Part shown: one piece after another, positions 1 to 64,000 of the stretch | Numbering within the stretch: the stretch's first letter is position 1 | Layout of the letters: each line of letters starts with the position of its first letter | From: Escherichia coli | Lineage (GTDB): Bacteria > Pseudomonadota > Gammaproteobacteria > Enterobacterales > Enterobacteriaceae | DNA: 64,000 bases | Assembly (NCBI RefSeq): GCF_024502345.1 | Contig: NZ_JALDNN010000002.1 | Reading direction: 5' to 3' (one strand) | Notes under the pieces: model-generated | Told to the model about the DNA's origin: nothing | Seen by the model: the letters and a program-made list of their open reading frames with translations, nothing else | Databases searched by the model: none | Made by a program: the position numbers and the translations under genes

Positions 1-502
1 AAACCGTGTGCTTGAGCGTCTGAATGCTGGCAAAACCGTCAGAAGCTTCTTGATTGCCGCCGTCGAGTTACTGACCGAGGCGGTCAATATTCTGGTGCTT
101 CAGGTGTTCCGCAAAGACGATTATGCGGTGAAATACGCCGTCGAACCGCTGCTGGACGGTAGCGGCCCGCTGGGCGATCTTTCGGTCCGGCTCAAGCTTA
201 TCTATGGGCTGGGCGTGATTAGCCGTCATGAGTATGAAGATGCGGAGCTGCAGATGGCGCTGCGTGAAGAGCTGAACCATGACGGCAGCGAATATGCCTT
301 CACGGATGATGAAATTCTTGGGCCGCTGGGTGAGCTGCACTGCGTCTCTGCCCTGCCGCCCGCGCCGCTCTTTGACGATAGCGATGCCGACCTGCTGGCA
401 ATGCAAAAACAGCGCTATCAACAGGTCGTTCGCTCAACGATGGTACTTTCTCTGACCGAGCTGATTTCCCGAATCAGCTTGAAAAAAGCCTTTCAGAAAT
501 AA
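1..502 (+). CDS. mtlR: mannitol operon repressor MtlR, 5'-partial (start lies upstream of window)
   Basis: ORF 8..502 (164 aa) matches the C-terminal two-thirds of enterobacterial MtlR as recalled; frame stays open to the window edge. Confidence 0.85.
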   Translation, partial: NRVLERLNAGKTVRSFLIAAVELLTEAVNILVLQVFRKDDYAVKYAVEPLLDGSGPLGDLSVRLKLIYGLGVISRHEYEDAELQMALREELNHDGSEYAFTDDEILGPLGELHCVSALPPAPLFDDSDADLLAMQKQRYQQVVRSTMVLSLTELISRISLKKAFQK

Positions 503-507
503 CACCG

Positions 508-723
508 TCAAACTTCTTTCGCCTGGTTCTCGACCGGCTGATAAAGTTTGCGGTAGTGTTCTAATCGCTCCAGAAACATCGCCGCTTTCTCTTCCGGGAT
601 CTCTTCCGGTACGTGACTCAGGCGAGGTGATTTCTTCAGATACTCCATAAATGCCTGACTGGACGCCATAAAATCGACGGCTTTGTCGATGACTAGTGGT
701 ACGTTTTCGCCAAGTTTGCCCAT
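508..723 (-). CDS. small conserved protein, YibT-like
   Basis: 71-aa ORF convergent with mtlR; size and position match the small gene downstream of mtlR in Enterobacteriaceae (from memory). Confidence 0.45.
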
Positions 724-874
724 AACGTCGTCCTCCTCATGATTCCTCTCTTCAGAATGGACAATTAAGGGCGATCCGTTTGAGGAAAATGTGCGGATTC
801 TCGTGACGGCATGCTAAAAAAGAGATCTGCATAACCATTTCTCTTAAATTACAATAAATTCATGGGATTACTAA

Positions 875-986
875 GGAAGGTGCGAACAAGTCCCTGATAT
901 GAGATCATGTTTGTCATCTGGAGCCATGGAACAGGGTTCATCATGAGTCATCAACTTACCTTCGCCGACAGTGAATTCAGCAGTAA
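875..986 (+). mobile_element. IS5-family left-end fragment (IR plus first ~110 bp), interrupted
   Basis: Matches the start of the full copy at 1191 (ggaaggtgcgaacaag... through the first codons of the transposase), preceded by ctaa; breaks off at 987. Confidence 0.8.
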
Positions 987-1024
987 GGGGTCTGACGCTC
1001 AGTGGAACGAAAACTCACGTTAAG
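987..1024. repeat. Tn3-family 38-bp terminal inverted repeat (GGGGTCTGACGCTCAGTGGAACGAAAACTCACGTTAAG)
   Basis: Match to the recalled Tn3/Tn2 terminal IR, directly abutting the IS5 fragment. Confidence 0.8.
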
Positions 1025-1190
1025 CGATTGTGGCTGAGAAAAACCAAAGGATCCGGCGAGGATCCTTTGGTGTGCTGACATGACCAGTTTCTTTTGGGAT
1101 ATTTTTTCCCTGCATGAAGTCCTTTATGTCCTGATCATAATGCCATTAAAAATTCTATGCTATGGCTTCGCTATTTTAGACATTCCCTAA

Positions 1191-2386
<1,196 letters not shown>

Positions 2387-2517
2387 TTAATATAAAGACA
2401 CAAGCAGAGACATTTTTGGCACGATATAAAAACGCTAAGTTAAAAAATCACTATGACGTGTTGGGTATCAAATGTTCACTGGCATAAACCTCTGTTTCTG
2501 ATGTAAAACAGATTTTC

Positions 2518-2543
2518 TGAGGAGGCGTAAAACCTCCTCGTAC
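2518..2543 (-). terminator. possible hairpin terminator downstream of ftnB-like gene
   Basis: Inverted repeat gaggagg...cctcctc just 3' of the minus-strand stop; weak U-tract. Confidence 0.3.
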
Positions 2544-2555
2544 TGCGAAATTGAT

Positions 2556-3056
2556 TTAGTGATAGCGATCGATCACGCCAACCAGATAGTGGTCGGTTTG
2601 CTGCATGTTGATGCCCGCTTTTTTAGCGCTGCGGACTTCATCCAGAATGATTTGCAACAGCGTCCCGTCCACGATTTCCTCTTTTCTGTATCGCTTCAGG
2701 AAGTTAATCGCTGACTTATCGTTTGCTGCCTGGGCGTCTTCCGTCAAAGAGGTCAGCGCATTAATGCGCTTCTGGTAATCGCTTACCGTCTGCTCAAACA
2801 GATCTTCCAGCGTGGAAAATTCACCGCACCGGGCGTGTTGCTCCTGTAACACCGGCGTGGCGCCGCTCTGTTTGATGTATTCGTACATGCGCATCATTTG
2901 CGTCACCGTATTTTGCGCCTGATGACGCAAAAATAGTGCGGTGCCATTAAGGCTATTCTCGCTGCACCTCTGGCTGAGCTGAAGATACAAATTTGAGGTA
3001 TAAAACTCCTGATTCATTTGCGCATTCAGTTTTTGAACTATTCCGCTAGCGATCAT
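2556..3056 (-). CDS. ftnB: ferritin-like protein (FtnB-like)
   Basis: 166 aa; ferritin motifs (...KLNAQMNQEFYTSNLYLQLS..., ...ILDEVRSAKKAG...) resembling E. coli FtnB/YecI from memory. Confidence 0.75.
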   Translation of the reverse strand: MIASGIVQKLNAQMNQEFYTSNLYLQLSQRCSENSLNGTALFLRHQAQNTVTQMMRMYEYIKQSGATPVLQEQHARCGEFSTLEDLFEQTVSDYQKRINALTSLTEDAQAANDKSAINFLKRYRKEEIVDGTLLQIILDEVRSAKKAGINMQQTDHYLVGVIDRYH

Positions 3057-3330
3057 AGGACTTCCTTATTTCTTGTCATCTCAGAAAACGGTCACTCTTC
3101 GAAAAAACAACCAGAATAAAAGCGATTCTTTCGCTTTTTTTATTGCGCCTGGTTACACAGTCATATTCATTTTAAGTCGGGATGCTCCTTATTTAAATAT
3201 CCAACCCTACTATCGCATTTCTATCTGGCATTATTCTGTGATGGTGTTTCGATATTCACACTCCCTGTGCCAATCCTTTCTTATCGACAGTAGGAAACTT
3301 CCTCCGGCTATTCTGCTGAACACGATTAGG

Positions 3331-4150
3331 GGCACTGTTGCAAAGTTAGCGATGAGGCAGCGTTTTGTCTTATTCAAAGGCCTTACATTTCAAAAACTCT
3401 GCTTACCAGGCGCATTTCGCCCAGGGGATCACCATAATAAAATGCTGAGGCCTGGCCTTTGCGTAGTGCACGCATCACCTCAATACCTTTGATGGTGGCG
3501 TAAGCCGTCTTCATGGATTTAAATCCCAGCGTGGCGCCGATTATCCGTTTCAGTTTGCCATGATCGCATTCAATCACGTTGTTCCGGTACTTAATCTGTC
3601 GGTGTTCAACGTCAGACGGGCACCGGCCTTCGCGTTTGAGCAGAGCAAGCGCGCGACCATAGGCGGGCGCTTTATCCGTGTTGATGAATCGCGGGATCTG
3701 CCACTTCTTCACGTTGTTGAGGATTTTACCCAGAAACCGGTATGCAGCTTTGCTGTTACGACGGGAGGAGAGATAAAAATCGACAGTGCGGCCCCGGCTG
3801 TCGACGGCCCGGTACAGATACGCCCAGCGGCCATTGACCTTCACGTAGGTTTCATCCATGTGCCACGGGCAAAGATCGGAAGGGTTACGCCAGTACCAGC
3901 GCAGCCGTTTTTCCATTTCAGGCGCATAACGCTGAACCCAGCGGTAAATCGTGGAGTGATCGACATTCACTCCGCGTTCAGCCAGCATCTCCTGCAGCTC
4001 ACGGTAACTGATGCCGTATTTGCAGTACCAGCGTACGGCCCACAGAATGATGTCACGCTGAAAATGCCGGCCTTTGAATGGGTTCATGTGCAGCTCCATC
4101 AGCAAAAGGGGATGATAAGTTTATCACCACCGACTATTTGCAACAGTGCC
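3331..4150 (-). mobile_element. IS26 copy 1 (820 bp)
   Basis: 14-bp IRs GGCACTGTTGCAAA at both ends; flanking 8-mers differ (cgattagg vs ggcagacg), so no target-site duplication. Confidence 0.97.
3383..4087 (-). CDS. tnpA: IS26 transposase Tnp26 (234 aa)
   Basis: [25 protein letters not shown]... canonical Tnp26 sequence. Confidence 0.97.
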   Translation of the reverse strand: MNPFKGRHFQRDIILWAVRWYCKYGISYRELQEMLAERGVNVDHSTIYRWVQRYAPEMEKRLRWYWRNPSDLCPWHMDETYVKVNGRWAYLYRAVDSRGRTVDFYLSSRRNSKAAYRFLGKILNNVKKWQIPRFINTDKAPAYGRALALLKREGRCPSDVEHRQIKYRNNVIECDHGKLKRIIGATLGFKSMKTAYATIKGIEVMRALRKGQASAFYYGDPLGEMRLVSRVFEM

Positions 4151-4864
4151 GGCAGACGAACTACAGTTGCCGCGGGGCAGGTATTCAACGCTCCAGGTGG
4201 AGCCACTGGCATCCGGGGTACGCCGTCTGGAAGACTGTTATCGCGGGCTGCAGGAAAAAATCGTGCAGCTCGAAGGCAAAAAACGGTCGCAAAAACAGTT
4301 GATTGCTTCACATAAGAATCGTCCTTTTTATCATCTGTGGCACAGAAAAGGGGGCCAGCTCCCGGACGAGAAATGTGATGCCCTGCCCTGCCACTGCGGG
4401 CAGAAACACTGTCTCTGCCGCAGATCGGGGATTCAGACCTGGAGGTGGCGCAACGGGCAACCGGGGTCATCCGGCTGGCTACCCTGTGTGCTCAGTCGCA
4501 GAAAAGAATCCTGGAGCTGGAAAGGGATCTTGCCTCACAAAGTGAGGAGCTCGTTGACCTGCAGGCACATCCCTTTTTTAACCTGTGGGATAAATACCGC
4601 GACCTGATCCTGTTCTGGGGGGCGTGGTGACTTTTCTGGACTTTATCAGTGGATGTTGGGGGCATGAATGTTCCCGTTCCATAGCCACACACTGAAGAGG
4701 ACTGAAACCAGTGCCCGAAAATATCGTGTCTGTAATCACTGACGGGGTAGTTTTGTTTGCGACTTCGTCTGTTTTCTGGCTGGCCGTCGCTGGCTGGTTA
4801 GTCATCCTGACTCCGGTAATATTACGAAGAAAATTCTCGGCAAAGAAAAAAGTTAACAGAAATT

Positions 4865-5659
4865 ATGAATAACCTGGTTCCAGTTGGATCTCCGTCATCT
4901 CCCGGAACATTGCTTCCGGTGGCCATCGATTACCCTGCCGCCCTCGCCCTGCGCCAGATGGCGCTCGTGCAGGATGAACTGCCGAAATACCTGCTGGCGC
5001 CGGAAGTCAGCGCCCTGCTCCATTACGTGCCGGATCTTCACCGCAAGATGCTGCTGGTGACGCTGTGGAACACCGGCGCGCGCATTAATGAAGCGCTCGC
5101 GCTGACCCGGGGGGATTTTTCACTGACGCCGCCGTATCCGTTCGTGCAGCTGGCCACGCTCAAGCAGCGCGCCGAGAAAGCGGCCAGGACGGCAGGTCGT
5201 GCTCCCGCAGGCAGTCAGGTCCATCGTCTTGTTCCGCTTTCCGATCACCACTACGTCAGCCAGCTACAGATGATGGTGGCCACCCTGAAAATTCCGCTGG
5301 AAAGACGAAACAAGCACACCGGCAGAATTGAGAAGGCGCGTATCTGGGAGATCACAGACCGTACCGTCCGCACCTGGCTTAGCGAAGCGGTGGAGGCCGC
5401 AGCGGCCGACGGGGTGACGTTCTCAGTACCGGTGACCCCCCATACGTTCCGTCACTCCTACGCGATGCACATGCTGTACGCCGGTATTCCGCTGAAAGTG
5501 CTGCAGAGCCTGATGGGCCATAAATCGATTAGCTCGACGGAGGTCTATACGAAGGTGTTTGCGCTCGATGTCGCAGCGCGCCATCGTGTGCAGTTCGCCA
5601 TGCCGGAAGCTGAAGCTGTTGCGTTGATAAAAAAGTTAACCCCAGACCAATCTACATAG
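4865..5659 (+). CDS. tyrosine site-specific recombinase (plasmid resolvase, ResD-like)
   Basis: 264 aa; C-terminal catalytic region ...HTFRHSYAMHMLYAGIPLKVLQSLMGHKSISSTEVYTKV... typical of phage-integrase family; adjacent to partition genes. Confidence 0.8.
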   Translation: MNNLVPVGSPSSPGTLLPVAIDYPAALALRQMALVQDELPKYLLAPEVSALLHYVPDLHRKMLLVTLWNTGARINEALALTRGDFSLTPPYPFVQLATLKQRAEKAARTAGRAPAGSQVHRLVPLSDHHYVSQLQMMVATLKIPLERRNKHTGRIEKARIWEITDRTVRTWLSEAVEAAAADGVTFSVPVTPHTFRHSYAMHMLYAGIPLKVLQSLMGHKSISSTEVYTKVFALDVAARHRVQFAMPEAEAVALIKKLTPDQST

Positions 5660-5745
5660 GTCAACTATGGGTATACCCCAGGTTTCGACCTAAAGTAGTT
5701 CTTGTGTGGGAAACAGTCCAAGCTTAATGGGGGGCTTATCCTGCC

Positions 5746-5943
5746 TCACCTTCTACAGCTATCAATCACATTAATGATGTTCAGAAAGGCCCTCATTGCC
5801 CTAAAGAAATAAAATGCAGCCATGAAAATAAAGAATAATTGAGATACAACTCCTGCTAAATCATGGTTGCTACCAGCCACTGATAGCAACGTAAATAGTA
5901 ATGCAAGCGAAAAATATAAGGCAATTGTAGTATTTGAATTCAT
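5746..5943 (-). CDS. small hydrophobic protein, two predicted TM segments
   Basis: 65-aa ORF with strongly hydrophobic composition; no recognisable family. Confidence 0.3.
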   Translation of the reverse strand: MNSNTTIALYFSLALLFTLLSVAGSNHDLAGVVSQLFFIFMAAFYFFRAMRAFLNIINVIDSCRR

Positions 5944-6033
5944 GTATATCCCCTTATGTATAGGACTGAGGCCACCCCCAAATTTTCACTATCGCGCAGT
6001 TATTGCCTCGATATAAAAGGTGTTACCACCCTG

Positions 6034-6080
6034 AACAAGATAACAAGATAACAAGATAACAAGATAACAAGATAACAAGA
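6034..6080. repeat. ACAAGATA 8-bp direct repeats (about 6 copies), putative centromere/operator of the parA locus
   Basis: Tandem acaagata units; a second shorter block lies at 7165-7194 on the other side of the operon. Confidence 0.6.
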
Positions 6081-6082
6081 TA

Positions 6083-6385
6083 TTATCGTTGTTTTGCTTC
6101 TGCGATTAATCTGGATATCTCTGTTTTTGATAAACTTTTTAGTGCCTCTACCGCTGCCCTGACTACGTCAGAACGATTCACTCTGCTTTTACCTGAAATC
6201 ATTTCACCCGTTATAAGATCATCAATGTCTTTTAAGTTTTCTTCAAAAAAGGAAATGCTCACTGGTTTTGCTTTACTTACAGCCAATGGTCTCTCTGAAG
6301 TCACTTTGGTATTATCAATACCAGCAGTACCACCGTTAATAAACGCTGCCTCATCACGAGATGGAGTATTTGCTCTATTTCTCAC
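6083..6385 (-). CDS. small partition protein (ParG/ParB-like partner of ParA)
   Basis: 100-aa ORF with 4-bp overlap to the upstream ParA gene; typical type Ib organisation. Confidence 0.6.
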   Translation of the reverse strand: MRNRANTPSRDEAAFINGGTAGIDNTKVTSERPLAVSKAKPVSISFFEENLKDIDDLITGEMISGKSRVNRSDVVRAAVEALKSLSKTEISRLIAEAKQR

Positions 6386-7011
6386 AGAATAACCTCTTTA
6401 ACTAACGATTCGATTTCTTGTTGTGCTTTGTCATTTTGCGTTTCAAATATTGTCATTGATTCTGCCCAAGCATCTCGATGCGCTTTTCGATCACAAACTC
6501 GGGAGTTAGCCAGCCGCATTTCAGGATAATCCTTGAGTACGTCAGCTGCCTGATTTGCTTCATTGACAAACATGTTCGTGGGCGTCATGTTTAAAACGAG
6601 ATATCCCCGGACGTCCTCATTAAAATCTTTTGCTGCTGTAAAAACAGAGCATGTATGAGGCACTACATCCAGGTCCATCTGAGAAGGCCGCAACGGAGAA
6701 ATGAATACGTCAGCGGCCATCAACCCACTACGCATTTCTGCACTGTCGCGGCCAGCACAGTCTGCGATGACAAAGTCATAAGATTTCTCGTGTTCCTTTA
6801 GCATGGCTTTGATGTTGCCTGTTGCGCCAGTAACCGGAATATGGGGAAGATCTTCAGGACGATTGTTGTACCAGGTCAATACAGATTTCTGGTCATCTGC
6901 GTCGACAATGATCACTCGATTGCCCAGTGACATCAGATACGCAGCTATAGATACCGCCAGTGTACTTTTACCAACCCCACCCTTTTGACTACCCAATACT
7001 ATTATCATCAC
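6382..7011 (-). CDS. parA: ParA-family partition ATPase (small, type Ib)
   Basis: 209 aa; deviant Walker A GSQKGGVGKST at N-terminus. Confidence 0.85.
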   Translation of the reverse strand: MMIIVLGSQKGGVGKSTLAVSIAAYLMSLGNRVIIVDADDQKSVLTWYNNRPEDLPHIPVTGATGNIKAMLKEHEKSYDFVIADCAGRDSAEMRSGLMAADVFISPLRPSQMDLDVVPHTCSVFTAAKDFNEDVRGYLVLNMTPTNMFVNEANQAADVLKDYPEMRLANSRVCDRKAHRDAWAESMTIFETQNDKAQQEIESLVKEVIL

Positions 7012-7164
7012 AGCCTCATATTAAGTTGTTAAGTTAACAACTTAATATTGCCAAACAGGCGGCAATATTGCAATACCATTATTAAGTTAACATCTTATTA
7101 AGTTAATAACTACATGAATTATAATTAAATTACCTTTATACCTTAACAAATTGGTAAGATGTTA

Positions 7165-7194
7165 GGATAACAAGATAACAAGATAACAAGATGG
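7165..7194. repeat. ACAAGATA direct repeats (about 3.5 copies)
   Basis: ggataacaagataacaagataacaagatgg upstream of parA. Confidence 0.6.
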
Positions 7195-7269
7195 CAAAGT
7201 GGTGCCTTTATCCGAAATCCCCATAGAACCGCATAATGCGGCTTTCAACTCCAGGCTACCTTTAGGGAG

Positions 7270-7580
7270 GGTAGTATCAACCAGTTATGACCGCGTGAAG
7301 CAAAAAGTGGGGTGTAGTGGGAAGCCTTTGAATCTTCGGTGTGTCGAAGTGGGGAGTTGGTGAGACAAATTTGGTAAAAGGTGGGGAGAAGCTGGATTGC
7401 TTTTCACTTCTATCCAAAAAGGTGTGTTGAAGTGGGAAGGTGCGTAAGTATATACAGATAAAAACACACATTTAACAGGTTCTCATCCCGCTACAACACA
7501 CCTATTAAGACGTTTAAGGCGAGGCTTCCCCTTACAACACACCTATCAAAATGTTTAAGAAGAGAGCTCCCGTTTCAACA
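7270..7580. promoter_or_regulatory. iteron cluster downstream of repA (repeats containing ACAACACACCT/GGTGTGT)
   Basis: Multiple spaced repeats of aggtgtgttg / acaacacacct. Confidence 0.6.
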
Positions 7581-7584
7581 CACC

Positions 7585-8478
7585 TTATACAGCTGTTCCT
7601 GGTTTCAGATTTGCTGAGCGACGGTGGATCAGAATGAAAGTCTCTTTACCTTTTTTGGTGATGCTGTGGTCAAGGTACCCAATATCCTGCAACTGCTTGA
7701 GGGCCAGTTTAATGATACGGTTCTGTTCCTTTACCGGAGAGAGCAATGAGAGCCTGTCTCGTATTCGTTTGAAAGATATGGGGACTGGGTTCGTAGGCAG
7801 ACTTTCGATGAAAGTATACAGGGCCTGAGCTGCTTCCTTTCGGGTTAAAGCATTTATCGGCTTATGTCGTAGCAGAACAGTGTAATCAGTTTGGTAGAGT
7901 TCCCATAGTCGCTGATCAGCTTCAAGTTCCACCTGGTCGTTTGCAAAATCCAGTTCACCTGTCTTAAGCAAACCTGTTACGGAAACTTTTTGAAGGCCCT
8001 CTGAGTCGCTACGGGTAAAGGTAATGGTCTTGCCACGTATCCTGGTCAAAGCTTCTGAAATACTTTTTCTAAGACGGGAATCGAATCTCTTAGACTCAAA
8101 GCGGCACATTCCAGCAAACTCATGAAAAGTAAGCTTAATGCTGTTGGTTTTTAAACCGTACTTACTGAAAGCTTCTATGATACCGACCCATACCTTGAAG
8201 TCGATGGCCATACTCAACCGTTCACCGGTTATACGAATATCGTCGTAACCCTCCCGCCTTGAGAATTCCAAATCCTTGAGAACAGAGGTCGCATCGATTG
8301 ATGTTCTAGTGCCCTTTGCAGGCCTGCTTGAAGGAACAAAAACATTTAATCTCATCAGGGCTACAGGCTGAACTGTGGCCTTACTTGTGACGGTGAGTTT
8401 ATTGTTAACACTTTCACAATCTGGACCTATAACCTCGCCGATATAAACATTCTCATTCATATAGTTATATCCATTCAT
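7585..8478 (-). CDS. repA: replication initiator RepA (Rep_3 family, RepFIB-like)
   Basis: 297 aa; Rep_3-type sequence; iterons on both sides. Confidence 0.85.
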   Translation of the reverse strand: MNGYNYMNENVYIGEVIGPDCESVNNKLTVTSKATVQPVALMRLNVFVPSSRPAKGTRTSIDATSVLKDLEFSRREGYDDIRITGERLSMAIDFKVWVGIIEAFSKYGLKTNSIKLTFHEFAGMCRFESKRFDSRLRKSISEALTRIRGKTITFTRSDSEGLQKVSVTGLLKTGELDFANDQVELEADQRLWELYQTDYTVLLRHKPINALTRKEAAQALYTFIESLPTNPVPISFKRIRDRLSLLSPVKEQNRIIKLALKQLQDIGYLDHSITKKGKETFILIHRRSANLKPGTAV

Positions 8479-8504
8479 AGCATATGATCGATATGTGCCT
8501 AAAT

Positions 8505-8625
8505 ATTAACTCTTTCCCGTTTCGACACACCTTTCTTCCCGATTCTACCCACCCTTACCCCGTTTTGACACACCTTTTTCCCGCTTCAGAACACCTTTCT
8601 CCCACTACGACACACCTGAAATCGC
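8505..8625. promoter_or_regulatory. iteron cluster upstream of repA (GACACACCT repeats)
   Basis: cgacacacctttc...ttgacacaccttttt...cagaacacctttc...cgacacacctgaaa direct repeats. Confidence 0.65.
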
Positions 8626-8871
8626 TACGAAGCCCGTAAACAAAGGTTTTGCCGCTAAAGGGATCAGTTTGGATCTATTTGGATAACTAAGGGTAAATTA
8701 TTGGATCTACTCAAAGGATATGTGGATAACTCATTATGGAATCTATAGAACTTAAGTGCGTAAGGTGTTTTAAAAGGCTTCAGCTCCCCTGGTGCTTCCT
8801 CGCTCACTCGCGGGCTTCGCCCTGTCGTTCGGCTGCGGCGAGCACTGCTGGCTCTCTCTGAAAGGCAAAAT

Positions 8872-10143
8872 TTAACCGATCCTCGCAACGGGGATATCTC
8901 TCCAGCGAGTGGTGTACGCAGGGGAGAGCATATCGCGTTTCATTTGCCAGGATGGCACAATTCCTCTACCGGCAAACCATACTTTACCCAGCCCTGAGTT
9001 GTTGATCCCGTCCAGAACCCTCATCAGCTCAGCACTGTGAGGGCGTGGCGGGCGTTCGTCGAACAGCTGCAGCTGCGAAACGCCGGAGCCGGTGAAGTCA
9101 TTCAGCATAACTCCGGCTTTGGCATACCTGTGCCCATCCCTCCAGATACGCTCCAGAGCCGTTGTGGCGGCTGCAATGATGTCCCTGGTGTCCTGAGTGG
9201 GTGTAAGAAGTTTTTCCGTAGCCACGTTGCCGTAGTAAGGCTCTTTAACGGCGAACGGAGACGTTTTGATGAAAACGGAAATATGCCGGCAATACTGGTG
9301 CTCTTTACGCAGCTTTTCAGAGGCCCGCTCTGCGTGCTGACAGATAGCCTGACGGAGTGACTCGTACTCCGTGATCTTCACGCCAAAACTGCGGCTGCAG
9401 ACAATTTGCTGTTTCGTCGGAGGGGCTTCCTCAAGCGAAAGGCAGCTTTCCCCGTTCAGTTCCCGTACCGTTCGCTCAAGGACGACAGAAAAATTTTTGC
9501 GGATGAAGGCCGGGTTCGTCAGAGCCAGATCGAGCGCGGTCTTAATGCCCAGTACATTCAGCTTGCGTGCAATACGGTTACCCACCCCCCAGATTTCTTC
9601 AACCGGCTGCAGTGAAAGCAGTTTCCGCGTTCTCTGCGGATTTCCCCTGGTCAGAGCAAGTACGCCACGAAACTGTTTCCACTCTTTTGAGGCCCACTGG
9701 GCTGATTTTGCGAGGGTCTTCGTTGGCCCGGCGCCCACGCCAATGGTAAGGCGGGTACAGTCATACACGTGCTGACGCAGCTGCCGGCCGAAGTCCTCAA
9801 GCTCCATACAGTGCTCCACGCCGGTCAGGTCGAGGAACATCTCATCAATTGAATACTGTTCCACCCTGGGGGCCAGTTCCTCCAGGCTGTTCATCACGCG
9901 CGCCGACATCGAAGCATAAAGTTCATAGTTACTTGAAAACGCATATATTTTTTCCGGGTATCTTTCGTTTTTTATCTGAAACCACGGAGTTCCCATTTTG
10001 ATCCAGCGCTTCGCCTCGGCACTGCGAGCGATTACGTTCCCGTCGTTGTTGCTCAGGACGACTATCGGCTTTCCTTTCAAATCCGGTCGGAAAACACGTT
10101 CACAGCTGGCATAGAAGCTGTTCACATCGGCCAGGGCAAACAT
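8872..10143 (-). CDS. umuC: error-prone DNA polymerase V subunit UmuC (Y-family polymerase)
   Basis: 423 aa; [22 protein letters not shown]... N-terminus and Y-family polymerase motifs. Confidence 0.95.
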
Positions 10144-10574
10144 CAGTACATCTCCCTCGGGCGGTGGATGATATGCGTGACGACGCCAAAGATATCCAGC
10201 TCATCGGGGTCAGGATAAGTCGGCGACCAGGAGGCATTCATGGGCTGCAGCGTCAGTCGAGGCGTCAGCAGAAGCCGTTTAACCGTAAACTCCCCCTGTA
10301 CGCTGGCGACAACGATATCGCCGTGCCGCGGCTTTTCAGCACTGTCCACAACCAGCAGATCGCCATTGTACAGACTACCGTCCGCCATGCTGTCTCCGCT
10401 GGCACGCAGGTAGTACGTCGCGCTCGGATGCCGTATGCAGTAATCATGGAGATCCAGATCGGACTCGACATAGTCAGCGGCAGGGCTGGGAAAACCGCAG
10501 CTGGCCAGATCGGCAAACAATGGATGAGCCTGTGGCGGGTGTTCTTTCCCGGTGCTGAAAAGCTGTAGCTTCAT
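10143..10574 (-). CDS. umuD: UmuD (LexA-like self-cleaving peptidase S24)
   Basis: 143 aa from ATG at 10574 ([13 protein letters not shown]...), preceded by GGAGGA RBS; stop overlaps umuC start; the 270-aa track ORF is an upstream over-extension. Confidence 0.9.
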
Positions 10575-10597
10575 CTTTCCTCCTGATACTCTAATTT

Positions 10598-10617
10598 TAC
10601 TGGTTATGCATACAGTG
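10598..10617. promoter_or_regulatory. LexA (SOS) box TACTGGTTATGCATACAGTG
   Basis: CTG-N10-CAG core with one mismatch to consensus, about 25 bp upstream of umuD start. Confidence 0.7.
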
Positions 10618-12562
10618 TGCGCCGGGAGACCGGTAGAGATCAAGGGGTGAAAGTCCCCGACCATTGAAGGACCAGCAATCCACAAGGTCCCCGAGTCATG
10701 CGTTGCATACCGCGAGGTATGGGGCGAAGCGTTGACAGGGGTGTTGACAGGCCAGCCATTGAGCCACGAAATGTATATTAAATTACCGGGTGCCGACGTT
10801 GTACTGTTAACGGAAGGCAACATCATAGGGTGCGATACTGCGAGTGCCACATGGACCCGGCGGGGTCTGAGACCCTGGCATGTCAATACGATCTCTACGC
10901 GGGAACCGGGAGATCTCCCCTCTGACCATCTGCCAGTGTCGGAGATGGCCCGCACCGGGAAGACGAGGAGTCATAGCCGGTGATGTACGGAGAGGAGAAG
11001 TCGGACTCGCTCATAGTAGCGGCGAAGCAGGCGAACAACCCGAAAGGAGCGGAGTCAGTGGAGCGAAGGAGCGGGGCCAAGGGGAACGTGGAACAGCCAC
11101 ACATGCGCCGGACACAGAGCCGGGAAAGCATGTCACAGAGGCTGTCACGCGTGCGGGAAGCTGCGAAGCAGCGGAAGAAAGAACGGTTTACAGCATTGTT
11201 CCACCTGCTGACAGTCGAAGCACTGGAAGCCGCATTCCTCTCCCTGAGCAGGAAAGCGGCCGCCGGAGTGGATGGCATCAGGTGGATGGACTACGCCGGA
11301 AACATGAAGAACAACATAACAGATCTGCACCGGAGGCTACATCAGGGCAGCTACAGGGCGCAGCCCGGCAGGCGTCACTACATCCCAAAAGCGGATGGAA
11401 AACAACGCCCGCTCGGCATCGCCTCGCTGGAGGACAAGATCGTCCAGTATGCGCTGGTGAAAATCCTGAACGCAGTCTATGAAAACGACTTTATGGGGTT
11501 CTCATACGGGTTCAGACCCGGGCGAAGCCAGCACGATGCACTGGACGCACTGGCCACAGGGCTGGTACGCACTAACGTAAACTGGGTACTGGATGCCGAC
11601 ATCAGTCAGTTCTTCGACAGGGTGAGCCACGAATGGCTGATCAGGTTCACAGAGCATCGGATCGGCGACCGGAGCGTAATCAGGCTCATACGTAAGTGGC
11701 TCACAGCCGGGACGTTGGAGGAGGGTCAATGGCGAGCAACGGAGGAAGGCACCCCACAGGGTGCGGTCATCTCACCGCTGCTGGCAAACATATACCTCCA
11801 CTACGTCTTCGATCTGTGGGCGCATCAGTGGCGACGTCGCTATGCCACAGGCAATGTGGTAATGGTCAGATACGCCGATGACATCGTCATCGGGTTCGAC
11901 AAACGATACGATGCCCGGCGCTTCCGTATAGCCATGCAGCGCAGACTGAGGGAGTTCGGACTCACGGTTCACCCGGAGAAAACCCGTCTGATGGAGTTCG
12001 GCCGCTTCGCTGCCGAAAACCGTGCCATCAGGGGAAAAGGCAAACCAGAAACGTTCAACTTCCTCGGGTTCACGCACATCAGCGGGAAAGATCGCAACGG
12101 CAGGTTCATGCTGATACGAAAGACCCGCCGGGATCGGATGACGGCAACTCTGAAAGCCATCAAAGACGGTCTGCGAAGGCGCTGGCATTACTCAATCCCC
12201 GAACAGGGAAAATGGCTCAGGAGAGTGGTTCAGGGATACCTGAACTATCACTCGGTACCGGGCAACTTCCCCACCATGCAGAAGTTCAGGACACACGTAA
12301 CAAACCTCTGGCGCCGGGCGCTCAGGCGCAGGAGCCAGAAGGATGATACGACCTGGACGAAAGCAAACAAACTGGCAGCCGCATGGCTACCAAGGGTTCG
12401 GGTTCTTCATCCATGGCCTGTGGAGCGGTTCACCGCCAGACACCCGAGGCAGGAGCCCGGTGCGTAAATCGCGCACGCCGGGATCTGTGCGGGGGGTATC
12501 CGGTAACGGGTATCCCTACCGCGACATATTTAACAGCGTGACGATAATCCAGATCGCCTGCC
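10617..12562 (+). mobile_element. group II intron (bacterial, RT/maturase-encoding); 3' boundary approximate
   Basis: GTGCG at 10617-10621, about 360 bp structured leader, RT/maturase ORF, GNRA-loop hairpin near the 3' end; IS1 abuts at about 12563. Confidence 0.7.
10983..12467 (+). CDS. group II intron reverse transcriptase/maturase
   Basis: RT motifs incl. YADD (...MVRYADDIVIGF...), maturase domain, no endonuclease domain. Confidence 0.9.
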   Translation: MYGEEKSDSLIVAAKQANNPKGAESVERRSGAKGNVEQPHMRRTQSRESMSQRLSRVREAAKQRKKERFTALFHLLTVEALEAAFLSLSRKAAAGVDGIRWMDYAGNMKNNITDLHRRLHQGSYRAQPGRRHYIPKADGKQRPLGIASLEDKIVQYALVKILNAVYENDFMGFSYGFRPGRSQHDALDALATGLVRTNVNWVLDADISQFFDRVSHEWLIRFTEHRIGDRSVIRLIRKWLTAGTLEEGQWRATEEGTPQGAVISPLLANIYLHYVFDLWAHQWRRRYATGNVVMVRYADDIVIGFDKRYDARRFRIAMQRRLREFGLTVHPEKTRLMEFGRFAAENRAIRGKGKPETFNFLGFTHISGKDRNGRFMLIRKTRRDRMTATLKAIKDGLRRRWHYSIPEQGKWLRRVVQGYLNYHSVPGNFPTMQKFRTHVTNLWRRALRRRSQKDDTTWTKANKLAAAWLPRVRVLHPWPVERFTARHPRQEPGA

Positions 12563-12618
12563 GGATAATGGTGCCAACTTACTGATTTAGTGTACGATGG
12601 TGTCTTTGAGGTGCTCCA

Positions 12619-12894
12619 GTGGCTTCCATCTCCATCAGTTGTCCCTCCTGCTCAGCTACTGAAGGCGTGGTGCGTAACGGTAAAAGTACTGCCGGACATC
12701 AGCGCTATCTCTGCTCTCACTGCCGTAAAACATGGCAGCTACAGTTCACTTACACCGCCTCTCAGCCCGGTACGCACCAGAAAATCATTGATATGGCCAT
12801 GAATGGCGTTGGATGCCGGGCAACCGCCCGCATTATGGGCGTTGGCCTCAACACGATTTTACGTCACTTAAAAAACTCAGGCCGCAGTCGGTAA
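12619..12894 (+). CDS. insA: IS1 InsA
   Basis: [91 protein letters not shown]. Confidence 0.95.
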
Positions 12895-13316
12895 CCTCAC
12901 GCATACAACCGGGCAGTGACGTCATTGTCTGCGCGGAAATGGACGAACAGTGGGGCTACGTCGGGGCTAAATCACGTCAGCGCTGGTTATTTTACGCCTA
13001 TGGCAGGATGTGCAGGACGGTGGTGGCACGCGTCTTTGGTGAGCGTACTCTGGCCACGCTGGAGCGTCTTCCGGGCCTGCTGTCGGCCTTTGAGGTCGTG
13101 GTATGGATGACGGATGGCTGGCCGCTTTATGAATCCCGCCTGAAGGGAGAACTGCACGTTATCAGCAAGCGATATACGCAGCGAATTGAGCGGCATAACC
13201 AGAATCTGAGGCAGCATCTGGCAAGGCTGGGCAGGAAGTCACTGTCGTTCTCAAAATCGGTGGCGCTGCATGACAAAGTCATCGGGCATTATCTGAACAT
13301 AAAACACTATCAGTAA
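12813..13316 (+). CDS. insB: IS1 InsB (expressed as InsAB' by -1 frameshift)
   Basis: 167-aa ORF overlapping insA 3' end in -1 frame. Confidence 0.9.
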
Positions 13317-13331
13317 GTTGGAGTCATTACC

Positions 13332-13633
13332 AACCAGTTCACCACCTACTCGCTCCGCGATTGTGGCAGTCTTCGAAATCCCCGGACGATCCGCCTTTAT
13401 GAAAGTCTTGCTCAATTCAAATCTTCAGGCTTATGGGTTACTACTCATGCTTGGTTAAATGACCGTTTCGTCTTACCGGAATCCCAGCAGAAGAACTTGG
13501 CAGAGTTGAAACGATCTTTCCTTGATCCTGCACTCAAGCAGATAAATGAGAAAACACCTTTACTTGCTAAGTATAGTATTGATGATTCAGGAAAATTTCT
13601 GTTCTCAATAATTGATAAGCAAAATCCCGTCTG
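13332..13633 (+). pseudogene. 3' fragment of a replication-initiator-like gene, 5'-truncated by IS1
   Basis: Frame open from the IS1 end; ...TTYSLRDCGSLRNPRTIRLYESLAQF... resembles the Rep_3 motif; ends at stop 13631-13633. Confidence 0.4.
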
Positions 13634-13683
13634 ACATAAATCAGCACACATGAGCCTGTCATTTGACAAATTTTTGTCATGAA

Positions 13684-14183
13684 GATGGGCGGATTTCCAC
13701 ACAGCACCGGCGCCCGGTAAGGTGGGCGGATTCCCACACGGCACCGGCGCCCGGTAAGGTGGGCGGATTCCCACACGGCACCGGCGCCCGGTAAGGTGGG
13801 CGGATTCCCACACGGCACCGGCGCCCGGCAAGATGGGCGGATTTCCACACAGCACCGGCGCCCGGTAAGGTGGGCGGATTCCCACACGGCACCGGCGCCC
13901 GGTAAGGTGGGCGGATTCCCACACGGCACCGGCGCCCCGCAAGATGGGCGGATTTCCACACAGCACCGGCGCCCGGTAAGGTGGGCGGATTTCCACACAG
14001 CACCGGCGCGCGGCAAGGTGGGCGGATTTCCACACGGCACCGGCGCCCGGCAAGGTGGGCGGATTTCCACACAGCACCGGCGCCCGGCAAGGTGGGCGGA
14101 TTCCCACACGGCACCGGCGCGCGGCAAGGTGGGCGGATTCCCACACGGCACCGGCGCCCGGCAAGGCGGGCCGATTCCCATAT
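13684..14183. repeat. tandem array of about 13.5 copies of a 37-bp GC-rich repeat
   Basis: Contiguous units g[ga]tgggcggatt[tc]ccacac[ag]gcaccggcgc[cg]cgg[tc]aag with two alternating variants. Confidence 0.95.
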
Positions 14184-14406
14184 CGACATGTATGTAGCTT
14201 GTGTTATCTGTGGATTGTGCAGCTCAGCGGGTCGCTGGTCGTATGGCGGAGTGTCCCCCGTAACCGGCCGCGTGCGGCCGCTAACGCGCAGTACGGCGCC
14301 GCGTCCCGCAGGCGGGCCGCCGTTCCCGCGCGCAGCACTGCGCACCCCCGTGGGGGACGTGCGGCAGCTGCGTGGCGGTGACCGGCACGAACCGCATGTT
14401 AGGTCG

Positions 14407-14709
14407 AGTGACGGCTTCACAAATAGCTTCAGCGTCTGCAGCATCATGCTTATTGGTTTTAACATAGGGTTTGACGAACTGAGGGGCCATCAGTTTGACA
14501 TTATGGCCCATCGATATCAGTTTATTGGCCCAGAAATGAGCAGATGCACAGGCCTCCATGCCGATCAAACAGGGTGGGATGTTGGCAAAAAAGGAGGCCA
14601 TTTGTGCCCGTCTGAGTTGTTTGTTGAACAACCGTTTTCCGTGCTCGTCAACCCCATGGATCTGGAAAACGTTTTTTGCCAAATCGATTCCAATAGTTTT
14701 AACGTTCAT
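14407..14709 (-). pseudogene. IS110-family transposase N-terminal fragment
   Basis: MNVKTIGIDLAKNVFQIHGVDEHGK...; sequence then degenerates into GC-rich non-homologous frame. Confidence 0.7.
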
Positions 14710-14914
14710 GATAGCAGCGCTCCGTTCAATGAGTGACGATTTATCGTCCCACTGTGGCACAAGAGATGGGAGGCGACCATTCCATTAACAAAGCCGGTAT
14801 TTAGCCGTTGATGCGTCAATACCGTAGGTAAATTTAGCAACTAGAAACCATACCATTATTGGCGGCAAAGTAATTGCAAATAAAAATGCTAAGCCTCTTT
14901 CTCTATCGTCCATT

Positions 14915-15331
14915 TCAGCGCTCCTTTTTTGGTTCCCAGACTTTATAGCCGTTACGTTCAACCTCTGCTTTTGCCGCTTTGGTTTTACCCGGTTCTGCTA
15001 TCGAACGTAGGAGGATCAGCGTTTCAATAGCGAGTGATTCATGCAACATCATCTGTCCTGCCGGTGGGAATGTTACGCCAGATAGCGTTTCGGTTATTGC
15101 CTTCAGCTCATCGCGCAGTGAGCCAAAATCCGCATCTGAAGCACGGTCAAAAAGGTAATCCAGTTTGCGATTTACGTCGCTCAGCTGGTTGGTAACTATT
15201 TTCAACCCGGACTCCAGATCACCTGGGCCAGCTTCAAGGCAGCGCCGCAGATACTCTGACCGATTACCACCTGAAACCAGGTCTATATAGGCCAAAAGTT
15301 CATCTGATACTTTTGCGGTTATTGTTGGCAT
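14915..15331 (-). CDS. hypothetical protein with N-terminal ribbon-helix-helix-like segment
   Basis: 138 aa; MPTITAKVSDELLAYIDLV...RSEYLRRCLE pattern suggests RHH DNA binding; function unknown. Confidence 0.5.
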   Translation of the reverse strand: MPTITAKVSDELLAYIDLVSGGNRSEYLRRCLEAGPGDLESGLKIVTNQLSDVNRKLDYLFDRASDADFGSLRDELKAITETLSGVTFPPAGQMMLHESLAIETLILLRSIAEPGKTKAAKAEVERNGYKVWEPKKER

Positions 15332-15654
15332 TCAGTCCTCACTTTGTGCATTTTTTAAACGAAAAAAGGGTGTCTAATACGGTGAAATCATAGTATTACC
15401 AAAGTAATAAATAAAAAATTCTTTAAATCAGTAAGTTAGATTAGATTTGTAATACCTGGGTAATACCGCAGTATGGCTAAATTTGGTTTTTTTCTTTTAA
15501 ATCAGTGAGATAGCGTGATTTATCACGCTGCGTTAGGTGTATAGCAGGTTAAGGGATAAAAAATCATCTTTTTTTGGTAGGGCGATCTCCGTAGGTTAAG
15601 GGTCATTTGGCTAAAAAGCGTCCTATTCTTTGATGGTCATGCTTGCATGACCAT

Positions 15655-15830
15655 CTGAGCAACCAAAAACTACAGATAAACTACAGATAAACTACAAAAA
15701 ACGTTTTGCCTTAGTGTTGGGAGACTACAAATAGACTACAATAAAACTACAAATAAACTACAAATAAACTACAAAAAACGTGACAGACTACAAATAGACT
15801 ACAATAAAACTACAGATAAACTACAAAACT
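15655..15830. repeat. iteron-like array of about 14 direct repeats (ACTACA[AG]ATA[AG]A, 11-bp periodicity)
   Basis: aactacagataaactacagataaactacaaaaaacg...gactacaaatagactacaataaaactacaaataaactacaaataaa... Confidence 0.9.
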
Positions 15831-15886
15831 CGATTGACCCCTTCTTACGAGTGTTGTAGAGTCATTTTCATACAACGGAGGGGGTT

Positions 15887-16273
15887 ATGAATAAACCAGC
15901 AGATCTGAAACCCCGCAACTTATCGGCTGCTGTCAGATTGCGCCTAAATGAAATCGAGAACTGGCTGGACAGAGGGCTAACGCGGCATGAAATTGCTGAA
16001 ATCCTCGACAGCGAATACAGCTTTTCGGTAACAGCCAAAGGGCTTGAGATGGCACTGTATAGAACGCGGCAAAACCGAAAAAATGTATTGCACAATACAC
16101 ATGATAAGAGTAGCGCGAAGGGTGCAGCGGAAAGTGTATTGCACAATACACAACCGTCTGAGCCTGAAGCGCAGGAAAGTAAAAAAGCAGAGAGTCCCGG
16201 CATTATTGATAAAGAATTCTTCAAGAAAATCGGTGAGAATTTCGACCCTAAGAAGTTCAACAAAAAATTCTGA
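15887..16273 (+). CDS. hypothetical DNA-binding protein (candidate iteron-binding adaptor)
   Basis: 128 aa; GGGGG RBS; helix-turn-helix-like ...GLTRHEIAEIL...; directly downstream of the iteron array. Confidence 0.5.
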   Translation: MNKPADLKPRNLSAAVRLRLNEIENWLDRGLTRHEIAEILDSEYSFSVTAKGLEMALYRTRQNRKNVLHNTHDKSSAKGAAESVLHNTQPSEPEAQESKKAESPGIIDKEFFKKIGENFDPKKFNKKF

Positions 16274-16281
16274 GGTGATTT

Positions 16282-16468
16282 ATGAAAGTAGCGGTAATTA
16301 ATTACAGTGGCAGTGTTCGTAAAACCTTAATTTCATCTTACCTGTTAGCCCCGCGCCTGACTGGTGCAAAGTTCTATGCGGTAGAGACTATCAACCAGTC
16401 TGCTTCCGATCTGGGTATTGAAAATGTGACCAGTTTTAAAGGTGACGACTTCTCACGTTTGATTGAGG
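16282..16468 (+). pseudogene. N-terminal fragment of a possible actin-like (ParM-type) ATPase, 3'-truncated by IS1
   Basis: MKVAVINYSGSVRKTLISS... resembles the ParM N-terminus (MLVFIDDGSTNIKLQW); frame runs into IS1 at 16469. Confidence 0.35.
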
Positions 16469-17007
16469 GGTAATGACTCCAACTTACTGGTAGTGTTTTA
16501 TGTTCAGATAATGTCCAATGACTTTGTCATGCAGTTCTCCCTTCAGGCGTGATTCATAAAGCGGCCAGTCATCCGTCATCCATACCACGACCTCAAAGGC
16601 CGACAGCAGGCCCGGAAGACGCTCCAGCGTGGCCAACGTGCGTTCACCGAATACGTGCGCCACAACCGTCCTCCGTATCCTGTCATACGCGTAAAACAAC
16701 CAGCGCTGGCGTGATTTAGCGCCGACGTAACCCCACTGTTCGTCTATTTCCGCGCAAACAATGACGTCACTGCCCGGTTGTATGCGTGAGTTTACCGACT
16801 GCGGCCTGAGAGGCGGTGTAAGTGAACTGTAGCTGCCATGTTTTACGGCAGTGAGAGCAGAGATAGCGCTGATGTCCGGCAGTACTTTTACCGTTACGCA
16901 CCACGCCTTCAGTAGCTGAGCAGGAGGGACAAGTGATGGAGATGGAAGCCACTGGAGCACCTCAAAACCACCATCATACACTAAATCAGCAAGTTGGTAG
17001 CATTACC
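16469..17007 (-). mobile_element. IS1 copy b, internally deleted (539 bp)
   Basis: Both IS1 ends present; insA and insB carry internal deletions relative to copy a. Confidence 0.85.
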
Positions 17008-17279
17008 CAGAACTGGACAGAATAGGCTGTATGTCTAACTTCTGGCCACAGATATAATCGAGCCAGCAGTGCTCGCCGCAGCCGAGCGACAGGGCGAAGC
17101 CCCGAGTGAGCGAGGAAGCACCATGGAACAGTACTCATAAATTCTGCATACGCTCAATGCCTGCAAAATCACCTCCCATAGGGGTTATCCACTTATCCAC
17201 GGGGATATTTTTATAAGATCTTTTTAAATAGTTGTTAGATTTTTATTTTTAGAATGCCCACAGGCCTTTATCCATGCGG

Positions 17280-17400
17280 GTTCCAGAGAGGGATCTGTGA
17301 CAAAACGCCCTTTCAGTGTGACAAATCACCCTCAAATAGCCGCCATTTCTGTGACAAGTTGCCCTTAACCCTGTGACAAATTGCCCTCAGGAAGCGTTGC
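17280..17400. promoter_or_regulatory. F-type (RepFIA-like) iterons, orphaned: four TGTGACAA[AT]T.GCCCT repeats
   Basis: ctgtgacaaaacgccc / gtgtgacaaatcaccc / ctgtgacaagttgccc / ctgtgacaaattgccctcag at about 22-bp spacing; no rep gene adjacent. Confidence 0.65.
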
Positions 17401-17529
17401 TTTTCACAAAGTTATCCATCCCTGTTGACTCTGTTTTATGAAGTGTGACAATCTTAAAGTCTGTCACACTTCGCATGGACCTGTCATGGCGGAAATAGCG
17501 GTTATAAACCATAAAAAACGTAAAAATAG

Positions 17530-18446
17530 TGAATCGCCACGGATAATCTAGACACTTCCGAGCCGTTGATAATACTGGTTTTCATATTCTGTCGGTGACA
17601 TCTGTTCGCTAGAACCATGCCGACGCTTACTGTTATAAAACATTTCGATGTAATCAAAAATATCACTGCGGGCTTCTTCCCGCGTTCCGTAGATCTTTTT
17701 CTTTATCCGTTCACGTTTCAACAACTGGAAAAAACTTTCTGCAACCGCATTATCATGGCAGTTACCGCGACGGCTCATGCTACCCTCCAGGCCGTGTGAT
17801 TTCAGGAACGACTGCCACTCATGGCTTGTGTACTGACTGCCCTGATCCGAATGAACCAGCACCTGTTTTTCGGGATTACGCCGCCATACAGCCATCAGCA
17901 GTGCGTTCAGGACAATGTCCTTTGTCATCCGGGATTGCATGGACCAGCCGATAATTTTGCGTGAGAACAGATCAACAACAACGGCAAGATACAGCCAGCC
18001 TTCGTGGGTCCTGATGTAGGTTATGTCCGTTACCCAACGCTCATCAGGAGCATCCGGATTGAACTGTCGCTGGAGCCTGTTGGGTGACACGATACTGGCC
18101 TCGCCTTTACGTGCCCGCGGGCTTCGGTATCCGACCTGAGCCTTTATTCCGACACGTTTCATCAGTCTCCAGACTCTGTTTACTCCGCACTGTTGCCCGC
18201 TGTCACGCAGATCCAGATGGATTTTGCGATAACCATAGACGCATCCCGATTCCAGCCAGAACTGTTTAATCTGTCCTGTCAGTCTCAGGTCTGCCTGATG
18301 GCGTTGTGAATGCGGCTGCTGAAGCCAGGCGTAAAAACCACTGGGATGAACATCCAGCACCCGACAGAGCAGGCGAACAGGCCAGCAACAGGAGTTGTCA
18401 CGGATAAAGGCGTACCTCAGTCGGACAGCTTTGCGAAGTACGCCGC
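17530..18446 (-). mobile_element. IS3-family element fragment X (right IR plus orfB), truncated by IS30
   Basis: Terminal tgaatcgccacgg... IR at 17530; orfB with DDE motifs; orfA missing. Confidence 0.8.
17548..18360 (-). CDS. IS3-family transposase OrfB (DDE integrase domain), partial
   Basis: 270 aa; ...WVTDITYIRTHEGWLYLAVVVDLFSRKIIGW...HSDQGSQYTS... Confidence 0.85.
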   Translation of the reverse strand: MLDVHPSGFYAWLQQPHSQRHQADLRLTGQIKQFWLESGCVYGYRKIHLDLRDSGQQCGVNRVWRLMKRVGIKAQVGYRSPRARKGEASIVSPNRLQRQFNPDAPDERWVTDITYIRTHEGWLYLAVVVDLFSRKIIGWSMQSRMTKDIVLNALLMAVWRRNPEKQVLVHSDQGSQYTSHEWQSFLKSHGLEGSMSRRGNCHDNAVAESFFQLLKRERIKKKIYGTREEARSDIFDYIEMFYNSKRRHGSSEQMSPTEYENQYYQRLGSV

Positions 18447-20583
<2,137 letters not shown>

Positions 20584-21070
20584 AATTAATGGGCGGCGCT
20601 TTTTTGAAATGATTGCGCACTACCAAGCGCTGATTAACAGCCTAACCGGCGAGGCATTAACCAAACAGTCCAGCATTCCTTTATCAGACCGTGCACAGCA
20701 GATTCTTAACGCGCTCAATAGCTATAGGGCACGGCATCGAACGGGCGATCGTTATATCCGCATGCTGTTTGACTGTGCGCTGCTGTATTACTTCGATAAA
20801 TTTGGCAAAGAGCAACTATCAGAAGCGATCGAAAAGTTTTTCATCTGGGCCTATAGCTGCCGCTTAACCAGCCACGCTGTGTATATCGAAACCATGGATA
20901 ACCACGCCCGCAACAGCAAACTGTTTAAATTAATCCAGTCCGCCATTAGCCCAAAACAAGTACTGGCGCTGCCTTTAAAAACCCTCACCCCCGCTGATCT
21001 CAAGGCAAGTAAGATGGGCGATTTGGTTAAGCTATTCGAAGGAATGAAATACTATGTCGAATCCAAATAA
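20584..21070 (+). pseudogene. 3' portion of an unknown gene, 5'-truncated by the IS3-family fragment
   Basis: Frame open upstream to the IS boundary; no family recognised. Confidence 0.5.
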
Positions 21071-23084
21071 GATAACGAGCTTTTCCATTAGGCAGCTGTT
21101 AGCAAATCACGCCTCCTATCAGATCCCTATGTATCAGCGTAACTATGCGTGGGAAAAAGGCGAAATTGATCAGCTGATTCAGGATGTTGTTGATTATCAA
21201 GTCCAAAAAAAGCCTTACTACATCGGCAGCTTAGTGGTGTATCCACGGGATAATCAGCTATTTGAAGTGATTGACGGCCAGCAACGCTTTACCACGCTCA
21301 CGCTAATTGCTTTATGTTTGAAGCACTTCAGCATGTTGGCTGAAAAAGAAGGGACAACGTCTGTTAATAAAGTTGACATGAGTTGGTATCAAACGCCTAA
21401 TTTATGCTTTGAAAGCCGCGCTAACTCAACCCTCACCCTTGAAAAAATAACAGCCTTTAGCGCCTCTACTGCTAAGCATTTGTCACTAGATCCAGCCGAT
21501 ATTAATCAGTGCAACAGCGCTATTTTAAATGGCTTTAACTTGGTGCAGCAGGCGTTATCTGAGCTTGCTAAACAGCATGACCTACATCAGTTTTGTGAGT
21601 ACTTATTTGATTGGGTAAAAATCACCCGCGTCCCCGTTCCCCACGACACTGATTTAACCCATTACTTTGAGGCGATGAATAATCGCGGGGAACAGCTAGA
21701 AAAACACGAAGTGCTAAAAGCCAGAATGCTCTCTGTGCTGCAAGATGCCAGCCACCAACACCCTGAGAATAAAAGCGCGCAGGAAGTGCTCAATAAAGTG
21801 TGGAATGCCTGCGCCAATATGGAGCGTTATGTGCAGTTTGGCTTTAACCCCATCGAGCGCCAGCAGATCTTTGGCAATGAGTGGCAAAAATTTACCGCTA
21901 ACAGCTTTACTGAGCTTCATCACGCGCTAATAGCCCCTGAAAACAGAGCAGCCAACACCACAGTCGACACTCATAGTGATGAGCCAGCCGCCAAATCACT
22001 GGCTGAAATGTTGAACACACCTTATACCGATAAACAGGCAGAAACAGATAAAAATCAACCATCGCCTGAACGCTTTAACAGCGTGATTAATTTTTCTAAC
22101 TTTTTATTGCAGGTCTTAAGGGTTTACAGCCAAAAAGACATTTCTTTGGACGATAAGCAGTTAATTGATCAGTTCGAAACGCATATTTTGCACGCAGACG
22201 AGGCAGCAGAAAAAGTTAAAGCGTTTGTGTTTGCCTTATTAAAATCCAAATACCTATTTGATCACTACGTGATAAAACGCGATGCGACGGCTCAGGACAA
22301 GTGGGGCATCAAGCAATTAAAACGCTATGAGCGCAATAGCCAAAGCTACGTCAATACCTTTGCCCAAAACGATCAGCCTGATACCACTCACTCGCAATTA
22401 AATCAGCGCATTGTTTTATTACTAAGCGCCTTTCATGTCTCTACGCCCACCATGAACTACAAGCACTGGTTAACCGGCGTTTTGCATATCCTGCATCAAC
22501 TGCACGCCAAGCAACTCGATGCAGACAACTATTTAAAGGCACTCGAAAAGCTCGCCAGAAGCTTTATCTATGGGCGTTATTTGGCTAAAACAGCGGCTGA
22601 TTATTACACACTGATTTTTGATAACCCGAAGGGCTATCAACCCTTAGCGGACACGTGTTTTTTACGGTGTCGCTTGCGCTATGGTTCGATTAAAAACAAC
22701 TTTGTATTTAACTATTTAGATTATTTGCTGTGGTGCACCACCCAAGATAAGGACCTGGTGTATCGTGAGTTTGAATTTAGTTTTAGAAGCTCGGTCGAGC
22801 ATTTCTACCCACAAGATCCCTACTCTGGCGAACCATTAGAGGATGGGCCTTTGCATAGTTTTGGTAACCTATGCCTAATTAGCCACAGCAAAAACTCTAA
22901 GCTCAGCAACTACCAACCCACGGCTAAAAAAGAGCACTTTCAAGCAGCCAGCACCCAAGGCAAAATCGACTCACTCAAGCTGTATGAAATGACTCGGGTT
23001 AAAGTATGGGATGCAGATGCTATCCACAAGCATGAAACCCAAATGCTGGGATTGTTTATTAAGGATTCTGAGGGAGAAAAATGA
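21054..23084 (+). CDS. GmrSD-like type IV restriction / DUF262-DUF1524 protein
   Basis: 676 aa; N-terminal DUF262 signature (...VIDGQQRFTTLTLI...), C-terminal DUF1524-like His-Me region (...SVEHFYPQDP...). Confidence 0.75.
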   Translation: MSNPNKITSFSIRQLLANHASYQIPMYQRNYAWEKGEIDQLIQDVVDYQVQKKPYYIGSLVVYPRDNQLFEVIDGQQRFTTLTLIALCLKHFSMLAEKEGTTSVNKVDMSWYQTPNLCFESRANSTLTLEKITAFSASTAKHLSLDPADINQCNSAILNGFNLVQQALSELAKQHDLHQFCEYLFDWVKITRVPVPHDTDLTHYFEAMNNRGEQLEKHEVLKARMLSVLQDASHQHPENKSAQEVLNKVWNACANMERYVQFGFNPIERQQIFGNEWQKFTANSFTELHHALIAPENRAANTTVDTHSDEPAAKSLAEMLNTPYTDKQAETDKNQPSPERFNSVINFSNFLLQVLRVYSQKDISLDDKQLIDQFETHILHADEAAEKVKAFVFALLKSKYLFDHYVIKRDATAQDKWGIKQLKRYERNSQSYVNTFAQNDQPDTTHSQLNQRIVLLLSAFHVSTPTMNYKHWLTGVLHILHQLHAKQLDADNYLKALEKLARSFIYGRYLAKTAADYYTLIFDNPKGYQPLADTCFLRCRLRYGSIKNNFVFNYLDYLLWCTTQDKDLVYREFEFSFRSSVEHFYPQDPYSGEPLEDGPLHSFGNLCLISHSKNSKLSNYQPTAKKEHFQAASTQGKIDSLKLYEMTRVKVWDADAIHKHETQMLGLFIKDSEGEK

Positions 23085-23377
23085 GTAACGTCGGCCAGCG
23101 TGAACGCATGACCCAACAGCGCATTGTTGAGCTGTTTCAAACGGATTTAGGCTACCGCTATTTAGGTAACTGGGAATACCGCGATAACAATAAAAACATA
23201 GAAGTTGAGCTACTAACGAGCTGGCTGAAAAAGCGCGGCATAAGCGAGGCGCTGATTAATCGCGTGATTCGTCAGCTAGACAGCGCAGCGGCGCTGGGCG
23301 AAGGTAAAAAGCTCTATTACGCCAACAAAGAGGTTTATCGCCTGCTGCGTTACGGCGTGAAAGATAAAGAAGGTGCT
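23081..23377 (+). pseudogene. hsdR: type I restriction enzyme HsdR, N-terminal part (gene split by IS30)
   Basis: MSNVGQRERMTQQRIVELFQ...; frame continues in phase across the IS30 insertion to 24599. Confidence 0.85.
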
Positions 23378-24598
23378 TGTAGATTCAATCTGTCAATGCA
23401 ACACCCCTTTCAATTATCTCTTTCGGTGTTTTGAACTTCAGTGTCTTTCTCGGTCTGTTGTTTAGCTGAGCAGCAACCAGATCTAGTTCATGTTGAGTAT
23501 ATTGGGCAAGACATGTCTTTTTAGGAAAGTACTGCCGAATTAGCCCATTTGTGTTCTCATTTGTTCCCCGCTGCCAAGGACTCTGAGGATCGCAGAAGTA
23601 AACTTTAACGCCGGTGCTGACAGTAAATTCTAGATGTCTGGCCAGTTCCATTCCTCTGTCCCATGTCAGTGATTTTCTGAGTTCTGACGGTAAACTCAGG
23701 AATTTGTCGGTAAGAGCCTGATTTACTGAGACAGAATCTTTGCCCCTGAGTCTAAGGATGATCGTATAACGTGATTTTCGGTCTACAAGTGTGGCTATAT
23801 GAGAGTTTTTTGTACCTGAGACTAAATCGCCCTCCCAATGCCCCAGAGAGCGTCTGTTATCGATATTTCGGGAACGTTCGTGAATTGGTGTTCCGTTCAC
23901 TATGTTAATCGTACCTCTTTCGCCTTTGCGGGTATGACGCCTGCCATGGCGAAGGCTATGCGACCGTCGCAGATGCTGTATATTCAGGTGGTGTAGCGCT
24001 TCACGGCTACGAAAGTACAGCGTTTTATAAATTGTCTCAGGTGATATTCGCAGCGTTTTTTGACGTGGTTTTGTTCGCCTTAACCATCCTGATATTTGCT
24101 CTGGAGACCATTTCATCTCCAGCTTTTCCAGAACAAGCTTTCGCAATGGTAAATTTTGATCCAGTAAGCACGGTTTTGGCCTTTTCGCCATTCTGTTGGC
24201 TCGGTTATTAGCATCAACAGCTTTGTAATAGCGTCTGCCCCGATTACGCTGAACTTCACGTGAGATCGTCGAAGGACTGCGATTCAGCGCAGTAGCTATC
24301 GCACGAATGCTCATTTTGGCTGACAAACCAGCTCGTATCTCCTCGCGCTCAGACAGTGTCAGGTGAGCTACAGCCCGCTTACGCTCATGGGGTTTTATGC
24401 CGCCAGTATCCCTTAACATAGTGAAGATCGTTCCGGGTTTTGAACCCAGGATATTCGCTATTTCACTGAAGCCTGTTCCGTTCTTCCATAGTTCAAAAAC
24501 AGAGGCTTTTTCCTCTGCTGTAAATGTTCGTCTCATTCAAAAAACCTCCGCAACCCCATGTTTTCACATAACTGTTGCGTTGACCAATTGAATCTACA
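23378..24598 (-). mobile_element. IS30 copy 2 (1221 bp) inserted in hsdR with 2-bp target duplication CT
   Basis: IS30 IRs at both ends; ct at 23376-23377 and 24599-24600. Confidence 0.95.
23385..24536 (-). CDS. IS30 transposase
   Basis: 383-aa ORF identical in the track to copy 1. Confidence 0.95.
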   Translation of the reverse strand: MRRTFTAEEKASVFELWKNGTGFSEIANILGSKPGTIFTMLRDTGGIKPHERKRAVAHLTLSEREEIRAGLSAKMSIRAIATALNRSPSTISREVQRNRGRRYYKAVDANNRANRMAKRPKPCLLDQNLPLRKLVLEKLEMKWSPEQISGWLRRTKPRQKTLRISPETIYKTLYFRSREALHHLNIQHLRRSHSLRHGRRHTRKGERGTINIVNGTPIHERSRNIDNRRSLGHWEGDLVSGTKNSHIATLVDRKSRYTIILRLRGKDSVSVNQALTDKFLSLPSELRKSLTWDRGMELARHLEFTVSTGVKVYFCDPQSPWQRGTNENTNGLIRQYFPKKTCLAQYTQHELDLVAAQLNNRPRKTLKFKTPKEIIERGVALTD

Positions 24599-27396
24599 CT
24601 GGCCATCTTAATGAAACCGTGTGGCTGATTGACTGGAAAAATCCAGAAGCAAACGATTTTGCCATTGCCGAAGAAGTCTCTATCAAGGGTGAAAACAAAA
24701 AATGCCCAGACATAGTGCTGTATGTCAATGGTATCGCTCTAGGTGTGATTGAGCTGAAACGCTCTTCGGTGTCTGTCTCTGAGGGTATTCGCCAGAACCT
24801 CGATAACCAAAAGAAAGATTTTATCCGTAACTTCTTCACCACCATGCAATTGGTGATGGCGGGTAACGACACGCAAGGCTTGCGTTACGGCACGATTGAA
24901 ACCCCGGAGAAGTATTATCTTGAATGGAAAGAAGAGATAGAGAACGGGTATAGCCATAAGCTCGACTTTCACCTGAGCCGCGTATGCAATAAAGCGCGTT
25001 TTTTACAGATCATCCACGATTTTATTGTTTTCGATGCGGGTATTAAAAAGACCTGTCGTCACAATCAGTTCTTTGGTATTGAAGCGGCAAAACGCCATAT
25101 CGCAAGGCGTGAAGGCGGCATTATTTGGCATACGCAAGGTTCTGGCAAAAGCCTCACTATGGTGTGGCTGGCCAAATGGATACGTGAAAATGTCAAAGAC
25201 GCCCGTGTATTGATCGTGACCGATCGTACCGAGCTGGATGAGCAGATAGAAAAAGTATTCACCGGTGTTGAGGAAGATATTTATCGCACCAAAAGCGGTG
25301 CCGATTTGGTGGCGACGCTCAATCAGCCCAACCCTTGGTTGGTATGCTCTTTAGTCCATAAATTTGGTCGGCAGTCTGATTCGGAAAACGATACCGCGAC
25401 GGATGAGTTTATTGCCGAGTTAAAGAAATCCCTACCATCGGACTTTAAAGCCAAAGGTGACCTATTCGTATTTGTTGATGAATGCCACCGTACTCAATCG
25501 GGCAAGTTGCACGAAGCGATGAAGTCCATTCTGCCAGAAGCCATGTTTGTCGGCTTCACCGGCACCCCCTTGATGAAGAAAGACAAGAAAAAATCGGTTG
25601 AGGTATTTGGCCCTTACATTCACACCTATAAGTTTGATGAAGCTGTGGCCGATGGCGTTGTGCTCGATTTACGCTACGAAGCACGAGACATCGACCAAAA
25701 TGTCACGTCGCAGAAAAAGGTCGATGAATGGTTTGAAGCCAAAACTCGCGGCTTATCTCGATTAGCGAAAACCCAGTTGAAACAGAAATGGGGCACCATG
25801 CAAAAGGTGCTGTCCAGTAAATCGCGTTTGCAGCAGATTGTGAATGATATCTTGCTGGATATGGACACTAAGCCACGCCTGATGGATGGCTACGGCAATG
25901 CCATGTTGGTCTGCTCTAGTGTCTATCAAGCTTGTAAAGCTTATGAAATGTTCAGCCAAACAGATTTAGCCGGCAAGGTGGCTATTGTCACCAGTTTTCA
26001 GCCGACCGCTGCGAGCATTAAAGGGGAAGAAACCGGTGAAGGCTTAACGGAAAAGCTCTTTAAGTACGATATTTACCGCAAAATGCTTGCGGATTACTTC
26101 GAGCAACCGGAAGACAAGGCCGCTAACCGAGTTGAAGAGTTTGAAAAAGAAGTTAAAAAACAATTTATTGATGAGCCAGGGCAAATGCGCTTGCTCATCG
26201 TGGTCGATAAGTTGCTGACTGGCTTCGACGCCCCTTCGGCTACCTATTTGTATATCGACAAACAGATGGCTGATCACAATCTGTTTCAGGCCATTTGCCG
26301 CGTGAACCGCTTGGATGGCGATGATAAAGAATACGGTTACATCATTGACTACAAAGATCTGTTCCGCTCGTTGGATAAAGCGATTTCTGATTATACTCAA
26401 GGCGCATTTGATGGTTATGACAAGGAAGACGTTGCAGGGCTGCTGAAAGATCGTTTAGAGCAAGCCAAGCTCGATTTGGATAATGCGCTGGAAATGGTGC
26501 GCGCCTTGTGTGAGCCGGTAAAAGCGCCACGCAACACGGAAGACTACATTTATTATTTTTGTGGTAAGTCAGGTCTGAACCAAGACGAGCTCACCGAGAA
26601 AGAAGCACTGCGTTTAACGCTTTATCAGAACGTTGCCAAACTGCTGCGTGCGTTCGCCAATATCGCCAATGAAATGCCTGATGCAGGCTATTCTGCGCAA
26701 GATGTAGACTCGATAAGAACAGAAGTGGCTCATTTTGAAAAAGTCCGTGACGAAGTAAAACTGGCCAGTGGCGATTTGGTAGAAATGAAACGCTTTGAGC
26801 CTGCGATGCGCCATTTGTTAGATATGTATATTCGTGCGGATGACAGCGAAGTACTGATGGATTTTGAAGAGCTGGGGCTTATTGAGCTCATTGTCGAAAA
26901 AGGCGCTGATGCCGTGGAGGCTTTGCCTGATAGTATTCGCAAGAATCAGGAAGCCATGGCCGAAACCATCGAAAATAACGTGCGTAAAACCATCGTTGAT
27001 GAAAACCCGGTTAACCCCAAGTATTACGAGCAAATGTCGGTGTTATTGGATGAGCTGATTGAGCTTCGTCGCCAAAAAGCGATTGAATATCAAGAGTATT
27101 TGGAAAAAATCCGCGAGCTGTCTCGTAAGGTTATACGTCCGGAGCAGACAGCGGCTAACTATCCGCCATCGATGGACTCTAATCCAAAACGCGCGTTTTA
27201 CGATAATTTTGGTCAAGATGAATTGCTGGCTACCAAAATAGATAGTGCCATTCGTTATACCAAAAAAGCGGATTGGGTCGGAGATCGCTTTAAGGAGCGA
27301 GAAATTGCCAATGCGGTGCGAGAAGAAACGACGGGGTATGAGGTGGATATTCAGGGTGTAATGGAATTGGCAAAAGCGCAAAAAGAGTACCATTGA
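24599..27396 (+). pseudogene. hsdR: HsdR C-terminal part (nuclease and SF2 helicase domains)
   Basis: PD-(D/E)xK-like ...PDIVLYVNGIALGVIELKRS..., Walker A ...HTQGSGKSLT..., DECH box ...FVFVDECHRTQ... Confidence 0.85.
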
Positions 27397-28109
27397 TGCC
27401 TAAGGTAGAAATTGGTTCTATTGCGATGCAGTTAAATCGTAAGGCAATTAAAAACCTTCATATCAGCGTGTTGCCACCTGATGGGCGTGTGCGTGTTTCT
27501 GCTCCTGAATCTATGACAGAAACCGCAATCCGTATGGCAGTGATCAGCCGCATTCCTTGGATCAAGAAACAGCAGAGTGTTTTTGCCAAACAACCTCGCC
27601 AATCTGATCGAGCAATGGTTAGCGGTGAATGTCATTACCTGTGGGGCAGGCGTTATCGTCTGAATCTTATCGAGCGTTCCGGAAAGCATGAAATCAAGCT
27701 AGGTCGTGGTCGATTGCATTTATATGTCAATCCCGCAACAACGCTTGAGAACAAGGCACTGGTACTGAACTCATATTATCGAGATGCACTTAAAACGCGA
27801 ATCGCTGAGTTATTGCCTGTTTGGGAAGATAAGATCGGCGTTAAAGCTGTAGATTGGGGAATTAAAAAGATGAAAACCAAGTGGGGCAGCTGCAATATTC
27901 AGGCAAAGCGCATTTGGCTAAATTTAGAGCTTGCTAAAAAGCCACCGGAGTGTTTGGAGTACATCCTAGTGCATGAATTGGTGCACTTGCTTGAGCGTAA
28001 TCACAATGAACGCTTCAAGGGGTATATGGACAAGCTACTTCCCGATTGGCGAGAGCGCAGAGATTTGTTGAAGCGGATGCCCTTGGCGCACAACGATTGG
28101 GTGTACTAG
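27393..28109 (+). CDS. DUF45/M48-family zinc metallopeptidase (YgjP-like), commonly linked to hsdR
   Basis: 238 aa; HExxH motif ...ILVHELVHLLERNH...; 4-bp overlap with hsdR stop. Confidence 0.75.
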   Translation: MMPKVEIGSIAMQLNRKAIKNLHISVLPPDGRVRVSAPESMTETAIRMAVISRIPWIKKQQSVFAKQPRQSDRAMVSGECHYLWGRRYRLNLIERSGKHEIKLGRGRLHLYVNPATTLENKALVLNSYYRDALKTRIAELLPVWEDKIGVKAVDWGIKKMKTKWGSCNIQAKRIWLNLELAKKPPECLEYILVHELVHLLERNHNERFKGYMDKLLPDWRERRDLLKRMPLAHNDWVY

Positions 28110-28452
28110 GAAAATTATGCAGAGTTTGCATGGTTAGCCTGATTATGTATGTGGCGCGTAATTTGAGATAAACTTGATAGTAAAAGCGGGAAATGGATTT
28201 CATTTCTCCGATATTTTGCTCAGGTGCTGTCGCTAAAAGTGTCAAGATTCTATCTTTACGCTTGGCGGCCAATACTCCCGCAGTACCTACCCAGAAAATA
28301 GCCAATATTGGGATCAACTTAACAGTTTTGGCTTTGTTTATTATAAAAACCAGCACTTTCAATTAGTTGAATGGTTTATTCGCTAGTTTATGTGAACTAC
28401 CATTTTGAGAGGGCTGAAAGTTGCTCGATTACTTAAAAATAACTTTACCTAA

Positions 28453-29646
<1,194 letters not shown>

Positions 29647-29739
29647 CTAATTGGTGTAAAAAAATGGGCGCAACAAAGCGCCCCAACAATAGAGTTTCAA
29701 ATTAATAAAAAGGTAATAAATAACATGAAGTTAAATTGA

Positions 29740-29764
29740 GAAGAGGCAATTTTATTGCCTCTTC
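29740..29764 (-). terminator. candidate intrinsic terminator downstream of the porin gene
   Basis: Perfect hairpin gaagaggcaat-ttt-attgcctcttc 3' of the minus-strand stop; a second IR (atatgcggg...cccgcatat) lies at about 29790-29830. Confidence 0.4.
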
Positions 29765-29839
29765 AAAGGTGGCATGAGGGTGCCACCTATATGCGGGCAG
29801 TGACATCACTCCCTTCCCGCATATTCTTACCTACCAAAA

Positions 29840-30952
29840 TTAGAATTGGTAGGTCATACCAACAGCAACGATGTTGTCGGTTGCAACGCCAGATTTTTTG
29901 GTAAAATCACTTTCATCGATCAGGTTGATCTTATAGTCAACGAAAGTGGACATATTCTTGTTAAAGTAATAAGTCGCGCCCACGTCGATGTATTCAACCA
30001 GATCCTGGTTACCGAACGCACCAATATTTTCACCGCGAGAGTGTAGGTAAGCGATGGACGGACGCAGGCCGAAATCAAACTGGTATTGAGCAACGGCTTC
30101 AAAGTTTTTCGCCTTGTTCGCGATATGGTCATCACCGAAGACTGTCATATTCTGAGTTTCAGAATAAGTTGTAGCCAGGTAAATGTTGTTTGCATCATAT
30201 TTCAGGCCCGTAGCCCATACTTCAGCAGTTTTACCAGAGGCATTCAGAGGGCTGGCTTTAGCATAGGATACCTGTCCATCAGTACGGTCAGATTTTGCAT
30301 AGGTTGCAGCAACGCCAAATCCTTCATAATCGTAAGTAGCTGACAGACCAAAGCCATCACCATTAGATTCAACTTCGTCGCGGCCTTTCCAGTTGTTCGC
30401 TTTTGCAGCACTATCATTTTTACCTTGATACTGCAAAGCAAAGTTCAGACCATCAACCAAGCCGAAGAAATTATTGTTACGATAGGTCGCGACGCCAGTA
30501 GCACGCTGGGTCATAAATACATCAGTCTGAGTCCAGGTATCTCCACCAAACTCCGGCAGCACGTCAGTCCAAGCGCCAACATCATAAGCTACACCGTAGT
30601 TGCGACCATAGTCGAGCGAACCATAATCGCCAAAGCGAAGCCCTGCAAACGCAAGACGAGTTTTATCTTTATCAGAACCTTCAGTTTCAGAACGGTTACC
30701 TTTAAATTCGTACTCCCACTGACCAAAACCGGTTAACTGGTCATTAATCTGAGTTTCACCTTTGAAACCCATACGAGCATAAGTTTTATCCCCGTCATCA
30801 CTAGCTGAAGAAGAGAAGTAATGCTTTGCATTAACTTTGCCGTACAGATCCAGTTTGTTACCGTCTTTGTTATAGATTTCTGCCGCTTGTGCAGACATTG
30901 CCATCAGGACTGATGCTGCAACCGCAGAAAGTGCCACTGTGATTTTTTTCAT
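29840..30952 (-). CDS. general outer-membrane porin (OmpC/OmpF/PhoE family)
   Basis: 370 aa; signal peptide [23 protein letters not shown]; [17 protein letters not shown]... and C-terminal ...VAVGMTYQF. Confidence 0.9.
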
Positions 30953-31502
30953 TTTTTTTCCTTTAGATTGAACTTTTCAACAGAAAAGAAGTCACTTAGG
31001 GAAGATGTTTATCTTTTTTTGATTTGCATTTCAAGTTTTTTAAATAAATATCGAGATATTTTCGTTATCATGATCACGAAAACACTGATGTAGCCCCCTG
31101 AAACACCGGACAGTAGCTGTATCTCCAGATAAGAGATAGGCTTGAATATATGTCTAACACTAACGCCAATTTTGAGATGACCGGGATCCTGTTAGGGCAA
31201 GAAGTCCGTAAACGTAAAACTCCTCAGGAGAAGATCGCCATTATCCAGCAGACGATGGAGCCGGGTATGAATGTCTCCCATGTCGCCCGCCTGCATGGTA
31301 TCCAGCCCAGCCTGCTGTTTAAGTGGAAGAAGCAATATCAGGAAGGCAGCCTCACCGCCGTTGCGGCTGGAGAGGAAGTCGTTCCTGCTTCTGAGCTTAC
31401 TGCTGCTCTGAAGCAGGTCCGGGAGCTTCAGCGCCTTCTGGGCAAGAAAACGATGGAAGTTGAGATCCTGAAAGAAGCCGTGGAGTACGGTCAGTCGCGA
31501 AA

Positions 31503-33024
<1,522 letters not shown>

Positions 33025-33321
33025 CTAATTTTTCAATTCAGTATTCGACATACTCAGACCATCTTTAGACATCATTGATTATATTTCCTTCAATGAAGGG
33101 CTTCCTCGCTATATTACCAACAAGATTGGTTGAAACTCCATCAAAAGCCTCACCAATAACTCAGCCTACACGAGGGATCGTTTTACCTGAGTTAATTGCA
33201 CCTTTATCACCAAATTTAGCGAGTAGTCTGCAACTTATATATAATAACTCCGTTAAATGAATATCCAGACTGTGAATTGCTTACTTTACCTCATAACTGA
33301 GCGTATAAGCAGACGGTTCCT

Positions 33322-33948
33322 TCAGGTCAACCTGCTTTGATAAGTGCGAACTGCAGTGTTCAGTTCATTAACATAGCGCTCAAATTCACCGACGGCATAC
33401 ATCAGAAACCGATCATCCATAAGTATGTCATTAAACATGTTAATTGACACACCGGCGTTCTCAGCCATCGCACGAGGAATAGCACGCAGGAGAGGTTTTT
33501 CATATTCAGTTTTTTTTGTTTTTTTACAGGAAAGAGTCTTATAATCTTCTGCAACACCATCGCTATGAGCCATGATGTTTCGGATAACAGCCAGGTGATC
33601 GACATCCTTGATGCTTTTACCGCCGAAGTTGCGCTTGAGACGCTTGTGGCAATCTTCAATGGTCTTGCGCGTTTTGTCTGTGGTCTTGCTTGAAAGGTCG
33701 TCCATTAGTGCGAGGCAATCAACCATACGGTGTTCGAACAGACCAAAAATGGTAAGAAATACGGAGCGGCGGGTCAGCTGCACGATCAGATGTTTGTATT
33801 CAGACCTAACTTCATCTTCATCATAGCCAAAGCACGAACCGCATGAATAGTAAGTACTTGGAAGCGTTGTAATTCGACCATCTTCATGATGTTGTTCATC
33901 CGGAAATTCCCCAGACTCAACGGCTTCTGGCTTATCAGCATCAATTAG
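33322..33948 (-). pseudogene. C-terminal fragment of a HEPN-like domain protein, 5'-truncated by IS26
   Basis: Non-IS part of the chimeric 405-aa track ORF; R-x4-H motif in ...HLAVIRNIMAHSDG... Confidence 0.45.
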
Positions 33949-34768
33949 GGCACTGTTGCAAATAGTCGGTGGTGATAAACTTATCATCCCCTTTTGCTGA
34001 TGGAGCTGCACATGAACCCATTCAAAGGCCGGCATTTTCAGCGTGACATCATTCTGTGGGCCGTACGCTGGTACTGTAAATACGGCATCAGTTACCGTGA
34101 GCTGCAGGAGATGCTGGCTGAACGCGGAGTGAATGTCGATCACTCCACGATTTACCGCTGGGTTCAGCGTTATGCGCCTGAAATGGAAAAACGGCTGCGC
34201 TGGTACTGGCGTAACCCTTCCGATCTTTGCCCGTGGCACATGGATGAAACCTACGTGAAGGTCAATGGCCGCTGGGCGTATCTGTACCGGGCCGTCGACA
34301 GCCGGGGCCGCACTGTCGATTTTTATCTCTCCTCCCGTCGTAACAGCAAAGCTGCATACCGGTTTCTGGGTAAAATCCTCAACAACGTGAAGAAGTGGCA
34401 GATCCCGCGATTCATCAACACGGATAAAGCGCCCGCCTATGGTCGCGCGCTTGCTCTGCTCAAACGCGAAGGCCGGTGCCCGTCTGACGTTGAACACCGA
34501 CAGATTAAGTACCGGAACAACGTGATTGAATGCGATCATGGCAAACTGAAACGGATAATCGGCGCCACGCTGGGATTTAAATCCATGAAGACGGCTTACG
34601 CCACCATCAAAGGTATTGAGGTGATGCGTGCACTACGCAAAGGCCAGGCCTCAGCATTTTATTATGGTGATCCCCTGGGCGAAATGCGCCTGGTAAGCAG
34701 AGTTTTTGAAATGTAAGGCCTTTGAATAAGACAAAAGGCTGCCTCATCGCTAACTTTGCAACAGTGCC
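33949..34768 (+). mobile_element. IS26 copy 2 (820 bp), no TSD
   Basis: 14-bp IRs; flanks tcaattag vs gctttttt. Confidence 0.97.
34012..34716 (+). CDS. tnpA: IS26 transposase Tnp26
   Basis: Same sequence as copy 1 in the track. Confidence 0.97.
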   Translation: MNPFKGRHFQRDIILWAVRWYCKYGISYRELQEMLAERGVNVDHSTIYRWVQRYAPEMEKRLRWYWRNPSDLCPWHMDETYVKVNGRWAYLYRAVDSRGRTVDFYLSSRRNSKAAYRFLGKILNNVKKWQIPRFINTDKAPAYGRALALLKREGRCPSDVEHRQIKYRNNVIECDHGKLKRIIGATLGFKSMKTAYATIKGIEVMRALRKGQASAFYYGDPLGEMRLVSRVFEM

Positions 34769-35022
34769 GCTTTTTTTAATATGTCCCGTTCGTCGGTAAC
34801 CCGCTTCAGCTCTTTCTGGAGACGGCGGATCTCGGCCTGAGCATCTGACTGTTCTTTATTAATGGAAGGATCCGGATCGTACTTCTTTATCCAGGCGTAA
34901 AGGCTGTGGGTGGTGATATCGAGACGTGTTGCAACGCTGGCAACAGAATAACCGCGATCAACAACCTGTTTGACTGCTTCAGTTTTAAACTCTTCGGGAT
35001 GACGCTTACCGCTCATGGGCAC
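34769..35022 (-). pseudogene. IS3-family OrfA, 3'-truncated
   Basis: MPMSGKRHPEEFKTEAVKQVVDRGYSVASVATRLDITTHSLYAWIKKYDPD... ends inside the IS26 IR. Confidence 0.8.
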
Positions 35023-35079
35023 CTCTCTTTAAGCCATCTTAAATGACTCGGAGGTGTCTGTTAAACCCGTGGCGATTCA
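34769..35079 (-). mobile_element. IS3-family fragment (left IR plus 5' part of orfA), truncated by IS26
   Basis: IR revcomp tgaatcgccacgggtttaacagacacctccgag resembles the IR of fragment X at 17530; OrfA-like N-terminus. Confidence 0.75.
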
Positions 35080-35330
35080 AGAGAAAGAACATTCTGAATT
35101 CATCCGCCAGTTCATCCGGGAACGGCTCTGGCAGGTAGTGCCCGCAGTCATACATGACCGACCTGATAACGTCTGGCCTTCTTCGCTCAGTAACGTTTTG
35201 TGTCCAGGACGTCAGTCTTCACAGCTGTCAAATCAACGCTATTTCATAAGGCGGCTCACGTTTTTATGTCATGAGCCGCGCTTTTCCGGCTGGAACGTTC
35301 CACCCACTCGGTCACTGTGATTTAATATGC

Positions 35331-35342
35331 TAAACCGGTTTA
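35331..35342. promoter_or_regulatory. candidate ScrR operator palindrome TAAACCGGTTTA upstream of scrK
   Basis: Perfect 12-bp palindrome about 30 bp upstream of scrK. Confidence 0.6.
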
Positions 35343-35370
35343 ATTAAGTTTAGCTTTGGAGGGTTTTAGC

Positions 35371-36294
35371 ATGAATGCAAAAGTTTGGGTTCTGGGCGAC
35401 GCGGTGGTGGACCTGCTGCCGGAGAGCGAAGGGCGCCTGCTGCAGTGCCCTGGAGGCGCGCCGGCTAACGTGGCGGTAGGGGTTGCCCGCCTTGGCGGCA
35501 ACAGCGGATTTATCGGCCGCGTCGGCGGTGACCCGTTTGGCCGCTACATGCGTCATACCCTGCAACAGGAGCAGGTCGACGTCAGCCATATGTATCTCGA
35601 CGATCAGCACCGCACGTCCACTGTGGTCGTCGACCTTGACGACCAGGGGGAACGCACCTTTACCTTTATGGTACGCCCCAGCGCTGACCTGTTCCTGGCT
35701 GAAGAAGACCTGCCACAGTTTGCCGCCGGACAGTGGTTGCACATCTGCTCCATCGCGCTCAGCGCCGAGCCCAGCCGCAGTGCTACCTTCGCGGCTATGG
35801 AGAACATCAAACGTGCCGGTGGCCGGGTGAGCTTTGACCCTAATATCCGCCTGGATCTCTGGCAAGATCAGAACCTGTTGCACGCCTGTCTCGACCGCGC
35901 CCTGCGTCTGGCGAACGTGGTGAAACTGTCCGAAGAAGAGCTGATACTCATCAGCGGGAGTAATGATATCGCGCAGGGGATCGCCAGCATCACTGAGCGT
36001 TATCAGCCTGAATTACTGCTGGTGACTCAGGGTAAAGCGGGCGTCATCGCCGCATTCCAGCAGCAGTTTATCCATTTCAGCGCTAAACCGGTTGTCAGCG
36101 TGGATACCACCGGTGCGGGCGATGCGTTTGTCGCCGGACTGCTTGCCAGCCTTGCTGCCAACGGGATGCCGGCGGATATCAATGCCCTGGAGCCAACGCT
36201 CGCTCTGGCGCAAACCTGCGGTGCCCTGGCAACCCTGGCGAAAGGCGCGATGACTGCCCTGCCATACCAGCGCGATCTACACCGCCAGATTTGA
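35371..36294 (+). CDS. scrK: fructokinase ScrK
   Basis: 307 aa from ATG 35371 with GGAGGG RBS; ribokinase/pfkB-family motifs (...VDTTGAGDAFVAG...). Confidence 0.95.
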   Translation: MNAKVWVLGDAVVDLLPESEGRLLQCPGGAPANVAVGVARLGGNSGFIGRVGGDPFGRYMRHTLQQEQVDVSHMYLDDQHRTSTVVVDLDDQGERTFTFMVRPSADLFLAEEDLPQFAAGQWLHICSIALSAEPSRSATFAAMENIKRAGGRVSFDPNIRLDLWQDQNLLHACLDRALRLANVVKLSEEELILISGSNDIAQGIASITERYQPELLLVTQGKAGVIAAFQQQFIHFSAKPVVSVDTTGAGDAFVAGLLASLAANGMPADINALEPTLALAQTCGALATLAKGAMTALPYQRDLHRQI

Positions 36295-36344
36295 TCCTAA
36301 ATACCGTCGTACGCGGTCCACTTTGTTGCATCCATCACACTTAT

Positions 36345-36356
36345 TAAACCGGTTTA
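36345..36356. promoter_or_regulatory. candidate ScrR operator palindrome TAAACCGGTTTA (scrY promoter, site 1)
   Basis: Identical 12-bp palindrome. Confidence 0.6.
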
Positions 36357-36402
36357 GCAAAATCAATTTCAAAATGTTAAATGTCGTGCTTAACATTGCA
36401 AC

Positions 36403-37977
<1,575 letters not shown>

Positions 37978-38114
37978 TGGTTAACACCTGGCGACAGTAA
38001 CCGCCGGGGCGACAAAATACGTTTCGTCGCCCCGGACACAATAACAACGAAGAGAATGCGCTCCGGCTACCACGGGACGACAACTCGAAAATCAATACGC
38101 ATTCAGAGGGTACT

Positions 38115-39485
38115 ATGGATTTTGAACAGATTTCCCGCTCGCTACTTCCGCTTCTGGGAGGCAAGGAAAATATCGCCAGCGCCGCGCACTGTGCCACACG
38201 CCTGCGCCTGGTGCTGGTCGATGACTCACTGGCCGATCAGCAGGCCATCGGCAAAATTGATGGGGTGAAGGGCTGTTTCCGTAACGCCGGACAGATGCAG
38301 ATTATCTTCGGCACCGGGGTGGTGAACAAAGTCTACGCCGCCTTTATCCAGGCGGCAGGGATTGGCGAATCCAGCAAATCGGAAGCTGCCGACATTGCGG
38401 CGAAAAAACTGAATCCTTTCCAGCGCATTGCCCGCCTGTTGTCGAACATCTTTGTGCCGATCATCCCGGCTATCGTCGCCTCCGGCCTGTTGATGGGCCT
38501 TCTGGGGATGGTTAAAACGTACGGCTGGGTCGACCCGGGTAACGCCATCTACATCATGCTGGATATGTGCAGCTCGGCGGCATTTATCATTCTGCCGATT
38601 CTGATTGGCTTTACCGCCGCCCGCGAGTTCGGTGGTAATCCTTATCTTGGCGCGACGCTTGGCGGCATCCTGACTCACCCGGCGCTCACCAACGCCTGGG
38701 GTGTGGCCGCCGGTTTCCACACCATGAACTTCTTCGGCCTTGAGATTGCCATGATCGGCTATCAGGGCACGGTGTTCCCGGTGCTGCTGGCGGTGTGGTT
38801 TATGAGCATCGTTGAGAAACAGCTGCGTCGCGTGATCCCCGATGCACTGGATCTGATCCTGACGCCGTTCCTGACGGTGATCATTTCCGGTTTTATCGCC
38901 CTGCTGATTATCGGCCCGGCTGGTCGCGCGCTTGGCGACGGTATTTCGTTTGTCCTTAGCACCCTGATTACCCACGCCGGTTGGCTGGCCGGACTGCTGT
39001 TTGGCGGTCTCTATTCGGTTATCGTCATTACCGGTATTCACCACAGCTTCCACGCCATCGAAGCGGGACTGCTGGGCAACCCATCCATCGGCGTCAACTT
39101 CCTGCTGCCGATTTGGGCGATGGCCAACGTCGCTCAGGGCGGTGCTTGTCTGGCGGTGTGGTTCAAAACGAAAGATGCCAAAATCAAAGCCATTACCCTG
39201 CCCTCGGCGTTTTCTGCCATGCTCGGCATCACCGAAGCGGCGATTTTTGGTATTAACTTACGCTTTGTAAAACCGTTTATCGCAGCCCTGATTGGCGGCG
39301 CGGTGGGCGGCGCGTGGGTGGTATCCATGCATGTTTACATGACCGCGGTGGGCCTGACGGCTATCCCTGGCATGGCTATCGTGCAGGCCAGCTCGCTGCT
39401 GAACTACATTATCGGGATGGTTATCGCCTTTGGCGTCGCCTTTGTCGTCTCCCTGGTACTGAAATACAAAACGGACGCTGAATAA
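38115..39485 (+). CDS. scrA: PTS sucrose-specific EIIBC component ScrA
   Basis: 456 aa; EIIB cysteine motif ...ASAAHCATRLRL... and polytopic EIIC domain. Confidence 0.95.
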   Translation: MDFEQISRSLLPLLGGKENIASAAHCATRLRLVLVDDSLADQQAIGKIDGVKGCFRNAGQMQIIFGTGVVNKVYAAFIQAAGIGESSKSEAADIAAKKLNPFQRIARLLSNIFVPIIPAIVASGLLMGLLGMVKTYGWVDPGNAIYIMLDMCSSAAFIILPILIGFTAAREFGGNPYLGATLGGILTHPALTNAWGVAAGFHTMNFFGLEIAMIGYQGTVFPVLLAVWFMSIVEKQLRRVIPDALDLILTPFLTVIISGFIALLIIGPAGRALGDGISFVLSTLITHAGWLAGLLFGGLYSVIVITGIHHSFHAIEAGLLGNPSIGVNFLLPIWAMANVAQGGACLAVWFKTKDAKIKAITLPSAFSAMLGITEAAIFGINLRFVKPFIAALIGGAVGGAWVVSMHVYMTAVGLTAIPGMAIVQASSLLNYIIGMVIAFGVAFVVSLVLKYKTDAE

Positions 39486-40885
39486 TGTCACATCCATCAC
39501 GCCTGCCTGCGATTTTGCAGGCTGTTATGCAGGGCCAGCCGCGCGCGCTGGCCGACAGCCACTATCCCCGCTGGCACCATGCGCCGGTGACCGGGCTGAT
39601 GAACGATCCCAACGGCTTTATTGAATTTGCCGGACGTTATCACCTGTTTTATCAGTGGAACCCGCTCGCCTGCGATCATAAGTTCAAGTGCTGGGGGCAC
39701 TGGAGCTCTGCCGACCTGCTGCACTGGCAACATGAGCCGATCGCGCTCATGCCGGATGAAGAGTATGACCGCAACGGCTGCTACTCCGGAAGCGCCGTGG
39801 ATAGTCAGGGCACGCTCACCCTGTGCTATACCGGCAACGTAAAATTTGACGACGGCAGCCGAACCGCGTGGCAGTGCCTGGCGACGGAAAATGCCGACGG
39901 CACGTTTACCAAACTCGGCCCGGTATTACCGCTGCCGGAGGGCTATACCGGCCACGTGCGTGACCCGAAAGTCTGGCAGCACGAAGGTCGCTGGTACATG
40001 GTGCTGGGCGCACAGGATTTGCAAAAGCGTGGCAAGGTGTTGTTATTCAGCTCAGCGGACCTTCATGAGTGGACGAGTCAGGGCGAAATCGCCGGTTATG
40101 GCATCAATGGCCTGGACGACGCGGGCTATATGTGGGAATGCCCGGACCTGTTTGCCCTCGGCGACCAGCATATTCTAATCTGCTGTCCGCAGGGGATTGC
40201 CCGTGAGGAAGAGTGCTACCTGAACACCTACCCGGCAGTATGGATGGCGGGCGAGTTTGATTACGCTGCTGGCGCTTTCAGACACGGCGAACTGCACGAA
40301 CTGGACGCCGGGTTTGAGTTCTACGCCCCGCAAACCATGCTTACCAGTGATGGCCGTCGTCTGCTGGTCGGCTGGATGGGCGTGCCGGAGGGCGAAGAGA
40401 TGCTTCAGCCGACCCTGAACAACGGCTGGATCCATCAGATGACCTGCCTGCGTGAGCTGGAGTTTATCAACGGTCAGCTCTATCAGCGTCCGCTACGGGA
40501 ACTGAGCGCCCTGCGCGGTGAAGCGAACGGCTGGTCGGGGAACGCCCTGCCGCTGGCACCGATGGAAATCGATTTGCAAACCCGCGGGGGCGATATGTTG
40601 AGCCTCGATTTTGGCGGCGTATTAACCCTTGAGTGCGATGCCAGCGGACTCCGCCTGGCCCGACGCAGTCTCGCCAGTGACGAGATGCATTATCGTTACT
40701 GGCGCGGAAACGTCCGCTCGCTGCGTGTTTTCATCGACCAGTCGAGCGTGGAGATTTTCATAAACGGCGGTGAAGGGGTGATGAGCAGCCGCTACTTCCC
40801 GGCCTGCTCCGGTCAGCTAACATTCTTCGGCATCACGCCGGACGCATTCTGCTACTGGCCGCTGCGAACTTGCATGGTAGAATAA
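39485..40885 (+). CDS. scrB: sucrose-6-phosphate hydrolase ScrB (GH32)
   Basis: 466 aa; GH32 motifs ...GLMNDPNGF..., ...WECPD... Confidence 0.95.
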
Positions 40886-40914
40886 GCGTTTTGCTTCAGG
40901 CTCATGGCGTCGTA

Positions 40915-41919
40915 ATGAAAACCAAACGCGTAACCATTAAAGATATAGCCGAACAGGCTGGCGTCTCCAAAGCGACCGCCAGCTTGGTACTGAATGGTCG
41001 TGGCAAGGAGCTGCGCGTGGCGCAGGAAACGCGTGAGCGCGTACTGTCGATTGCCCGTAAGCATCACTATCAGCCAAGCATTCATGCCCGCTCGCTGCGC
41101 AACAACCGCAGCCACACCATCGGGCTGGTGGTGCCGGAGATCACCAACCACGGCTTTGCGGTCTTTGCCCATGAGCTGGAGATGCTGTGCCGCGAGGCGG
41201 GCGTCCAGCTGTTGATCTCTTGTACTGATGAAAACCCCGGTCAGGAGAGCGTGGTGGTCAATAATATGATTGCCCGCCAGGTCGACGGGATGATCGTCGC
41301 TTCCTGTATGCACAACGATGCCGACTATCTCAAACTCAGCCAACAGCTGCCAGTGGTGCTGTTTGACCGGTGCCCCAATGAAAGCGCGCTGCCGCTGGTA
41401 ATGACCGATTCGATTACCCCAACGGCGGAACTGATTTCCCGCATCGCGCCTCAGCATAGCGATGAGTTCTGGTTTTTAGGCGGTCAGGCGCGTCTGTCGC
41501 CCTCCCGCGATCGTCTGACCGGGTTCACGCAGGGTTTGGCTCAGGCGGGTATTGCCCTGCGCCCGGAATGGGTGATCAACGGCAATTACCACCCCAGCTC
41601 CGGCTATGAGATGTTTGCCGCACTCTGCGCGCGCCTTGGGCGGCCGCCTAAGGCGCTATTCACCGCCGCCTGCGGGCTGCTCGAAGGGGTTCTGCGCTAT
41701 ATGAGCCAGCACCATTTACTCGATTCCGATATTCATCTGACGAGCTTTGACGATCACTATCTTTATGATTCGCTGTCGCTGCGTATCGACACTGTCCAGC
41801 AGGATAATCGCCAGCTGGCCTGGCACTGCTACGATCTGATAAGCCAGCTGATCGAGGGCGATACGCCCGAAACGCTACAACGCTACCTGCCCGCAACGCT
41901 GCAGTTTCGGCATCAGTAA
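40915..41919 (+). CDS. scrR: LacI-family sucrose repressor ScrR
   Basis: 334 aa from ATG 40915 ([28 protein letters not shown]...); the longer track ORF is an upstream over-extension. Confidence 0.9.
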
Positions 41920-42302
41920 TAACTGAGTATTTTTGAATAGCGACGCTGGATGCCGATTGGTCTGAACGGCCCGGCGATCGCCGGGCATACCATTGGCGCC
42001 GGCATCGTGCTGGTAACGACCATATTAGGGCGTTTGAGCAGTTGCCTGGCCTCACGCAGGGAGACTGGATTAACTGACCGCTGACAAAATGCCTGACAAT
42101 GACAGTCCGTTTTGTGCCAGATATAGTCATTCACACCCTGAGAGTTACACTTTTAAGTGATTCAGGGTATGCGCTTATTGGTTACGAATATTGTGCCAGA
42201 ATCATGTGATTCGATGATTGCCGCTTTGCTTTCGAGCCAGTAAGTGCTCCACGTTCGCTAACGAATACTCAGGGCATGCAGAAAAACGGTAATGACTCCA
42301 AC

Positions 42303-42806
42303 TTATTGATAGTGTTTTATGTTCAGATAATGCCCGATGACTTTGTCATGCAGCTCCACCGATTTTGAGAACGACAGCGACTTCCGTCCCAGCCGTGCCA
42401 GGTGCTGCCTCAGATTCAGGTTATGCCGCTCAATTCGCTGCGTATATCGCTTGCTGATTACGTGCAGCTTTCCCTTCAGGCGGGATTCATACAGCGGCCA
42501 GCCATCCGTCATCCATATCACCACGTCAAAGGGTGACAGCAGGCTCATAAGACGCCCCAGCGTCGCCATAGTGCGTTCACCGAATACGTGCGCAACAACC
42601 GTCTTCCGGAGCCTGTCATACGCGTAAAACAGCCAGCGCTGGCGCGATTTAGCCCCGACGTATCCCCACTGTTCGTCCATTTCCGCGCAGACGATGACGT
42701 CACTGCCCGGCTGTATGCGCGAGGTTACCGACTGCGGCCTGAGTTTTTTAAATGGCGGAAAATCGTGTTGAGGCCAACGCCCATAATGCGGGCGGTTGCC
42801 CGGCAT
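42303..42806 (-). CDS. insB: IS1 InsB
   Basis: 167-aa ORF. Confidence 0.9.
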
Positions 42807-43000
42807 CCAACGCCATTCATGGCCATATCAATGATTTTCTGGTGCGTACCGGGTTGAGAAGCGGTGTAAGTGAACTGCAGTTGCCATGTTTTACGGCAGT
42901 GAGAGCAGAGATAGCGCTGATGTCCGGCGGTGCTTTTGCCGTTACGCACCACCCCGTCAGTAGCTGAACAGGAGGGACAGCTGATAGAAACAGAAGCCAC
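42725..43000 (-). CDS. insA: IS1 InsA
   Basis: 91-aa [25 protein letters not shown]... Confidence 0.95.
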
Positions 43001-43073
43001 TGGAGCACCTCAAAAACACCATCATACACTAAATCAGTAAGTTGGCAGCATCACCCCCGGTAATGACTCCAAC

Positions 43074-43577
43074 TTATTGATAGTGTTTTATGTTCAGATA
43101 ATGCCCGATGACTTTGTCATGCAGCTCCACCGATTTTGAGAACGACAGCGACTTCCGTCCCAGCCGTGCCAGGTGCTGCCTCAGATTCAGGTTATGCCGC
43201 TCAATTCGCTGCGTATATCGCTTGCTGATTACGTGCAGCTTTCCCTTCAGGCGGGATTCATACAGCGGCCAGCCATCCGTCATCCATATCACCACGTCAA
43301 AGGGTGACAGCAGGCTCATAAGACGCCCCAGCGTCGCCATAGTGCGTTCACCGAATACGTGCGCAACAACCGTCTTCCGGAGCCTGTCATACGCGTAAAA
43401 CAGCCAGCGCTGGCGCGATTTAGCCCCGACGTATCCCCACTGTTCGTCCATTTCCGCGCAGACGATGACGTCACTGCCCGGCTGTATGCGCGAGGTTACC
43501 GACTGCGGCCTGAGTTTTTTAAATGGCGGAAAATCGTGTTGAGGCCAACGCCCATAATGCGGGCGGTTGCCCGGCAT
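43074..43577 (-). CDS. insB: IS1 InsB
   Basis: 167-aa ORF identical to copy c in the track. Confidence 0.9.
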
Positions 43578-43771
43578 CCAACGCCATTCATGGCCATATC
43601 AATGATTTTCTGGTGCGTACCGGGTTGAGAAGCGGTGTAAGTGAACTGCAGTTGCCATGTTTTACGGCAGTGAGAGCAGAGATAGCGCTGATGTCCGGCA
43701 GTGCTTTTGCCGTTACGCACCACCCCGTCAGTAGCTGAACAGGAGGGACAGCTGATAGAAACAGAAGCCAC
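43496..43771 (-). CDS. insA: IS1 InsA
   Basis: 91-aa ORF identical to copy c. Confidence 0.95.
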
Positions 43772-43807
43772 TGGAGCACCTCAAAAACACCATCATACAC
43801 TAAATCA

Positions 43808-44805
<998 letters not shown>

Positions 44806-44830
44806 TTAGTTTGATCGACTTTAGCCATAT

Positions 44831-45633
44831 TCAATAATCCTTCAAGAGCACTTTATTTGCCAAAGTATTGAACACATCCTGACGGTGGCATGTAAACATA
44901 GTGTCGTAACGCAGTAATTCCATTAAAACGTCACTAACTTTACCCAAACGAATATCGGCAGATATTTCGTATGCCCAAGCAAATACCTTTGATTTTAGCG
45001 TAGCACTGTCATCCCCCAGACCTGGCGTAAAGGGAATTGTTCGTGGAAAGAGAACGACATCATTAATTAATTTAAGTGATGACATCCCGACATCTTTTAT
45101 TGCCTCCACGGTGGTAGGTTTTAATCCAAAAAAGATACTAACAAACTCAGGTGCAAGCATTGACATAAAGAAAACTTGCATTAAGTAATCATTTTGAATG
45201 TCTACACACTTAGAACGTAGTTGCTGAATTTTTCTCGGATTATAAAATTCCTCCTGCCCGCTGAGCAAAGTTACTTTTTCACCTTCATTGTAAATGCCGA
45301 AGTCAGTATCTTCACTGTCATATTCTCGAATGACGTTAGTGTCGCCATCAACTACAGCTACAAAGAATTTGTCCCAAGAGATCTCTTTACTTAAAGAACG
45401 AGGAACGAGGAAGCTTCCTGGCCGAGTTTCAACTTCAAATGCATTATCAATCATAGCTCCAAATCCATTACCAAATAGTCGGCGTTGGAGGAGTGGTGAT
45501 CCAGTTTGATACTTAGAAGATCCATGAAGAGGCAATAACATTAAGAAGGCACGGTAACTACGAATAATCGAAATCTCGGTACGTAATAGTTTACCGAGTA
45601 AGTTACGCGTGATGTTATCTGATTCTGACATGT
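44831..45633 (-). CDS. hypothetical protein (267 aa), no recognised family
   Basis: ATG at 45633 preceded by AAGGA RBS; long ORF with coding-like composition; possible D...E-x-K segment (...FVAVVDGD...NEGEKV...). Confidence 0.6.
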
Positions 45634-45954
45634 GCGGATTGTCCTTGCGCCAATACAATTGTACGAATCTTCTACATGAAATTAAGGTCTGGATTCTGAA
45701 GGATGAAAAGTAACTTTTGGAATTTTAATACTGCCGCTTTGAACCTTAAAACTAACCTTTCAGCCATTACCCATACTTGTAACACTTTTTAACCAAACTA
45801 ACCAGAATTTTATCAAAAAACCCTGACCTTGCTAACGAAATGTGAACCGTATAAAAAAACCTCAAAGCCTGAGTCGTTATCGGCATTAAGTAGCAATAAC
45901 CTTAGGGAAAAATGCGCGTAAGCATGATTATTTTTTCGATTGTTTAACATGACT

Positions 45955-46130
45955 ACTACATAGGGTCACTTTTTGCTGAAAAGTGGCCCTATGCACCATC
46001 GACATAGGGTCACTTCTTGATGAAAAGTGACCCTATGTAATCACGACATAGGGTCACTTTTTTTAAAAGTGGCACTATGCGTCAAAATCATAGGGTCACT
46101 TTCCTTTAAAAAGTGGCACTAGATAGATGT
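45955..46130. repeat. array of four imperfect ~35-bp palindromes (CATAGGGTCACTTTT ... AAAAGTGaCCCTATG) at about 44-bp spacing
   Basis: Directly visible; lies between the divergent 267-aa gene and the 46389 operon. Confidence 0.9.
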
Positions 46131-46388
46131 ATAACTTAGTAGGTAAAACAGTTCTTTTCAGATCACGATCTCAGCAATAAGCATTGCTGGAAAAGTTACT
46201 TTTCTTCCACGATAAAATGCGGACCTTTTGGCCGTTCCCGTTTACATCTGATGTCACTCACTCTCAGTGCTTCCTCCATTCTTAAATTTGCCATGCAAAA
46301 TTCTCGAAAAAATTCACAGAAAAAAGTCCCGTTCGTGAAAAAAAATTGAAAATCACTTCGGTATAGTGATTTCACATCAGGAGGCCCC

Positions 46389-46874
46389 ATGTCTAAATCG
46401 AAGCTATTAAAGTCATTAGAGATTTCACGTACTTTATTGCGCTCACAAATCGATGTTCTTCGAGAAGAGGCTGAAGAACTGATCACCAATTATTGGATCG
46501 AGTGGAAAGAACGGAATCACATTGAGAGGAATTTACCCAGGGATAGCAAAACTCTAAAGAAGGAGTATCTGGGTTCATATGCACCAAAAGTTGAGCTAAT
46601 TGGTAATGCCAGGAAAGTCACCATTACCTGGCATCAGTTTAGCCCGTATAAAAACAGGCCACCTAGTCACATGTCGAAACGGATTTCACCGATGAAAAGT
46701 GGAAAATATACGAAAAGCTGCTTTGTTAATCATGCCAGCTGGGAATATGAAATGATTGAAAAAACGGAGGGATTACTGGAACCCTACAGAGAATTACTTG
46801 AGTTCTACCATGCTGCATATATCGAACTGGGACGAAAAGTCCGTCAATACTCAAAATCAGAGGTGGCACAATGA
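46389..46874 (+). CDS. hypothetical protein (161 aa)
   Basis: AGGAGG RBS 7 bp upstream; no recognised family. Confidence 0.6.
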   Translation: MSKSKLLKSLEISRTLLRSQIDVLREEAEELITNYWIEWKERNHIERNLPRDSKTLKKEYLGSYAPKVELIGNARKVTITWHQFSPYKNRPPSHMSKRISPMKSGKYTKSCFVNHASWEYEMIEKTEGLLEPYRELLEFYHAAYIELGRKVRQYSKSEVAQ

Positions 46875-47189
46875 CCGATGTAACAATGAATGAAAGCGAG
46901 CATAAGGTACCTGACGTAAATACCCGCTCCCCTCATGCGTCCGATAATAGCCGTAGGGTCGTGCAAAGTAAAAATGAACATTACGGCATGGCTACAGTAA
47001 CTATTACCCCAGGCACGCCAGACTTTAACCGATTTCTCACGGCACGTAATCGTTCCGTAATAAGAGGGTTTGATGATGTCAGTATTGCCATTTCATCCTT
47101 ATTCAGAACGGTCAATGCAGTTAAGCACCCCGAACTAGTGCAGGCAATTCAAGACTGGTTCAATGAATTGCACGAAGAAAATAATCTAA
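46871..47189 (+). CDS. hypothetical protein, 3' end disrupted or capped by ISKpn26 copy E
   Basis: Start overlaps upstream stop (ATGA); frame runs into the IS left end at 47190. Confidence 0.5.
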
Positions 47190-48385
<1,196 letters not shown>

Positions 48386-48472
48386 ATAGCTAAACATGAT
48401 TTCCCCATCAAACAGTAAGTCGTGTCAATTCCTAGAGTTAACACATTTCTGATCATGACTCACACGTTACGT

Positions 48473-48709
48473 TCAGTCGGTAGCCATCTGTGCAAAAAAT
48501 GCGCTTAGCGTAGGATAATTTCCTTTTTCCAAGCGGACCCCATGAACATCTTCCGGACTGCAATGTTGAAGCCTGAGCCAGCGAAGAATATTTTCAACTG
48601 AATGTCTGTTATTCTGGATGTTACGGGTTTTTATGCGTCCTTTGATACCGTCATAAAGCATGCAAAGATCCAGGTTTTTTTTACTTACGTCAATGCCGAC
48701 TGGAAACAT
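48473..48709 (-). pseudogene. IS110-family transposase N-terminal fragment
   Basis: MFPVGIDVSKKNLDLCMLYDG... Confidence 0.6.
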
Positions 48710-48939
48710 GGTCAAACTCCTCTCACATAAACCGTCACGCCTGTTCGCCTTGTACATACGGAGTCGAGCTCCCGGTAACCGTTCAACCTGATGTGCTGGC
48801 GTGAAAGGTGAAGCGGAGGGCCATGTGCTGCAAATCAAGGTTCAGCGGTGCCGACTTTTCTGACCTTAAGGGAAGGGGGCAGCTCACTCTGCTTCAGTGG
48901 TGGTAGCTAATCACCACAAACTGTTAGATACAAGCCACC

Positions 48940-49329
48940 GTGGCGGATGTCACCCAGGTCGACAAGCTGCTGCACGGCGACGAGAACGTCGTCTGCGCCG
49001 ATGACGGTTACACAGGCGTCGAAAAGCGCTCCGGGCATGCCGACCGAGAAGTGATCTGGCAGGTCGCAGCACGCCGCAGCACCTACAAGATGCTCGATAA
49101 ACGCAGCGCCCTGTACAAAGCCAAGCGCAAGATCGAGAAGGCCAAGGCGCAAGTGCGAGCGAAGGTAGAGCCCCCGTTTCGCGTGATCAAGCGGCAGTTC
49201 GGCTACACCAAGGTACATTTCCGAGGGCTGGTGAGGAACACTGCACAACTGGTGACGCTGTTTGCCCTGTCGAACCTATGGATGGCCCGCCGACATTTGC
49301 TGGCAAGCGCAGGAGAGGTGCGCCTGTAA
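48940..49329 (+). pseudogene. C-terminal fragment of an IS5-family (DDE) transposase
   Basis: ...VEPPFRVIKRQFGYTKVHFRGLVRNTAQLVTLFALSNLWMARRHL... mirrors the IS5-family C-terminal block. Confidence 0.6.
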
Positions 49330-49494
49330 TTCGGAAAATGGCCGTCGCAAGGTGCTCGCGACGGCTGAAAGCACCGAAATGAGCGGGTGATCCGATCGTT
49401 TTTGATCGGTTCACCGCTTTCAAAATCAGCAGTGGCTGAAGTCAGCCGGAAATACAGGGCTACTTCAGACCATCCCTAGCTAGGGCTCGTAGTT

Positions 49495-49532
49495 GGGGTC
49501 GGTTCCGGCTGAGGGCGAAATGACACCCTAAG
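49495..49532. repeat. Tn3-family 38-bp terminal IR (GGGGTCGGTTCCGGCTGAGGGCGAAATGACACCCTAAG) overlapping tnpA stop
   Basis: GGGG...CTAAG architecture with the tnpA stop codon inside the IR. Confidence 0.7.
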
Positions 49533-52419
49533 CTTTCGGTTCCTTGGGCCAAAGATATTCGCCAGTCAGTAGAATGTGCGCCCAGCCCAATGGGGATATG
49601 TGGGGAAGAAATTCAGGGGGAACATCCAACCCTTCGTTCCGCCGCTCCGTGACGGCATGACCAAGATGGACGGTATTCCAGTAAATGATCACCGCAGTCA
49701 ATAAATTGAGCCCAGCGATTCGGTAGTGCTGCCCCTCTGTCGTGCGATCGCGAATTTCCCCCTGCCTCCCGATACGGAGCGCATTTTTGAGCGCATGGTG
49801 GGCCTCTCCCTTGTTAAGACCGATCTGAGCACGCCGCTGCATGTCCGTATCCAGGATCCACTCAATAATGAAAAGGGTCCGTTCAATACGACCAACTTCA
49901 CGAAGCGCAACTGCAAGGTTGTTTTGTCGTGGGTAAGAAGCGAGCTTGCGCAGGAGTTGGCTGGGCCTGATTTTGCCAGCGGTCATCGTCGCGGCACAAC
50001 GGAAAATATCAGGCCAGTTCGCAACGATAAGATCCTCCCGGGCTTTTCCACCTACCAACTTGCGTAACTCCCTGGGGGTCGTATCGGGATTAAATACGTA
50101 CAACCGCTTCGATGGCAGATCCCTGATTCGCAGAACGAGATTGTAGCCGAGCAGGCTACTGGCTCCGAACAAATGGTCGGTGAATCCTGCTGTATCGGCA
50201 TACTGTTCGCGAACATGGCGACCGACCTCGTTCATCAGTAGTCCATCGAGAATATACGGTGCCTCGCTCACGGTCGCCGGGATCGACTGACAAGCGAATG
50301 GCGCGAACTGGTCGCTTACGTGAGTATACGCTTTGAGGCCGGGAACAGAACCATATTTGGCATTGACCATGTTCATGGCTTCGCCATGCCGCGCTGTCGG
50401 GAAAAACTGACCATCGCTCGATGCTGACGTGCCCATCCCCCAGACGCGTGACATCGGCAGTTTACCCTGCGCGGCCACCACAATTGCCAATGCCTGGTTC
50501 ATGGCTTCGCTTTCAACATGCCAGCGGGCAAGGCGTGAGAGCTGCCAGTAATCATGCGTGTTTGTAGCTTCCGCCATCTTACGCAGGCCCAGATTGAGCC
50601 CTTCAGCGAGCAGGACGTTGAGCAGACCGATCCGGTCGCGACATGGAGCCCCGGTTCTCAGATGGGTAAACGCATCTGTGAAACCAAGGGCTGCATCAAC
50701 TTCAAGCAGCATGTCGGTAATCCGAACGGACGGCATTCGGCGATACAGATCCAGTATGAGTGCCTCGGCACCATCCGGCACGTCTGCTGTCAACCTGTCG
50801 ATCCGCAACGTTCCATCTTCTATGCTACCGTGCGGAATAGTGCCGTTACGGGCAGCCCGGGCCAGCCGCTTAAGAGCGATCGTGAGTCGCGCCTTTCTGT
50901 CTGCCAGCCAATCCTGTGGGTTGGAAGGCACGGCCAGTTTTGCATTTTCCTGCGCCGCGATCATCGGCACCAGTACCTGCTTGAGGTCACCATAGCGGCG
51001 CGAATGAGCGAGCCAGACATCTCCGGAACGAAAAGCATCCCGGAGGTGAAAGAGTACCGCCACTTCCCAAAGACGGGTATCTCCTTTTTCCTGAGCTCGT
51101 AAATGACGGTTCCATTTGGAGCTGGGCCGCAGGAAACGCCTTTCTGGCGATGCAACACCTTTCATCTCTCCGATCGACAAAGCTGCTGCTACCAATGGTC
51201 CGGCGACCGGCGCGGCTTCGAGCTTCAGACAGCGCAACATGCGGGGCGCATAACGACGAAAGCGATGGTATCCCTGCCCGACATATGCAAGAGGCTCATC
51301 GGCTAGCGTGTTGCTGAGTTGAGTCCCTGTCGCTACCAGTTGAGCGAGCCGGTCCCATGCAACCGAACTGGCGACAGCCATCTCCAGCGGGGTTCCGTCA
51401 CTGCGGGCCTCAAGCAACGAAGCTCCCAGCGCGGTGAAGGTACGGATCGTATCCGTGAGTGTGGCTTTAGAGCCGGAAATTGTTTCGTCATGCTGGCGCT
51501 TCGCTTCCCGCCAGGTTTTTCCTACGATCCTGTCATGGGTTTCGACTATGGCATCAGCAATCGCCGCTTCCCACTCCACAACACAGACGGCAAGGATCGC
51601 CCAGCGGCGGTCCGAAGTGATGTCACGCAAACCGTCGGTGAAGTAGCGTTCACCCTGCCGACGCAGCCGGGCAATGCGATGGGCAGGTATGCTGGCCAAA
51701 GCACTATGATTGATATTCAGGGTACGCAGAAATTCGAGCCTGTCGAGCAAACGGTTAGCAGCAGCCGAGTTGTTACCAACCTCGAAGTTGCGAAGCCAGA
51801 TGAAACGACTGATATTGCCGGCGAGCATTTCACTCAGAAGTTTGTCCAGGTGATCGCGAACATCCGCTGTTAAATTTTCCGCAATCCGCGTTTCAATCCG
51901 CCGCTCAGCGGCGACCAGAGCATCCGCGCACAAGCGCTCGATTGTCGATACTGCGGGCAGAATGGTGGAAGTTTCCCGACACCGCACAATAAAACGATGA
52001 GCAAGATCCTCGTTTGATCTGGCATCTTCGGCCTGGCCGAAAGTCCACTCCCGCAGATCACGGGCACCACGGCCCGTGAAGGTCTTGTAGCCGTAAATTT
52101 CGCGCAGCGTGTCCATGTGCTGCTGACGGGTTTGGCGCCGTGTGGCATAAGTGAGAAGCGCATCAGCCGGAACTCCAAGCTGAGCACCGACGAAGGAAAG
52201 GACTTCACGCGGGATCATCTCACCAGGAGCCAGTGCACGGCCCGGATATCGTAAGGCACAAAGTTGCAGGGCAAAGCCAATCCTGTTTTCCGGTCTGCGG
52301 CGCTGCCTAATGTTTTCCAGGTCATCATCGCCCAGCGTGTAGAACTTCAGTAGCGACAGTTCGTCCGTGGGCAGATCGAACAGCGCTGCTCGCTGCCGTT
52401 CGGTGAAAATATGGCGTCG
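49528..52419 (-). pseudogene. tnpA: Tn3-family transposase TnpA, 5'-truncated by IS26 (about 960 of ~1000 codons remain)
   Basis: 896-aa track ORF with upstream frame open to the IS26 boundary; conserved C-terminal blocks (...GMGTSASSDGQFF..., ...LSPLGWAHILLTGEYLW...). Confidence 0.9.
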
Positions 52420-53239
52420 GGCACTGTTGCAAAGTTAGCGATGAGGCAGCCTTTTGTCTTATTCAAAGGCCTTACATTTCAAAAACTCTGCTTACCAGGC
52501 GCATTTCGCCCAGGGGATCACCATAATAAAATGCTGAGGCCTGGCCTTTGCGTAGTGCACGCATCACCTCAATACCTTTGATGGTGGCGTAAGCCGTCTT
52601 CATGGATTTAAATCCCAGCGTGGCGTCGATTATCCGTTTCAGTTTGCCATGATCGCATTCAATCACGTTGTTCCGGTACTTAATCTGTCGGTGTTCAACG
52701 TCAGACGGGCACCGGCCTTCGCGTTTGAGCAGAGCAAGCGCGCGACCATAGGCGGGCGCTTTATCCGTGTTGATGAATCGCGGGATCTGCCACTTCTTCA
52801 CGTTGTTGAGGATTTTACCCAGAAACCGGTATGCAGCTTTGCTGTTACGACGGGAGGAGAGATAAAAATCGACAGTGCGGCCCCGGCTGTCGACGGCCCG
52901 GTACAGATACGCCCAGCGGCCATTGACCTTCACGTAGGTTTCATCCATGTGCCACGGGCAAAGATCGGAAGGGTTACGCCAGTACCAGCGCAGCCGTTTT
53001 TCAATTTCAGGCGCATAACGCTGAACCCAGCGGTAAATCGTGGAGTGATCGACATTCACTCCGCGTTCAGCCAGCATCTCCTGCAGCTCACGGTAACTGA
53101 TGCCGTATTTGCAGTACCAGCGTACGGCCCACAGAATGATGTCACGCTGAAAATGCCGGCCTTTGAATGGGTTCATGTGCAGCTCCATCAGCAAAAGGGG
53201 ATGATAAGTTTATCACCACCGACTATTTGCAACAGTGCC
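52420..53239 (-). mobile_element. IS26 copy 3 (820 bp), transposase variant, no TSD
   Basis: 14-bp IRs; flanks tggcgtcg vs gcgagaag. Confidence 0.97.
52472..53176 (-). CDS. tnpA: IS26 transposase variant (M58I, G184D relative to copies 1 and 2)
   Basis: ...[10 protein letters not shown]... and ...[10 protein letters not shown]... versus ...APEMEK... / ...KRIIGATLGF... Confidence 0.95.
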
Positions 53240-54471
53240 GCGAGAAGGTTTTCAGGCCGGATTTGCGCGGCAAACCTGTCGTCGTTCTCAGTAACAACGA
53301 TGGCTGCGTTATTGCCCGGAGTGCTGAAGCCAAACGGCTGGGTATAAAGATGGGAACCCCCTGGTTCCAGCTCAAAGAGGCGCAGTTTCCTGAAAAATTG
53401 TACGTTTTTTCCAGCAACTACGAGCTCTACGCGAGCCTGAGTAACCGTGTGGTCGCCCTGCTGGAAGAGCTGTCGCCCCGCGTCGAACAATACTCAATTG
53501 ACGAATGTTTCCTGGATGCCCGGGGAATTGGCCACTGTATGGATCTGGAGGATTTTGGCAGGCAGCTGCGTGGGCATGTTCTCAGTGGAACCGGACTGAC
53601 GATCGGTGTCGGCTTCGGCGCCACAAAAACACTGGCCAAATCGGCGCAGTGGGCGTCAAAGGAATGGCCACAATTCAGTGGGGTGCTGGCGCTGTCGCCC
53701 GAAAATCCACGCAGAACGGCAAAATTACTCAGCCTGCAGCCGGTGGAAGAAATCTGGGGCGTAGGGAACCGGATAGCGAAAAAGCTGCACGTTATGGGGA
53801 TCACCACTGCCCTGCAGCTGTCGCTGACGAACCCTACATTTATCCGGAAAAACTTCAACGTAGTGCTGGAGCGCACGGTACGTGAGCTGAACGGCGAGAG
53901 CTGCATTTCGCTGGAGGAAGCGCCGCCGCCGAAACAGCAGATTGTCTGCAGTCGCAGCTTCGGGCAGCGGATCACCACCTACGAAGAAATGCGCCAGGCC
54001 GTCTGCCAGTATGCCGAGCGCGCGGCGGAAAAGTTGCGCGGTGAGCGACAGTACTGCCGGCATATCAGCACCTTCATCAAGACATCCCCTTTTGCGGTTA
54101 ATGAGCCGTATTACGGTAACGTGGCCACGGAAAAACTGAACACCCCTACCCGTGACACCCGGGACATTATCGCGGCAGCGGTCAGGTCTCTGGACAGGAT
54201 CTGGCTCGATGGCCACCGCTACGCAAAAGCGGGGATAATGCTCAATGATTTCAGTCCGAACGGCGTCGCGCAGCTGAATCTGTTCGATGACGTGCAGCCA
54301 CGGCCGCACAGCGATGCGCTGATGAAGGTACTCGACGGCATTAATCATTCCGGACTCGGGAAAGTCTGGTTTGCCGGACGGGGTATTGCGCTGGACTGGC
54401 AGATGAAACGGGAGATGCTGTCACCGGCATATACCACCCGCTGGAAGGAGCTGCCGGTTGCCCGTTTCTGA
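53240..54471 (+). pseudogene. umuC: second UmuC-family Y-polymerase gene, 5'-truncated by IS26 (no umuD partner)
   Basis: Reading resumes at ...[20 protein letters not shown]... right at the IS26 end; about 16 N-terminal codons missing. Confidence 0.9.
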
Positions 54472-54549
54472 CCGTCGAAATGACAGACGGGACTTGCCGC
54501 AAGAGCTTACTTTACCGATCATACAGATGACTTGTCTCAGGGGGGAACC

Positions 54550-54801
54550 ATGACAAATATCATTCTGTGTGATGTGACTGCCAGCATCAGCGAACTTAAA
54601 AACGATCCGGTGGCCACCGCCAGTGCCGGCGGCGGCTACCCGGTCGCGATTATTGACCGCAACCGCCCTGTTTTTTATTGTGTGCCCGCGGCTCTGTATG
54701 AACAAATGCTCGATGCGCTGGACGAAAAAGACCTGGTGCAATTGATAACAGAACGTCAAAACCAGCCGCTGCGTGAAGTGGATCTCAATCAGTATCTGTG
54801 A
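54550..54801 (+). CDS. type II antitoxin-like protein (Phd/YefM/YafN family)
   Basis: ...TASISELKNDPVATA...PVAIIDRNRPVFYCVPAALYEQMLDALDE... resembles YafN/Phd from memory. Confidence 0.6.
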   Translation: MTNIILCDVTASISELKNDPVATASAGGGYPVAIIDRNRPVFYCVPAALYEQMLDALDEKDLVQLITERQNQPLREVDLNQYL

Positions 54802-54854
54802 TGTGCTCCGGTGCGAGGAGCAAGGAATGTATTAAATCAATGTTAAGGAACAAT

Positions 54855-55160
54855 ATGGGTAGCAAAATCGCAGGTGTGGTTTTCTTATTCTTCACTGTCT
54901 GGGGAATGGCTTCAGTGATTGAATTGCAGTACTGGCGTAACGCTGATACCTATCCTGTCTGGCTGACAAAACATCTCCGGATCTCTCCCGAAAATAACGA
55001 AAAGAGCCTGATAAGGATAGGAATGGAAACCTTTGACAAGGTATGTGGTGATAACAGGGGCCTCCTTGCCGTCACCCAAAAACAAAACGGTATGTTTATG
55101 CGCTGTGATGATTCCCCCGGATTTTTTTCATGGTTCAGCGGCGTTTACAAAGTCAGTTAA
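54855..55160 (+). CDS. small protein with N-terminal hydrophobic segment (101 aa), unknown function
   Basis: ATG 54855 with AAGGAA RBS; MGSKIAGVVFLFFTVWGMASV...; not RelE/ParE/YafO-like. Confidence 0.45.
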   Translation: MGSKIAGVVFLFFTVWGMASVIELQYWRNADTYPVWLTKHLRISPENNEKSLIRIGMETFDKVCGDNRGLLAVTQKQNGMFMRCDDSPGFFSWFSGVYKVS

Positions 55161-55633
55161 TCAGATAACGTGTTGGACTTTCAATATGTTACCCACACGG
55201 TTATCCCCCGTTACTGTGGATAATCAATATATTGTGTCTCAGACAGCTGCTTTTTCTACCATATGTTGTGTCCCTGATATCCCCTCGGACGGCGTGACAA
55301 ACGACATCATACTGGAGACGCTGATGACGGGACCATGTTCATCCAGGGTCGTAAGAACGGCCGGGACTGGTTACCGGCCGGACGAAGGACCGGCCAACGC
55401 GCAGCGGCGGCAGCTGGTTTTAAAAATGCTGGCGGAAATTTAAAATTAAGCCGCACACCCCGCGAAATTTTGCAAATTTCACTCAACATGCTTCGTTCAG
55501 ATCCCAACAGAGCTTTCACCATCACCTGTAATAGCCGCCCTGCTGCGTGATTACTCCGCTCAACAAGTTGCTGGCGACAAGCCAATACCTGTTCGTGACA
55601 GGCATTGCTTAACCGTTGTCCCAAACTAATAAT

Positions 55634-56100
55634 GTGCCGACGATGCAGGTGGGACCGTGGTCCCAGGCAGATTACCTGACCGACGATGCAGGTGGGACCG
55701 TGGTCCCAGGCAGATTACCTGACCGATGACGCAGGTGGGACCGTGGTCCCAGACAGATAACCTGACCGACGACGCAGGTGGGACCGTGGTCCCAGACAGA
55801 TTACCTGACCGATGACGCAGGTGGGACCGTGGTCCCAGACAGATAAGCTGACCGATGACGCAGGTGGGACCGTGGTCCCAGGCAGATAACCTGACCGACG
55901 ACGCAGGTGGGACCGTGGTCCCAGTCAGATAACCTGACCGATGACGCAGGTGGGACCGTGGTCCCAGACAGATTACCTGACCGACGACGCAGGTGGGACC
56001 GTGGTCCCAGGCAGATAACCTGACCGATGACGCAGGTGAGACCGTGGTCCCAGGCAGATAACCTGACAGACGATGCAGGTGGGACCGTGGTCCCAGAGAG
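55634..56100. repeat. sopC: sopC-type centromere: about 11 tandem 43-bp repeats each with TGGGACCGTGGTCCCA inverted repeat
   Basis: Tandem units ...cgatgcaggtgggaccgtggtcccaggcagattacctgacc... Confidence 0.9.
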
Positions 56101-56184
56101 AATATTCAGGCCAGTTATGTTTTCTGGCCTGTGAGAAAGGAAATGAAGTAAAGGGAGATAACCGTAGACTAAAGCGTGTCCGCA

Positions 56185-57156
56185 TTAGACTCCTGGTTTC
56201 TCAAGCTCCTTAAGAATGGCTTCTATTTTCTCTATACACTCCGCAGGAATGCGGGACCGATCTAGGTTAAGCACTATTTTATCGCCCTTATACAATGCTG
56301 TTGCCCCTGGAGCAAACTGATGACGTGAACTCAGATTAACTCTTGATGCGCGAGATTGTTTCAGTACGGATGTTAAAAGACTAATGACCTCTTCAGCTTC
56401 AAAGATTAGTCCCGCTTTCTTCTGATCGTGGAGAGTCTCAGCCTGCTGCTTCAGTAATTCTTCTTTATCTGCAAAAGCCTTCTGAAGGGCTTCACCTGAC
56501 CGGGCAGACAGTTCTCCAGGATGTGCAAACAGGGCAACAACTGATTTAGGCAGTTTGGCCGTATTGATACAGCGGGTAATGATCTTACGAGAGATGTTTT
56601 CCGCATCGGCAAGCGCAGAAATATTTCCGGCAAACTCATTCTGCAGCCGGCTTGTATAACGCAGGCCACGTTCATAAGCACTCGTCGGCCGATAATCGTT
56701 ACCCAGCCGGGACAATGCAGCCATCTGCTCGTCGTCCAGTTCACCAACCAGAATGCGATAATCACTTTCCGTCAGGATTGCGGCTTTACGGCGACGGCTG
56801 CCGTCTGCAATTTCTATGACATCAGAAACCCAGCGGCCGAAAGCTGGAGTCTGCTGACCGGTCAGTAAAAATGAAGGTATGAGATCATCCAGAGCATCTT
56901 CGGTAAGTAGTTCCTGATCACGCTCATTTCCTGACCATACGCGTGAGGCGCTCTCAACAGACTCTCCCCGGAGCACCTCAAGGGTAAATTTTACTTCCCG
57001 TCCACATACCGGAAGAGAGATAGCATTACCGCGGGCCATAGCACCCACGCGCGCAATTAATGAATCCACCATCGGCGCGGCCGGCGCCGGTGATGAAGTA
57101 TCTTCAGTCGATTGAGTATGTGTGGTATGCCTTGGAATGACAGGGGCACGCTTCAT
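56185..57156 (-). CDS. sopB: partition protein SopB (ParB family)
   Basis: 323 aa matching F-plasmid SopB from memory. Confidence 0.95.
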
Positions 57157-58331
57157 TATCTAATCTCCCAGCGTGGTTTAATCAGACGATCAAAAATCTC
57201 ATTACAAACAGGTTCCCAGATTGAAAGTGCGTTTCGCCATGCGCCGGTCGAAGAACGTTGATCAATCGCCTGTTCGAAAACGGTTCTCATGCGGATCTGG
57301 CCTTTACCAACTTCATCGGTTTCACGTACCACATTTTTAAGAACCATGCTTCCCCATGCATCGCGAATTTGTTCTTCCATCCACGGTGACTGCGAACCAT
57401 TGTTATTACTGTATTTGGTAAGCAGAATACGGACATCCGGCTCAAAGCCTTTAAGATCCACATTCCTGAGCAGATCACGAAGCATATCGAAAAACTGCAG
57501 TGCAGAAGTGTAATCGAACAGCTCTGCCGGGGTGGGAACAATCAGCACATCAGCAGCGCATACGACATTGATCGTGCCAATACCGAGGTTCGGTGCGCTG
57601 TCGATAACAATCACATCATAGTCATGAGCGACCGTTTCAATAGCAAGGCGGAGCATCAGATGCGGGTCGGTGGGCAGTTTTCCTTCATCAAATTTGCCCA
57701 TCAGTTCAGTTTCAATGCGATGCAGTGCCAGGCAGGACGGAATGATATCAAGGCCAGGCCAGCAGGTTGGTTTTATCGCATAACTGGCATCATCCTTTTC
57801 ACCAAGATAAAAGGGCAGGAGAGTATCTTCCGCGTGTATATGAAGATCGGGCACCCATCCGTGATACATCGAGGCTGTGCCCTGAGGATCATTACCCTCG
57901 ACAAGCAGAACGCGTAATCCTTTCAGGGCCAGGTCCTGAGCCAGGTGAACAGAAACGGAGGTTTTGTAAACACCACCTTTGTGAGCAGCAACACCAATCA
58001 CCGGCGGAAACGCATCTTCAGCACGGCGCAGTCGTGTACCAAATACATCCCGCATGTGATTGATTTGCTCGATGGTATAACCAACGCGTTGCTCAACTCT
58101 TCCACGGGTTTCCATATCAGGGTGAGGCAGCCGGCCAGCTTTCTCGGCATCCCTGATAGCCTGAGATGACACGCCAACTAAATCAGCTGCTTCACCAATC
58201 CTCCAGCGCCGGGTTATTTTCCGGGCTTCCGGACTGTCATCATTAAACTGCGCAATGGCGATTGCTTTCGTCATTTCATGACCAGCACTTATGCACTGGT
58301 TGAGTGTATCCATGAGTCCCATACTGAACAT
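57156..58331 (-). CDS. sopA: partition ATPase SopA (ParA type Ia)
   Basis: 391 aa; Walker A ...[10 protein letters not shown]...; near-identical to F SopA as recalled. Confidence 0.95.
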
Positions 58332-58827
58332 CCTTTAATCATCACTTTGCATTATTTTATTAAATCTTGGAATTTATTGCAAAGCAACAATAAAGACGCA
58401 AAGTGCACGAAAAAGTGCAAAGTGAACCGCATTGGGTGATGCAAAGACCGCAGGGGAGTACAAAAGAGTACATACCGCAGCCAATATTAATCACTGCCGC
58501 TCGCCGCAGTAAGCGATCTCACGGAGTGAGAAAGCGGCGAGGAAGCGGAAAATCACAGAATTCACAGATTGCACGTACGTCGGGTTGCTTAAGATGGCTC
58601 GGGATCAGCCAGTTATAATGAAATTGACTGCGATATGTAATATATTGACTGTGGCATGATACTTACTGTATCTGTGTCGAGAAAGAGGAAAGACGACTCA
58701 GCATACCGCAGTCAATGTTTCATTGTTGTACCTGTAGATCTCAATCTTCCAGAGCGTATTCAGGAAAATCAGGCCAGGGTTCTGGATACCTGGTGAACCG
58801 CCCCGGTAATCCTGGAGACTACACTCT

Positions 58828-59169
58828 TTGAGAGAGGTAACCAGGATGACAAAACATAACCGATTTCCCCCTGAAGTTCGTCAACGCGCTATTCGTATGG
58901 TTCTGGAAAACCAGAATACCTACAACTCACAATGGGCCGCTATCTGCTCCATTGCCCCTAAGATCGGCTGCACTCCCGAGACATTGCGTATCTGGATCCG
59001 TCAGCAGGAGCCCGTTGATGATGAGCAGAATGCGCTGACTGCCAGCGAACGCCAGCGTCTGAAAGAACTGGAGCGGGAAGTCCGCGAGCTGCGCCGCAGC
59101 AATGATATTCTGCGTCAGGCTTCAGCGTATTTTGCCCAGGCGGAGCTCGACCGCCACTGGAAAAAATAA
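58828..59169 (+). CDS. IS3-family transposase OrfA
   Basis: ...RFPPEVRQRAIRMVLENQNTYNSQWAAICSIAPKIGCTPETLRIWIRQQ... Confidence 0.9.
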   Translation: MREVTRMTKHNRFPPEVRQRAIRMVLENQNTYNSQWAAICSIAPKIGCTPETLRIWIRQQEPVDDEQNALTASERQRLKELEREVRELRRSNDILRQASAYFAQAELDRHWKK

Positions 59170-59583
59170 TGCCGCTTCTGGAAAATCTGAGCGGTGAACA
59201 CGGGGTCGGGCCAGTCTGTCATGAGCTGGATATTGCTCCGTCAACGTACTACTGGCATCAGCAACGCCGGAAGTGTCCTGAACGACGCAGTAGTCGGGAT
59301 AAACGCGATGCCGTGCTGATACCTGAGATACAGCGCGTATACGAAGAAAACTACAGCGTTTACGGTGTGCGTAAGGTCTGGCGACAGCTAAAACGTGAAG
59401 GTGTCGGCGTTGCCCGCTGCACCATTGAGCGCCTGATGAAAGCCCTGCAGCTACGTGGGGTGACACGCGGCAAAAGTGTCAGAACCACCCGCAGCAACAA
59501 AGCCGAAACACCGCAGGATCGGGTGAACAGGCAGTTCGTGGCTGAACGGCCCGATAGTCTTTGGGTGGCCGATTTTACCTACG
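59169..59583 (+). pseudogene. IS3-family OrfB, exon-1 part (interrupted by group II intron after ...FTY)
   Basis: ...ERPDSLWVADFTY then intron GTGTG. Confidence 0.85.
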
Positions 59584-60254
59584 GTGTGCCCGGAGTTCAG
59601 GGCGGGCATGGATGCTTAAATGAACCGCGAGTCTGTCTGGAATATTGAACCGGTAACTCACGATGAGAAACCCAACAATCCCACCGGGTGTGACGGTGGA
59701 GAACCTGAGCGGCAGTGACCTGCGGCATGCCCGCAGGGTGATGTAACCCGCTGACAACGGGGATTGAGGCGAGATCACTAAGCCGAGATGATCCTCAAGG
59801 TTAAGTACTGAAAGGCTGAAGAACATGAACCCGTTAATCCGCCTCTGTGGGTTGAAAACGTCACCACGGCCTACGTGATCTGACAGGCCGTGCAGGAGGA
59901 ACTGGCAGTGATACGTAAGCACTGCCGGTCGAAGGTGTTTTGACATGTATGCGAAACACCGGGGCAGCAGCGTCTATCACGCTTGCGTTGCTGACTTCTG
60001 CCAACTTGCGGCAAGCAAGGATAAAGAGTGCGACGGGCAGCCTCCTCAGTATGCCTGAGTCCAGGCAGGTAAACCGGGGAAGGTCAGCGACGGATGTTAA
60101 GGGGGCATGGCTCCGATGACGCGCTGGCTGGCGGAGCTTCCGTAGTAGTCCGCGATGGGGAAAGCCCATTACATGGCGAAGGGAAGCAGTTTGAATGTGT
60201 TTGCGACGTGAATTAACTGACCTAACGAGGTGAAGACCTTTGATAATCAGCGAA

Positions 60255-60390
60255 ATGCAACGCAAGCTTGCCACATGGGCAGCCACCGATCCGTCCCTAC
60301 GGATTCAACGGCTGCTGCGTCTGATAACACAACCAGAATGGCTGGCTGAAGCGGCGCGGATCACGCTTTCATCAAAGGGGGCCCATACCC
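60255..60390 (+). pseudogene. intron RT/maturase, N-terminal 45 codons (split by IS186)
   Basis: MQRKLATWAATDPSLRIQRLLRLITQPEWLAEAARITLSSKGAHT; continues in frame at 61741. Confidence 0.8.
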
Positions 60391-61729
60391 CATAAGCGCT
60401 AACTTAAGGGTTGAACCATCTGAAGAATGCGACGCCTCGGTGCCTCGTTAAGACGATGCCTCGCGTTCTTCAATTGCGTTTTGTAGGCTGTCAGGGATAC
60501 TGTCCCACGAATGGCCACCTGTAAGCTCCAGATGACCATTTTTGTTATTCTCCACAACGAGTTAGTTCTTCTTTTCGGATCCGGCACTTCTGGGGGGGAA
60601 ATCCAGCGATGGCTGGATTATGTCGTCAATTAAAAATGCGGCGAGTAGATTAGCAAATATCCACGCTTTCGCGAGTTCAGGTTCCTTTGCACGCAAAGCA
60701 TCCAGGTGCAGCAAACTTTTGAGCCGCTTAAAAGCCAGTTCAATTTGCCATCGCAGACGGTAACAATCAGCCACTTGCTCTGCTGAATATTCATCTTCCG
60801 GTAATGATGTTAGCAATAGCACATGGCCCGCTGCTTCCAGCGTTTCCGCCTGAACTACTCGTCCTTTTCGACGATTCTCGCTGAGCAGTCGGGTTTTACT
60901 GATTAATGCTTTTTCGGGAGGAAGTGATACGGCAATGAGACGTGCCGGAAAGGGAGCTCCGGCTTTTTTATTACCTGAATTGCCTATCATTACAGTGGTT
61001 TCACCGTTCTTACCGCAATCCAGCCCGCGCAGAAAACCCATCATGTCAAAGCGCATTCCTTCTGCAGTTAACCAGCGCAATCCTCGCCAGTGAACCCGGA
61101 CGATATAATCAGCTTCTCCAAAAGCAAGTGAGCGGATACATTCGGGACGCGAACCGAATCCCCGGTCAGCAATGCGTATCTCGTCTGCCGTTTGCGCAAA
61201 TCGGTCCAGCCGTTCAGCGTCTCTGCTGTCGGTTAGCTCAAAATCAGTGAACTGACAGGTATGAGGATCATATCCCATATGTAGTCGCCATTCAGCGCTG
61301 CCGCCCCCGGGCGCACTGATTGCTGTTCCATCGACAAGACGCAATCTCTTTCCGCTTGTACAACCCGTAACTGCGGCGCGCACAGCAAGTGTTTGTGCGG
61401 CAAGTATGCCAAACCAGTCGGCGGCATTCCGCAGCCGCTTCAGGAGAGCCACGTCAGATAATGTTGCAACGTCATGGAGCTGAGCCCATGCAGTGACTTC
61501 ACGTAATGACATCCCCCCGGGGCCGTAAGCCAGCCCCAGACGTAGCAGAGTTGCAGCATCACGAATTTCGCGGCGGCGGGTTAGAGCCCCGGCATTACGT
61601 GCCGAAGTATCCAGTTCTTCGGGCTTACCAATATGGGCCAGAATTGCTGACCAGTTATCGTGAGAGTAATTCATCGGCACGTTAAATCATATCAGGCGTA
61701 ATACCACAACCCTTAAGTTAGCGCTTATG
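60391..61729 (-). mobile_element. IS186 (1339 bp) with 11-bp TSD GGCCCATACCC
   Basis: IRs cataagcgctaacttaagggttg / revcomp; ggcccataccc at 60380-60390 and 61730-61740. Confidence 0.9.
60562..61680 (-). CDS. IS186 (IS4-family) transposase
   Basis: 372-aa ORF MPMNYSHDNWSAILAHIGKPEELD... Confidence 0.9.
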   Translation of the reverse strand: MPMNYSHDNWSAILAHIGKPEELDTSARNAGALTRRREIRDAATLLRLGLAYGPGGMSLREVTAWAQLHDVATLSDVALLKRLRNAADWFGILAAQTLAVRAAVTGCTSGKRLRLVDGTAISAPGGGSAEWRLHMGYDPHTCQFTDFELTDSRDAERLDRFAQTADEIRIADRGFGSRPECIRSLAFGEADYIVRVHWRGLRWLTAEGMRFDMMGFLRGLDCGKNGETTVMIGNSGNKKAGAPFPARLIAVSLPPEKALISKTRLLSENRRKGRVVQAETLEAAGHVLLLTSLPEDEYSAEQVADCYRLRWQIELAFKRLKSLLHLDALRAKEPELAKAWIFANLLAAFLIDDIIQPSLDFPPRSAGSEKKN

Positions 61730-61740
61730 GGCCCATACCC

Positions 61741-63113
61741 CCGGCGTTGATGGCGTGAACAAAACAATGCTACAGGCCAGACTGGCTGTTGAGCTGCAAA
61801 TCCTCAGGGATGAATTACTCTCAGGCCACTACCAGCCCTTGCCCGCCAGACGGGTTTACATCCCTAAAAGCAACGGCAAACTGCGACCACTGGGTATCCC
61901 CGCGTTGCGGGATCGTATTGTTCAGCGGGCCATGCTGATGGCGATGGAGCCGATATGGGAGAGTGATTTTCATACGCTCTCATATGGCTTCCGGCCTGAG
62001 CGCAGTGTCCACCACGCGATCCGCACGGTGAAATTACAGCTCACAGACTGTGGTGAAACCCGGGGACGCTGGGTGATTGAAGGCGACCTGTCCAGTTACT
62101 TCGACACCGTACATCATCGACTGCTGATGAAGGCTGTACGCCGCAGGATCAGTGACGCACGTTTCATGACTCTGCTGTGGAAAACCATCAAGGCGGGACA
62201 TATCGATGTCGGTCTCTTTCGGGCGGCCAGTGAAGGTGTGCCACAGGGCGGTGTTATATCGCCGCTATTATCGAACATCATGCTGAATGAGTTCGATCAA
62301 TACCTGCATGAGCGCTACCTGAGCGGGAAAGCCAGAAAAGATCGGTGGTACTGGAATAACAGTATCCAACGGGGCCGAAGTACGGCGGTCAGAGAAAACT
62401 GGCAGTGGAAACCCGCGGTGGCGTACTGCCGCTATGCCGATGATTTTGTCCTCATCGTCAAAGGCACCAAAGCACAGGCGGAAGCCATCAGGGAGGAGTG
62501 TCGGGGTGTGCTCGAAGGCAGTCTGAAACTCAGGCTGAACATGGATAAGACTAAAATCACCCATGTTAATGACGGCTTTATCTTTCTGGGGCACAGGATC
62601 ATTCGCAAACGCAGTCGTTATGGCGAGATGCGAGTGGTCTCAACGATCCCGCAGGAGAAAGCCAGAAACTTCGCCGCATCGCTGACAGCACTGTTATCAG
62701 GCAACTACAGTGAAAGCAAAGTCGATATGGCTGAACAACTCAACCGAAAACTGAAAGGCTGGGCCATGTTCTATCAGTTCGTTGATTTTAAGGCCAAAGT
62801 CTTCAGTTATATCGACCGTGTCGTGTTCTGGAAGCTGGCTCACTGGCTGGCCCGCAAATACCGTACAGGTATCGCTTTCCTGATGAGGTGGTGGTGTAAA
62901 CCACCGAAACCGGGTCAGAGCAAAACGTGGGTTTTATTTGGTAAAACCAATCACGGCAAGCTCAGCGGCGAAATACTGTACCGGTTGGTGGGGCAAGGTA
63001 AGAAGCTGTTCCGCTGGCGGCTACCCGAAGGTAATCCCTATCTGAGGACGGAGACCAGAAACACGTATACATCGCGCTTTACAGAAGTGGCAATGGCGTT
63101 CGCCAGCATTTAA
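61741..63113 (+). pseudogene. intron RT/maturase, C-terminal part
   Basis: ...PGVDGVNKTMLQ... RT domains with YADD (...YCRYADDFVLIV...) and maturase region. Confidence 0.85.
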
Positions 63114-63118
63114 ATGGA

Positions 63119-63152
63119 GAGCCGGATGCGCTGAAAGGTGCACGTCCGGTTC
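63119..63152 (+). ncRNA. group II intron domain V (GAGCCGGATGCGCTGAAAGGTGCACGTCCGGTTC)
   Basis: Canonical domain V hairpin with AGC triad and GAAA tetraloop, 6 nt after the RT stop. Confidence 0.85.
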
Positions 63153-63203
63153 GGGGAGGAGAGGCAGGGAAATAGTCCGACTACGCCCTGCCTCTTACTC
63201 TAC

Positions 63204-63676
63204 TCAGCACCTGGCAGGGGTTCGCATATGTGGCCTTCATCATTGATGTGTTCGCCGGTGTTATCGTGGGCTGGCGGGTCTCATCCACGATGGAAACGTC
63301 GTTCGTGCTGGATGCACTGGAGCAGGCGCTGTGGGCCAGACGCCCGAGCGGTACCATCCATCACAGCGACAAAGGTTCGCAATATGTGTCACTGGCGTAC
63401 ACGCAACGGCTGCAGGACGCGGAGCTGCTGGCTTCAACAGGCAGCACGGGCGACTCATATGACAATGCGATGGCAGAAAGTATCAACGGGTTGTACAAAG
63501 CGGAGGTGATCCACAGGCAAAGCTGGAAAACCCGACAGGATGTTGAGCTGGCTACGCTGAAATGGGTGGACTGGTACAATAATCACCGATTGATGGAACG
63601 GACCGGATATATCCCGCCAGTGGAGGCAGAAAAAGCCTATTACGCTTCGCTGAATGACCGGGATGTGGCAGCCTGA
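63204..63676 (+). pseudogene. IS3-family OrfB, exon-2 part
   Basis: ...AFIIDVFAGVIVGWRVSS...HSDKGSQYVS... Confidence 0.85.
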
Positions 63677-64000
63677 TCACTCAGGCAAAATACTCTCCAG
63701 GAAAACCGGAGCGGTTCATGGTGTGGCGCTTCCGGCCTTGTATCTGAGTTATTCAAGGTCTCGATCCAATAATTGATCCCAAGGAGATCATAGTGAGATC
63801 CAAAAGAGATCCCCGGATCGCTCCAGCATGCGCTGTAACTGGCTTTAACGTCTGTCTGGATCGACTGCGGAATGTAAAATGTTGACTGTTATATGCATAA
63901 TCTAATACTGTGATATGCAACGGTATTTACTGAGGTATGTATATCCGTTGACTGCGATACGTATTACTACATCCTTTTGTGGATAACCGTTGAGGATCAA

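Follow-up and report, generated by a model that had tools for sequence, protein, structure and literature searches.

We consider it highly probable that the 64-kb stretch of Escherichia coli DNA analysed here (the window) holds, between positions 20584 and 28408, what remains of the right-hand part of a type I restriction-modification island, in which hsdR was made null by an IS30 insertion and the upstream part was subsequently lost through a rearrangement involving IS911 and IS30. This account builds on the anatomy of the locus (Table 1), on an exact empty site in an intact island, on the presence of the same hsdR::IS30 allele in two other plasmids and on the absence of hsdM and hsdS from the window.

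Table 1. Features of the hsdR::IS30 locus and its left edge (positions in the window)
Feature	Position	Strand	Remarks
IS3-family element fragment, orfB side	17548..18446	-	Element other than IS911; left flank of IS30 copy 1
IS30 copy 1	18447..19667	+	Inverted relative to copy 2; 0/1221 mismatches to copy 2
IS911, right part	19668..20583	+	orfB and terminal ...GACCACTTCA; adjoins the DUF262 remnant
First DUF262 gene, 3' remnant	20584..21070	+	Intact gene 1419 nt; homology from nt 933
GmrSD-family gene	21054..23084	+	GmrSD_N and GmrSD_C (DUF262/DUF1524); intact; between hsdS and hsdR
hsdR 5' fragment	23081..23377	+	Codons 1-99; ATG overlaps the GmrSD stop (ATGA)
Target duplication CT, left copy	23376..23377
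IS30 copy 2	23378..24598	-	1221 bp; identical sequence annotated 'IS30-like element IS30 family transposase' (WP_001254932.1) in NZ_CP061756.1
IS30 copy 2, ends	23378; 24598		IRR (transposase C-terminus side) at 23378; IRL at 24598
IS30 copy 2, transposase ORF	23385..24536	-	383 aa, intact
Target duplication CT, right copy	24599..24600
hsdR 3' fragment	24601..27396	+	Codons 100-1030; PD...ELK motif, SWI2/SNF2 motor, domain 3, C-terminal region
Right-hand homology block to intact island	24601..28408	+	99.9% identity
YgjP-like M48 metallopeptidase gene	27396..28109	+	Intact; overlaps the hsdR stop codon; last in the locus

A single IS30 insertion splits hsdR

When the element is excised in silico together with one of the flanking CT dinucleotides, that is, when 23081-23377 is joined to 24601-27396, the product is a frame of 3093 nt with one terminal stop, encoding 1030 residues and reading ...KDKEGA-GHLNETVWLIDW... 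across the junction. Retention of both CT copies instead gives 39 stops. The rebuilt protein is identical at 1030 of 1030 residues to the annotated HsdR of E. coli PO06101 (WP_032177721.1). Moreover, on the chromosome of that strain (NZ_CM129865.1) the site is empty and has a single CT, GGTGCTGGCCAT, which in its uninterrupted context reads ...AAAGAAGGTGCTGGCCATCTT.... Two-bp flanks agree by chance in 1 of 16 cases, and the flank match by itself is not conclusive; it is the existence of an exact empty-site homologue, beyond the CT match, that makes the case for insertion decisive. The initial annotation had placed IS30 copy 2 at 23378-24598 with CT on both sides and had claimed a continuous HsdR of about 1030 codons after excision with one CT; the former is accurate to the base, and the latter is the frame described above. 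Its reading of a simple IS30 insertion with a 2-bp duplication that splits the HsdR gene is supported by this frame and, in addition, by the match to a family model and by the domain composition.

The rebuilt HsdR scores 557.4 bits against TIGR00348, well above the cutoff of 284.55, and the 3' ORF taken separately scores 1567 bits against PADLOC REase_I. Both the PD-(D/E)xK nuclease and the SF2 translocase domains expected of HsdR are present, the Pfam assignments being HSDR_N (residues 6-202), SWI2_SNF2 (255-486) and T1R_D3-like (532-685). The insertion, at codon 99/100, therefore lies inside HSDR_N, the N-terminal nuclease domain. The PDIV...IELK segment, located 3' of the insertion point, aligns with the nuclease motif of EcoR124I HsdR (type IC; PDB 2W00). 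Although EcoR124I HsdR is the nearest relative of solved structure, the likeness is distant only (E about 1e-34, 124 bits), with an alignment over residues 104-695 that takes in the D..ELK block and the motor domains. In the window the frame is interrupted by 1221 bp plus 2 bp, and the HsdM and HsdS partners, present in the intact and sister loci, are missing. The window hsdR is a member of the family by descent, within a non-functional remnant.

The inserted element shows hallmarks of the IS30 family: a size of about 1.2 kb with imperfect terminal inverted repeats, a single intact transposase ORF and a 2-bp duplication. The terminal repeats are 26 bp long and agree at 23 of 26 positions, and a search of the window for IS30 terminal repeats returned four matches against none expected. 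Compared with IS30 of E. coli (1221 bp, 26-bp repeats, 383-aa transposase, 2-bp duplication), copy 2 shows no difference. IS30 is known for its 2-bp target duplication and for nearly palindromic hot-spot targets (PMC9333248). The site in hsdR looks similar to two unrelated IS30 targets, and by manual count 8 of the first 12 positions in the arms flanking its CT are symmetric. An insertion through the copy-out-paste-in hot-spot pathway, with one IS30 entering a near-palindromic site at codon 99/100 and duplicating CT, would account for the present arrangement.

The insertion cuts codons 1-99 off from the other part of the nuclease domain and leaves the 931-codon remainder with neither promoter nor start codon. 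The allele is therefore probably null for restriction. As an ORF, the 5' fragment runs on into IS30 up to position 23434 and gains 18 foreign residues (117 aa in total), and the longest residual ORF in the 3' fragment starts at a GTG at 24619 and extends over 925 aa to 27396. The latter retains the D..ELK nuclease motif and every motor domain, so that one could picture it still yielding an N-truncated, partly active HsdR. We regard this as highly improbable, however. No sigma-70-like promoter was found in 22800-25000, the GTG is preceded by no obvious ribosome-binding site, and a simple scan for promoters and terminators returned none able to drive either the hsdR 3' fragment or the GmrSD gene. 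The outward -35 element of IS30 is located in IRR (PMC9330008), and here IRR points away from the 3' fragment. Furthermore, half of HSDR_N is gone, and no HsdM or HsdS is at hand for loading onto DNA. Judging from the sequence, low-level synthesis of a truncated HsdR from the GTG is conceivable, but such a protein, with HsdM and HsdS absent, would lack a partner for DNA recognition. A polar effect of the insertion on the M48 gene, which lies downstream and overlaps hsdR, is also probable.

The allele is shared with two complete plasmids

Both hsdR::IS30 junctions are found at 100% identity (400 bp) in two complete plasmids, NZ_CP061756.1 of E. coli 873.10 and NZ_CP034659.1 of E. coli ATCC 98082. 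Insertion site, orientation and junctions are the same as in the window, and in one of the two the full 2221-bp stretch from junction through IS30 to junction is identical. In both sister plasmids, the type I restriction endonuclease genes next to an IS30 transposase are already annotated as incomplete. Because both junctions recur without a mismatch in two complete plasmids, hsdR::IS30 is an inherited allele and not an artefact. The initial annotation had allowed for an assembly artefact, and the window, with two identical IS30 copies and many other insertion sequences, does consist of sequence prone to mis-joining. Nonetheless, there is only a negligible chance that the assembler misplaced a repeat into a gene that is in truth intact: the element is complete, its 2-bp duplication is perfect and the junctions are matched in two independent assemblies, on which grounds we rejected this explanation.

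The three loci differ in other respects. Unlike the window, both sister plasmids keep hsdM and hsdS; in NZ_CP061756.1 the two genes (WP_032177720.1 and WP_001395521.1) show no difference from their counterparts in the intact chromosomal locus and adjoin hsdR::IS30. In this plasmid IS26 cuts the 3' end of hsdR, whereas in NZ_CP034659.1 IS66 splits IS30, the halves of which are oppositely oriented and separated by about 328 kb. The entire 64-kb window was not found in a single record of either the plasmid or the E. coli collections, the best matches being mosaic.

The left part of the island is missing

The intact locus of PO06101 has the gene order hsdM-hsdS-DUF262-GmrSD-hsdR-M48, with hsdM, hsdS and hsdR encoding WP_032177720.1, WP_001395521.1 and WP_032177721.1, respectively. 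It resides in a chromosomal element that lies between ssb and yjcB and has three tyrosine recombinases, whereas the window locus is plasmid-borne. At the DNA level the two are 99.9% identical over 20584-23377 and 24599-28408; the window differs in having IS30 inside hsdR and in lacking hsdM and hsdS as well as two-thirds of the first DUF262 gene, counted from its 5' end. On the right, homology to the island stops at 28408, just ahead of an IS5 (transposase at 28598-29614, minus strand). Only the GmrSD-family and M48 genes survive as intact frames of the locus, the start of the former being placed by NCBI annotators at either 21054 (676 aa) or 21129 (651 aa).

The absence of hsdM and hsdS from the window, already claimed in the initial annotation, holds in every search of the 64 kb: neither gene turned up in tblastn (E<=5) with the island HsdM and HsdS and a further HsdM fragment of P1 type, in blastn with the 12 kb that make up the left part of the intact island, or when the ten ORFs of at least 380 aa, the largest of the window, were scanned with NCBIfam models. 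The reason is not that this hsdR is a solitary gene but that an IS911 end truncates the operon at 20583/20584. The cut falls within the first DUF262 gene, 2.8 kb upstream, and the IS911 end is linked to IS30 copy 1; homology to the island begins at 20584, immediately past the IS911 terminus, which makes this position the left edge of the surviving island. Had the rearrangement been something other than a deletion, hsdM and hsdS might persist in another part of the replicon or genome, outside the 64 kb covered here. Another type I system encoded elsewhere could not complement the family-specific HsdR fragment.

The flanks of IS30 copy 1, GC and AC, do not form a target duplication. The IS911 part is annotated as 'IS3-like element IS911 family transposase' in matching records. 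Counted separately, each junction of copy 1 is common in E. coli, the right one (IS30-IS911) occurring in about 353 records and the left one (IS3-family element-IS30) in about 205. The left junction was inspected in CFT073, and there IS30 has the same IS3-family element on either side. The CFT073 copy is itself flanked by GC and GT, with no perfect duplication, and mismatched flanks are therefore weaker evidence for recombination than are the differing flanking elements. PO06101 has an IS911::IS30 copy of its own, in which IS30 is truncated and the canonical left flank is not readable.

Identical inverted IS30 copies flank 3.7 kb, an arrangement reminiscent of a composite transposon (18447-24598) that might have carried the DUF262 remnant, the GmrSD-family gene and the hsdR 5' part in as a unit, hsdR not having been hit in situ. 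This scenario is very improbable and was rejected. The outer flanks are GC on the left and CT on the right, with no duplication around the pair; hsdR is continuous across copy 2 and the duplication surrounds copy 2 alone. In addition, NZ_CP061756.1 has the same hsdR::IS30 with only one IS30 copy. An inversion between the two copies was likewise rejected, as copy 2 has kept its duplication and the hsdR halves are collinear.

Instead, the left edge points to a separate event, by which hsdM, hsdS and nt 1-932 of the first DUF262 gene would have been lost later and in this lineage only. The surviving DNA begins exactly at the end of an IS911 carrying IS30 copy 1, whose flanks come from two different IS3-family elements. 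Such a hybrid-flank pattern is expected either when two IS30 copies in direct orientation recombine, resulting in a deletion, or when a cointegrate forms and is resolved.

Order of events and significance

The insertion most likely preceded the loss of hsdM and hsdS, because the same allele adjoins intact hsdM and hsdS in NZ_CP061756.1. This suggests that restriction was lost first and modification later, an order obtained by parsimony over only three related molecules. The type I system would thus be dead twice over. By the established logic of restriction-modification systems, self-restriction is avoided only if restriction is lost ahead of modification. It is then tempting to ask whether the insertion was selected as an r-minus m-plus state, providing methylation without restriction to a mobile plasmid, with hsdM and hsdS becoming dispensable only afterwards. 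The sole safe order of loss would fit this scenario, as would the persistence of the allele in three diverged plasmids, in one of which hsdM and hsdS are identical to those of the intact system. However, three related molecules represent one inheritance event and no repeated selection, and the added damage at all three loci (the IS26 cut in NZ_CP061756.1, IS66 within IS30 in NZ_CP034659.1 and the missing hsdM and hsdS genes of the window) looks like relaxed constraint. On balance, we find selection for such a state unlikely. More doubtful still is an extended version, according to which selection on P1-like or F-like plasmids preserved hsdR::IS30 because it turned the type I system into a methylase-only self-protecting module, and the GmrSD-family, type IV-like nuclease, possibly transcribed from the IS911 end, became the sole working defence gene once hsdM and hsdS had been lost.

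Overall, the locus is a case of ordinary IS-driven decay, a dead type I remnant of a kind already annotated, and the hsdR::IS30 finding as such has no bearing on an open question. In practical terms, the hsdR ORFs of 117 aa and 925 aa should be annotated as one pseudogene, and no working type I system should be ascribed to this segment of the replicon. The locus offers a small, clean example of the stepwise decay of a plasmid defence island driven by insertion sequences, in which restriction would have gone through a single IS30 hop and the modification and specificity genes through an IS911/IS30-associated rearrangement, while the embedded GmrSD-family gene survives.

Insertion of IS30 into a genuine hsdR

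The initial annotation read hsdR as a single frame inactivated by IS30 with a 2-bp target duplication, and in silico excision bears out its coordinates, junction peptide and codon count. Joining 23081–23377 to 24601–27396, that is, removing IS30 copy 2 together with one CT, gives 3093 nt with one terminal stop, encoding 1030 residues; with both CT copies retained, the joined frame contains 39 stops. The CT is present directly outside each end of the element (23376–77 and 24599–600), whose 26-bp ends, TGTAGATTCAATCTGTCAATGCAACA and TGTAGATTCAATTGGTCAACGCAACA, are identical at 23 of 26 positions, and the insertion point falls at codon 99/100. By itself, agreement of two flanking base pairs would arise by chance in 1 of 16 cases. 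The decisive evidence for a real insertion is the empty-site homologue. In E. coli PO06101, the chromosome (NZ_CM129865.1) has this locus without IS30 at 99.9% DNA identity, its empty site (...AAAGAAGGTGCTGGCCATCTT...) has a single CT, and its annotated HsdR (WP_032177721.1) agrees with the rebuilt protein in all 1030 residues, which supports a simple insertion.

The rebuilt HsdR scores 557 bits against NCBIfam TIGR00348 (hsdR; cutoff 285), and Pfam assigns to it HSDR_N (6–202), SWI2_SNF2 (255–486) and T1R_D3-like (532–685) domains. The alignment with its closest solved relative, EcoR124I HsdR, starts at residue 104 and takes in the conserved PD...ELK nuclease block. Given this alignment and the extent of HSDR_N, the insertion lies in the nuclease domain, upstream of the catalytic motif. 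The 5′ fragment continues 18 codons into IS30, forming a 117-aa ORF (23081–23434), and the longest 3′ ORF (925 aa) starts with GTG at 24619. No recognisable ribosome-binding site was found upstream of this GTG, nor any sigma-70-like promoter in 22800–25000. The outward-facing −35 of IS30 sits in IRR (PMC9330008), and IRR of copy 2 is the 23378 end, directed away from the hsdR 3′ fragment. From these features we strongly infer that hsdR lost its function through the insertion.

IS30 is a copy-out-paste-in element that prefers either nearly palindromic hot spots or its own ends and makes characteristic 2-bp direct repeats (PMC9333248). The hsdR target, gataaagaaggtg CT ggccatcttaatgaaa, shows partial symmetry about the CT, its arms matching at 8 of the 12 first positions (manual count). 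Unrelated IS30 insertions in a Citrobacter plasmid and in an IncFIB plasmid of E. coli have similar targets, which is why megablast alignments with these records extend 13–18 bp beyond the IS30 ends. Because of this symmetry and resemblance, hsdR::IS30 looks like a normal hot-spot-type event.

Features of the window and genes of the intact PO06101 locus
Feature	Position	Strand	Remarks
umuC (Pol V)	8872–10143	−	
Group II intron reverse transcriptase/maturase	10980–12467	+	
Tandem array, 37-bp unit	13682–14180		13.5 repeats, 93% match
IS3-family element other than IS911, orfB side	17548–18446	−	left flank of IS30 copy 1
IS30 copy 1	18447–19667		identical to copy 2 in sequence, inverted relative to it
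IS911, right part	19668–20583		orfB side; joined to IS30 copy 1
First DUF262-type gene, remnant	20584–21070		
GmrSD-family gene (DUF262-type)	21054–23084		intact; GmrSD_N and GmrSD_C domains
hsdR, interrupted	23081–27396		
IS30 copy 2	23378–24598		1221 bp, complete
IS30 copy 2 transposase ORF	23385–24536	−	383 aa, intact
M48 gene	27396–28109		intact; 99.6% identical to PO06101 counterpart
IS5 transposase	28598–29614		
ompC-type porin gene	29840–30952		370 aa
IS3-family element	31150–32384		
umuC (Pol V)	53167–54471	+	
Group II intron reverse transcriptase/maturase	61755–63113	+	
Intact locus, gene 1: hsdM			806 aa
Intact locus, gene 2: hsdS			463 aa
Intact locus, gene 3: DUF262			472 aa
Intact locus, gene 4: GmrSD-family			651/676 aa
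Intact locus, gene 5: hsdR			1030 aa
Intact locus, gene 6: YgjP-like M48 metallopeptidase			237 aa

Truncation of the operon

In the PO06101 chromosome, ssb and yjcB flank the intact RM island, which has two DUF262-type genes between hsdS and hsdR. Three consecutive tyrosine recombinase/integrase genes directly upstream may represent its vehicle; on the plasmids, IS1 cuts this part (265–5037 of the locus in NZ_CM129865.1) beside mrk fimbrial genes. Homology of the window to the island is limited to 20584–23377 and 24599–28408. Its left edge corresponds to nt 933 of the first DUF262 gene, the remnant of which directly adjoins the IS911 terminus ...GACCACTTCA at 20583, and the operon upstream of the surviving GmrSD-family gene is cut at this IS911 end. 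As initially annotated, neither hsdM nor hsdS of any kind was found within the 64-kb window. Rather than being solitary, hsdR belongs to an operon truncated by a second IS-associated event.

IS30 copy 1, flanked by GC and AC with no target duplication, connects two different IS3-family elements through their orfB sides, in a head-to-head arrangement. Taken singly, both of its junctions are common in E. coli: the right one occurs in about 353 records and the left one in about 205. Since CFT073, the one left-junction record inspected, has the same IS3-family element on both sides of IS30, the pairing in the window looks like a product of IS30–IS30 recombination. In the simplest reading, one IS30 copy would have resided in an IS911 inserted in the DUF262 gene and the other within the second IS3-family element; recombination between these directly oriented copies would have removed or separated everything between them, hsdM and hsdS included.

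The stop codon of each gene overlaps the start of the next at both the GmrSD–hsdR (ATGA) and the hsdR–M48 boundary, suggesting that the three genes were probably co-transcribed and that the IS30 insertion should be polar on M48. The GmrSD-family protein, 100% identical to that of PO06101 across the 651 residues annotated there by NCBI and matching HEC-06, Orf5 and SspE-like in PADLOC, might still function on its own as a nuclease against modified DNA.

The window itself is a plasmid mosaic with SopA, an scr sucrose operon, a Tn3-family transposase and many IS elements. The presence of two umuC and two group II intron genes in 64 kb suggests that several backbones contributed to the plasmid. 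The 37-bp array probably represents iterons of a replicon remnant that is flanked by IS1 and an IS110-family fragment; the surrounding region (13330–14385) has matches of about 97% in many E. coli plasmids, in which the feature annotated at this place is a replication initiation protein.

An inherited allele

The possibility that hsdR::IS30 is an assembly artefact is rejected: a search of 5426 complete E. coli genomes with 400-bp probes found both junctions at 100% identity in exactly two records, NZ_CP061756.1 and NZ_CP034659.1. The whole junction–IS30–junction stretch (2221 bp) is present in only 1 of 72,556 plasmid records. The allele is inherited, not private to the molecule studied here. 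In the 116-kb plasmid NZ_CP061756.1 of strain 873.10, PGAP already labels the two hsdR pieces as incomplete genes around the IS30 transposase; upstream hsdM and hsdS encode proteins identical to those of PO06101, and IS26 cuts the hsdR 3′ end. The ATCC 98082 plasmid NZ_CP034659.1 (454 kb) has the left junction, adjoining hsdM-hsdS-DUF262-GmrSD, at 411 kb and the right one at 82 kb, in opposite orientation. The separation of the two halves by about 328 kb, together with an IS66 interrupting this IS30, indicates that a large IS-mediated rearrangement followed the original insertion. This plasmid has the same hsdR′-M48-IS5-ompC-IS3 arrangement as the window, where the plasmid-borne porin gene is bracketed by IS5 and an IS3-family element. 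For one insertion allele common to three differently damaged molecules, the best explanation is that IS30 hopped once in an ancestor and that IS-mediated decay then proceeded independently.

All three plasmids share hsdR::IS30, every other lesion is private to one of them, and one plasmid retains unaltered hsdM and hsdS. On this pattern, loss of restriction most likely came first, leaving an r-minus m-plus state, and that of hsdM and hsdS followed in the window's lineage. Loss of restriction before modification is the only order without self-restriction. Overall, the initial observation is confirmed and its interpretation supported, and this is an ordinary case that public records already annotate. 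What our analysis adds is context: an hsdR that did not stand alone, a second IS-associated truncation and an allele acquired by descent.

Follow-up and report, generated by a model that had tools for sequence, protein, structure and literature searches.

The locus under study lies in a window of 64,000 nucleotides of Escherichia coli DNA (the whole stretch analyzed) and is very probably an inactive mosaic in which remnants of mobile elements have accumulated in layers; it belongs to a plasmid of IncFIA/FIB type that is akin to the one in E. coli AW1.7. A truncated copy of the Tn3-family transposon Tn5403 abuts IS26 at one end and a block of IS110- and IS5-family fragments at the other, and the identities, coordinates and junctions of these elements were read directly from the DNA. 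The region is an ordinary plasmid scrap-heap that holds nothing new and in which activity of any part is unlikely. The first-pass annotation began the element at position 48473, but this coordinate is the stop of a chimeric open reading frame that crosses from the IS110 fragment into another Tn3-family inverted repeat (IR). An Rfam scan of positions 47000–53500 with E values up to 1 gave nothing beyond a chance hit to a snoRNA.

The Tn5403 remnant and its junction with IS26

The transposon remnant occupies positions 49495–52419 on the minus strand and corresponds to positions 1–2925 of an element of about 3,664 bp. By sequence comparison it is Tn5403, a name taken from the PGAP label of near-identical copies and from the literature, in which Tn5403 is described as a cryptic Tn3-family transposon of Klebsiella (Rinkel et al., 1994, as cited in PMC5142620). 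Alignment with the complete Tn5403 in a plasmid of K. pneumoniae MGH 39 spanned 2,924 bases with 99.9% identity, 3 mismatches and 0 gaps. The terminal 38-bp IR at the tnpA end (GGGGTCGGTTCCGGCTGAGGGCGAAATGACACCCTAAG; 49495–49532, plus strand) is uninterrupted and the same as the IR of a complete Tn5403 copy. The bare pattern GGGG-N30-TAAG is not rare in the window, where three instances were found and 1.44 were expected. The tnpA gene (49528–52419, minus strand) lacks codons 1 and 2 (ATG TCA) but retains an open frame of 963 codons that extends to 52419: intact TnpA (about 965 residues) starts with MSRRHIF and the copy in the window with RRHIF. The TAG stop at 49528–49530 falls within the IR. 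The product matched the Pfam DDE_Tnp_Tn3 domain (PF01526; E 2e-130), DUF4158 and NCBIfam NF033527 (981 bits). The earlier proposal of a Tn3-family remnant with a 38-bp IR overlapping the tnpA stop was substantiated by alignment of both IR and tnpA to the Tn5403 copy.

Six nucleotides of tnpA, together with res, tnpR and the second IR, have been lost, and the remnant is an incomplete Tn5403 rather than a complete autonomous member. Positions 2926–3664 of Tn5403, which include res, tnpR and the second IR, had no match in the 64-kb window, in agreement with the previous remark that no resolvase gene or res site is visible. Only one Tn5403 end is present here, with TAGTT outside it, and a 5-bp target-site duplication is not seen. 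The inferred cut in the 5′ end of tnpA was also confirmed as the third IS26 copy in the window (52420–53239, minus strand; 820 bp with 14-bp ends GGCACTGTTGCAAA and a single transposase gene) abuts the remnant 6 nt after the tnpA start. On its other side, IS26 adjoins the gene for the DNA polymerase V subunit UmuC (53240–54471, plus strand), which lacks about 14 N-terminal codons and matches positions 15–422 of 422 in NF002955. The sequences on either side of this IS26, TGGCGTCG and GCGAGAAG, do not constitute an 8-bp target duplication, as expected after deletion or recombination. A search for an inversion partner, in which the 8-bp flanks of the window's three IS26 copies were compared in direct and reverse-complement orientations, yielded no match.

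The IS26-umuC junction also is found in two sister plasmids, pKFu015_2 (99.97% identity) and pRT18-1_294k_tetX (100%), and the umuC side is the fixed anchor flank of this IS26 copy. In pKFu015_2 the same IS26 abuts Tn5403 at another point, about position 375, in inverted orientation; a further IS26 of opposite orientation is located at about position 217 of the transposon. The window and pKFu015_2 look as if IS26 had acted twice, independently, from a single anchor. Searches of PLSDB and of the complete E. coli genomes in RefSeq recovered neither the exact Tn5403/IS26 junction nor the whole configuration. A candidate origin of the anchor in the IS26 copy at the far end of the heat-resistance island tLST in AW1.7, which would entail a simple tLST deletion, was rejected because AW1.7 lacks the sequence at 53240–53637 of the window and its umuC region joins other DNA there.

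As predicted from its sequence content, the remnant cannot transpose because it possesses one IR, no tnpA start codon or promoter, and no resolution system. Other members of the Tn3 family are known to show single-IR target immunity and, rarely, one-ended transposition, and the IR here is intact with 896 codons open from an in-frame ATG, such that partial activity based on the lone IR and a shortened TnpA initiated at Met69 was considered. This is improbable: no start precedes Met69 (52218), and therefore the N-terminal part of DUF4158 would be lost; no promoter-like site is present at the junction; and no second IR, res or tnpR is found in the window. A scan for promoters and terminators across the IS26/tnpA junction also detected none. 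An IS26-TnpA fusion translated from an in-frame start in IS26 was ruled out by a stop five codons inside the insertion sequence. There is a small chance that the solo IR, perhaps with the Met69-initiated protein, confers plasmid immunity to Tn5403 or supports one-ended transposition with TnpA supplied by an intact Tn5403 elsewhere in the cell. If true, a 'dead' remnant would shape later plasmid evolution.

The tLST border block and the second Tn3-family inverted repeat

The DNA next to the Tn5403 IR is a tLST/LHR border block of 953 bp (48542–49494) that comprises an IS110-family fragment, an IS5-family fragment and an 18-bp spacer. The IS110-family fragment is the 5′ part of an element (48542–48935, minus strand, with an approximate right boundary) and contains codons 1–56 of the transposase gene at 48542–48709 as well as about 225 bp of the upstream non-coding end. 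All 56 residues are identical to the start of WP_001515743.1, an IS110-family transposase of 331 amino acids. The fragment matched NF033542 and the DEDD N-terminal domain PF01548, the latter with an E value of 1.7e-4 that is under the curated cut-off because only 56 residues are left. When folded as a possible guide or bridge RNA, the upstream non-coding end was no better than shuffled sequences (z +0.95). The IS5-family fragment is a 3′ portion (48936–49476, plus strand) with 129 C-terminal codons at 48940–49329 and about 147 bp of the 3′ end; its boundaries are approximate, as they were inferred from the onset of protein homology and from the stop-to-end distance of the neighboring IS5 copy. 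Its product matched DDE_Tnp_1 (PF01609; 48940–49326, 62.9 bits, E 4.5e-17) and positions 179–285 of 285 in NF033581, which is the C-terminal part only. The Pfam and NCBIfam matches and the 56/56 identity bear out the prior assignment of IS110- and IS5-family fragments beside the transposon.

The block was detected in 166 plasmid records with at least 80% query coverage and about 99–99.7% identity. In other plasmids it runs directly into degP-GI, htpX, psiE-GI and kefB-GI, and in the AW1.7 and pKL53-L plasmids it leads into the tLST without Tn5403 in between. Among the block-bearing plasmids that were examined, only two carry Tn5403 at this junction. The junction is identical in pKFu015_2 and pRT18-1. 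Window positions 44806–49494 correspond to positions 14084–18765 of the AW1.7 plasmid (99.8% identity), and the degP-GI stop in the latter is located 59 bp past that point. A BLAST comparison of the AW1.7 tLST (18766–33762) with the window produced no match: the window has only the border block and none of the island genes, among them sHSP20-GI, clpK/clpG, kefB-GI, psiE-GI and degP-GI.

Both the tLST-border origin of these fragments and a second 38-bp Tn3-family IR (GGGGTCCGCTTGGAAAAAGGAAATTATCCTACGCTAAG; 48504–48541, minus strand, outer end at 48541) were absent from the first-pass annotation. The outer end of this IR truncates the IS110 transposase gene after codon 56. The IR terminates a 156-bp end of a Tn3-derived non-autonomous element (48386–48541, minus strand) that is cut on its left side by an IS5/ISKpn26-like insertion sequence (47190–48385, minus strand; 1,196 bp, ends GGAAGGTGCGAA and TTCGCACCTTCC). 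The IS5-like element is flanked by CTAA and ATAG, which is no target duplication, and its transposase gene has a TAA nonsense codon at position 45 (48183–48185). The equivalent copy in the sister plasmids is labeled 'IS5-like element IS5 family transposase' by PGAP. A 737-bp copy of the Tn3-derived element in p13k-GZ04 (2421–3157) has the exact IR and an inverted copy with one mismatch in 39 bp (the outermost base is C, not G). It includes no transposase gene, and no 5-bp duplication was seen around it. At least 80% of the 737-bp element is held by 106 plasmid records. We take the parent of the 156-bp remnant to resemble the TIME/MIC-type non-autonomous Tn3-derived elements.

The vicinity of an IS110-family fragment and a 38-bp IR had been taken to suggest a link to IS4321 and IS5075, for which the IRs at the ends of Tn21-family transposons are targets (Partridge and Hall, 2003, as cited in PMC11187229). 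IS5075 moreover is recurrent with Tn5403, into which it is inserted in 69 plasmid records. Nevertheless, it is highly improbable that the fragment at 48.5 kb belongs to an IS1111-group element of this type that was drawn to the IR. Its full-length relative shares only 23% identity with the IS5075 transposase in a partial alignment of 257 residues. Both nearby IRs are uninterrupted 38-mers, and that of Tn5403 is separated from the IS110 coding fragment by 785 bp. The IS110 gene is itself the disrupted partner: the outer end of the other IR breaks it off at codon 56, which is the opposite polarity to insertion of an IS into an IR. Furthermore, the IS110/IS5 block, which borders the tLST elsewhere, would be older than the arrival of Tn5403, and where IS5075 does occur in Tn5403 its insertion point is near position 510, inside tnpA rather than the IR; this site is empty here. 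A second IS110-like fragment that had been pointed out at 14407–14709 is indeed present (NF033542, E 1e-30) and is 51% identical to IS5075, but adjoins no Tn3-type IR. The two fragments are both N-terminal and have no detectable mutual similarity. None of the three Tn3-type IRs in the window is interrupted, and none lies against an IS110 end in the manner of an IR insertion. Thus, the IR-targeting model is refuted at this locus.

A proposed order of events

The inferred order of events consists of four layers and is based on no more than three or four related plasmids. The oldest would be the scar that unites the 3′ end of an IS5-family element with the 5′ end of an IS110-family element and that usually marks the tLST/LHR border. 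Secondly, a small non-autonomous Tn3-derived element is proposed to have entered the IS110 transposase gene after codon 56, and later to have been trimmed to 156 bp by the IS5-like element; this arrangement already exists in AW1.7. Thirdly, Tn5403 would have arrived, with the IR at its tnpA end placed 18 bp past the IS5-family remnant and at a distance of 59 bp from degP-GI. It could have come through ordinary replicative transposition, or the site could be one of the junctions of a cointegrate. The outer flanks of Tn5403 in pKFu015_2 are TAGTT and ATCCA and are not a 5-bp duplication; a cointegrate would explain both the differing flanks in this sister plasmid and the loss of the tLST.

In the fourth layer, an IS26 copy already resident in umuC probably underwent intramolecular replicative transposition with a target between codons 2 and 3 of tnpA. 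This would delete all of the intervening DNA, namely the tnpA start, res, tnpR and the second IR along with adjacent sequence, and leave a single IS26 without an 8-bp duplication. Homologous recombination between the IS26 in umuC and another IS26 inserted in tnpA with its own 8-bp duplication would have the same outcome, and the plasmid lineage is rich in IS26 copies. This route is possible but less likely, as no relative with an IS26 flanked by duplicated TGGCGTCG at this position of tnpA was found, which is weak evidence against it. One-step IS26 deletion and IS26 recombination cannot be told apart from the sequence. A direct ancestor with a complete Tn5403 between the border block and IS26-umuC was not found. 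The window is only part of a replicon. If the remainder of that replicon carries the missing portion of Tn5403 or the tLST, the rearrangement was an inversion or translocation instead of a deletion. With IS26 deletion as the favored course, we infer that this lineage lost its heat-resistance island at the place where Tn5403 and IS26 acted.

Significance and comparison with known elements

The locus has little importance beyond annotation and is a textbook case of the remodeling of enterobacterial plasmids by IS26 and Tn3-family elements. Its single practical application is as a marker of lineage: the point where the tLST border meets the Tn5403 IR links the plasmid to the heat-resistance plasmid family of E. 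coli AW1.7, as represented by pKFu015_2 and pRT18-1_294k_tetX. The locus also illustrates that an IS110-family fragment beside a Tn3-family IR does not imply IR targeting. The fragment and IS4321/IS5075 have in common a DEDD transposase of the IS110 family, but here the element is not inserted in an IR and only 56 codons of its gene are left.

The stretch shared with AW1.7 includes mobI(A/C), a hypothetical gene, the IS5-like element, the 156-bp Tn3-derived end, and the IS110- and IS5-family fragments. Whereas the AW1.7 sequence goes on into degP-GI and a tLST of roughly 15 kb, the window continues into the Tn5403 IR. The segment at 48386–48541 ends in the second IR, a canonical GGGG...TAAG 38-mer that agrees at 36 of 38 positions with the IR of an autonomous Tn3-family transposon of K. 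pneumoniae (CP058753). In contrast to the 737-bp element, only one end of 156 bp is left in the window.

The remnant resembles complete Tn5403 in the 38-bp IR, the tnpA stop inside the IR, and the DUF4158 and DDE_Tnp_Tn3 domains, but is devoid of the second IR, the divergently oriented tnpR, res and the start of tnpA. Truncated Tn5403 adjoining IS26 has been described in pKpQIL-6e6 and pKPC-e4e (He et al., 2016, mBio, PMC5142620), and the authors invoked IS26-mediated adjacent deletion after Tn5403 insertion in the case of pKPC-e4e. Thus, IS26-truncated Tn5403 is already known as a kind of structure. The likeness to these plasmids is in the location of truncated Tn5403 directly beside IS26, whereas the breakpoint, which here is 6 nt into tnpA, and the plasmid context differ.

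Identity and truncation of the Tn5403 remnant

A 38-bp Tn3-family inverted repeat (IR), GGGGTCGGTTCCGGCTGAGGGCGAAATGACACCCTAAG, is located at 49495-49532 and contains the TAG stop codon (49528-49530) of a minus-strand tnpA reading frame of 963 codons that is open to 52419. The GGGG-N30-TAAG pattern is not rare on its own (three found in the window compared to 1.44 expected). This IR leads without a break into 2,924 aligned bases matching, without gaps and with 99.9% identity, an annotated complete Tn5403 on a plasmid of K. pneumoniae MGH 39, and the TnpA protein of the remnant covers the full length of the Tn3 transposase models that it matches (NF033527, 981 bits; PF01526; DUF4158). On this alignment the Tn3-family element is Tn5403, which PMC5142620 describes as a small, cryptic transposon of this family without resistance genes. 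The complete copy is ordered IR, tnpA, res, divergent tnpR and second IR. The window keeps positions 1-2925 of ~3,664 bp. The rest of the element, 739 bp with the tnpA start, res, tnpR and the second IR, has no match anywhere in the 64-kb window. The alignment thus supports the first-pass annotation both in its assignment of an IR that overlaps the tnpA stop codon and in the absence of a resolvase gene or res site.

The third IS26 copy of the window (820 bp, ends GGCACTGTTGCAAA) occupies 52420-53239, immediately beyond the last base of the tnpA frame, which confirms the proposed truncation of the gene at its 5′ end. Intact TnpA begins MSRRHIF and the window frame begins RRHIF; therefore, IS26 lies only six nucleotides inside tnpA. 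A stop codon is in frame five codons within IS26, Met69 is the next candidate start of tnpA, and no promoter-like site was seen at the IS26/tnpA junction. As the tnpR end also is missing, the remnant has a single end, lacks a resolution system and has no evident route to a full-length transposase. No 8-bp duplication was found around this IS26 (TGGCGTCG vs. GCGAGAAG), and its flanks did not match those of either of the other window copies.

The border block and a second Tn3-family IR

The Tn5403 IR adjoins a conserved 953-bp block (48542-49494) that is present with ~99-99.7% identity in 166 plasmid records and that, in the records opened, is followed directly by degP-GI, htpX, psiE-GI and kefB-GI. 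The block comprises codons 1-56 of a 331-aa IS110-family transposase (56/56 identical) with the upstream end of that element, and, from an IS5-family element identified by Pfam/NCBIfam profiles, the last 129 codons of the transposase gene together with the 3′ end. These transposase matches uphold the earlier placement of fragments of both families beside the Tn3-family remnant. The region 44806-49494 is 99.8% identical to the plasmid of E. coli AW1.7, a heat-resistant isolate from beef. That plasmid runs on into the tLST heat-resistance island with the degP-GI stop codon 59 bp past the point at which the window changes to the Tn5403 IR. Judged by this shared context, the fragments are not debris created by Tn5403. 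Two head-to-tail IS1 copies (42287-43055 and 43058-43827), followed at once by a partial IS5-like copy (43823-44809), also were observed.

A second 38-bp IR of the Tn3 family, GGGGTCCGCTTGGAAAAAGGAAATTATCCTACGCTAAG (48504-48541, minus strand), cuts the IS110 gene behind codon 56. This IR was unlisted in the first-pass annotation, whose start coordinate derives from a chimeric ORF (48473-48838) that joins the IS110 fragment to it. The IR terminates a 156-bp piece (48386-48541) whose divergence from three unrelated contexts falls precisely at the outer IR end. In plasmid p13k-GZ04, a 737-bp copy without a transposase gene has this IR at one end and an inverted copy of it at the other (1 mismatch in 39 bp, the outermost base being C instead of G). 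At least 80% of this Tn3-derived element is present in 106 records; its 122-aa ORF gave no match in Pfam/NCBIfam searches. The second IR agrees at 36 of 38 positions with that of an autonomous Tn3-family transposon from K. pneumoniae CP058753. The 156-bp piece is cut by a 1,196-bp IS5/ISKpn26-like element (47190-48385) for which no target duplication was found (flanks CTAA and ATAG). The transposase gene of the latter bears a TAA nonsense codon at position 45 (48183-48185; IEPF*PKAG), and sister plasmids carry an equivalent copy for which the annotation gives an intact gene of 326 aa. Elsewhere, a classic Tn3/Tn2-type IR, GGGGTCTGACGCTCAGTGGAACGAAAACTCACGTTAAG (987-1024), adjoins a cut IS5 copy (900-986). 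The sequence inside it is presumably unlike either Tn3 end, and this could be a further mini-element or solo IR.

IS110-family fragments and IS4321/IS5075 targeting

The terminal repeats of Tn21-family transposons are targets of IS4321/IS5075 (Partridge and Hall 2003, as cited in PMC11187229). The suggestion that such targeting links the IS110 and Tn3-family sequences fails here, although the remnant cut by IS26 beside IS110 and IS5 fragments stands. The full-length relative of the IS110 fragment at 48.5 kb shares 23% transposase identity with IS5075, both nearby IRs (48504-48541 and 49495-49532) are intact, and the IR-bearing element cuts the IS110 gene and not the reverse. The IS110-like fragment at 14407-14709 is indeed present and is 51% identical to IS5075, but has no detectable similarity to the fragment at 48.5 kb, and a pattern scan of the window found no Tn3-type IR near it. 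The 5′ 426 bp of this other element (14379-14804) are 99.5% identical to many enterobacterial plasmid records. In 69 PLSDB plasmid records IS5075 does reside in Tn5403, inside tnpA at ~position 510, where the target site is similar to the core of the Tn21 IR, GCGGCACAACGGAA^AATATCAGG (AACGGAAAATA). This core is absent from Tn5403's own IR, and the site in the window (near 50004; ~49990-50012) is intact and unoccupied.

Other features were noted in the window. An array of 37-bp repeats (13682-14180; 13.5 copies, 93% matches) follows the apparent 3′ portion of an IS1-truncated replication-initiator gene and resembles the iteron array of a remnant replicon, which we take to be possibly IncA/C. 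The mobI(A/C) gene is at 46389-46874, and a 495-aa ORF (10980-12467) has the appearance of a group II intron reverse transcriptase/maturase.

Probable history of the Tn5403/IS26 region

The window and the sister plasmids pKFu015_2 (99.97% across an 11.6-kb flank) and pRT18-1_294k_tetX (100%) have in common both the right-hand junction of IS26, with umuC lacking ~14 codons, and the junction of the border block with the Tn5403 IR. In pKFu015_2 the same IS26 adjoins Tn5403 at ~position 375 in inverted orientation, a second IS26 of opposite orientation lies at ~position 217 of Tn5403, and tnpR is retained. On the simplest reading, a common ancestor would have carried a complete Tn5403 that separated the border block from an IS26 anchored in umuC. 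Two independent intramolecular IS26 events would then have followed, one inverting sequence in pKFu015_2 and the other deleting sequence in the window lineage. A product identical to that of an intramolecular IS26 event would also arise if a pair of IS26 copies underwent homologous recombination; we regard this route as less likely and favor intramolecular IS26 activity. No 5-bp duplication was found around Tn5403 in pKFu015_2 (outer flanks TAGTT vs. ATCCA). Thus, the DNAs on the two sides of Tn5403 were probably separate before it linked them, whether as the junction of a cointegrate or via an intramolecular transposition deletion, which would explain the loss of tLST too.

The ORF at 53167-54471 begins within IS26 in frame with the 5′-truncated umuC, and the annotation of the sister plasmids presents it as an intact Y-family DNA polymerase of 434 aa; therefore, the fusion may mask the truncation in automated annotation. 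A 43-bp repeat array (55637-56096; 10.7 copies, 94% matches), with sopA and a parB/sopB-like gene nearby, resembles a partition centromere of the sopC type.

The exact Tn5403/IS26 junction is absent from PLSDB and from complete E. coli RefSeq genomes, a novelty of epidemiological value only. All elements and processes at the locus belong to known families and processes. IS26-truncated Tn5403 of the same kind is described in He et al. 2016 (PMC5142620), in which the truncation in pKPC-e4e is explained by an IS26-mediated deletion.

Follow-up and report, generated by a model that had tools for sequence, protein, structure and literature searches.

The third IS26 copy (hereafter named copy 3) in the window, i.e. 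the whole 64,000-nucleotide stretch of Escherichia coli contig NZ_JALDNN010000002.1 analysed here, is a real, intact and rare minor isoform of this insertion sequence. Multi-resistance regions in Gram-negative plasmids are assembled mainly by IS26. In copy 3, the transposase Tnp26 carries two substitutions, M58I and G184D. The element probably derives from a G184D allele to which M58I was added and is still competent, M58I being about neutral and G184D having a modest effect at most.

The 14-bp terminal repeat of IS26, GGCACTGTTGCAAA, occurs six times in the window, compared with 0.03 occurrences expected by chance, and these six sites delimit three intact 820-bp elements (Table 1). The reference for all three was standard IS26 DNA of unrelated contigs (L039, L040). 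Because the only change in copy 1 is non-coding and that in copy 2 is synonymous, both encode canonical Tnp26. The three copies are three distinct DNA alleles, and the allele-specific bases at window positions 3362 (copy 1, IS nt 789) and 34077 (copy 2, IS nt 129) could be used as markers of the copy involved in later rearrangements.

Table 1 Positions of the IS26 copies and of the features in and around copy 3 (window coordinates)
Feature	Position	Strand	Description
IS26 copy 1	3331-4150	-	canonical Tnp26; non-coding C at IS nt 789
IS26 copy 2	33949-34768	+	canonical Tnp26; synonymous T at IS nt 129
Tn3-family tnpA	49528-52419	-	5' end cut by IS26; profile 52-954 of 954
IS26 copy 3	52420-53239	-	intact 820 bp; standard IS26 with T at nt 237 and A at nt 614
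IRR, copy 3	52420-52433	+	adjoins truncated Tn3-family tnpA
tnp26 CDS, copy 3	52472-53176	-	234 aa and stop; Tnp26 M58I/G184D; RefSeq WP_061872725.1 (P0002)
IS nt 614 G>A	52626	-	codon GGC>GAC, G184D
IS nt 237 G>T	53003	-	codon ATG>ATT, M58I
IRL, copy 3	53226-53239	-	14-bp GGCACTGTTGCAAA; adjoins truncated umuC
umuC-like Y-family polymerase gene	53240-54471	+	5' end cut by IS26; UmuC profile 15-422 of 422

Only nt 237 and 614 separate copy 3 from standard IS26, so that 818 of 820 nucleotides and 232 of 234 amino acids are identical; relative to copy 1, the non-coding nt 789 is a further difference. The sequence thus bears out what the initial annotation had reported, namely canonical transposases in copies 1 and 2 and the M58I and G184D changes in copy 3. 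The element has the structure of an IS26, with 820 bp, perfect 14-bp inverted repeats and a single DDE transposase. In Tnp26, the N-terminus (residues 1-12) is disordered and followed by a helix-turn-helix domain (13-53), a fragment of residues 1-56 binds DNA, and D78, D138 and E173 are the catalytic residues (PMC8477213). The catalytic triad as well as F4, W50 and K180 are all conserved in copy 3, and both the N-terminal F4/F9 segment and the helix-turn-helix domain are intact. ISfinder defines isoforms by more than 95% nucleotide identity and/or more than 98% transposase similarity (PMC6807381), which places copy 3 among the isoforms of IS26 (IS6/IS26 family).

The exact 820 bp of copy 3 are present in 11 plasmids of E. 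coli and K. pneumoniae (out of 72,556 in PLSDB) and in seven E. coli complete-genome records, and the exact M58I/G184D protein is found on about 31 contigs of a public collection. Laboratory, host and country of origin vary among the records with the exact 820 bp. Errors of sequencing or assembly in the window can hence be set aside as a virtually nil explanation of the nt 237 and 614 differences, the identical 820 bp recurring in independent public plasmids and genomes; sequencing errors were one of the two outcomes that, for the initial annotation, would refute its proposal. Allele abundance was determined by exact protein look-ups counted in index blocks. Canonical Tnp26 (WP_001067855.1) gave 73,074 blocks, the G184N protein of IS26-v1 (P0166) 23,917, G184D alone (WP_001067848.1; P0167) 1,983, M58I alone (P0168; UniRef Q6RZ08_ECOLX) 380 and the double variant (WP_061872725.1) 47; G184S was found on about 20 contigs. 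G184D is therefore a widespread natural IS26 allele. Among the PLSDB matches listed for the G184D-only protein, 60 of 60 are at 100%, in more than 10 genera; the allele has many different junctions and is the only IS26 copy in several plasmids. M58I alone is a natural IS26 allele too. The novelty implied by the initial annotation does not hold: the M58I/G184D element was already known in public plasmids and in RefSeq, and belongs to the ordinary micro-variation of IS26. A scan of species-representative genomes with a G184D 43-mer gave one match, with no complete element there, and has no census value. ISfinder allele names are absent from the annotation of the records, in which all copies appear as 'IS6-like element IS26 family transposase'.

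Codon 184 forms a natural series in the sampled records (L018-L040, L052-L054), with GGC (Gly), GAC (Asp), AGC (Ser) and AAC (Asn). The Asn184 form is found with or without 459A, and one contig combines 459A with 613A, which gives Ser184 on an IS26-v1-like background. GGC to GAC and GGC to AGC are each a single G>A transition, and mutation bias alone could account for the existence of the Asp184 and Ser184 alleles.

The descent of copy 3 can be followed through its single-change relatives. The G184D-only allele is standard IS26 with 614A, whereas the M58I-only allele is standard IS26 with 237T, a base change identical to that of copy 3. Nt 237 and nt 614 thus occur in all four possible combinations, so that either a second mutation or recombination of two alleles gave rise to the double variant. 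The junction between umuC and the IRL of copy 3 (AAACCTTCTCGC|IS) also occurs in L001, L003, L010, L011 and L017. In the last of these, plasmid pRT18-1_294k_tetX (NZ_MT219824.1), this junction carries a G184D-only IS26 with a flank that matches window 53240-64000 at 100% identity, which argues that copy 3 derived from the G184D allele. On these comparisons, copy 3 is best read as a one-step derivative or a recombinant of the G184D allele at the umuC site. The source of G237T (M58I) would be either a point mutation or the natural M58I allele, through recombination.

In pRT18-1_294k_tetX, 2,551 bp of the tnpA gene that lies beside copy 3 (window 49869-52419) are found at positions 1741-4291 with 100% identity, in inverted orientation, and this stretch adjoins the G184D-only IS26 of the umuC junction. 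The arrangement suggests an IS26-associated inversion between the window plasmid and pRT18-1_294k_tetX. The IRR flank of copy 1 (window 3319-3330, CCTAATCGTGTT) forms the same junction in an unrelated chromosome, CP056396.1 (L037), where the IS26 carries M58I and 789C. The occurrence of a different allele at the CCTAATCGTGTT junction indicates exchange of IS26 alleles at fixed junctions and places an M58I donor in a related context.

Copy 3 is positioned between two truncated genes. The umuC homologue has lost about 14 initial codons and the Tn3-family tnpA about 50. An 8-bp target duplication was looked for at both flanks and is absent. The two truncations and the missing duplication identify copy 3 as a rearrangement junction in an IncFIA/FIB-type mosaic plasmid. 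Its pair of flanks is absent, as a pair, from every sampled record. A derivation of the window arrangement from the higBA/Tn3 context of most double-variant copies was considered and rejected, the tnpA beside copy 3 being a different gene. The window also holds a full-length umuC paralogue (8872-10143, minus strand; UmuC profile 1-422) in addition to the truncated one. Between copies 2 and 3, the region 34769-48400 contains a sucrose-utilisation cluster (porin, sucrose-6-phosphate hydrolase, PTS IIBC and LacI-type regulator) together with ISKpn26-like IS5-family elements, and is 99.6% identical to several E. coli plasmids. No resistance gene was noticed among the features and open reading frames checked near copy 3.

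Among the sampled records, the double-variant element has eight different left junctions, eight right junctions and 11 flank combinations. For many of these junctions, the origin may be homologous recombination of IS26 copies and not the action of the transposase. Plasmid pECO-cbb3 (NZ_CP026206.1) offers a more informative case. It holds double-variant copies at 125318-126137 and 148171-148990, in direct orientation, with CTTTCTAC to the right of the first copy and to the left of the second. When the outer flanks are joined via one CTTTCTAC, 800 of 800 positions are identical to uninterrupted ynaK-trkG, a Rac prophage region matched in more than 1,000 E. coli records. This 8-bp target duplication of ynaK, split between the two copies and confirmed by the intact target, is the signature of a copy-in cointegrate and takes the pECO-cbb3 case beyond homologous recombination between IS26 copies. 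The variant is present in both product copies, as expected if a variant donor was replicated. The same split-duplication pattern was found for two IS26-v1 copies, which supports the method. Hence, the double-variant IS26 appears to be still able to move, as judged from one copy-in event.

Canonical IS26 copies are also present in pECO-cbb3, and one of these could have supplied, in trans, the transposase that acted at ynaK. On the other hand, Tnp26 is reported to act preferentially in cis (PMC8477213), and we infer that the element's own transposase catalysed the event. No simple 8-bp duplication was found in seven plasmids that each hold one G184D copy, nor around any of the sampled copies. 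In pECO-cbb3 (L012), an inverted IS26 pair at 146652-147471 and 153852-154671, each copy with 685T, shares AGCCAGGT at one flank of each copy and may correspond to a second IS26 event.

Residues 58 and 184 were surveyed among 61 homologues with less than 90% identity. Position 58 is I in 31, L in 17 and M in 10 of them. Since Ile is the commonest residue in relatives, M58I is very likely effectively neutral. At position 184, R is found in 35 and K in 10 homologues (Arg/Lys in 45/61), and D in none. Asp being opposite in charge to the Arg/Lys of the family, a loss of DNA affinity is plausible, and an acidic residue 184 could lower it. In the AlphaFold model of the variant Tnp26 (pLDDT 91.6), residue 58 lies in helix 44-66, just past the DNA-binding N-terminal domain, and residue 184 ends helix 170-184, the helix of the catalytic E173. 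The best PDB fold matches of the model are ISCth4 transposase complexes and retroviral integrases; a PDB sequence search found no solved structure of an IS6-family transposase. In agreement with the model, G184 has been located in a loop beyond the E173 helix, the equivalent region of the ISCth4 transposase contacts the terminal repeat, and G184N may act via stronger terminal-repeat binding, as its authors propose (PMC8477213). The proposal of the initial annotation, that a change at residue 184 may alter activity, is reasonable. The evidence shows no sign of a strong effect of the change at this residue. G184D is not dead, given how widely the allele has spread, and its effect on rate is probably modest at most, in either direction. 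A literature search, with the original variant catalogues outside its scope, found no relevant paper on G184D or M58I in Tnp26 and no cointegration or DNA-binding measurements for G184D, M58I or the double variant.

G184D, with or without M58I, might be a gain of activity like G184N, in which the altered loop after the E173 helix raises cointegration and the variant spreads. The residue is the same as in the hyperactive G184N, and the GAC codon is a one-step intermediate between GGC (Gly) and AAC (Asn) that is far commoner than AGC (Ser), with 1,983 blocks as compared with about 20 contigs; the double variant also shows many junctions and at least one verified copy-in event. However, G>A transitions are common, so that abundance need not mean selection, and G184D is outnumbered 12-fold by G184N and 37-fold by the canonical form, the double variant being about 40-fold rarer again. 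In addition, Asp184 is absent in relatives, which prefer Arg or Lys, and the route proposed for G184N is better DNA binding, for which a negative charge offers no obvious help. We consider such a gain quite improbable. Another reading is that of a functional stepping stone, along the codon 184 series Gly (GGC) to Asp (GAC) to Asn (AAC), in which Asp would lead towards the hyperactive Asn and alter terminal-repeat binding or cointegration, the double variant being a further tuned derivative in IncF plasmids; this proposal is rather doubtful.

Conversely, G184D might be a partial loss of function, its negative charge weakening the binding of the terminal repeats. The basic consensus of the family at residue 184 (R in 35 and K in 10 of the 61 homologues, D in none) and the proposed contact between the loop and terminal-repeat DNA (PMC8477213) both point in this direction, as does the lack of a target duplication around copy 3. 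An element of this kind is unlikely to be what is seen here, and its persistence through plasmid inheritance, homologous recombination between IS26 copies and transposase supplied in trans by canonical copies (e.g. copies 1 and 2) is equally unlikely. Records with the double variant do almost always hold further IS26 copies, and those junctions that recur most appear to be inherited, with the higBA side in eight loci. Against this stand the reported cis preference of Tnp26 (PMC8477213), the split duplication of pECO-cbb3, which pairs two double-variant copies, and the G184D allele as sole IS26 in several plasmids, spread over more than 10 genera with many different junctions. 

If copy 3 is, as is likely, a competent isoform with a neutral M58I and a G184D of modest effect at most, its DDE transposase would bind the 14-bp terminal repeats and form cointegrates, as any IS26 does, via the replicative copy-in or the targeted conservative route. 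The element would still be a competent substrate, and its own transposase would probably be competent too.

Overall, G184D and M58I are standing natural polymorphisms of IS26, and their combination is a rare isoform that appears to be still mobile. If G184D altered activity, IS26 allele typing might help to predict the speed of plasmid rearrangement. Single-base IS26 markers are mainly useful for tracing the copies behind each rearrangement, and the double variant itself is a useful marker for strain tracing.

Standard IS26 (Tnp26 WP_001067855.1) has the same 820 bp, 14-bp repeats and 234-aa DDE transposase as copy 3, and both are found at junctions of rearranged plasmid segments. A known variant is IS26-v1, also named IS15-delta-1, with experimentally enhanced activity (Pong et al. 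2019, as cited in PMC9412624, PMC9019673 and PMC8477213). It has three base changes, two of which make G184N (PMC9412624, PMC9019673, PMC12540391, PMC8477213). DNA comparison identifies it as standard IS26 with 459A, 613A and 614A. G184N raises cointegration (PMC8477213, PMC9019673, PMC12540391, PMC9412624), and the initial annotation, which noted that this substitution raises IS26 activity, agrees here with PMC8477213, PMC9019673 and PMC12540391. Copy 3 falls outside the definition of IS26-v1, since its nt 459 and 613 are both the standard G and only nt 614 is A. Both elements share 614A, but copy 3 has Asp184 where IS26-v1 has Asn184, and copy 3 differs further in carrying 237T. The catalogued variants v1-v4, IS15DI, IS15DII and IS15DIV are described, in secondary sources, as one to three bases off with single amino-acid changes; by these descriptions, the two amino-acid changes of copy 3 set it apart. 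The M58I-only allele (P0168; Q6RZ08_ECOLX) has the same G237T as copy 3, but retains G184. The G184D-only allele (WP_001067848.1) differs from copy 3 by one base, having G at nt 237 and hence M58, and exceeds the double variant about 40-fold in abundance (1,983 vs 47 index blocks).

Follow-up and report, generated by a model that had tools for sequence, protein, structure and literature searches.

The locus described here is a 5'-truncated umuC gene abutting a complete IS26 element in Escherichia coli DNA (the window, i.e. the whole 64-kb stretch that was analyzed). Its features, together with those of a second, intact umuDC operon used for comparison, are listed in Table 1. The fragment adjoins the IS26 end that lies nearest to the start of the transposase gene, and umuC sequence follows the last base of the element directly, as had been claimed in the original prediction. 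The other side of the same IS26 cuts a Tn3-family transposase gene, whose frame is open up to the IS26 boundary and in which only the first few codons are missing. The element therefore sits between two 5'-decapitated genes, both of which read away from it.

Table 1. Coordinates of features at the IS26-umuC locus and in the comparison region of the window
Feature	Position	Strand	Remarks
RepB-family replication gene	7585-8478		adjoins intact umuDC
Intact umuC	8872-10143	-	comparison operon
Intact umuD	10143-10574	-	comparison operon
LexA-like box of intact operon	10600-10615		CTGGTTATGCATACAG
Tn3-family transposase gene	49528-52419	-	5' end cut by IS26; NCBIfam NF033527, 910 bits
Complete IS26	52420-53239	-	820 bp; perfect 14-bp terminal inverted repeats GGCACTGTTGCAAA ... 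TTTGCAACAGTGCC
tnp26 transposase gene	52472-53176	-	234 aa; single DDE transposase gene of IS26
Formal fusion ORF	53167-54471	+	434 aa; 24 IS26 codons, junction Arg, UmuC 15-423
Outward -35 element TTGCAA	53227-53232	+	in IS26 inverted repeat; fits a hybrid-promoter -35
5'-truncated umuC	53240-54471	+	covers nucleotides 41-1272 of intact umuC; codon 14 keeps its last two bases, codons 15-423 and the stop are complete
Phd/YefM/YafN-like ORF	54550-54801	+	83 aa; 78 bp downstream of umuC stop
Hypothetical ORF	54855-55160	+	101 aa; no family match; hydrophobic N-terminus
parC-type centromere array	55637-56096		10.7 copies of a 43-bp tandem repeat, 94% matches
parB	56185-57156	-	
sopA	57156-58331	-	

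The element was assigned to IS26 (IS6/IS26 family) on the basis of its length, inverted repeats and transposase, and matching records annotate it as IS26. The window has two more copies of IS26 (3331-4150 and 33949-34768), from which this one differs by 2–3 bases. Its transposase carries M58I and G184D relative to both of these copies, and a change at residue 184 has been reported for a hyperactive IS26 variant. No 8-bp target-site duplication was present at the element, the left flank (TGGCGTCG) and the right flank (GCGAGAAG) being unrelated. None of the three copies in the window had such a duplication, and when their flanks were compared with one another for exchanged duplication halves, no matches were detected. 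Since loss of the duplication is expected after intramolecular transposition or IS-IS recombination, it is no argument against the IS26 identity of the element.

The breakpoint was mapped against the intact umuC (1272 bp, 423 aa) of Klebsiella pneumoniae pKpN06-SIL (NZ_CP012994; positions 6339-7610 of locus L002). Base 53240 of the window corresponds to base 41 of this gene, and the alignment is collinear from there to the stop codon at 54471. The loss amounts to 13 complete codons plus the first base of codon 14; an N-terminal loss had been predicted, but its size, put at about 16 codons, was slightly too high. Codon 14, which is TGC (Cys) in the intact gene, is now CGC (Arg), completed by the last C of IS26. 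The predicted absence of umuD was also observed, with IS26 lying directly upstream of the fragment instead. In an intact relative, K. pneumoniae INF167_p0001 (NZ_KY454639, locus L006), a 426-bp umuD (2274-2699) overlaps the umuC ATG by one base, and a perfect LexA/SOS box (TACTGTATATATATACAGTA, 2234-2253) is located 20 bp upstream of the umuD ATG. Comparison with intact operons, which the original prediction had suggested as a check, thus revealed that nothing of the operon before base 41 of umuC remains upstream of 53240: the LexA box, the promoter and umuD are missing, as are 40 bases of umuC, and the IS26 end takes their place. The operon context of UmuC, an overlapping upstream umuD under control of a LexA box, is absent from the fragment, and the motif CTGT-N8-ACAG did not occur anywhere in the 64-kb window.

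Over the 1230 retained bases, the fragment is approximately 99% identical in nucleotide sequence to the intact alleles of Klebsiella IncFIB(K) umuDC (INF167_p0001 and pKpN06-SIL), from which it differs at 10–15 positions (4–6 nonsynonymous and 6–9 synonymous codon differences). Its reading frame is fully open, with no nonsense mutation and no frameshift relative to these alleles. Sequence decay was considered as evidence for relaxed selection and rejected, as the codon differences were too few and not polarized. The absence of decay is what would be expected if the truncation was a recent event.

The same Klebsiella plasmids also share the region downstream of umuC, which comprises a phd-like gene, a hypothetical gene, 43-bp parC repeats, parB and sopA. 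The truncated umuC belongs to an IncFIB(K)-type maintenance block composed of umuDC, these downstream elements and repB. The 43-bp unit of the array matches the parC centromere-like repeat known from Klebsiella plasmids of the repA/repB1 IncFIB family (PMC7319535). Alignments of related plasmids are offset at the array, so the repeat copy number varies. The first downstream ORF had been described as a YafN-like gene about 80 bp from the 3' end of umuC. The distance held (78 bp to the ATG at 54550), but the likeness to YafN is weak: the Pfam Phd/YefM match (E = 3.8e-4) was below the gathering score, and the NCBIfam YafN match reached 30 bits against a cut-off of 99. No recognizable toxin partner accompanied this 83-aa ORF. 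The 83-aa and 101-aa ORFs occurred as a conserved pair downstream of umuC in all relatives examined. Further along the window, Rfam matches were found to an ALIL pseudoknot (IS3-family frameshift element) at 59124-59240 and to a second group II intron domain 5/6 at 63117-63203, just after a 452-aa ORF (61755-63113).

At the protein level the fragment is 78% identical (320/409) to the intact UmuC of the window, so that the two copies are clearly divergent, as predicted. A 64-kb K. pneumoniae plasmid shows the same layout of the intact umuDC, the RepB gene and a group II intron (99.8% identical), as do hundreds of further plasmids at approximately 98%. The intact umuDC is a component of a second backbone, which is RepB/IncR-like. 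The window derives from a mosaic plasmid that has two replication regions and was assembled around three IS26 copies, which accounts for the presence of two umuC genes. The group II intron (Rfam RF02005 at 10650-10875, reverse transcriptase/maturase ORF at 10980-12467, both on the + strand) starts approximately 35 bp beyond the LexA-like box and is divergent to umuDC, an arrangement also seen in K. pneumoniae NZ_CP065349. It may occupy or displace the -35 region of the intact umuDC promoter.

We further checked the occurrence of the exact IS26-umuC junction in other plasmids. It was detected as a single uninterrupted match in 8 PLSDB plasmid records and in 7 of 5426 complete E. coli genomes; five of these seven were already among the PLSDB records, giving 10 distinct plasmids. 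All 10 were from E. coli, ranged from 74 to 294 kb, and had human, wastewater, river water, seawater and sludge sources. They matched the window at 99.7–100% identity on the right side of IS26, whereas at least five different flanks were present on the left. The whole 1232-bp fragment was kept in 8 of the 10 plasmids. The other two had lost most of it, with 141 bases remaining in EcPF16 p1 and 426 bases in the SZQ1 plasmid, so the fragment is dispensable; this fits an absence of function but is no proof of it. The E. coli SZQ1 plasmid (NZ_CP173997.1, locus L005) additionally carries a CBASS anti-phage operon (CD-NTase, cap7 and cap6; 6209-8141), located about 2 kb downstream of the 426-base remnant, after an ImmA/IrrE-HTH pair. 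The umuDC lineage itself is common: approximately 1800 plasmid records matched it, 1568 of them from Klebsiella, and umuD and umuC were mostly intact. An IS26-truncated umuC is already known, being routinely reported, and the exact junction is present in public plasmids and protein databases.

Several Klebsiella IncFIB(K) plasmids provide a context for the origin of the junction. In these plasmids, an IS26 in the same orientation is located upstream of an intact umuC ATG, at a distance of 198 bp in pKpN06-SIL and many others, 94 bp in pKC141K and 31 bp in pKqs_SB610_4. In pKpN06-SIL, pKC141K and pKqs_SB610_4, as in the window, umuD is truncated or lost and the promoter is gone, but their umuC genes are complete (423 aa), whereas the boundary in the window lies 40 bp inside umuC. 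The umuC genes of the plasmids with an upstream IS26 differ from that of the window at 10–11 of 1230 bases, and their IS26 alleles are not identical to the one in the window either. Together, the four boundaries form a nested series of the kind expected from successive adjacent deletions by a resident IS26. Transposition of IS26 within one molecule is known to remove the DNA that separates the element from its target, with loss of the flanking repeats (PMC7986276). The most likely route, deduced from these sequence comparisons, is an adjacent deletion by an IS26 already located in or next to umuD: replicative intramolecular transposition would have deleted the operon from its LexA-box promoter through umuD up to base 40 of umuC, and would have left the element without a target-site duplication. 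The near-identical right side and the at least five left flanks of the junction plasmids indicate that the junction arose once and was then inherited as a unit, with IS26 itself serving repeatedly as a recombination crossover.

Alternatively, IS26 could have inserted directly in codon 14 of umuC, after which homologous recombination between IS26 copies or the resolution of a cointegrate would have exchanged the upstream half for other DNA. We consider this possible, but less likely. The missing target-site duplication is compatible with this route, as are the lack of a duplication at all three IS26 copies of the window and the left flanks, which differ in every lineage examined; a left flank shared between the window and a plasmid with IS26 in umuD was sought, and all examined left flanks differed. 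Moreover, the Klebsiella alleles with an upstream IS26 are not identical to the window allele. However, four boundaries of the same orientation within 240 bp better fit serial deletions, although the statistics are weak (1 in 8 for orientation). Insertion followed by recombination gives the same product as adjacent deletion, and the functional verdict is unaffected by the choice between them.

The fragment itself is UmuC by homology, which extends from the palm/fingers (IMS) and thumb (HHH) to the little finger (IMS_C) and the C-terminal DUF4113. It matched the NCBIfam profile for the translesion error-prone DNA polymerase V subunit UmuC (NF002955) with 767.7 bits against a cut-off of 431 bits, covering profile positions 14-422 of 422, and Pfam searches detected IMS (2.3e-33), IMS_HHH, IMS_C (7.3e-27) and DUF4113 (4.1e-20). 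The Pfam IMS match covered positions 11-146 in the fragment and 2-146 in the intact copy of the window. The profile matches and the alignment to solved Y-family structures settle the domain content. Two functional elements are retained: the acidic pair Asp101/Glu102, as YSIDE at residues 109-113 of the fusion described below (native 98-102), and the beta-clamp-binding motif QLNLF at fusion residues 369-373. In these features and in its NF002955 match, little finger and DUF4113, the fragment resembles UmuC of E. coli Pol V (UmuD'2C), from which it differs in the absence of residues 1-14 (including Asp6, Phe10 and Tyr11), of a cognate umuD and of an SOS box.

The missing residues are part of the active site. 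The N-terminal motif D-x-N/D-x-F-Y (Asp6 and Phe10/Tyr11) is not present, with residues 1-13 deleted and residue 14 changed. In the alignment with solved Y-family structures, UmuC residues 5-6 (Ala-Asp) correspond to Val-Asp 6-7 of Dpo4/Dbh, and Val7 corresponds to Phe8. The active-site metal of Dbh is held by Asp7, Phe8 and Asp105 as chelating residues (PMC11091320), and the steric gate of UmuC has been assigned experimentally to Phe10 and Tyr11 (PMC3401427). The 24 IS26-derived residues that would precede UmuC in the fusion have neither an Asp nor an aromatic residue at the positions of the lost motif, as read directly from the sequence. We know of no precedent in the Y family for polymerase activity without the N-terminal D-x-N/D-x-F-Y motif. 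If made, the product could fold and bind partners. Judged by the known Y-family catalytic triad, it should not be able to polymerize DNA, because the metal-binding Asp6 and the Phe10/Tyr11 steric gate are lost.

A search for in-frame start codons, another check that had been proposed, identified an ATG at 53167 within IS26, antisense to the beginning of tnp26, from which a 434-aa ORF runs uninterrupted to 54471. The product of this ORF is identical to RefSeq WP_227164542.1, annotated by NCBI as 'Y-family DNA polymerase' and on record on 94 contigs from several Enterobacteriaceae. All three frames that leave IS26 toward umuC are open (10, 24 and 228 codons), each with a start codon, so any gene fragment at this IS26 end gains a formal start, and the fusion ORF is not evidence for a gene. 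We therefore did not treat this ORF as special; it is a generic by-product of the IS26 end. The calculated Shine-Dalgarno pairing was -1.7 kcal/mol for ATG 53167 and +0.4 for TTG 53227, compared to -8.5 for the umuC start of the intact copy, and none of the in-frame starts of the fragment, all of which were scored, came near the sites of the intact copy. The next in-frame ATG (53350) is 37 codons further in, and a start there would cost the product another 37 residues.

Promoter signals were similarly poor. A standard scan of the + strand between 52300 and 54200 found no sigma-70-like promoter. IS26 can supply the -35 box of a hybrid promoter, and in the documented cases (aphA7, blaSHV-2a and blaKPC) an outward TTGCAA abuts a foreign gene (PMC7986276), as it does here. 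In those cases, however, the flank provides a functional -10 and the gene is an intact, selected one with its own start codon, whereas the window has a poor -10, a decapitated gene and no apparent selectable phenotype. No sequence near TATAAT is present 16–18 bp downstream of TTGCAA. The only -10 partner at 17-bp spacing is TTTCAG (53250-53255), which matches at 3 of 6 positions and lacks the conserved A2 and T6; the pairing, with 7/12 matches in total, was seen in a relaxed scan and was not reported by the standard one. A transcript from it would begin downstream of ATG 53167. The relaxed scan also gave two weak promoter-like sites inside IS26 (8/12 matches; 53108-53137 and 53139-53168). All of these candidates were rejected, as 7–8 matches of 12 are no better than background. 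In addition, the gene to the left of IS26 is on the - strand, so no read-through from that side is expected. The sequence thus appears to hold nothing that favors expression of the fragment, with the proviso that weak promoters can escape consensus scanning.

We conclude with considerable confidence that the fragment is an IS26-generated pseudogene, consisting of the 3' 97% of an IncFIB(K)-type umuC, and has no function. The original prediction had left open whether it was an inert remnant or yielded, through a hybrid promoter formed with IS26, a polymerase with an altered N-terminus. An inert remnant agrees with the loss of the promoter and umuD, the failure to find a promoter or Shine-Dalgarno sequence, the deletion of the catalytic motif, and the loss of most of the fragment in 2 of the 10 plasmids. 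Confidence that the remnant is inert, although very high, is tempered by the open frame, the retention of the whole fragment in 8 of the 10 plasmids, the annotation of the ORF in RefSeq and the documented cases of IS26 hybrid promoters.

Two other readings were weighed against a functionless pseudogene, and both appear very unlikely. According to the first, a catalytically dead UmuC is made at a low level and binds UmuD'2, RecA and the beta clamp, with a dominant-negative effect on both plasmid and chromosomal Pol V. Catalytically inactive UmuC variants are known to keep non-catalytic effects, and the fragment keeps the QLNLF motif and the whole C-terminal half; its ORF is intact in 8 of the 10 plasmids, and a second, intact umuDC is present on the same plasmid. 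If true, this would be a plasmid-borne anti-mutator created by an insertion sequence. However, expression signals were not found, the ORF is generic to this IS26 end, two plasmids lost most of the fragment without apparent consequence, and the 100% identity among carriers points to recent common descent rather than selection. The second reading, in which an N-terminally altered but active translesion polymerase is made from the fragment, with either an IS26/flank hybrid promoter or a weak antisense promoter within IS26 driving its expression, is the least probable of all: the in-frame ATG with its uninterrupted ORF and the outward -35 element that the prediction implied do exist, as do the weak sites inside IS26, the retained Asp101/Glu102, little-finger domain and clamp-binding motif, and a UmuD encoded elsewhere on the plasmid, but TTTCAG lacks the two most conserved positions, its transcript would start past the ATG, no Shine-Dalgarno sequence precedes that ATG and the next one lies well inside the gene, and the deleted metal ligand and steric gate have no substitute in the IS26-derived peptide.

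As a functionless pseudogene, the truncated umuC has a small biological weight. It represents one more case of IS26 eroding plasmid backbone genes and serving as a recombination point in mosaic plasmids that have several replication regions. RefSeq carries WP_227164542.1 as an ordinary polymerase, even though part of the active site, the partner gene and the promoter are lost, and any tally of plasmid-borne Pol V genes that relies on such annotation will overestimate the number of functional copies. The junction itself (TTTGCAACAGTGCC followed by GCGAGAAGG) could help, as a lineage marker, to trace this backbone segment from one E. coli plasmid to another.

Follow-up and report, generated by a model that had tools for sequence, protein, structure and literature searches.

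The window, a 64-kb stretch of Escherichia coli DNA that we analysed at its full length, carries two short open reading frames, ORF-A and ORF-B, between the remains of a umuC gene and a sopC centromere-like array (Table 1). A first-pass annotation made from the letters alone had described both frames and their sopC neighbourhood. Their coordinates, lengths and plus-strand orientation were confirmed, and so was the neighbourhood, in which the array gives way to sopB and sopA.

Table 1. Features of the locus in the window, and genetic contexts of ORF-B family members at other loci.
Feature	Position	Strand	Description
Large Tn3-family transposase ORF	49528-52218	-	Directly upstream of IS26
IS26 transposase	52472-53194	-	Adjoins truncated umuC
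umuC (Y-family polymerase)	53167-54471	+	5' end cut by IS26; from the ORF list and comparison with intact umuD-umuC in L003 and L026
umuC/ORF-A spacer	54472-54549	+	Counterpart of the stbDE promoter/operator region, degenerate
ORF-A	54550-54801	+	83 aa (MTNIILCDV...NQYL); ATG 54550, TGA 54799-54801; StbD-type Phd/YefM antitoxin gene
ORF-A/ORF-B spacer	54802-54854	+	53 nt; includes the ORF-B Shine-Dalgarno AAGGAA 54845-54850
ORF-B	54855-55160	+	101 aa (MGSKIAGVVFLFFTVWGMASV...); ATG 54855, TAA 55158-55160
sopC centromere-like array	55637-56096	.	43-bp unit x 10.7, then sopB and sopA on the minus strand
ORF-B family context, IncHI1 plasmids			Adjoins a RepB-type initiator
ORF-B family context, contig with KfrA and TraX genes			
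ORF-B family context, metagenome contig	L021 459-2323		38%-identical homologue between a relaxase C-terminal fragment and a umuC-like gene
ORF-B family context, probable integrative element			Integrase, SprT and PcfJ genes
ORF-B family context, several short metagenome contigs			

The same 901-bp stretch recurs at 99-100% identity in many plasmids, mostly of Klebsiella and E. coli. The carrier backbone is mostly IncFIB by PLSDB typing and comes mostly from Klebsiella; in the sister plasmids that we inspected, which PLSDB types as IncFIB, the genes follow the order umuD-umuC-ORF-A-ORF-B-sopC-sopB-sopA-repB, and ORF-A and ORF-B are kept together in about 535 plasmids. PGAP labels ORF-A as 'plasmid stabilization protein' or 'Phd/YefM family antitoxin' and ORF-B as 'hypothetical protein'. 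In the window itself, umuD is absent and the first ~14 codons of umuC are replaced by IS26 (52472-54471), and the 434-aa ORF annotated as a 'Y-family DNA polymerase' is an IS26-umuC fusion and probably a pseudogene. With umuD and the start of umuC removed by IS26, any SOS-driven read-through into ORF-A and ORF-B would have been lost in this plasmid.

ORF-A is antitoxin-like by sequence and belongs to the StbD type of Phd/YefM proteins. Its match to Pfam PF02604 (PhdYeFM_antitox) is weak (i-E 7.7e-4) and its match to PHROG 2268 'antitoxin' is strong (6.9e-19), while NCBIfam YafN (4.4e-7) and NCBIfam phd_fam both came in under their model cutoffs. The Pfam and PHROG matches, together with annotated full-length homologues, place it in the Phd/YefM family, and the likeness to YafN and Phd that had been read from the sequence at first is borne out by the Pfam, PHROG and (below cutoff) YafN matches. 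Outside the umuC-linked lineage, every full-length relative examined has 83 aa and is 62-69% identical to ORF-A; they come from Serratia plasmids and chromosomes, an E. coli IncK2/Z plasmid and a Logan contig. At each of these loci (Serratia, Logan-contig and IncK2/Z), the antitoxin gene is followed by a 95-aa RelE/StbE toxin gene with a 4-nt overlap, read as ATGA in the Serratia loci. The 95-aa product matches Pfam ParE_toxin, reaches the NCBIfam RelE_StbE cutoff and aligns over its full length with E. coli RelE structures (E=1e-29). Sampled plasmid tblastn rows at 64-69% identity (E. coli, E. albertii, Raoultella) likewise had a RelE/ParE toxin annotated under the match, and so did rows at 43-47% identity from Klebsiella, Acinetobacter and Vibrio plasmids; the exception among the sampled rows is Pantoea H97, which matches query residues 1-72 only and has no annotated toxin. 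An IncX1 relative (40% identity) is also paired with a RelE/ParE gene, here with an 11-nt overlap; we read this neighbourhood and the IncK2/Z one directly. Experiments have confirmed StbDE as a type II pair whose ORFs overlap (PMC11878559; PMC3332091).

The toxin half of this arrangement is missing from the window. When the window was aligned as DNA with three paired loci, homology spanned the whole antitoxin gene and was lost right after its TGA. Instead of the overlapping downstream RelE/ParE gene of a stbDE or relBE module, with its 4-nt overlap, a 53-nt gap follows ORF-A. No RelE/StbE-like sequence was found in the 64-kb window by tblastn (best E=0.31) or by a six-frame hmmsearch --max (best E=2.9). 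A weak StbD-like tblastn match at 51872-51997 on the minus strand lies inside the Tn3-family transposase ORF and was discarded as spurious.

The region upstream of ORF-A has also diverged from the module. The paired loci carry 16-27-nt upstream palindromes of AGACCTGTTAACAGGTCT type around a -10-like box, which are putative operators. Between 54460 and 54560 of the window, no inverted repeat of at least 7 nt was present, only GACTTG half-site-like motifs, so that the window locus lacks the palindromic promoter operator or operators of stbDE and relBE modules. At the threshold of the scan, the sequence upstream of ORF-A yielded no sigma-70-like site.

Across the lineage, PLSDB tblastn matches to ORF-A fall into bands of ~825 records at 95% identity or more, ~964 at 90-95% and ~744 at 80-90%. 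From these BLAST identity bands, sampled rows and one inspected example per state, roughly two thirds of the lineage copies appear to be broken, either truncated or frameshifted. Sampled rows of the 90-95% band are copies cut at residue 68. In L003 (NZ_CP041084.1, 3889-5087), the equivalent of window position ~54745 carries an inserted IS200/IS605-type element, with a tnpB-like ORF, that cuts ORF-A after about codon 65, and ORF-B is deleted; the PLSDB bands and sampled rows suggest that no other state of the locus is as common. Sampled rows of the 80-90% band hold a two-piece, frameshifted ORF-A, of which pKCTC2242 (L004) was the inspected example. ORF-A is kept in L002, L030 and L034, with ORF-B either replaced or carrying a nonsense codon. 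Where it is replaced (L002/L016, CP052521.1, and L030), an opposite-strand GmrSD/DUF262 pair stands in its place, and similarity to the window stops at ~54845, about 10 nt before the start of ORF-B. Cargo appears to be swapped at the site between the antitoxin gene and sopC.

Selection on ORF-A seems to have relaxed within the lineage. Its differences comprise 6 non-synonymous and 3 synonymous changes, for an omega of ~0.6 on a base of only 8-14 substitutions per gene; between paired homologues, omega is 0.04-0.07 with saturated dS. Under an omega of 0.07, the 6:3 count has a binomial probability of 0.002. Because the substitution counts are tiny and dS is saturated, we use dN/dS only as supporting evidence. 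Taken with the broken copies, these values lead us to infer a decay of ORF-A function.

Another reading of the same copies is that ORF-A is retained as a stand-alone gene, with ORF-B unrelated to it, and serves either as an anti-addiction factor that neutralises StbE/RelE toxins from plasmids competing or co-residing with its own, or in the domesticated role of a DNA-binding regulator. Anti-addiction roles have been proposed for orphan antitoxins in Klebsiella (PMC7192599), and stbDE modules with 64-69% identical antitoxins occur on E. coli, Raoultella and Serratia plasmids, for which common hosts are possible; cross-neutralisation, however, is uncertain at 62-69% identity. The ~825 PLSDB plasmids of the uppermost band have ORF-A intact, some of them with ORF-B replaced, and the C-terminal, toxin-binding half of the protein is about as conserved as the rest and no more diverged than the N-terminal half. 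Since the gene is intact there and its C-terminal half shows no extra divergence, ORF-A could still function. The apparently broken majority of copies, the within-lineage omega and the absence of a recognisable promoter or operator nevertheless weigh against retention, and we consider a stand-alone role unlikely.

The position of ORF-B relative to ORF-A depends on the choice of start codon. A second in-frame ATG, at 54801, shares its A with the ORF-A stop codon (TGATG) and would extend ORF-B to 119 aa (54801-55160); a start that overlaps a stop in this way is a geometry typical of translational coupling. This ATG has no Shine-Dalgarno sequence, whereas ATG 54855 is preceded by AAGGAA, and divergent ORF-B homologues start close to their transmembrane segment. 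For these two reasons, we judged ATG 54801 to be the less likely start. The 119-aa form is present in UniProt as F1C5W9 under the label 'RelE/StbE replicon stabilization toxin', which was most likely propagated from its position beside an antitoxin. No terminator-like site was predicted between ORF-A and ORF-B, so the two could be co-transcribed.

The toxin label finds no counterpart in the protein. ORF-B has no match in Pfam, NCBIfam, PADLOC or PHROGs, and none of 19 members of its family has a Pfam match. With respect to RelE/ParE in particular, there was no match to PF05016 or RelE_StbE and no RelE-like fold match, and hhalign gave a probability of 0.2% against StbE, so that ORF-B resembles a RelE/ParE toxin neither by profile nor by fold. 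The first-pass annotation had seen no RelE, ParE, YafO or Doc features in ORF-B, and the empty Pfam and NCBIfam searches and the hhalign result agree with it. A literature search under the protein accessions returned nothing.

ORF-B nevertheless belongs to a family of its own. An exhaustive HMMER search with a limit of E<=1e-3 recovered 28 representatives, the most distant at 25% identity. They share an architecture of one N-terminal transmembrane helix, or three in forms of 170-180 aa, and a conserved domain of ~75 aa; in the three-helix members, a positively charged loop precedes the last helix. After the helix comes the motif E-x-L-x-W-x-N-A-x-x-Y-P-x-W-L and then VCG...NG-x-F-x-RC, with two cysteines, and ORF-B has the helix followed by both motifs. 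The family alignment (A2) holds eight invariant residues (Y33, P34, C64, N78, G79, F81, R83 and C84), and 16 of 17 members have exactly two cysteines after the helix. The conserved domain of ORF-B is of alpha/beta type, and the AF2 model of the protein is confident (pLDDT 88.8).

These features suggest that ORF-B is most likely a bitopic inner-membrane protein in an N-in/C-out topology, with a domain that is predicted to be probably periplasmic and probably stabilised by a C64-C84 disulfide. In its architecture, ORF-B departs from a single-helix membrane-depolarising peptide: it is 101 aa long, and its helix is followed by a conserved, folded and probably periplasmic domain. An envelope-facing accessory function would be our guess for its role, and the protein would not be expected to be toxic.

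ORF-B variants are often frameshifted at homopolymers (alignment A1), at A5/A4 55078-55087, C5 55114-55118 and T7 55122-55128, and some of them return to frame further on. Such frameshifts may reflect errors of long-read sequencing, pseudogenes or tracts prone to slippage. One plasmid carries a nonsense codon in ORF-B.

Homopolymer frameshifts in many variants, the nonsense codon and the lack of a database family are what one would expect if ORF-B were a chance reading frame in spacer DNA between the antitoxin gene and sopC. However, homologues at only 25-50% identity keep the eight invariant residues, the length and the architecture, the AF2 model is confident and the Shine-Dalgarno sequence is well placed. 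Conservation across the family effectively refutes a chance origin, which we regard as highly improbable.

Divergent members of the ORF-B family were examined at ten loci on plasmids, a probable integrative element and short metagenome contigs (Table 1). At none of the ten did tblastn or hmmsearch find a Phd/StbD-like ORF, and no neighbour is common to them. Two upstream proteins were considered as partners and rejected: a 97-aa protein at L017, whose ribbon-helix-helix hint is very weak (E=0.23), and a protein with a RelB/DinJ-like N-terminal domain two genes upstream at L019. As candidate antitoxins, both were too weak and too inconsistent. About 292 PLSDB records fall into the <60% identity class of ORF-B, and both of those examined are of IncHI1 type. 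In these IncHI1 loci (L024 4767-5282, L025 4806-5309), the protein is a three-helix form of 167-171 aa, ~45% identical in the common domain, beside a RepB-family initiator. The ORF-B family may travel with RepFIB-like replicons; in the window lineage it lies near sopABC and repB. The metagenome contig L021 is a second, independent umuC adjacency of the family.

These contexts bear directly on whether the two ORFs make up a non-canonical type II pair, in which an antitoxin that lost its RelE partner in a swap would have been re-partnered and would now neutralise or repress a membrane- or periplasm-acting ORF-B. Phd/YefM antitoxins pair with several toxin folds, and the two genes lie on the same strand, 53 nt apart and with no terminator-like site between them, in ~535 plasmids that have both. 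Horesh et al. remark that coding sequences beside orphan antitoxins are possible candidates for novel toxins (PMC7192599). Losses in the lineage take ORF-B with or before ORF-A, and never clearly ORF-A alone: in P0013, ORF-A is deleted, but ORF-B is frameshifted too. No lineage plasmid with ORF-A deleted and ORF-B intact was found, so the comparative data alone leave some room for a dependence of ORF-B on ORF-A. The family nevertheless occurs at the ten other loci, including IncHI1, with neither a Phd-like gene nor a common neighbour, and its conserved domain is predicted to lie outside the cytoplasm, which would put it beyond the reach of a cytoplasmic antitoxin. Moreover, ORF-B lies clear of ORF-A behind a Shine-Dalgarno sequence of its own, it is itself often frameshifted or nonsense-bearing, and the operator palindromes are lost. 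A re-partnered pair therefore seems improbable, clearly more so than a stand-alone ORF-A. If it did exist, with a StbD-type protein as antidote or repressor, ORF-B would found a new class of envelope-acting toxins, a prospect to which we give slightly less credence still: such toxins would have a transmembrane anchor and a disulfide-bonded periplasmic domain and, within a type II-like module, would act beyond the cytoplasm.

We therefore favour, with a probability of roughly 0.8, the reading that the locus is an orphan StbD-type antitoxin gene beside an unrelated gene for a small membrane-anchored protein, and not an addiction pair. The first-pass annotation had offered a non-canonical addiction pair with a membrane-acting toxin and, as a fallback, an orphan antitoxin whose neighbour is an unrelated small exported protein. 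The former is not supported, given close relatives of ORF-A that are paired with RelE/StbE, an ORF-B family found elsewhere without a Phd-like neighbour and the folded, probably periplasmic domain of ORF-B; the fallback is supported by the loss of the toxin and by the independence of the ORF-B family. We envisage that a former stbDE (Phd/YefM-RelE) module sat on the mostly IncFIB-typed backbone and that ORF-A is its surviving antitoxin half. The RelE-type toxin gene that once overlapped the ORF-A stop would have been lost, and different DNA with ORF-B now abuts that stop. Left with no cognate toxin in cis, ORF-A would have been drifting, as relaxed selection, the vanished operator palindromes and the broken copies in sister plasmids suggest. 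ORF-B would be an independent gene that became a neighbour by recombination, from a family that moves with plasmids, and with at least one probable integrative element, in the absence of an antitoxin partner.

The locus is present in thousands of sequenced resistance and virulence plasmids of Klebsiella and E. coli, where its labels are inconsistent; ORF-A alone appears as 'plasmid stabilization protein', 'Phd/YefM antitoxin' and 'hypothetical protein'. As the evidence indicates no working stbDE module, surveys of plasmid stability or of toxin-antitoxin loci should leave the locus out of their tally of addiction systems. The ORF-B family, which is conserved and structurally confident and has no Pfam entry, offers a modest target for functional work.

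Among known systems, the closest to ORF-A are the StbD/StbE modules of IncX1 (R485-type), IncI2, IncK and Serratia plasmids, which are likewise plasmid-borne among maintenance genes. StbD of the Serratia and IncK loci has the same length as ORF-A (83 aa) at 62-69% identity, and the IncX1 'plasmid stabilization protein' is 40% identical. The window differs from all of these in having no stbE/relE gene, in homology that stops at the antitoxin stop codon and in its missing upstream palindromes. ORF-A also bears a weak profile likeness to the antitoxins of YafN-YafO and Phd-Doc, through YafN and PhdYeFM_antitox, but its nearest relatives are RelE-paired and ORF-B has no similarity to YafO or Doc. 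With Hok, TisB and similar type I toxins, ORF-B shares an N-terminal hydrophobic helix. Those toxins are typically shorter than ~60 aa and consist of almost nothing but the helix, whereas in ORF-B, at 101 aa, conservation is highest in a folded domain, predicted to be extracytoplasmic, that holds the two invariant cysteines. Finally, orphan antitoxins are common in K. pneumoniae (PMC7192599), and there, as here, a homologue of an antitoxin from a valid pair is uncoupled from its toxin and a non-toxin coding sequence occupies the toxin slot. Beyond those orphans, the breakpoint, the states of decay and the independence of the neighbouring gene's family have been worked out for the locus in the window.

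Follow-up and report, generated by a model that had tools for sequence, protein, structure and literature searches.

The group II intron E.c.I4, a class A intron without endonuclease domain (PMC3552965), homes into the transposase genes of IS629, IS911, ISEc16 and ISEc31 (Leclercq & Cordaux 2012, PMC3522654). Copies with a disrupted ORF are mentioned in the latter work, whose text and supplements do not name IS186, and its supplement assigns to E.c.I4 a 1764-bp intron fragment, E.c.I4-tr1, which corresponds to ykfC. Insertion sequences (IS) are also the targets of further group II introns cited there, such as RmInt1 in IS of Sinorhizobium and E.c.I2, E.c.I3 and E.c.I9 in IS of Escherichia coli. 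Like the locus described here, these cases involve a conserved site in a non-essential, multi-copy and mobile gene; unlike it, they concern other introns and other target IS families and, as summarised in that source, include no third nested element. IS186 repeatedly targets the hot-spot motif 5'-GGGG(N6/N7)CCCC-3', of which only 54 are present in K-12 (Lee 2016, PMC5009759), and the lon promoter is one of its hot spots, in which it inserts in either orientation (SaiSree 2001 as cited in PMC3045373).

In a stretch of 64,000 nucleotides from E. coli (hereafter the window), IS186 lies within E.c.I4, which itself lies within the transposase gene of an IS3-family element (58794-63718). This three-level nest, proposed by a first-pass annotation, was confirmed base for base: the nesting, the precise insertion of the intron, the two target duplications and the reading frames restored at each level agree with natural empty-site sequences, which exist for all three insertions, and every coordinate that had been given for it holds. 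The nest is carried by an F-type plasmid (assemblies of strain AW1.7 are among the matching records). The identical structure is found at 100% identity in four plasmid records, or five with H35, including two separate AW1.7 assemblies, and the same nest recurs in some 90 further complete E. coli genomes. As it combines known elements at known target sites and recurs in so many other genomes, this nest is ordinary. The three elements, the sites that each prefers and the presence of this intron in IS3 elements have all been described before, an identical sequence is publicly available, and the locus has little importance for biology at large. The sole new point, a small one, is that E.c.I4 harbours a recurrent IS186 hot spot.

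The outer element measures 1305 bp without the intron and spans 58794-63718 in the window. In its left part (58794-59583, + strand; 99.9% identity to the uninterrupted chromosomal copy L010), the left inverted repeat (58794-58821) is followed by orfA (58846-59169) and by orfB as far as ...DFTY. Its right part (63204-63718, + strand) includes the 3' part of orfB, with a stop codon at 63674-63676, and the right inverted repeat (63691-63718). The ends are of the TG...CA type (TGAACCGC...GCGGTTCA), with imperfect inverted repeats of about 28 bp (24 identical positions out of 28). They are flanked by a 3-bp TGG duplication (58791-58793 and 63719-63721), visible in the sequence and in the reconstructed empty site, which agrees with the 3-4 bp duplications of the IS3 family. 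The overlapping orfA and orfB, with a -1 frameshift and a downstream pseudoknot, are also those of this family: the signal for this programmed frameshift, an ALIL pseudoknot, is located at 59124-59240 (+ strand; Rfam RF01497, 93.3 bits for a gathering score of 50, E = 9.6e-24), and uninterrupted copies of the element carry the same feature and a 'programmed frameshift' in their PGAP annotation. OrfA is recognised by NCBIfam NF033516 (IS3 family), as is the restored OrfB, an IS3-type DDE transposase that reaches 304.5 bits against this model for a cut-off of 160. By the ISfinder convention, isoforms share more than about 95% nucleotide identity. The element was therefore rejected as IS629 proper, its DNA being only about 74% identical, and its OrfB only 76% identical at the amino acid level, to the host element in pAA, which is taken here to be IS629 (an assumption that also rests on PMC3522654). 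Thus, of the name 'IS629-like' that had been given to it, the assignment to the IS3 family stands but the likeness to IS629 is only loose. It is a rare relative within the family, present in 25 of the 5,426 complete E. coli genomes, and PGAP names it 'IS3 family transposase' only.

The intron occupies 59584-63203 (2270 nt without the IS186 insert) and splits orfB between ...DFTY and V. When position 59583 is joined to 63204, an open OrfB of 295 amino acids (...ADFTYVSTWQGF...) is obtained, as the first-pass annotation had claimed for a split after ...FTY. The joined 1305-bp IS aligns without gap with L010 (99.9%) and, likewise, with L020, the uninterrupted copy of pSYM5/6, which indicates a precise insertion. 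The 5' part of the intron (59584-60390, + strand) shows 100% identity to the intact intron found at the same plasmid site in L003; it carries the GTGTG end, domains I-III and the start of domain IV, in which the RT/maturase ORF begins at 60255, its codons 1-45 preceding IS186. The 3' part (61741-63203, + strand) carries the remainder of the ORF (stop codon at 63111-63113), domain V (63119-63152), domain VI and the ...CTAC end. Group II introns are characterised by a 5' GUGYG, a domain V with an AGC triad, a domain VI and a 3' AY end. The window intron conforms to this, as it starts with GTGTG at 59584, ends in ...CTAC where it meets the exon, and matches Rfam RF00029 (domains V-VI) at 63117-63203 (64.9 bits, gathering score 40, E = 1.6e-11), in agreement with the domain V and 5' end first read from the sequence. 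Removal of IS186 and one copy of its target duplication restores an RT ORF of 502 codons, in which Pfam detects RVT_1 (2.2e-34) and GIIM (2e-10) and which scores 341 bits against TIGR04416 (cut-off 300). The RT and maturase X domains expected of an intron-encoded protein in domain IV are thus those of the restored ORF only, as the ORF is split in the window.

The restored intron is 99.69% identical to E.c.I4-2b of E24377A (NC_009801, 4848623-4850892; 7 mismatches in a gap-free alignment of 2270 nt), with boundaries that agree within 1 nt at the 3' end. This near-identity to a named copy and the shared homing site identify it as E.c.I4, an intron that is very common in E. coli. As in the copies described in IS629, IS911, ISEc16 and ISEc31 (PMC3522654), it lies in the sense orientation after the homologous ...TY of orfB; unlike the published copies, it has a rarer IS3-family host and its ORF is broken by IS186. 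A candidate EBS1 (intron nt 263-269, UGUGGGU) can pair with ACCUACG of the 5' exon and, through wobble pairs, with the exon variants of the IS629 and IS911 types; the candidates for EBS2 do not hold for exons of the IS911 type. Only a few point substitutions distinguish the window intron from intact copies, and the five that separate it from the intron of L003 are confined to the 3' half; intron copies have probably undergone some recombination with one another. The ykfC fragment, located in prophage CP4-6 of K-12, includes the same RT region with an uninterrupted IS186 site (100% over a 300-nt query). Unlike this truncated remnant, which has no host IS context, the window copy is full length apart from IS186.

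IS186 (IS4 family, 1339 bp, 60391-61729, - strand) differs from the annotated IS186A of K-12 by a single mismatch in 1343 nt (99.93%). Its size of about 1.34 kb, its 23-bp perfect inverted repeats and its InsL-type transposase are those of IS186. The transposase gene is intact (60562-61674, - strand) and its product is identical to InsL1 over 370/370 amino acids (NCBIfam NF033592, 133.3 bits, cut-off 115). The 11-bp target duplication GGCCCATACCC that had been reported on both sides was found at 60380-60390, in GGGG(CCCATA)CCCC, and at 61730-61740. It agrees with the empty site of L003. Given the ambiguity of its terminal C and G, its length can be read as 11-13 bp. The target reads AAAGGGGGCCCATACCCCCGG and fits GGGG(N6/N7)CCCC, the G/C-flanked core being duplicated. 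The element is antisense to the intron and splits the RT/maturase ORF at codons 45/46 (the motif covers codons 42-46), and L003 matches on both sides of the insertion, as expected from the split after codon 45 first noticed. Within IS186, a + strand hairpin followed by a run of T (60944-60973) is one good terminator-like candidate; the number of candidates given by the terminator scan is not above that of shuffled sequence (6 vs 4.8).

Taken as a whole, the locus is best viewed as the product of successive insertions of three selfish elements, each by its own known site-specific route (probability of about 0.9). The 1305-bp IS would have transposed between sopA and the RepFIB repB gene, with duplication of TGG. 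E.c.I4, without endonuclease, would then have retrohomed into its habitual target, the site in the conserved ...D-x-T-Y coding stretch of orfB, where it lies in sense orientation. Lastly, IS186 would have transposed, in antisense orientation, into the canonical GGGG(N6)CCCC motif of the RT/maturase ORF. Intermediates compatible with this order are observed. The IS without intron is found on a chromosome (L010) and, with the same plasmid right junction, in pSYM5/6; the IS with an intact intron and without IS186 occupies the same plasmid site in L003, where both sides match. The order of the first two steps could be reversed by loss of the intron.

The consequences that this structure is predicted to have for each element differ. 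As its protein is split and presumably inactive, this intron copy should be unable to supply its own maturase or RT. A 452-aa ORF starting from GTG (61755-63113) keeps RT domains 1-7 and domain X, and its product is conceivably made; no obvious ribosome-binding site was seen at this ORF, which PGAP treats as a pseudogene. The OrfAB protein of the outer IS is not expected to be made without splicing and, as no other copy of this IS was found among the matching AW1.7 records, the outer IS is probably immobile. The first-pass annotation went further and stated that production of OrfB requires the intron to splice in the absence of its maturase. This overlooked maturase acting in trans: since the ribozyme sequence is otherwise intact, splicing could be rescued by another E.c.I4 copy in the cell, and the uninterrupted site is found in 2,181 of the 5,426 genomes. 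With its intact transposase, IS186 appears to be the only element that is still autonomous.

The last of the three steps has occurred elsewhere. IS186 is inserted at this exact site of the intron in the window orientation in 64 of the 5,426 complete E. coli genomes and in the opposite one in 32 (about 1.7% of the genomes having an occupied site), and the uninterrupted site of the intron ORF is found in about 40% of them (300-nt query). The site has been struck independently several times, at least four or five hits being demonstrable, as both duplicates carry the variant GGCGCATACCC in pAA, the insertion is shifted by 1 bp in pUMNK88_K88, both orientations of IS186 are present in the host of the IS911 type and two intron haplotypes are involved. 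The site thus resembles the IS186 hot spots described previously, such as the lon promoter, in its fit to the motif, its repeated hits and their two orientations, as far as these are given in PMC5009759 and PMC3045373. Unlike the lon hot spot, it lies inside another mobile element, which can occupy as many as about 20 places in a genome, so that each new intron copy adds a preferred IS186 target. No description of an IS186 hot spot inside E.c.I4 was found in the literature. The site provides a clear natural case in which one mobile element disables another again and again.

An alternative is that the IS186-loaded intron was made once, is still mobile and spread to different IS3-family hosts by trans retrohoming or by gene conversion among introns, the window copy being one of its descendants. 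The intron carrying an identically oriented IS186, flanked by the same duplication, is present at many loci and in IS3-family hosts of at least four types, and the window orientation is twice as common as the other one. Moreover, IS186 lies about 135 nt past the start of the ORF, which is probably left intact. In other group II introns, this start is where the maturase binds. However, the intact intron of L003 makes an in-place hit the simplest explanation, the independent hits listed above are demonstrable, and repeated IS186 hits at single sites were already known. Furthermore, among the 13 loci compared, no substitution in the intron or in IS186 is diagnostic of the copies that bear IS186, all differences being private to single copies. 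In the absence of a shared haplotype, a single origin was rejected as the main explanation, and descent of the window copy from such a mobile intron is improbable.

In a further-reaching view, E.c.I4, the most widespread group II intron of E. coli, might be regarded as having a built-in hot spot through which IS186 acts as a recurrent natural inactivator that indirectly locks IS3-family hosts, or, in a stronger version, through which IS186 becomes cargo of an RNA route. In this extension, which is doubtful as it stands, the recurrence of the hits is an observation, and the population-level effect and the mobility in trans are proposals. If the stronger version were true, IS186-loaded introns would be spliced and retrohomed in trans, IS186 being moved via RNA.

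The plasmid site itself is in the backbone, between sopA and the RepFIB repB gene, among TTGACTG repeats that resemble iterons, some 285 bp upstream of repB. This position, and the fact that several plasmids have kept the IS there, alone or with its passengers, could suggest that the composite is functional for the plasmid, for instance in the control of RepFIB or sopA, and is kept by selection. Nothing pointing to a regulatory role was seen in the sequence, however. The reconstructed empty site, with a single TGG (the 3-bp duplication first proposed), matches many plasmids over 300/300 nt, and 1,891 records cover at least 80% of this query, which amounts to about 1,900 plasmids with an uninterrupted backbone. 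The insertion states also vary (IS, IS with intron, IS with intron and IS186), as they do for neutral hitch-hikers, so that a function kept by selection is very unlikely. Finally, wrong joining of repeats, a concern because all three elements are multi-copy in E. coli and typical trouble spots for assemblers and because the plasmid measures 75,842 bp in one AW1.7 assembly and 66,909 bp in the other, was rejected and has almost no chance of being correct, given that both assemblies and plasmids of other strains agree at 100% identity, that every junction shows a proper target duplication and a restored reading frame, and that dozens of complete genomes, each assembled independently, contain nests of this kind.

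In public records, the pieces of the nest are labelled as pseudogenes by the annotation pipeline. Such pipelines split nests of this kind into several 'partial' genes, and recognition of the nest accounts for five pseudogene calls. The IS186 state of the intron site is also a possible marker for strain typing. Occupancy of the site by IS186 is polymorphic among the records of the O104:H4 pAA plasmid.

The composite at 58794-63718 was described in the first-pass annotation as a three-level nest, with IS186 inside a group II intron that itself interrupts orfB of an IS3-family element, and both the observation and its structural interpretation proved correct. The outer element starts with TGAACCGCCCCGG and ends with CCGGAGCGGTTCA, has TG...CA ends and inverted repeats that agree at 24 of 28 positions, and is flanked by TGG on both sides. 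Its orfA (58846-59169) matches the NCBIfam IS3 model, an IS3-family ALIL frameshift pseudoknot is recognized by Rfam at 59124-59240, and OrfB, once the intron is removed, scores 304.5 bits against the NCBIfam IS3 model (cut-off 160). Without its passengers, the element measures 1305 bp and shows 99.9% gapless identity to an uninterrupted chromosomal copy. The label "IS629-like" holds only in a loose sense, as OrfB shares 76% identity with its counterpart in the host element found in the pAA virulence plasmid, an element which we take to be IS629. This IS is rare: the 300-nt stretch preceding the intron is present in 25 of 5,426 complete genomes and the junction uninterrupted by the intron in only 8. 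No chromosome record of strain AW1.7 was found among the 28 records matching the outer IS, so that the window apparently carries the only copy of this strain.

The group II intron, E.c.I4, extends from 59584 (GTGTG) to 63203 (...CTAC); the Rfam group II model spans 63117-63203 and ends exactly at the exon junction. Joining 59583 to 63204 restores ...VADFTY-VSTWQGFAYVAFIIDVF..., as expected for the precise insertion initially proposed. Once IS186 and one duplicate are removed, the intron is 2270 nt long and encodes a 502 aa protein with RVT_1 and GIIM domains (341 bits against the NCBIfam group II RT/maturase model, cut-off 300). Compared with the E24377A copy, listed by Leclercq & Cordaux as E.c.I4-2b, it shows 99.69% identity (7 mismatches, no gap), and the boundaries differ by at most 1 nt, at the 3' end. 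The E.c.I4 ORF belongs to class A, among the ORFs devoid of endonuclease domain (PMC3552965). In the fetched loci, the intron occupies four or five different IS3-family hosts, always after the T-Y codon pair of a conserved D-x-T-Y stretch. E.c.I4 is very common: 2,181 of the 5,426 genomes contain its ORF region uninterrupted, and one such copy is the K-12 remnant ykfC.

IS186 (60391-61729) has 23-bp perfect inverted repeats (CATAAGCGCTAACTTAAGGGTTG), differs from the annotated K-12 IS186A by 1 mismatch in 1343 nt and encodes a transposase identical to InsL1; it is intact and is the sole copy on the plasmid. It interrupts codon 46 of the RT ORF after its first base, in agreement with the position first reported, and the target duplication GGCCCATACCC is present on both flanks. 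When compared with the intact intron found at the same plasmid site, the two flanking halves overlap by 13 nt, so that the duplication is 11-13 bp long depending on the assignment of the terminal C and G. With AAAGGGGG-CCCATA-CCCCCGG as its target, the insertion conforms to the IS186 motif 5'-GGGG(N6/N7)CCCC-3' described in the literature. K-12 contains this motif at only 54 sites, some of which received up to 16 independent insertions (PMC5009759); IS186 enters the lon site in either orientation (PMC3045373, citing SaiSree 2001).

The insertion leaves the RT/maturase as a stub of 46 codons and a remainder of 452 codons lacking the N-terminus; the ribozyme is intact save a few substitutions. 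Splicing of bacterial group II introns in vivo generally requires the maturase they encode; therefore, this intron should splice only with protein supplied by another E.c.I4 copy. Without splicing, no OrfAB transposase would be made and the outer IS would be immobile. IS186 also contains a terminator-like hairpin (GCCGGAAAGGGAGCTCCGGC, then TTTTTT; 60944-60973, + strand), which faces the same way as the orfAB/intron transcript and runs antisense to the transposase gene. This hairpin might truncate the intron RNA, although the total count of the terminator scan did not exceed the shuffled-sequence background. Three substitutions (restored nt 1945, 1968 and 2066, within 61741-63203), two of which alter the RT/maturase (S425F and S433P), are seen rarely or not at all in the other copies compared. 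They would fit relaxed selection once IS186 had inserted, their number being too small for a test.

At 100% identity, the window corresponds to NZ_CP073626.1, a 75.8-kb IncFIA/FIB plasmid of E. coli AW1.7; a second assembly of this strain and plasmids of two further sources match it as well. The composite has sopA (57156-58331, minus strand) to its left and, about 285 bp past its right end, a RepB-family replication gene (RepFIB repB). Iteron-like TTGACTG(C/T)G..ATA repeats flank the 4.9-kb composite (58620-58720 and 63880-63960), indicating that the IS landed in the repeat region that precedes repB.

Natural intermediates were found for every step of the assembly of the nest. The backbone alone was retrieved by joining the flanks with a single TGG (58644-58793 and 63722-63871): this query matches many plasmids over 300/300 nt, which establishes the 3-bp duplication of the outer element as real rather than a chance repeat, and has 1,891 records at ≥80% coverage, mostly Klebsiella IncFIB-type. 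Among the 1,917 records matching the uninterrupted backbone, 1,511 are Klebsiella plasmids, many at 100% identity; the RepFIB/sop region is thus common to Klebsiella and E. coli plasmids. The IS alone, with the same right junction, is carried by pSYM5/6 of strain G3/10; in NZ_CP107722.1 and others the same site holds the IS plus an intact intron, and the full nest is present in four plasmid records matching the whole query at 100%. pSYM5/6 lacks the 125 bp adjoining the left end of the IS (window 58669-58793), which looks like an IS-adjacent deletion.

The insertion of IS186 in E.c.I4 is itself recurrent. When a 300-nt sequence spanning the boundary between intron and IS186 was used as query and full coverage required, the junction was found in the window orientation in 64 of the 5,426 genomes and in the opposite orientation in 32; strains NT1F34, NT1N28 and cM8a harbor both. 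The fetched loci lie in a type VI secretion cluster, a tellurite-resistance island, a tRNA-Leu island, a porin gene, the pAA plasmid of O104:H4 and K88 plasmids of pig ETEC. A single origin of the IS186-loaded intron followed by trans-retrohoming could account for individual copies; as a general explanation it has no support, since no diagnostic substitution is common to the IS186-bearing copies. Independent insertions are demonstrable from sequence comparison. In pAA, both duplicates read GGCGCATACCC, indicating that the target bore the substitution before IS186 inserted; in pUMNK88_K88, IS186 lies in the opposite orientation with a 1-bp shift; two loci (L004 and L008) share the same IS911-type host with opposite IS186 orientations; and two intron haplotypes each carry IS186 in both orientations. 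A haplotype with 700T and 1085T is common to three loci (L016, L018 and L009, the last being pUMNK88_K88) that involve three host IS types and either IS186 orientation. This is consistent with a spread of the intron before independent IS186 insertions or with recombination between copies. Every component and each of the target choices are already known, and the nest arrangement is common in public genomes. Our literature search found no paper on the IS186 hot spot in E.c.I4, which is a minor new detail rather than a new kind of system.

Rearranged copies were also observed. In most O104:H4 pAA records (for example pAA of C227-11), the intron located between aggR and aap contains IS186, whereas that of pAA-EA11 (2011C-3493) is intact despite the same serotype and plasmid type. 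These two introns are four substitutions apart, duplicated position included, which excludes a simple excision of IS186; the difference could stem from an assembly effect or from gene conversion with a chromosomal copy as donor. In three loci (L005, L006 and L013), unrelated DNA follows the 5' part of the intron and IS186; in another (L007), what follows is the intron 5' part again, duplicated in inverted orientation. These arrangements suggest that the 3' half was lost through IS186-associated deletions or inversions. Finally, the IS186 of pUMNK88_K88 has a 62-bp internal deletion (1277 bp), and junctions of this type keep constant identity and coordinates across a series of pig ETEC plasmids.
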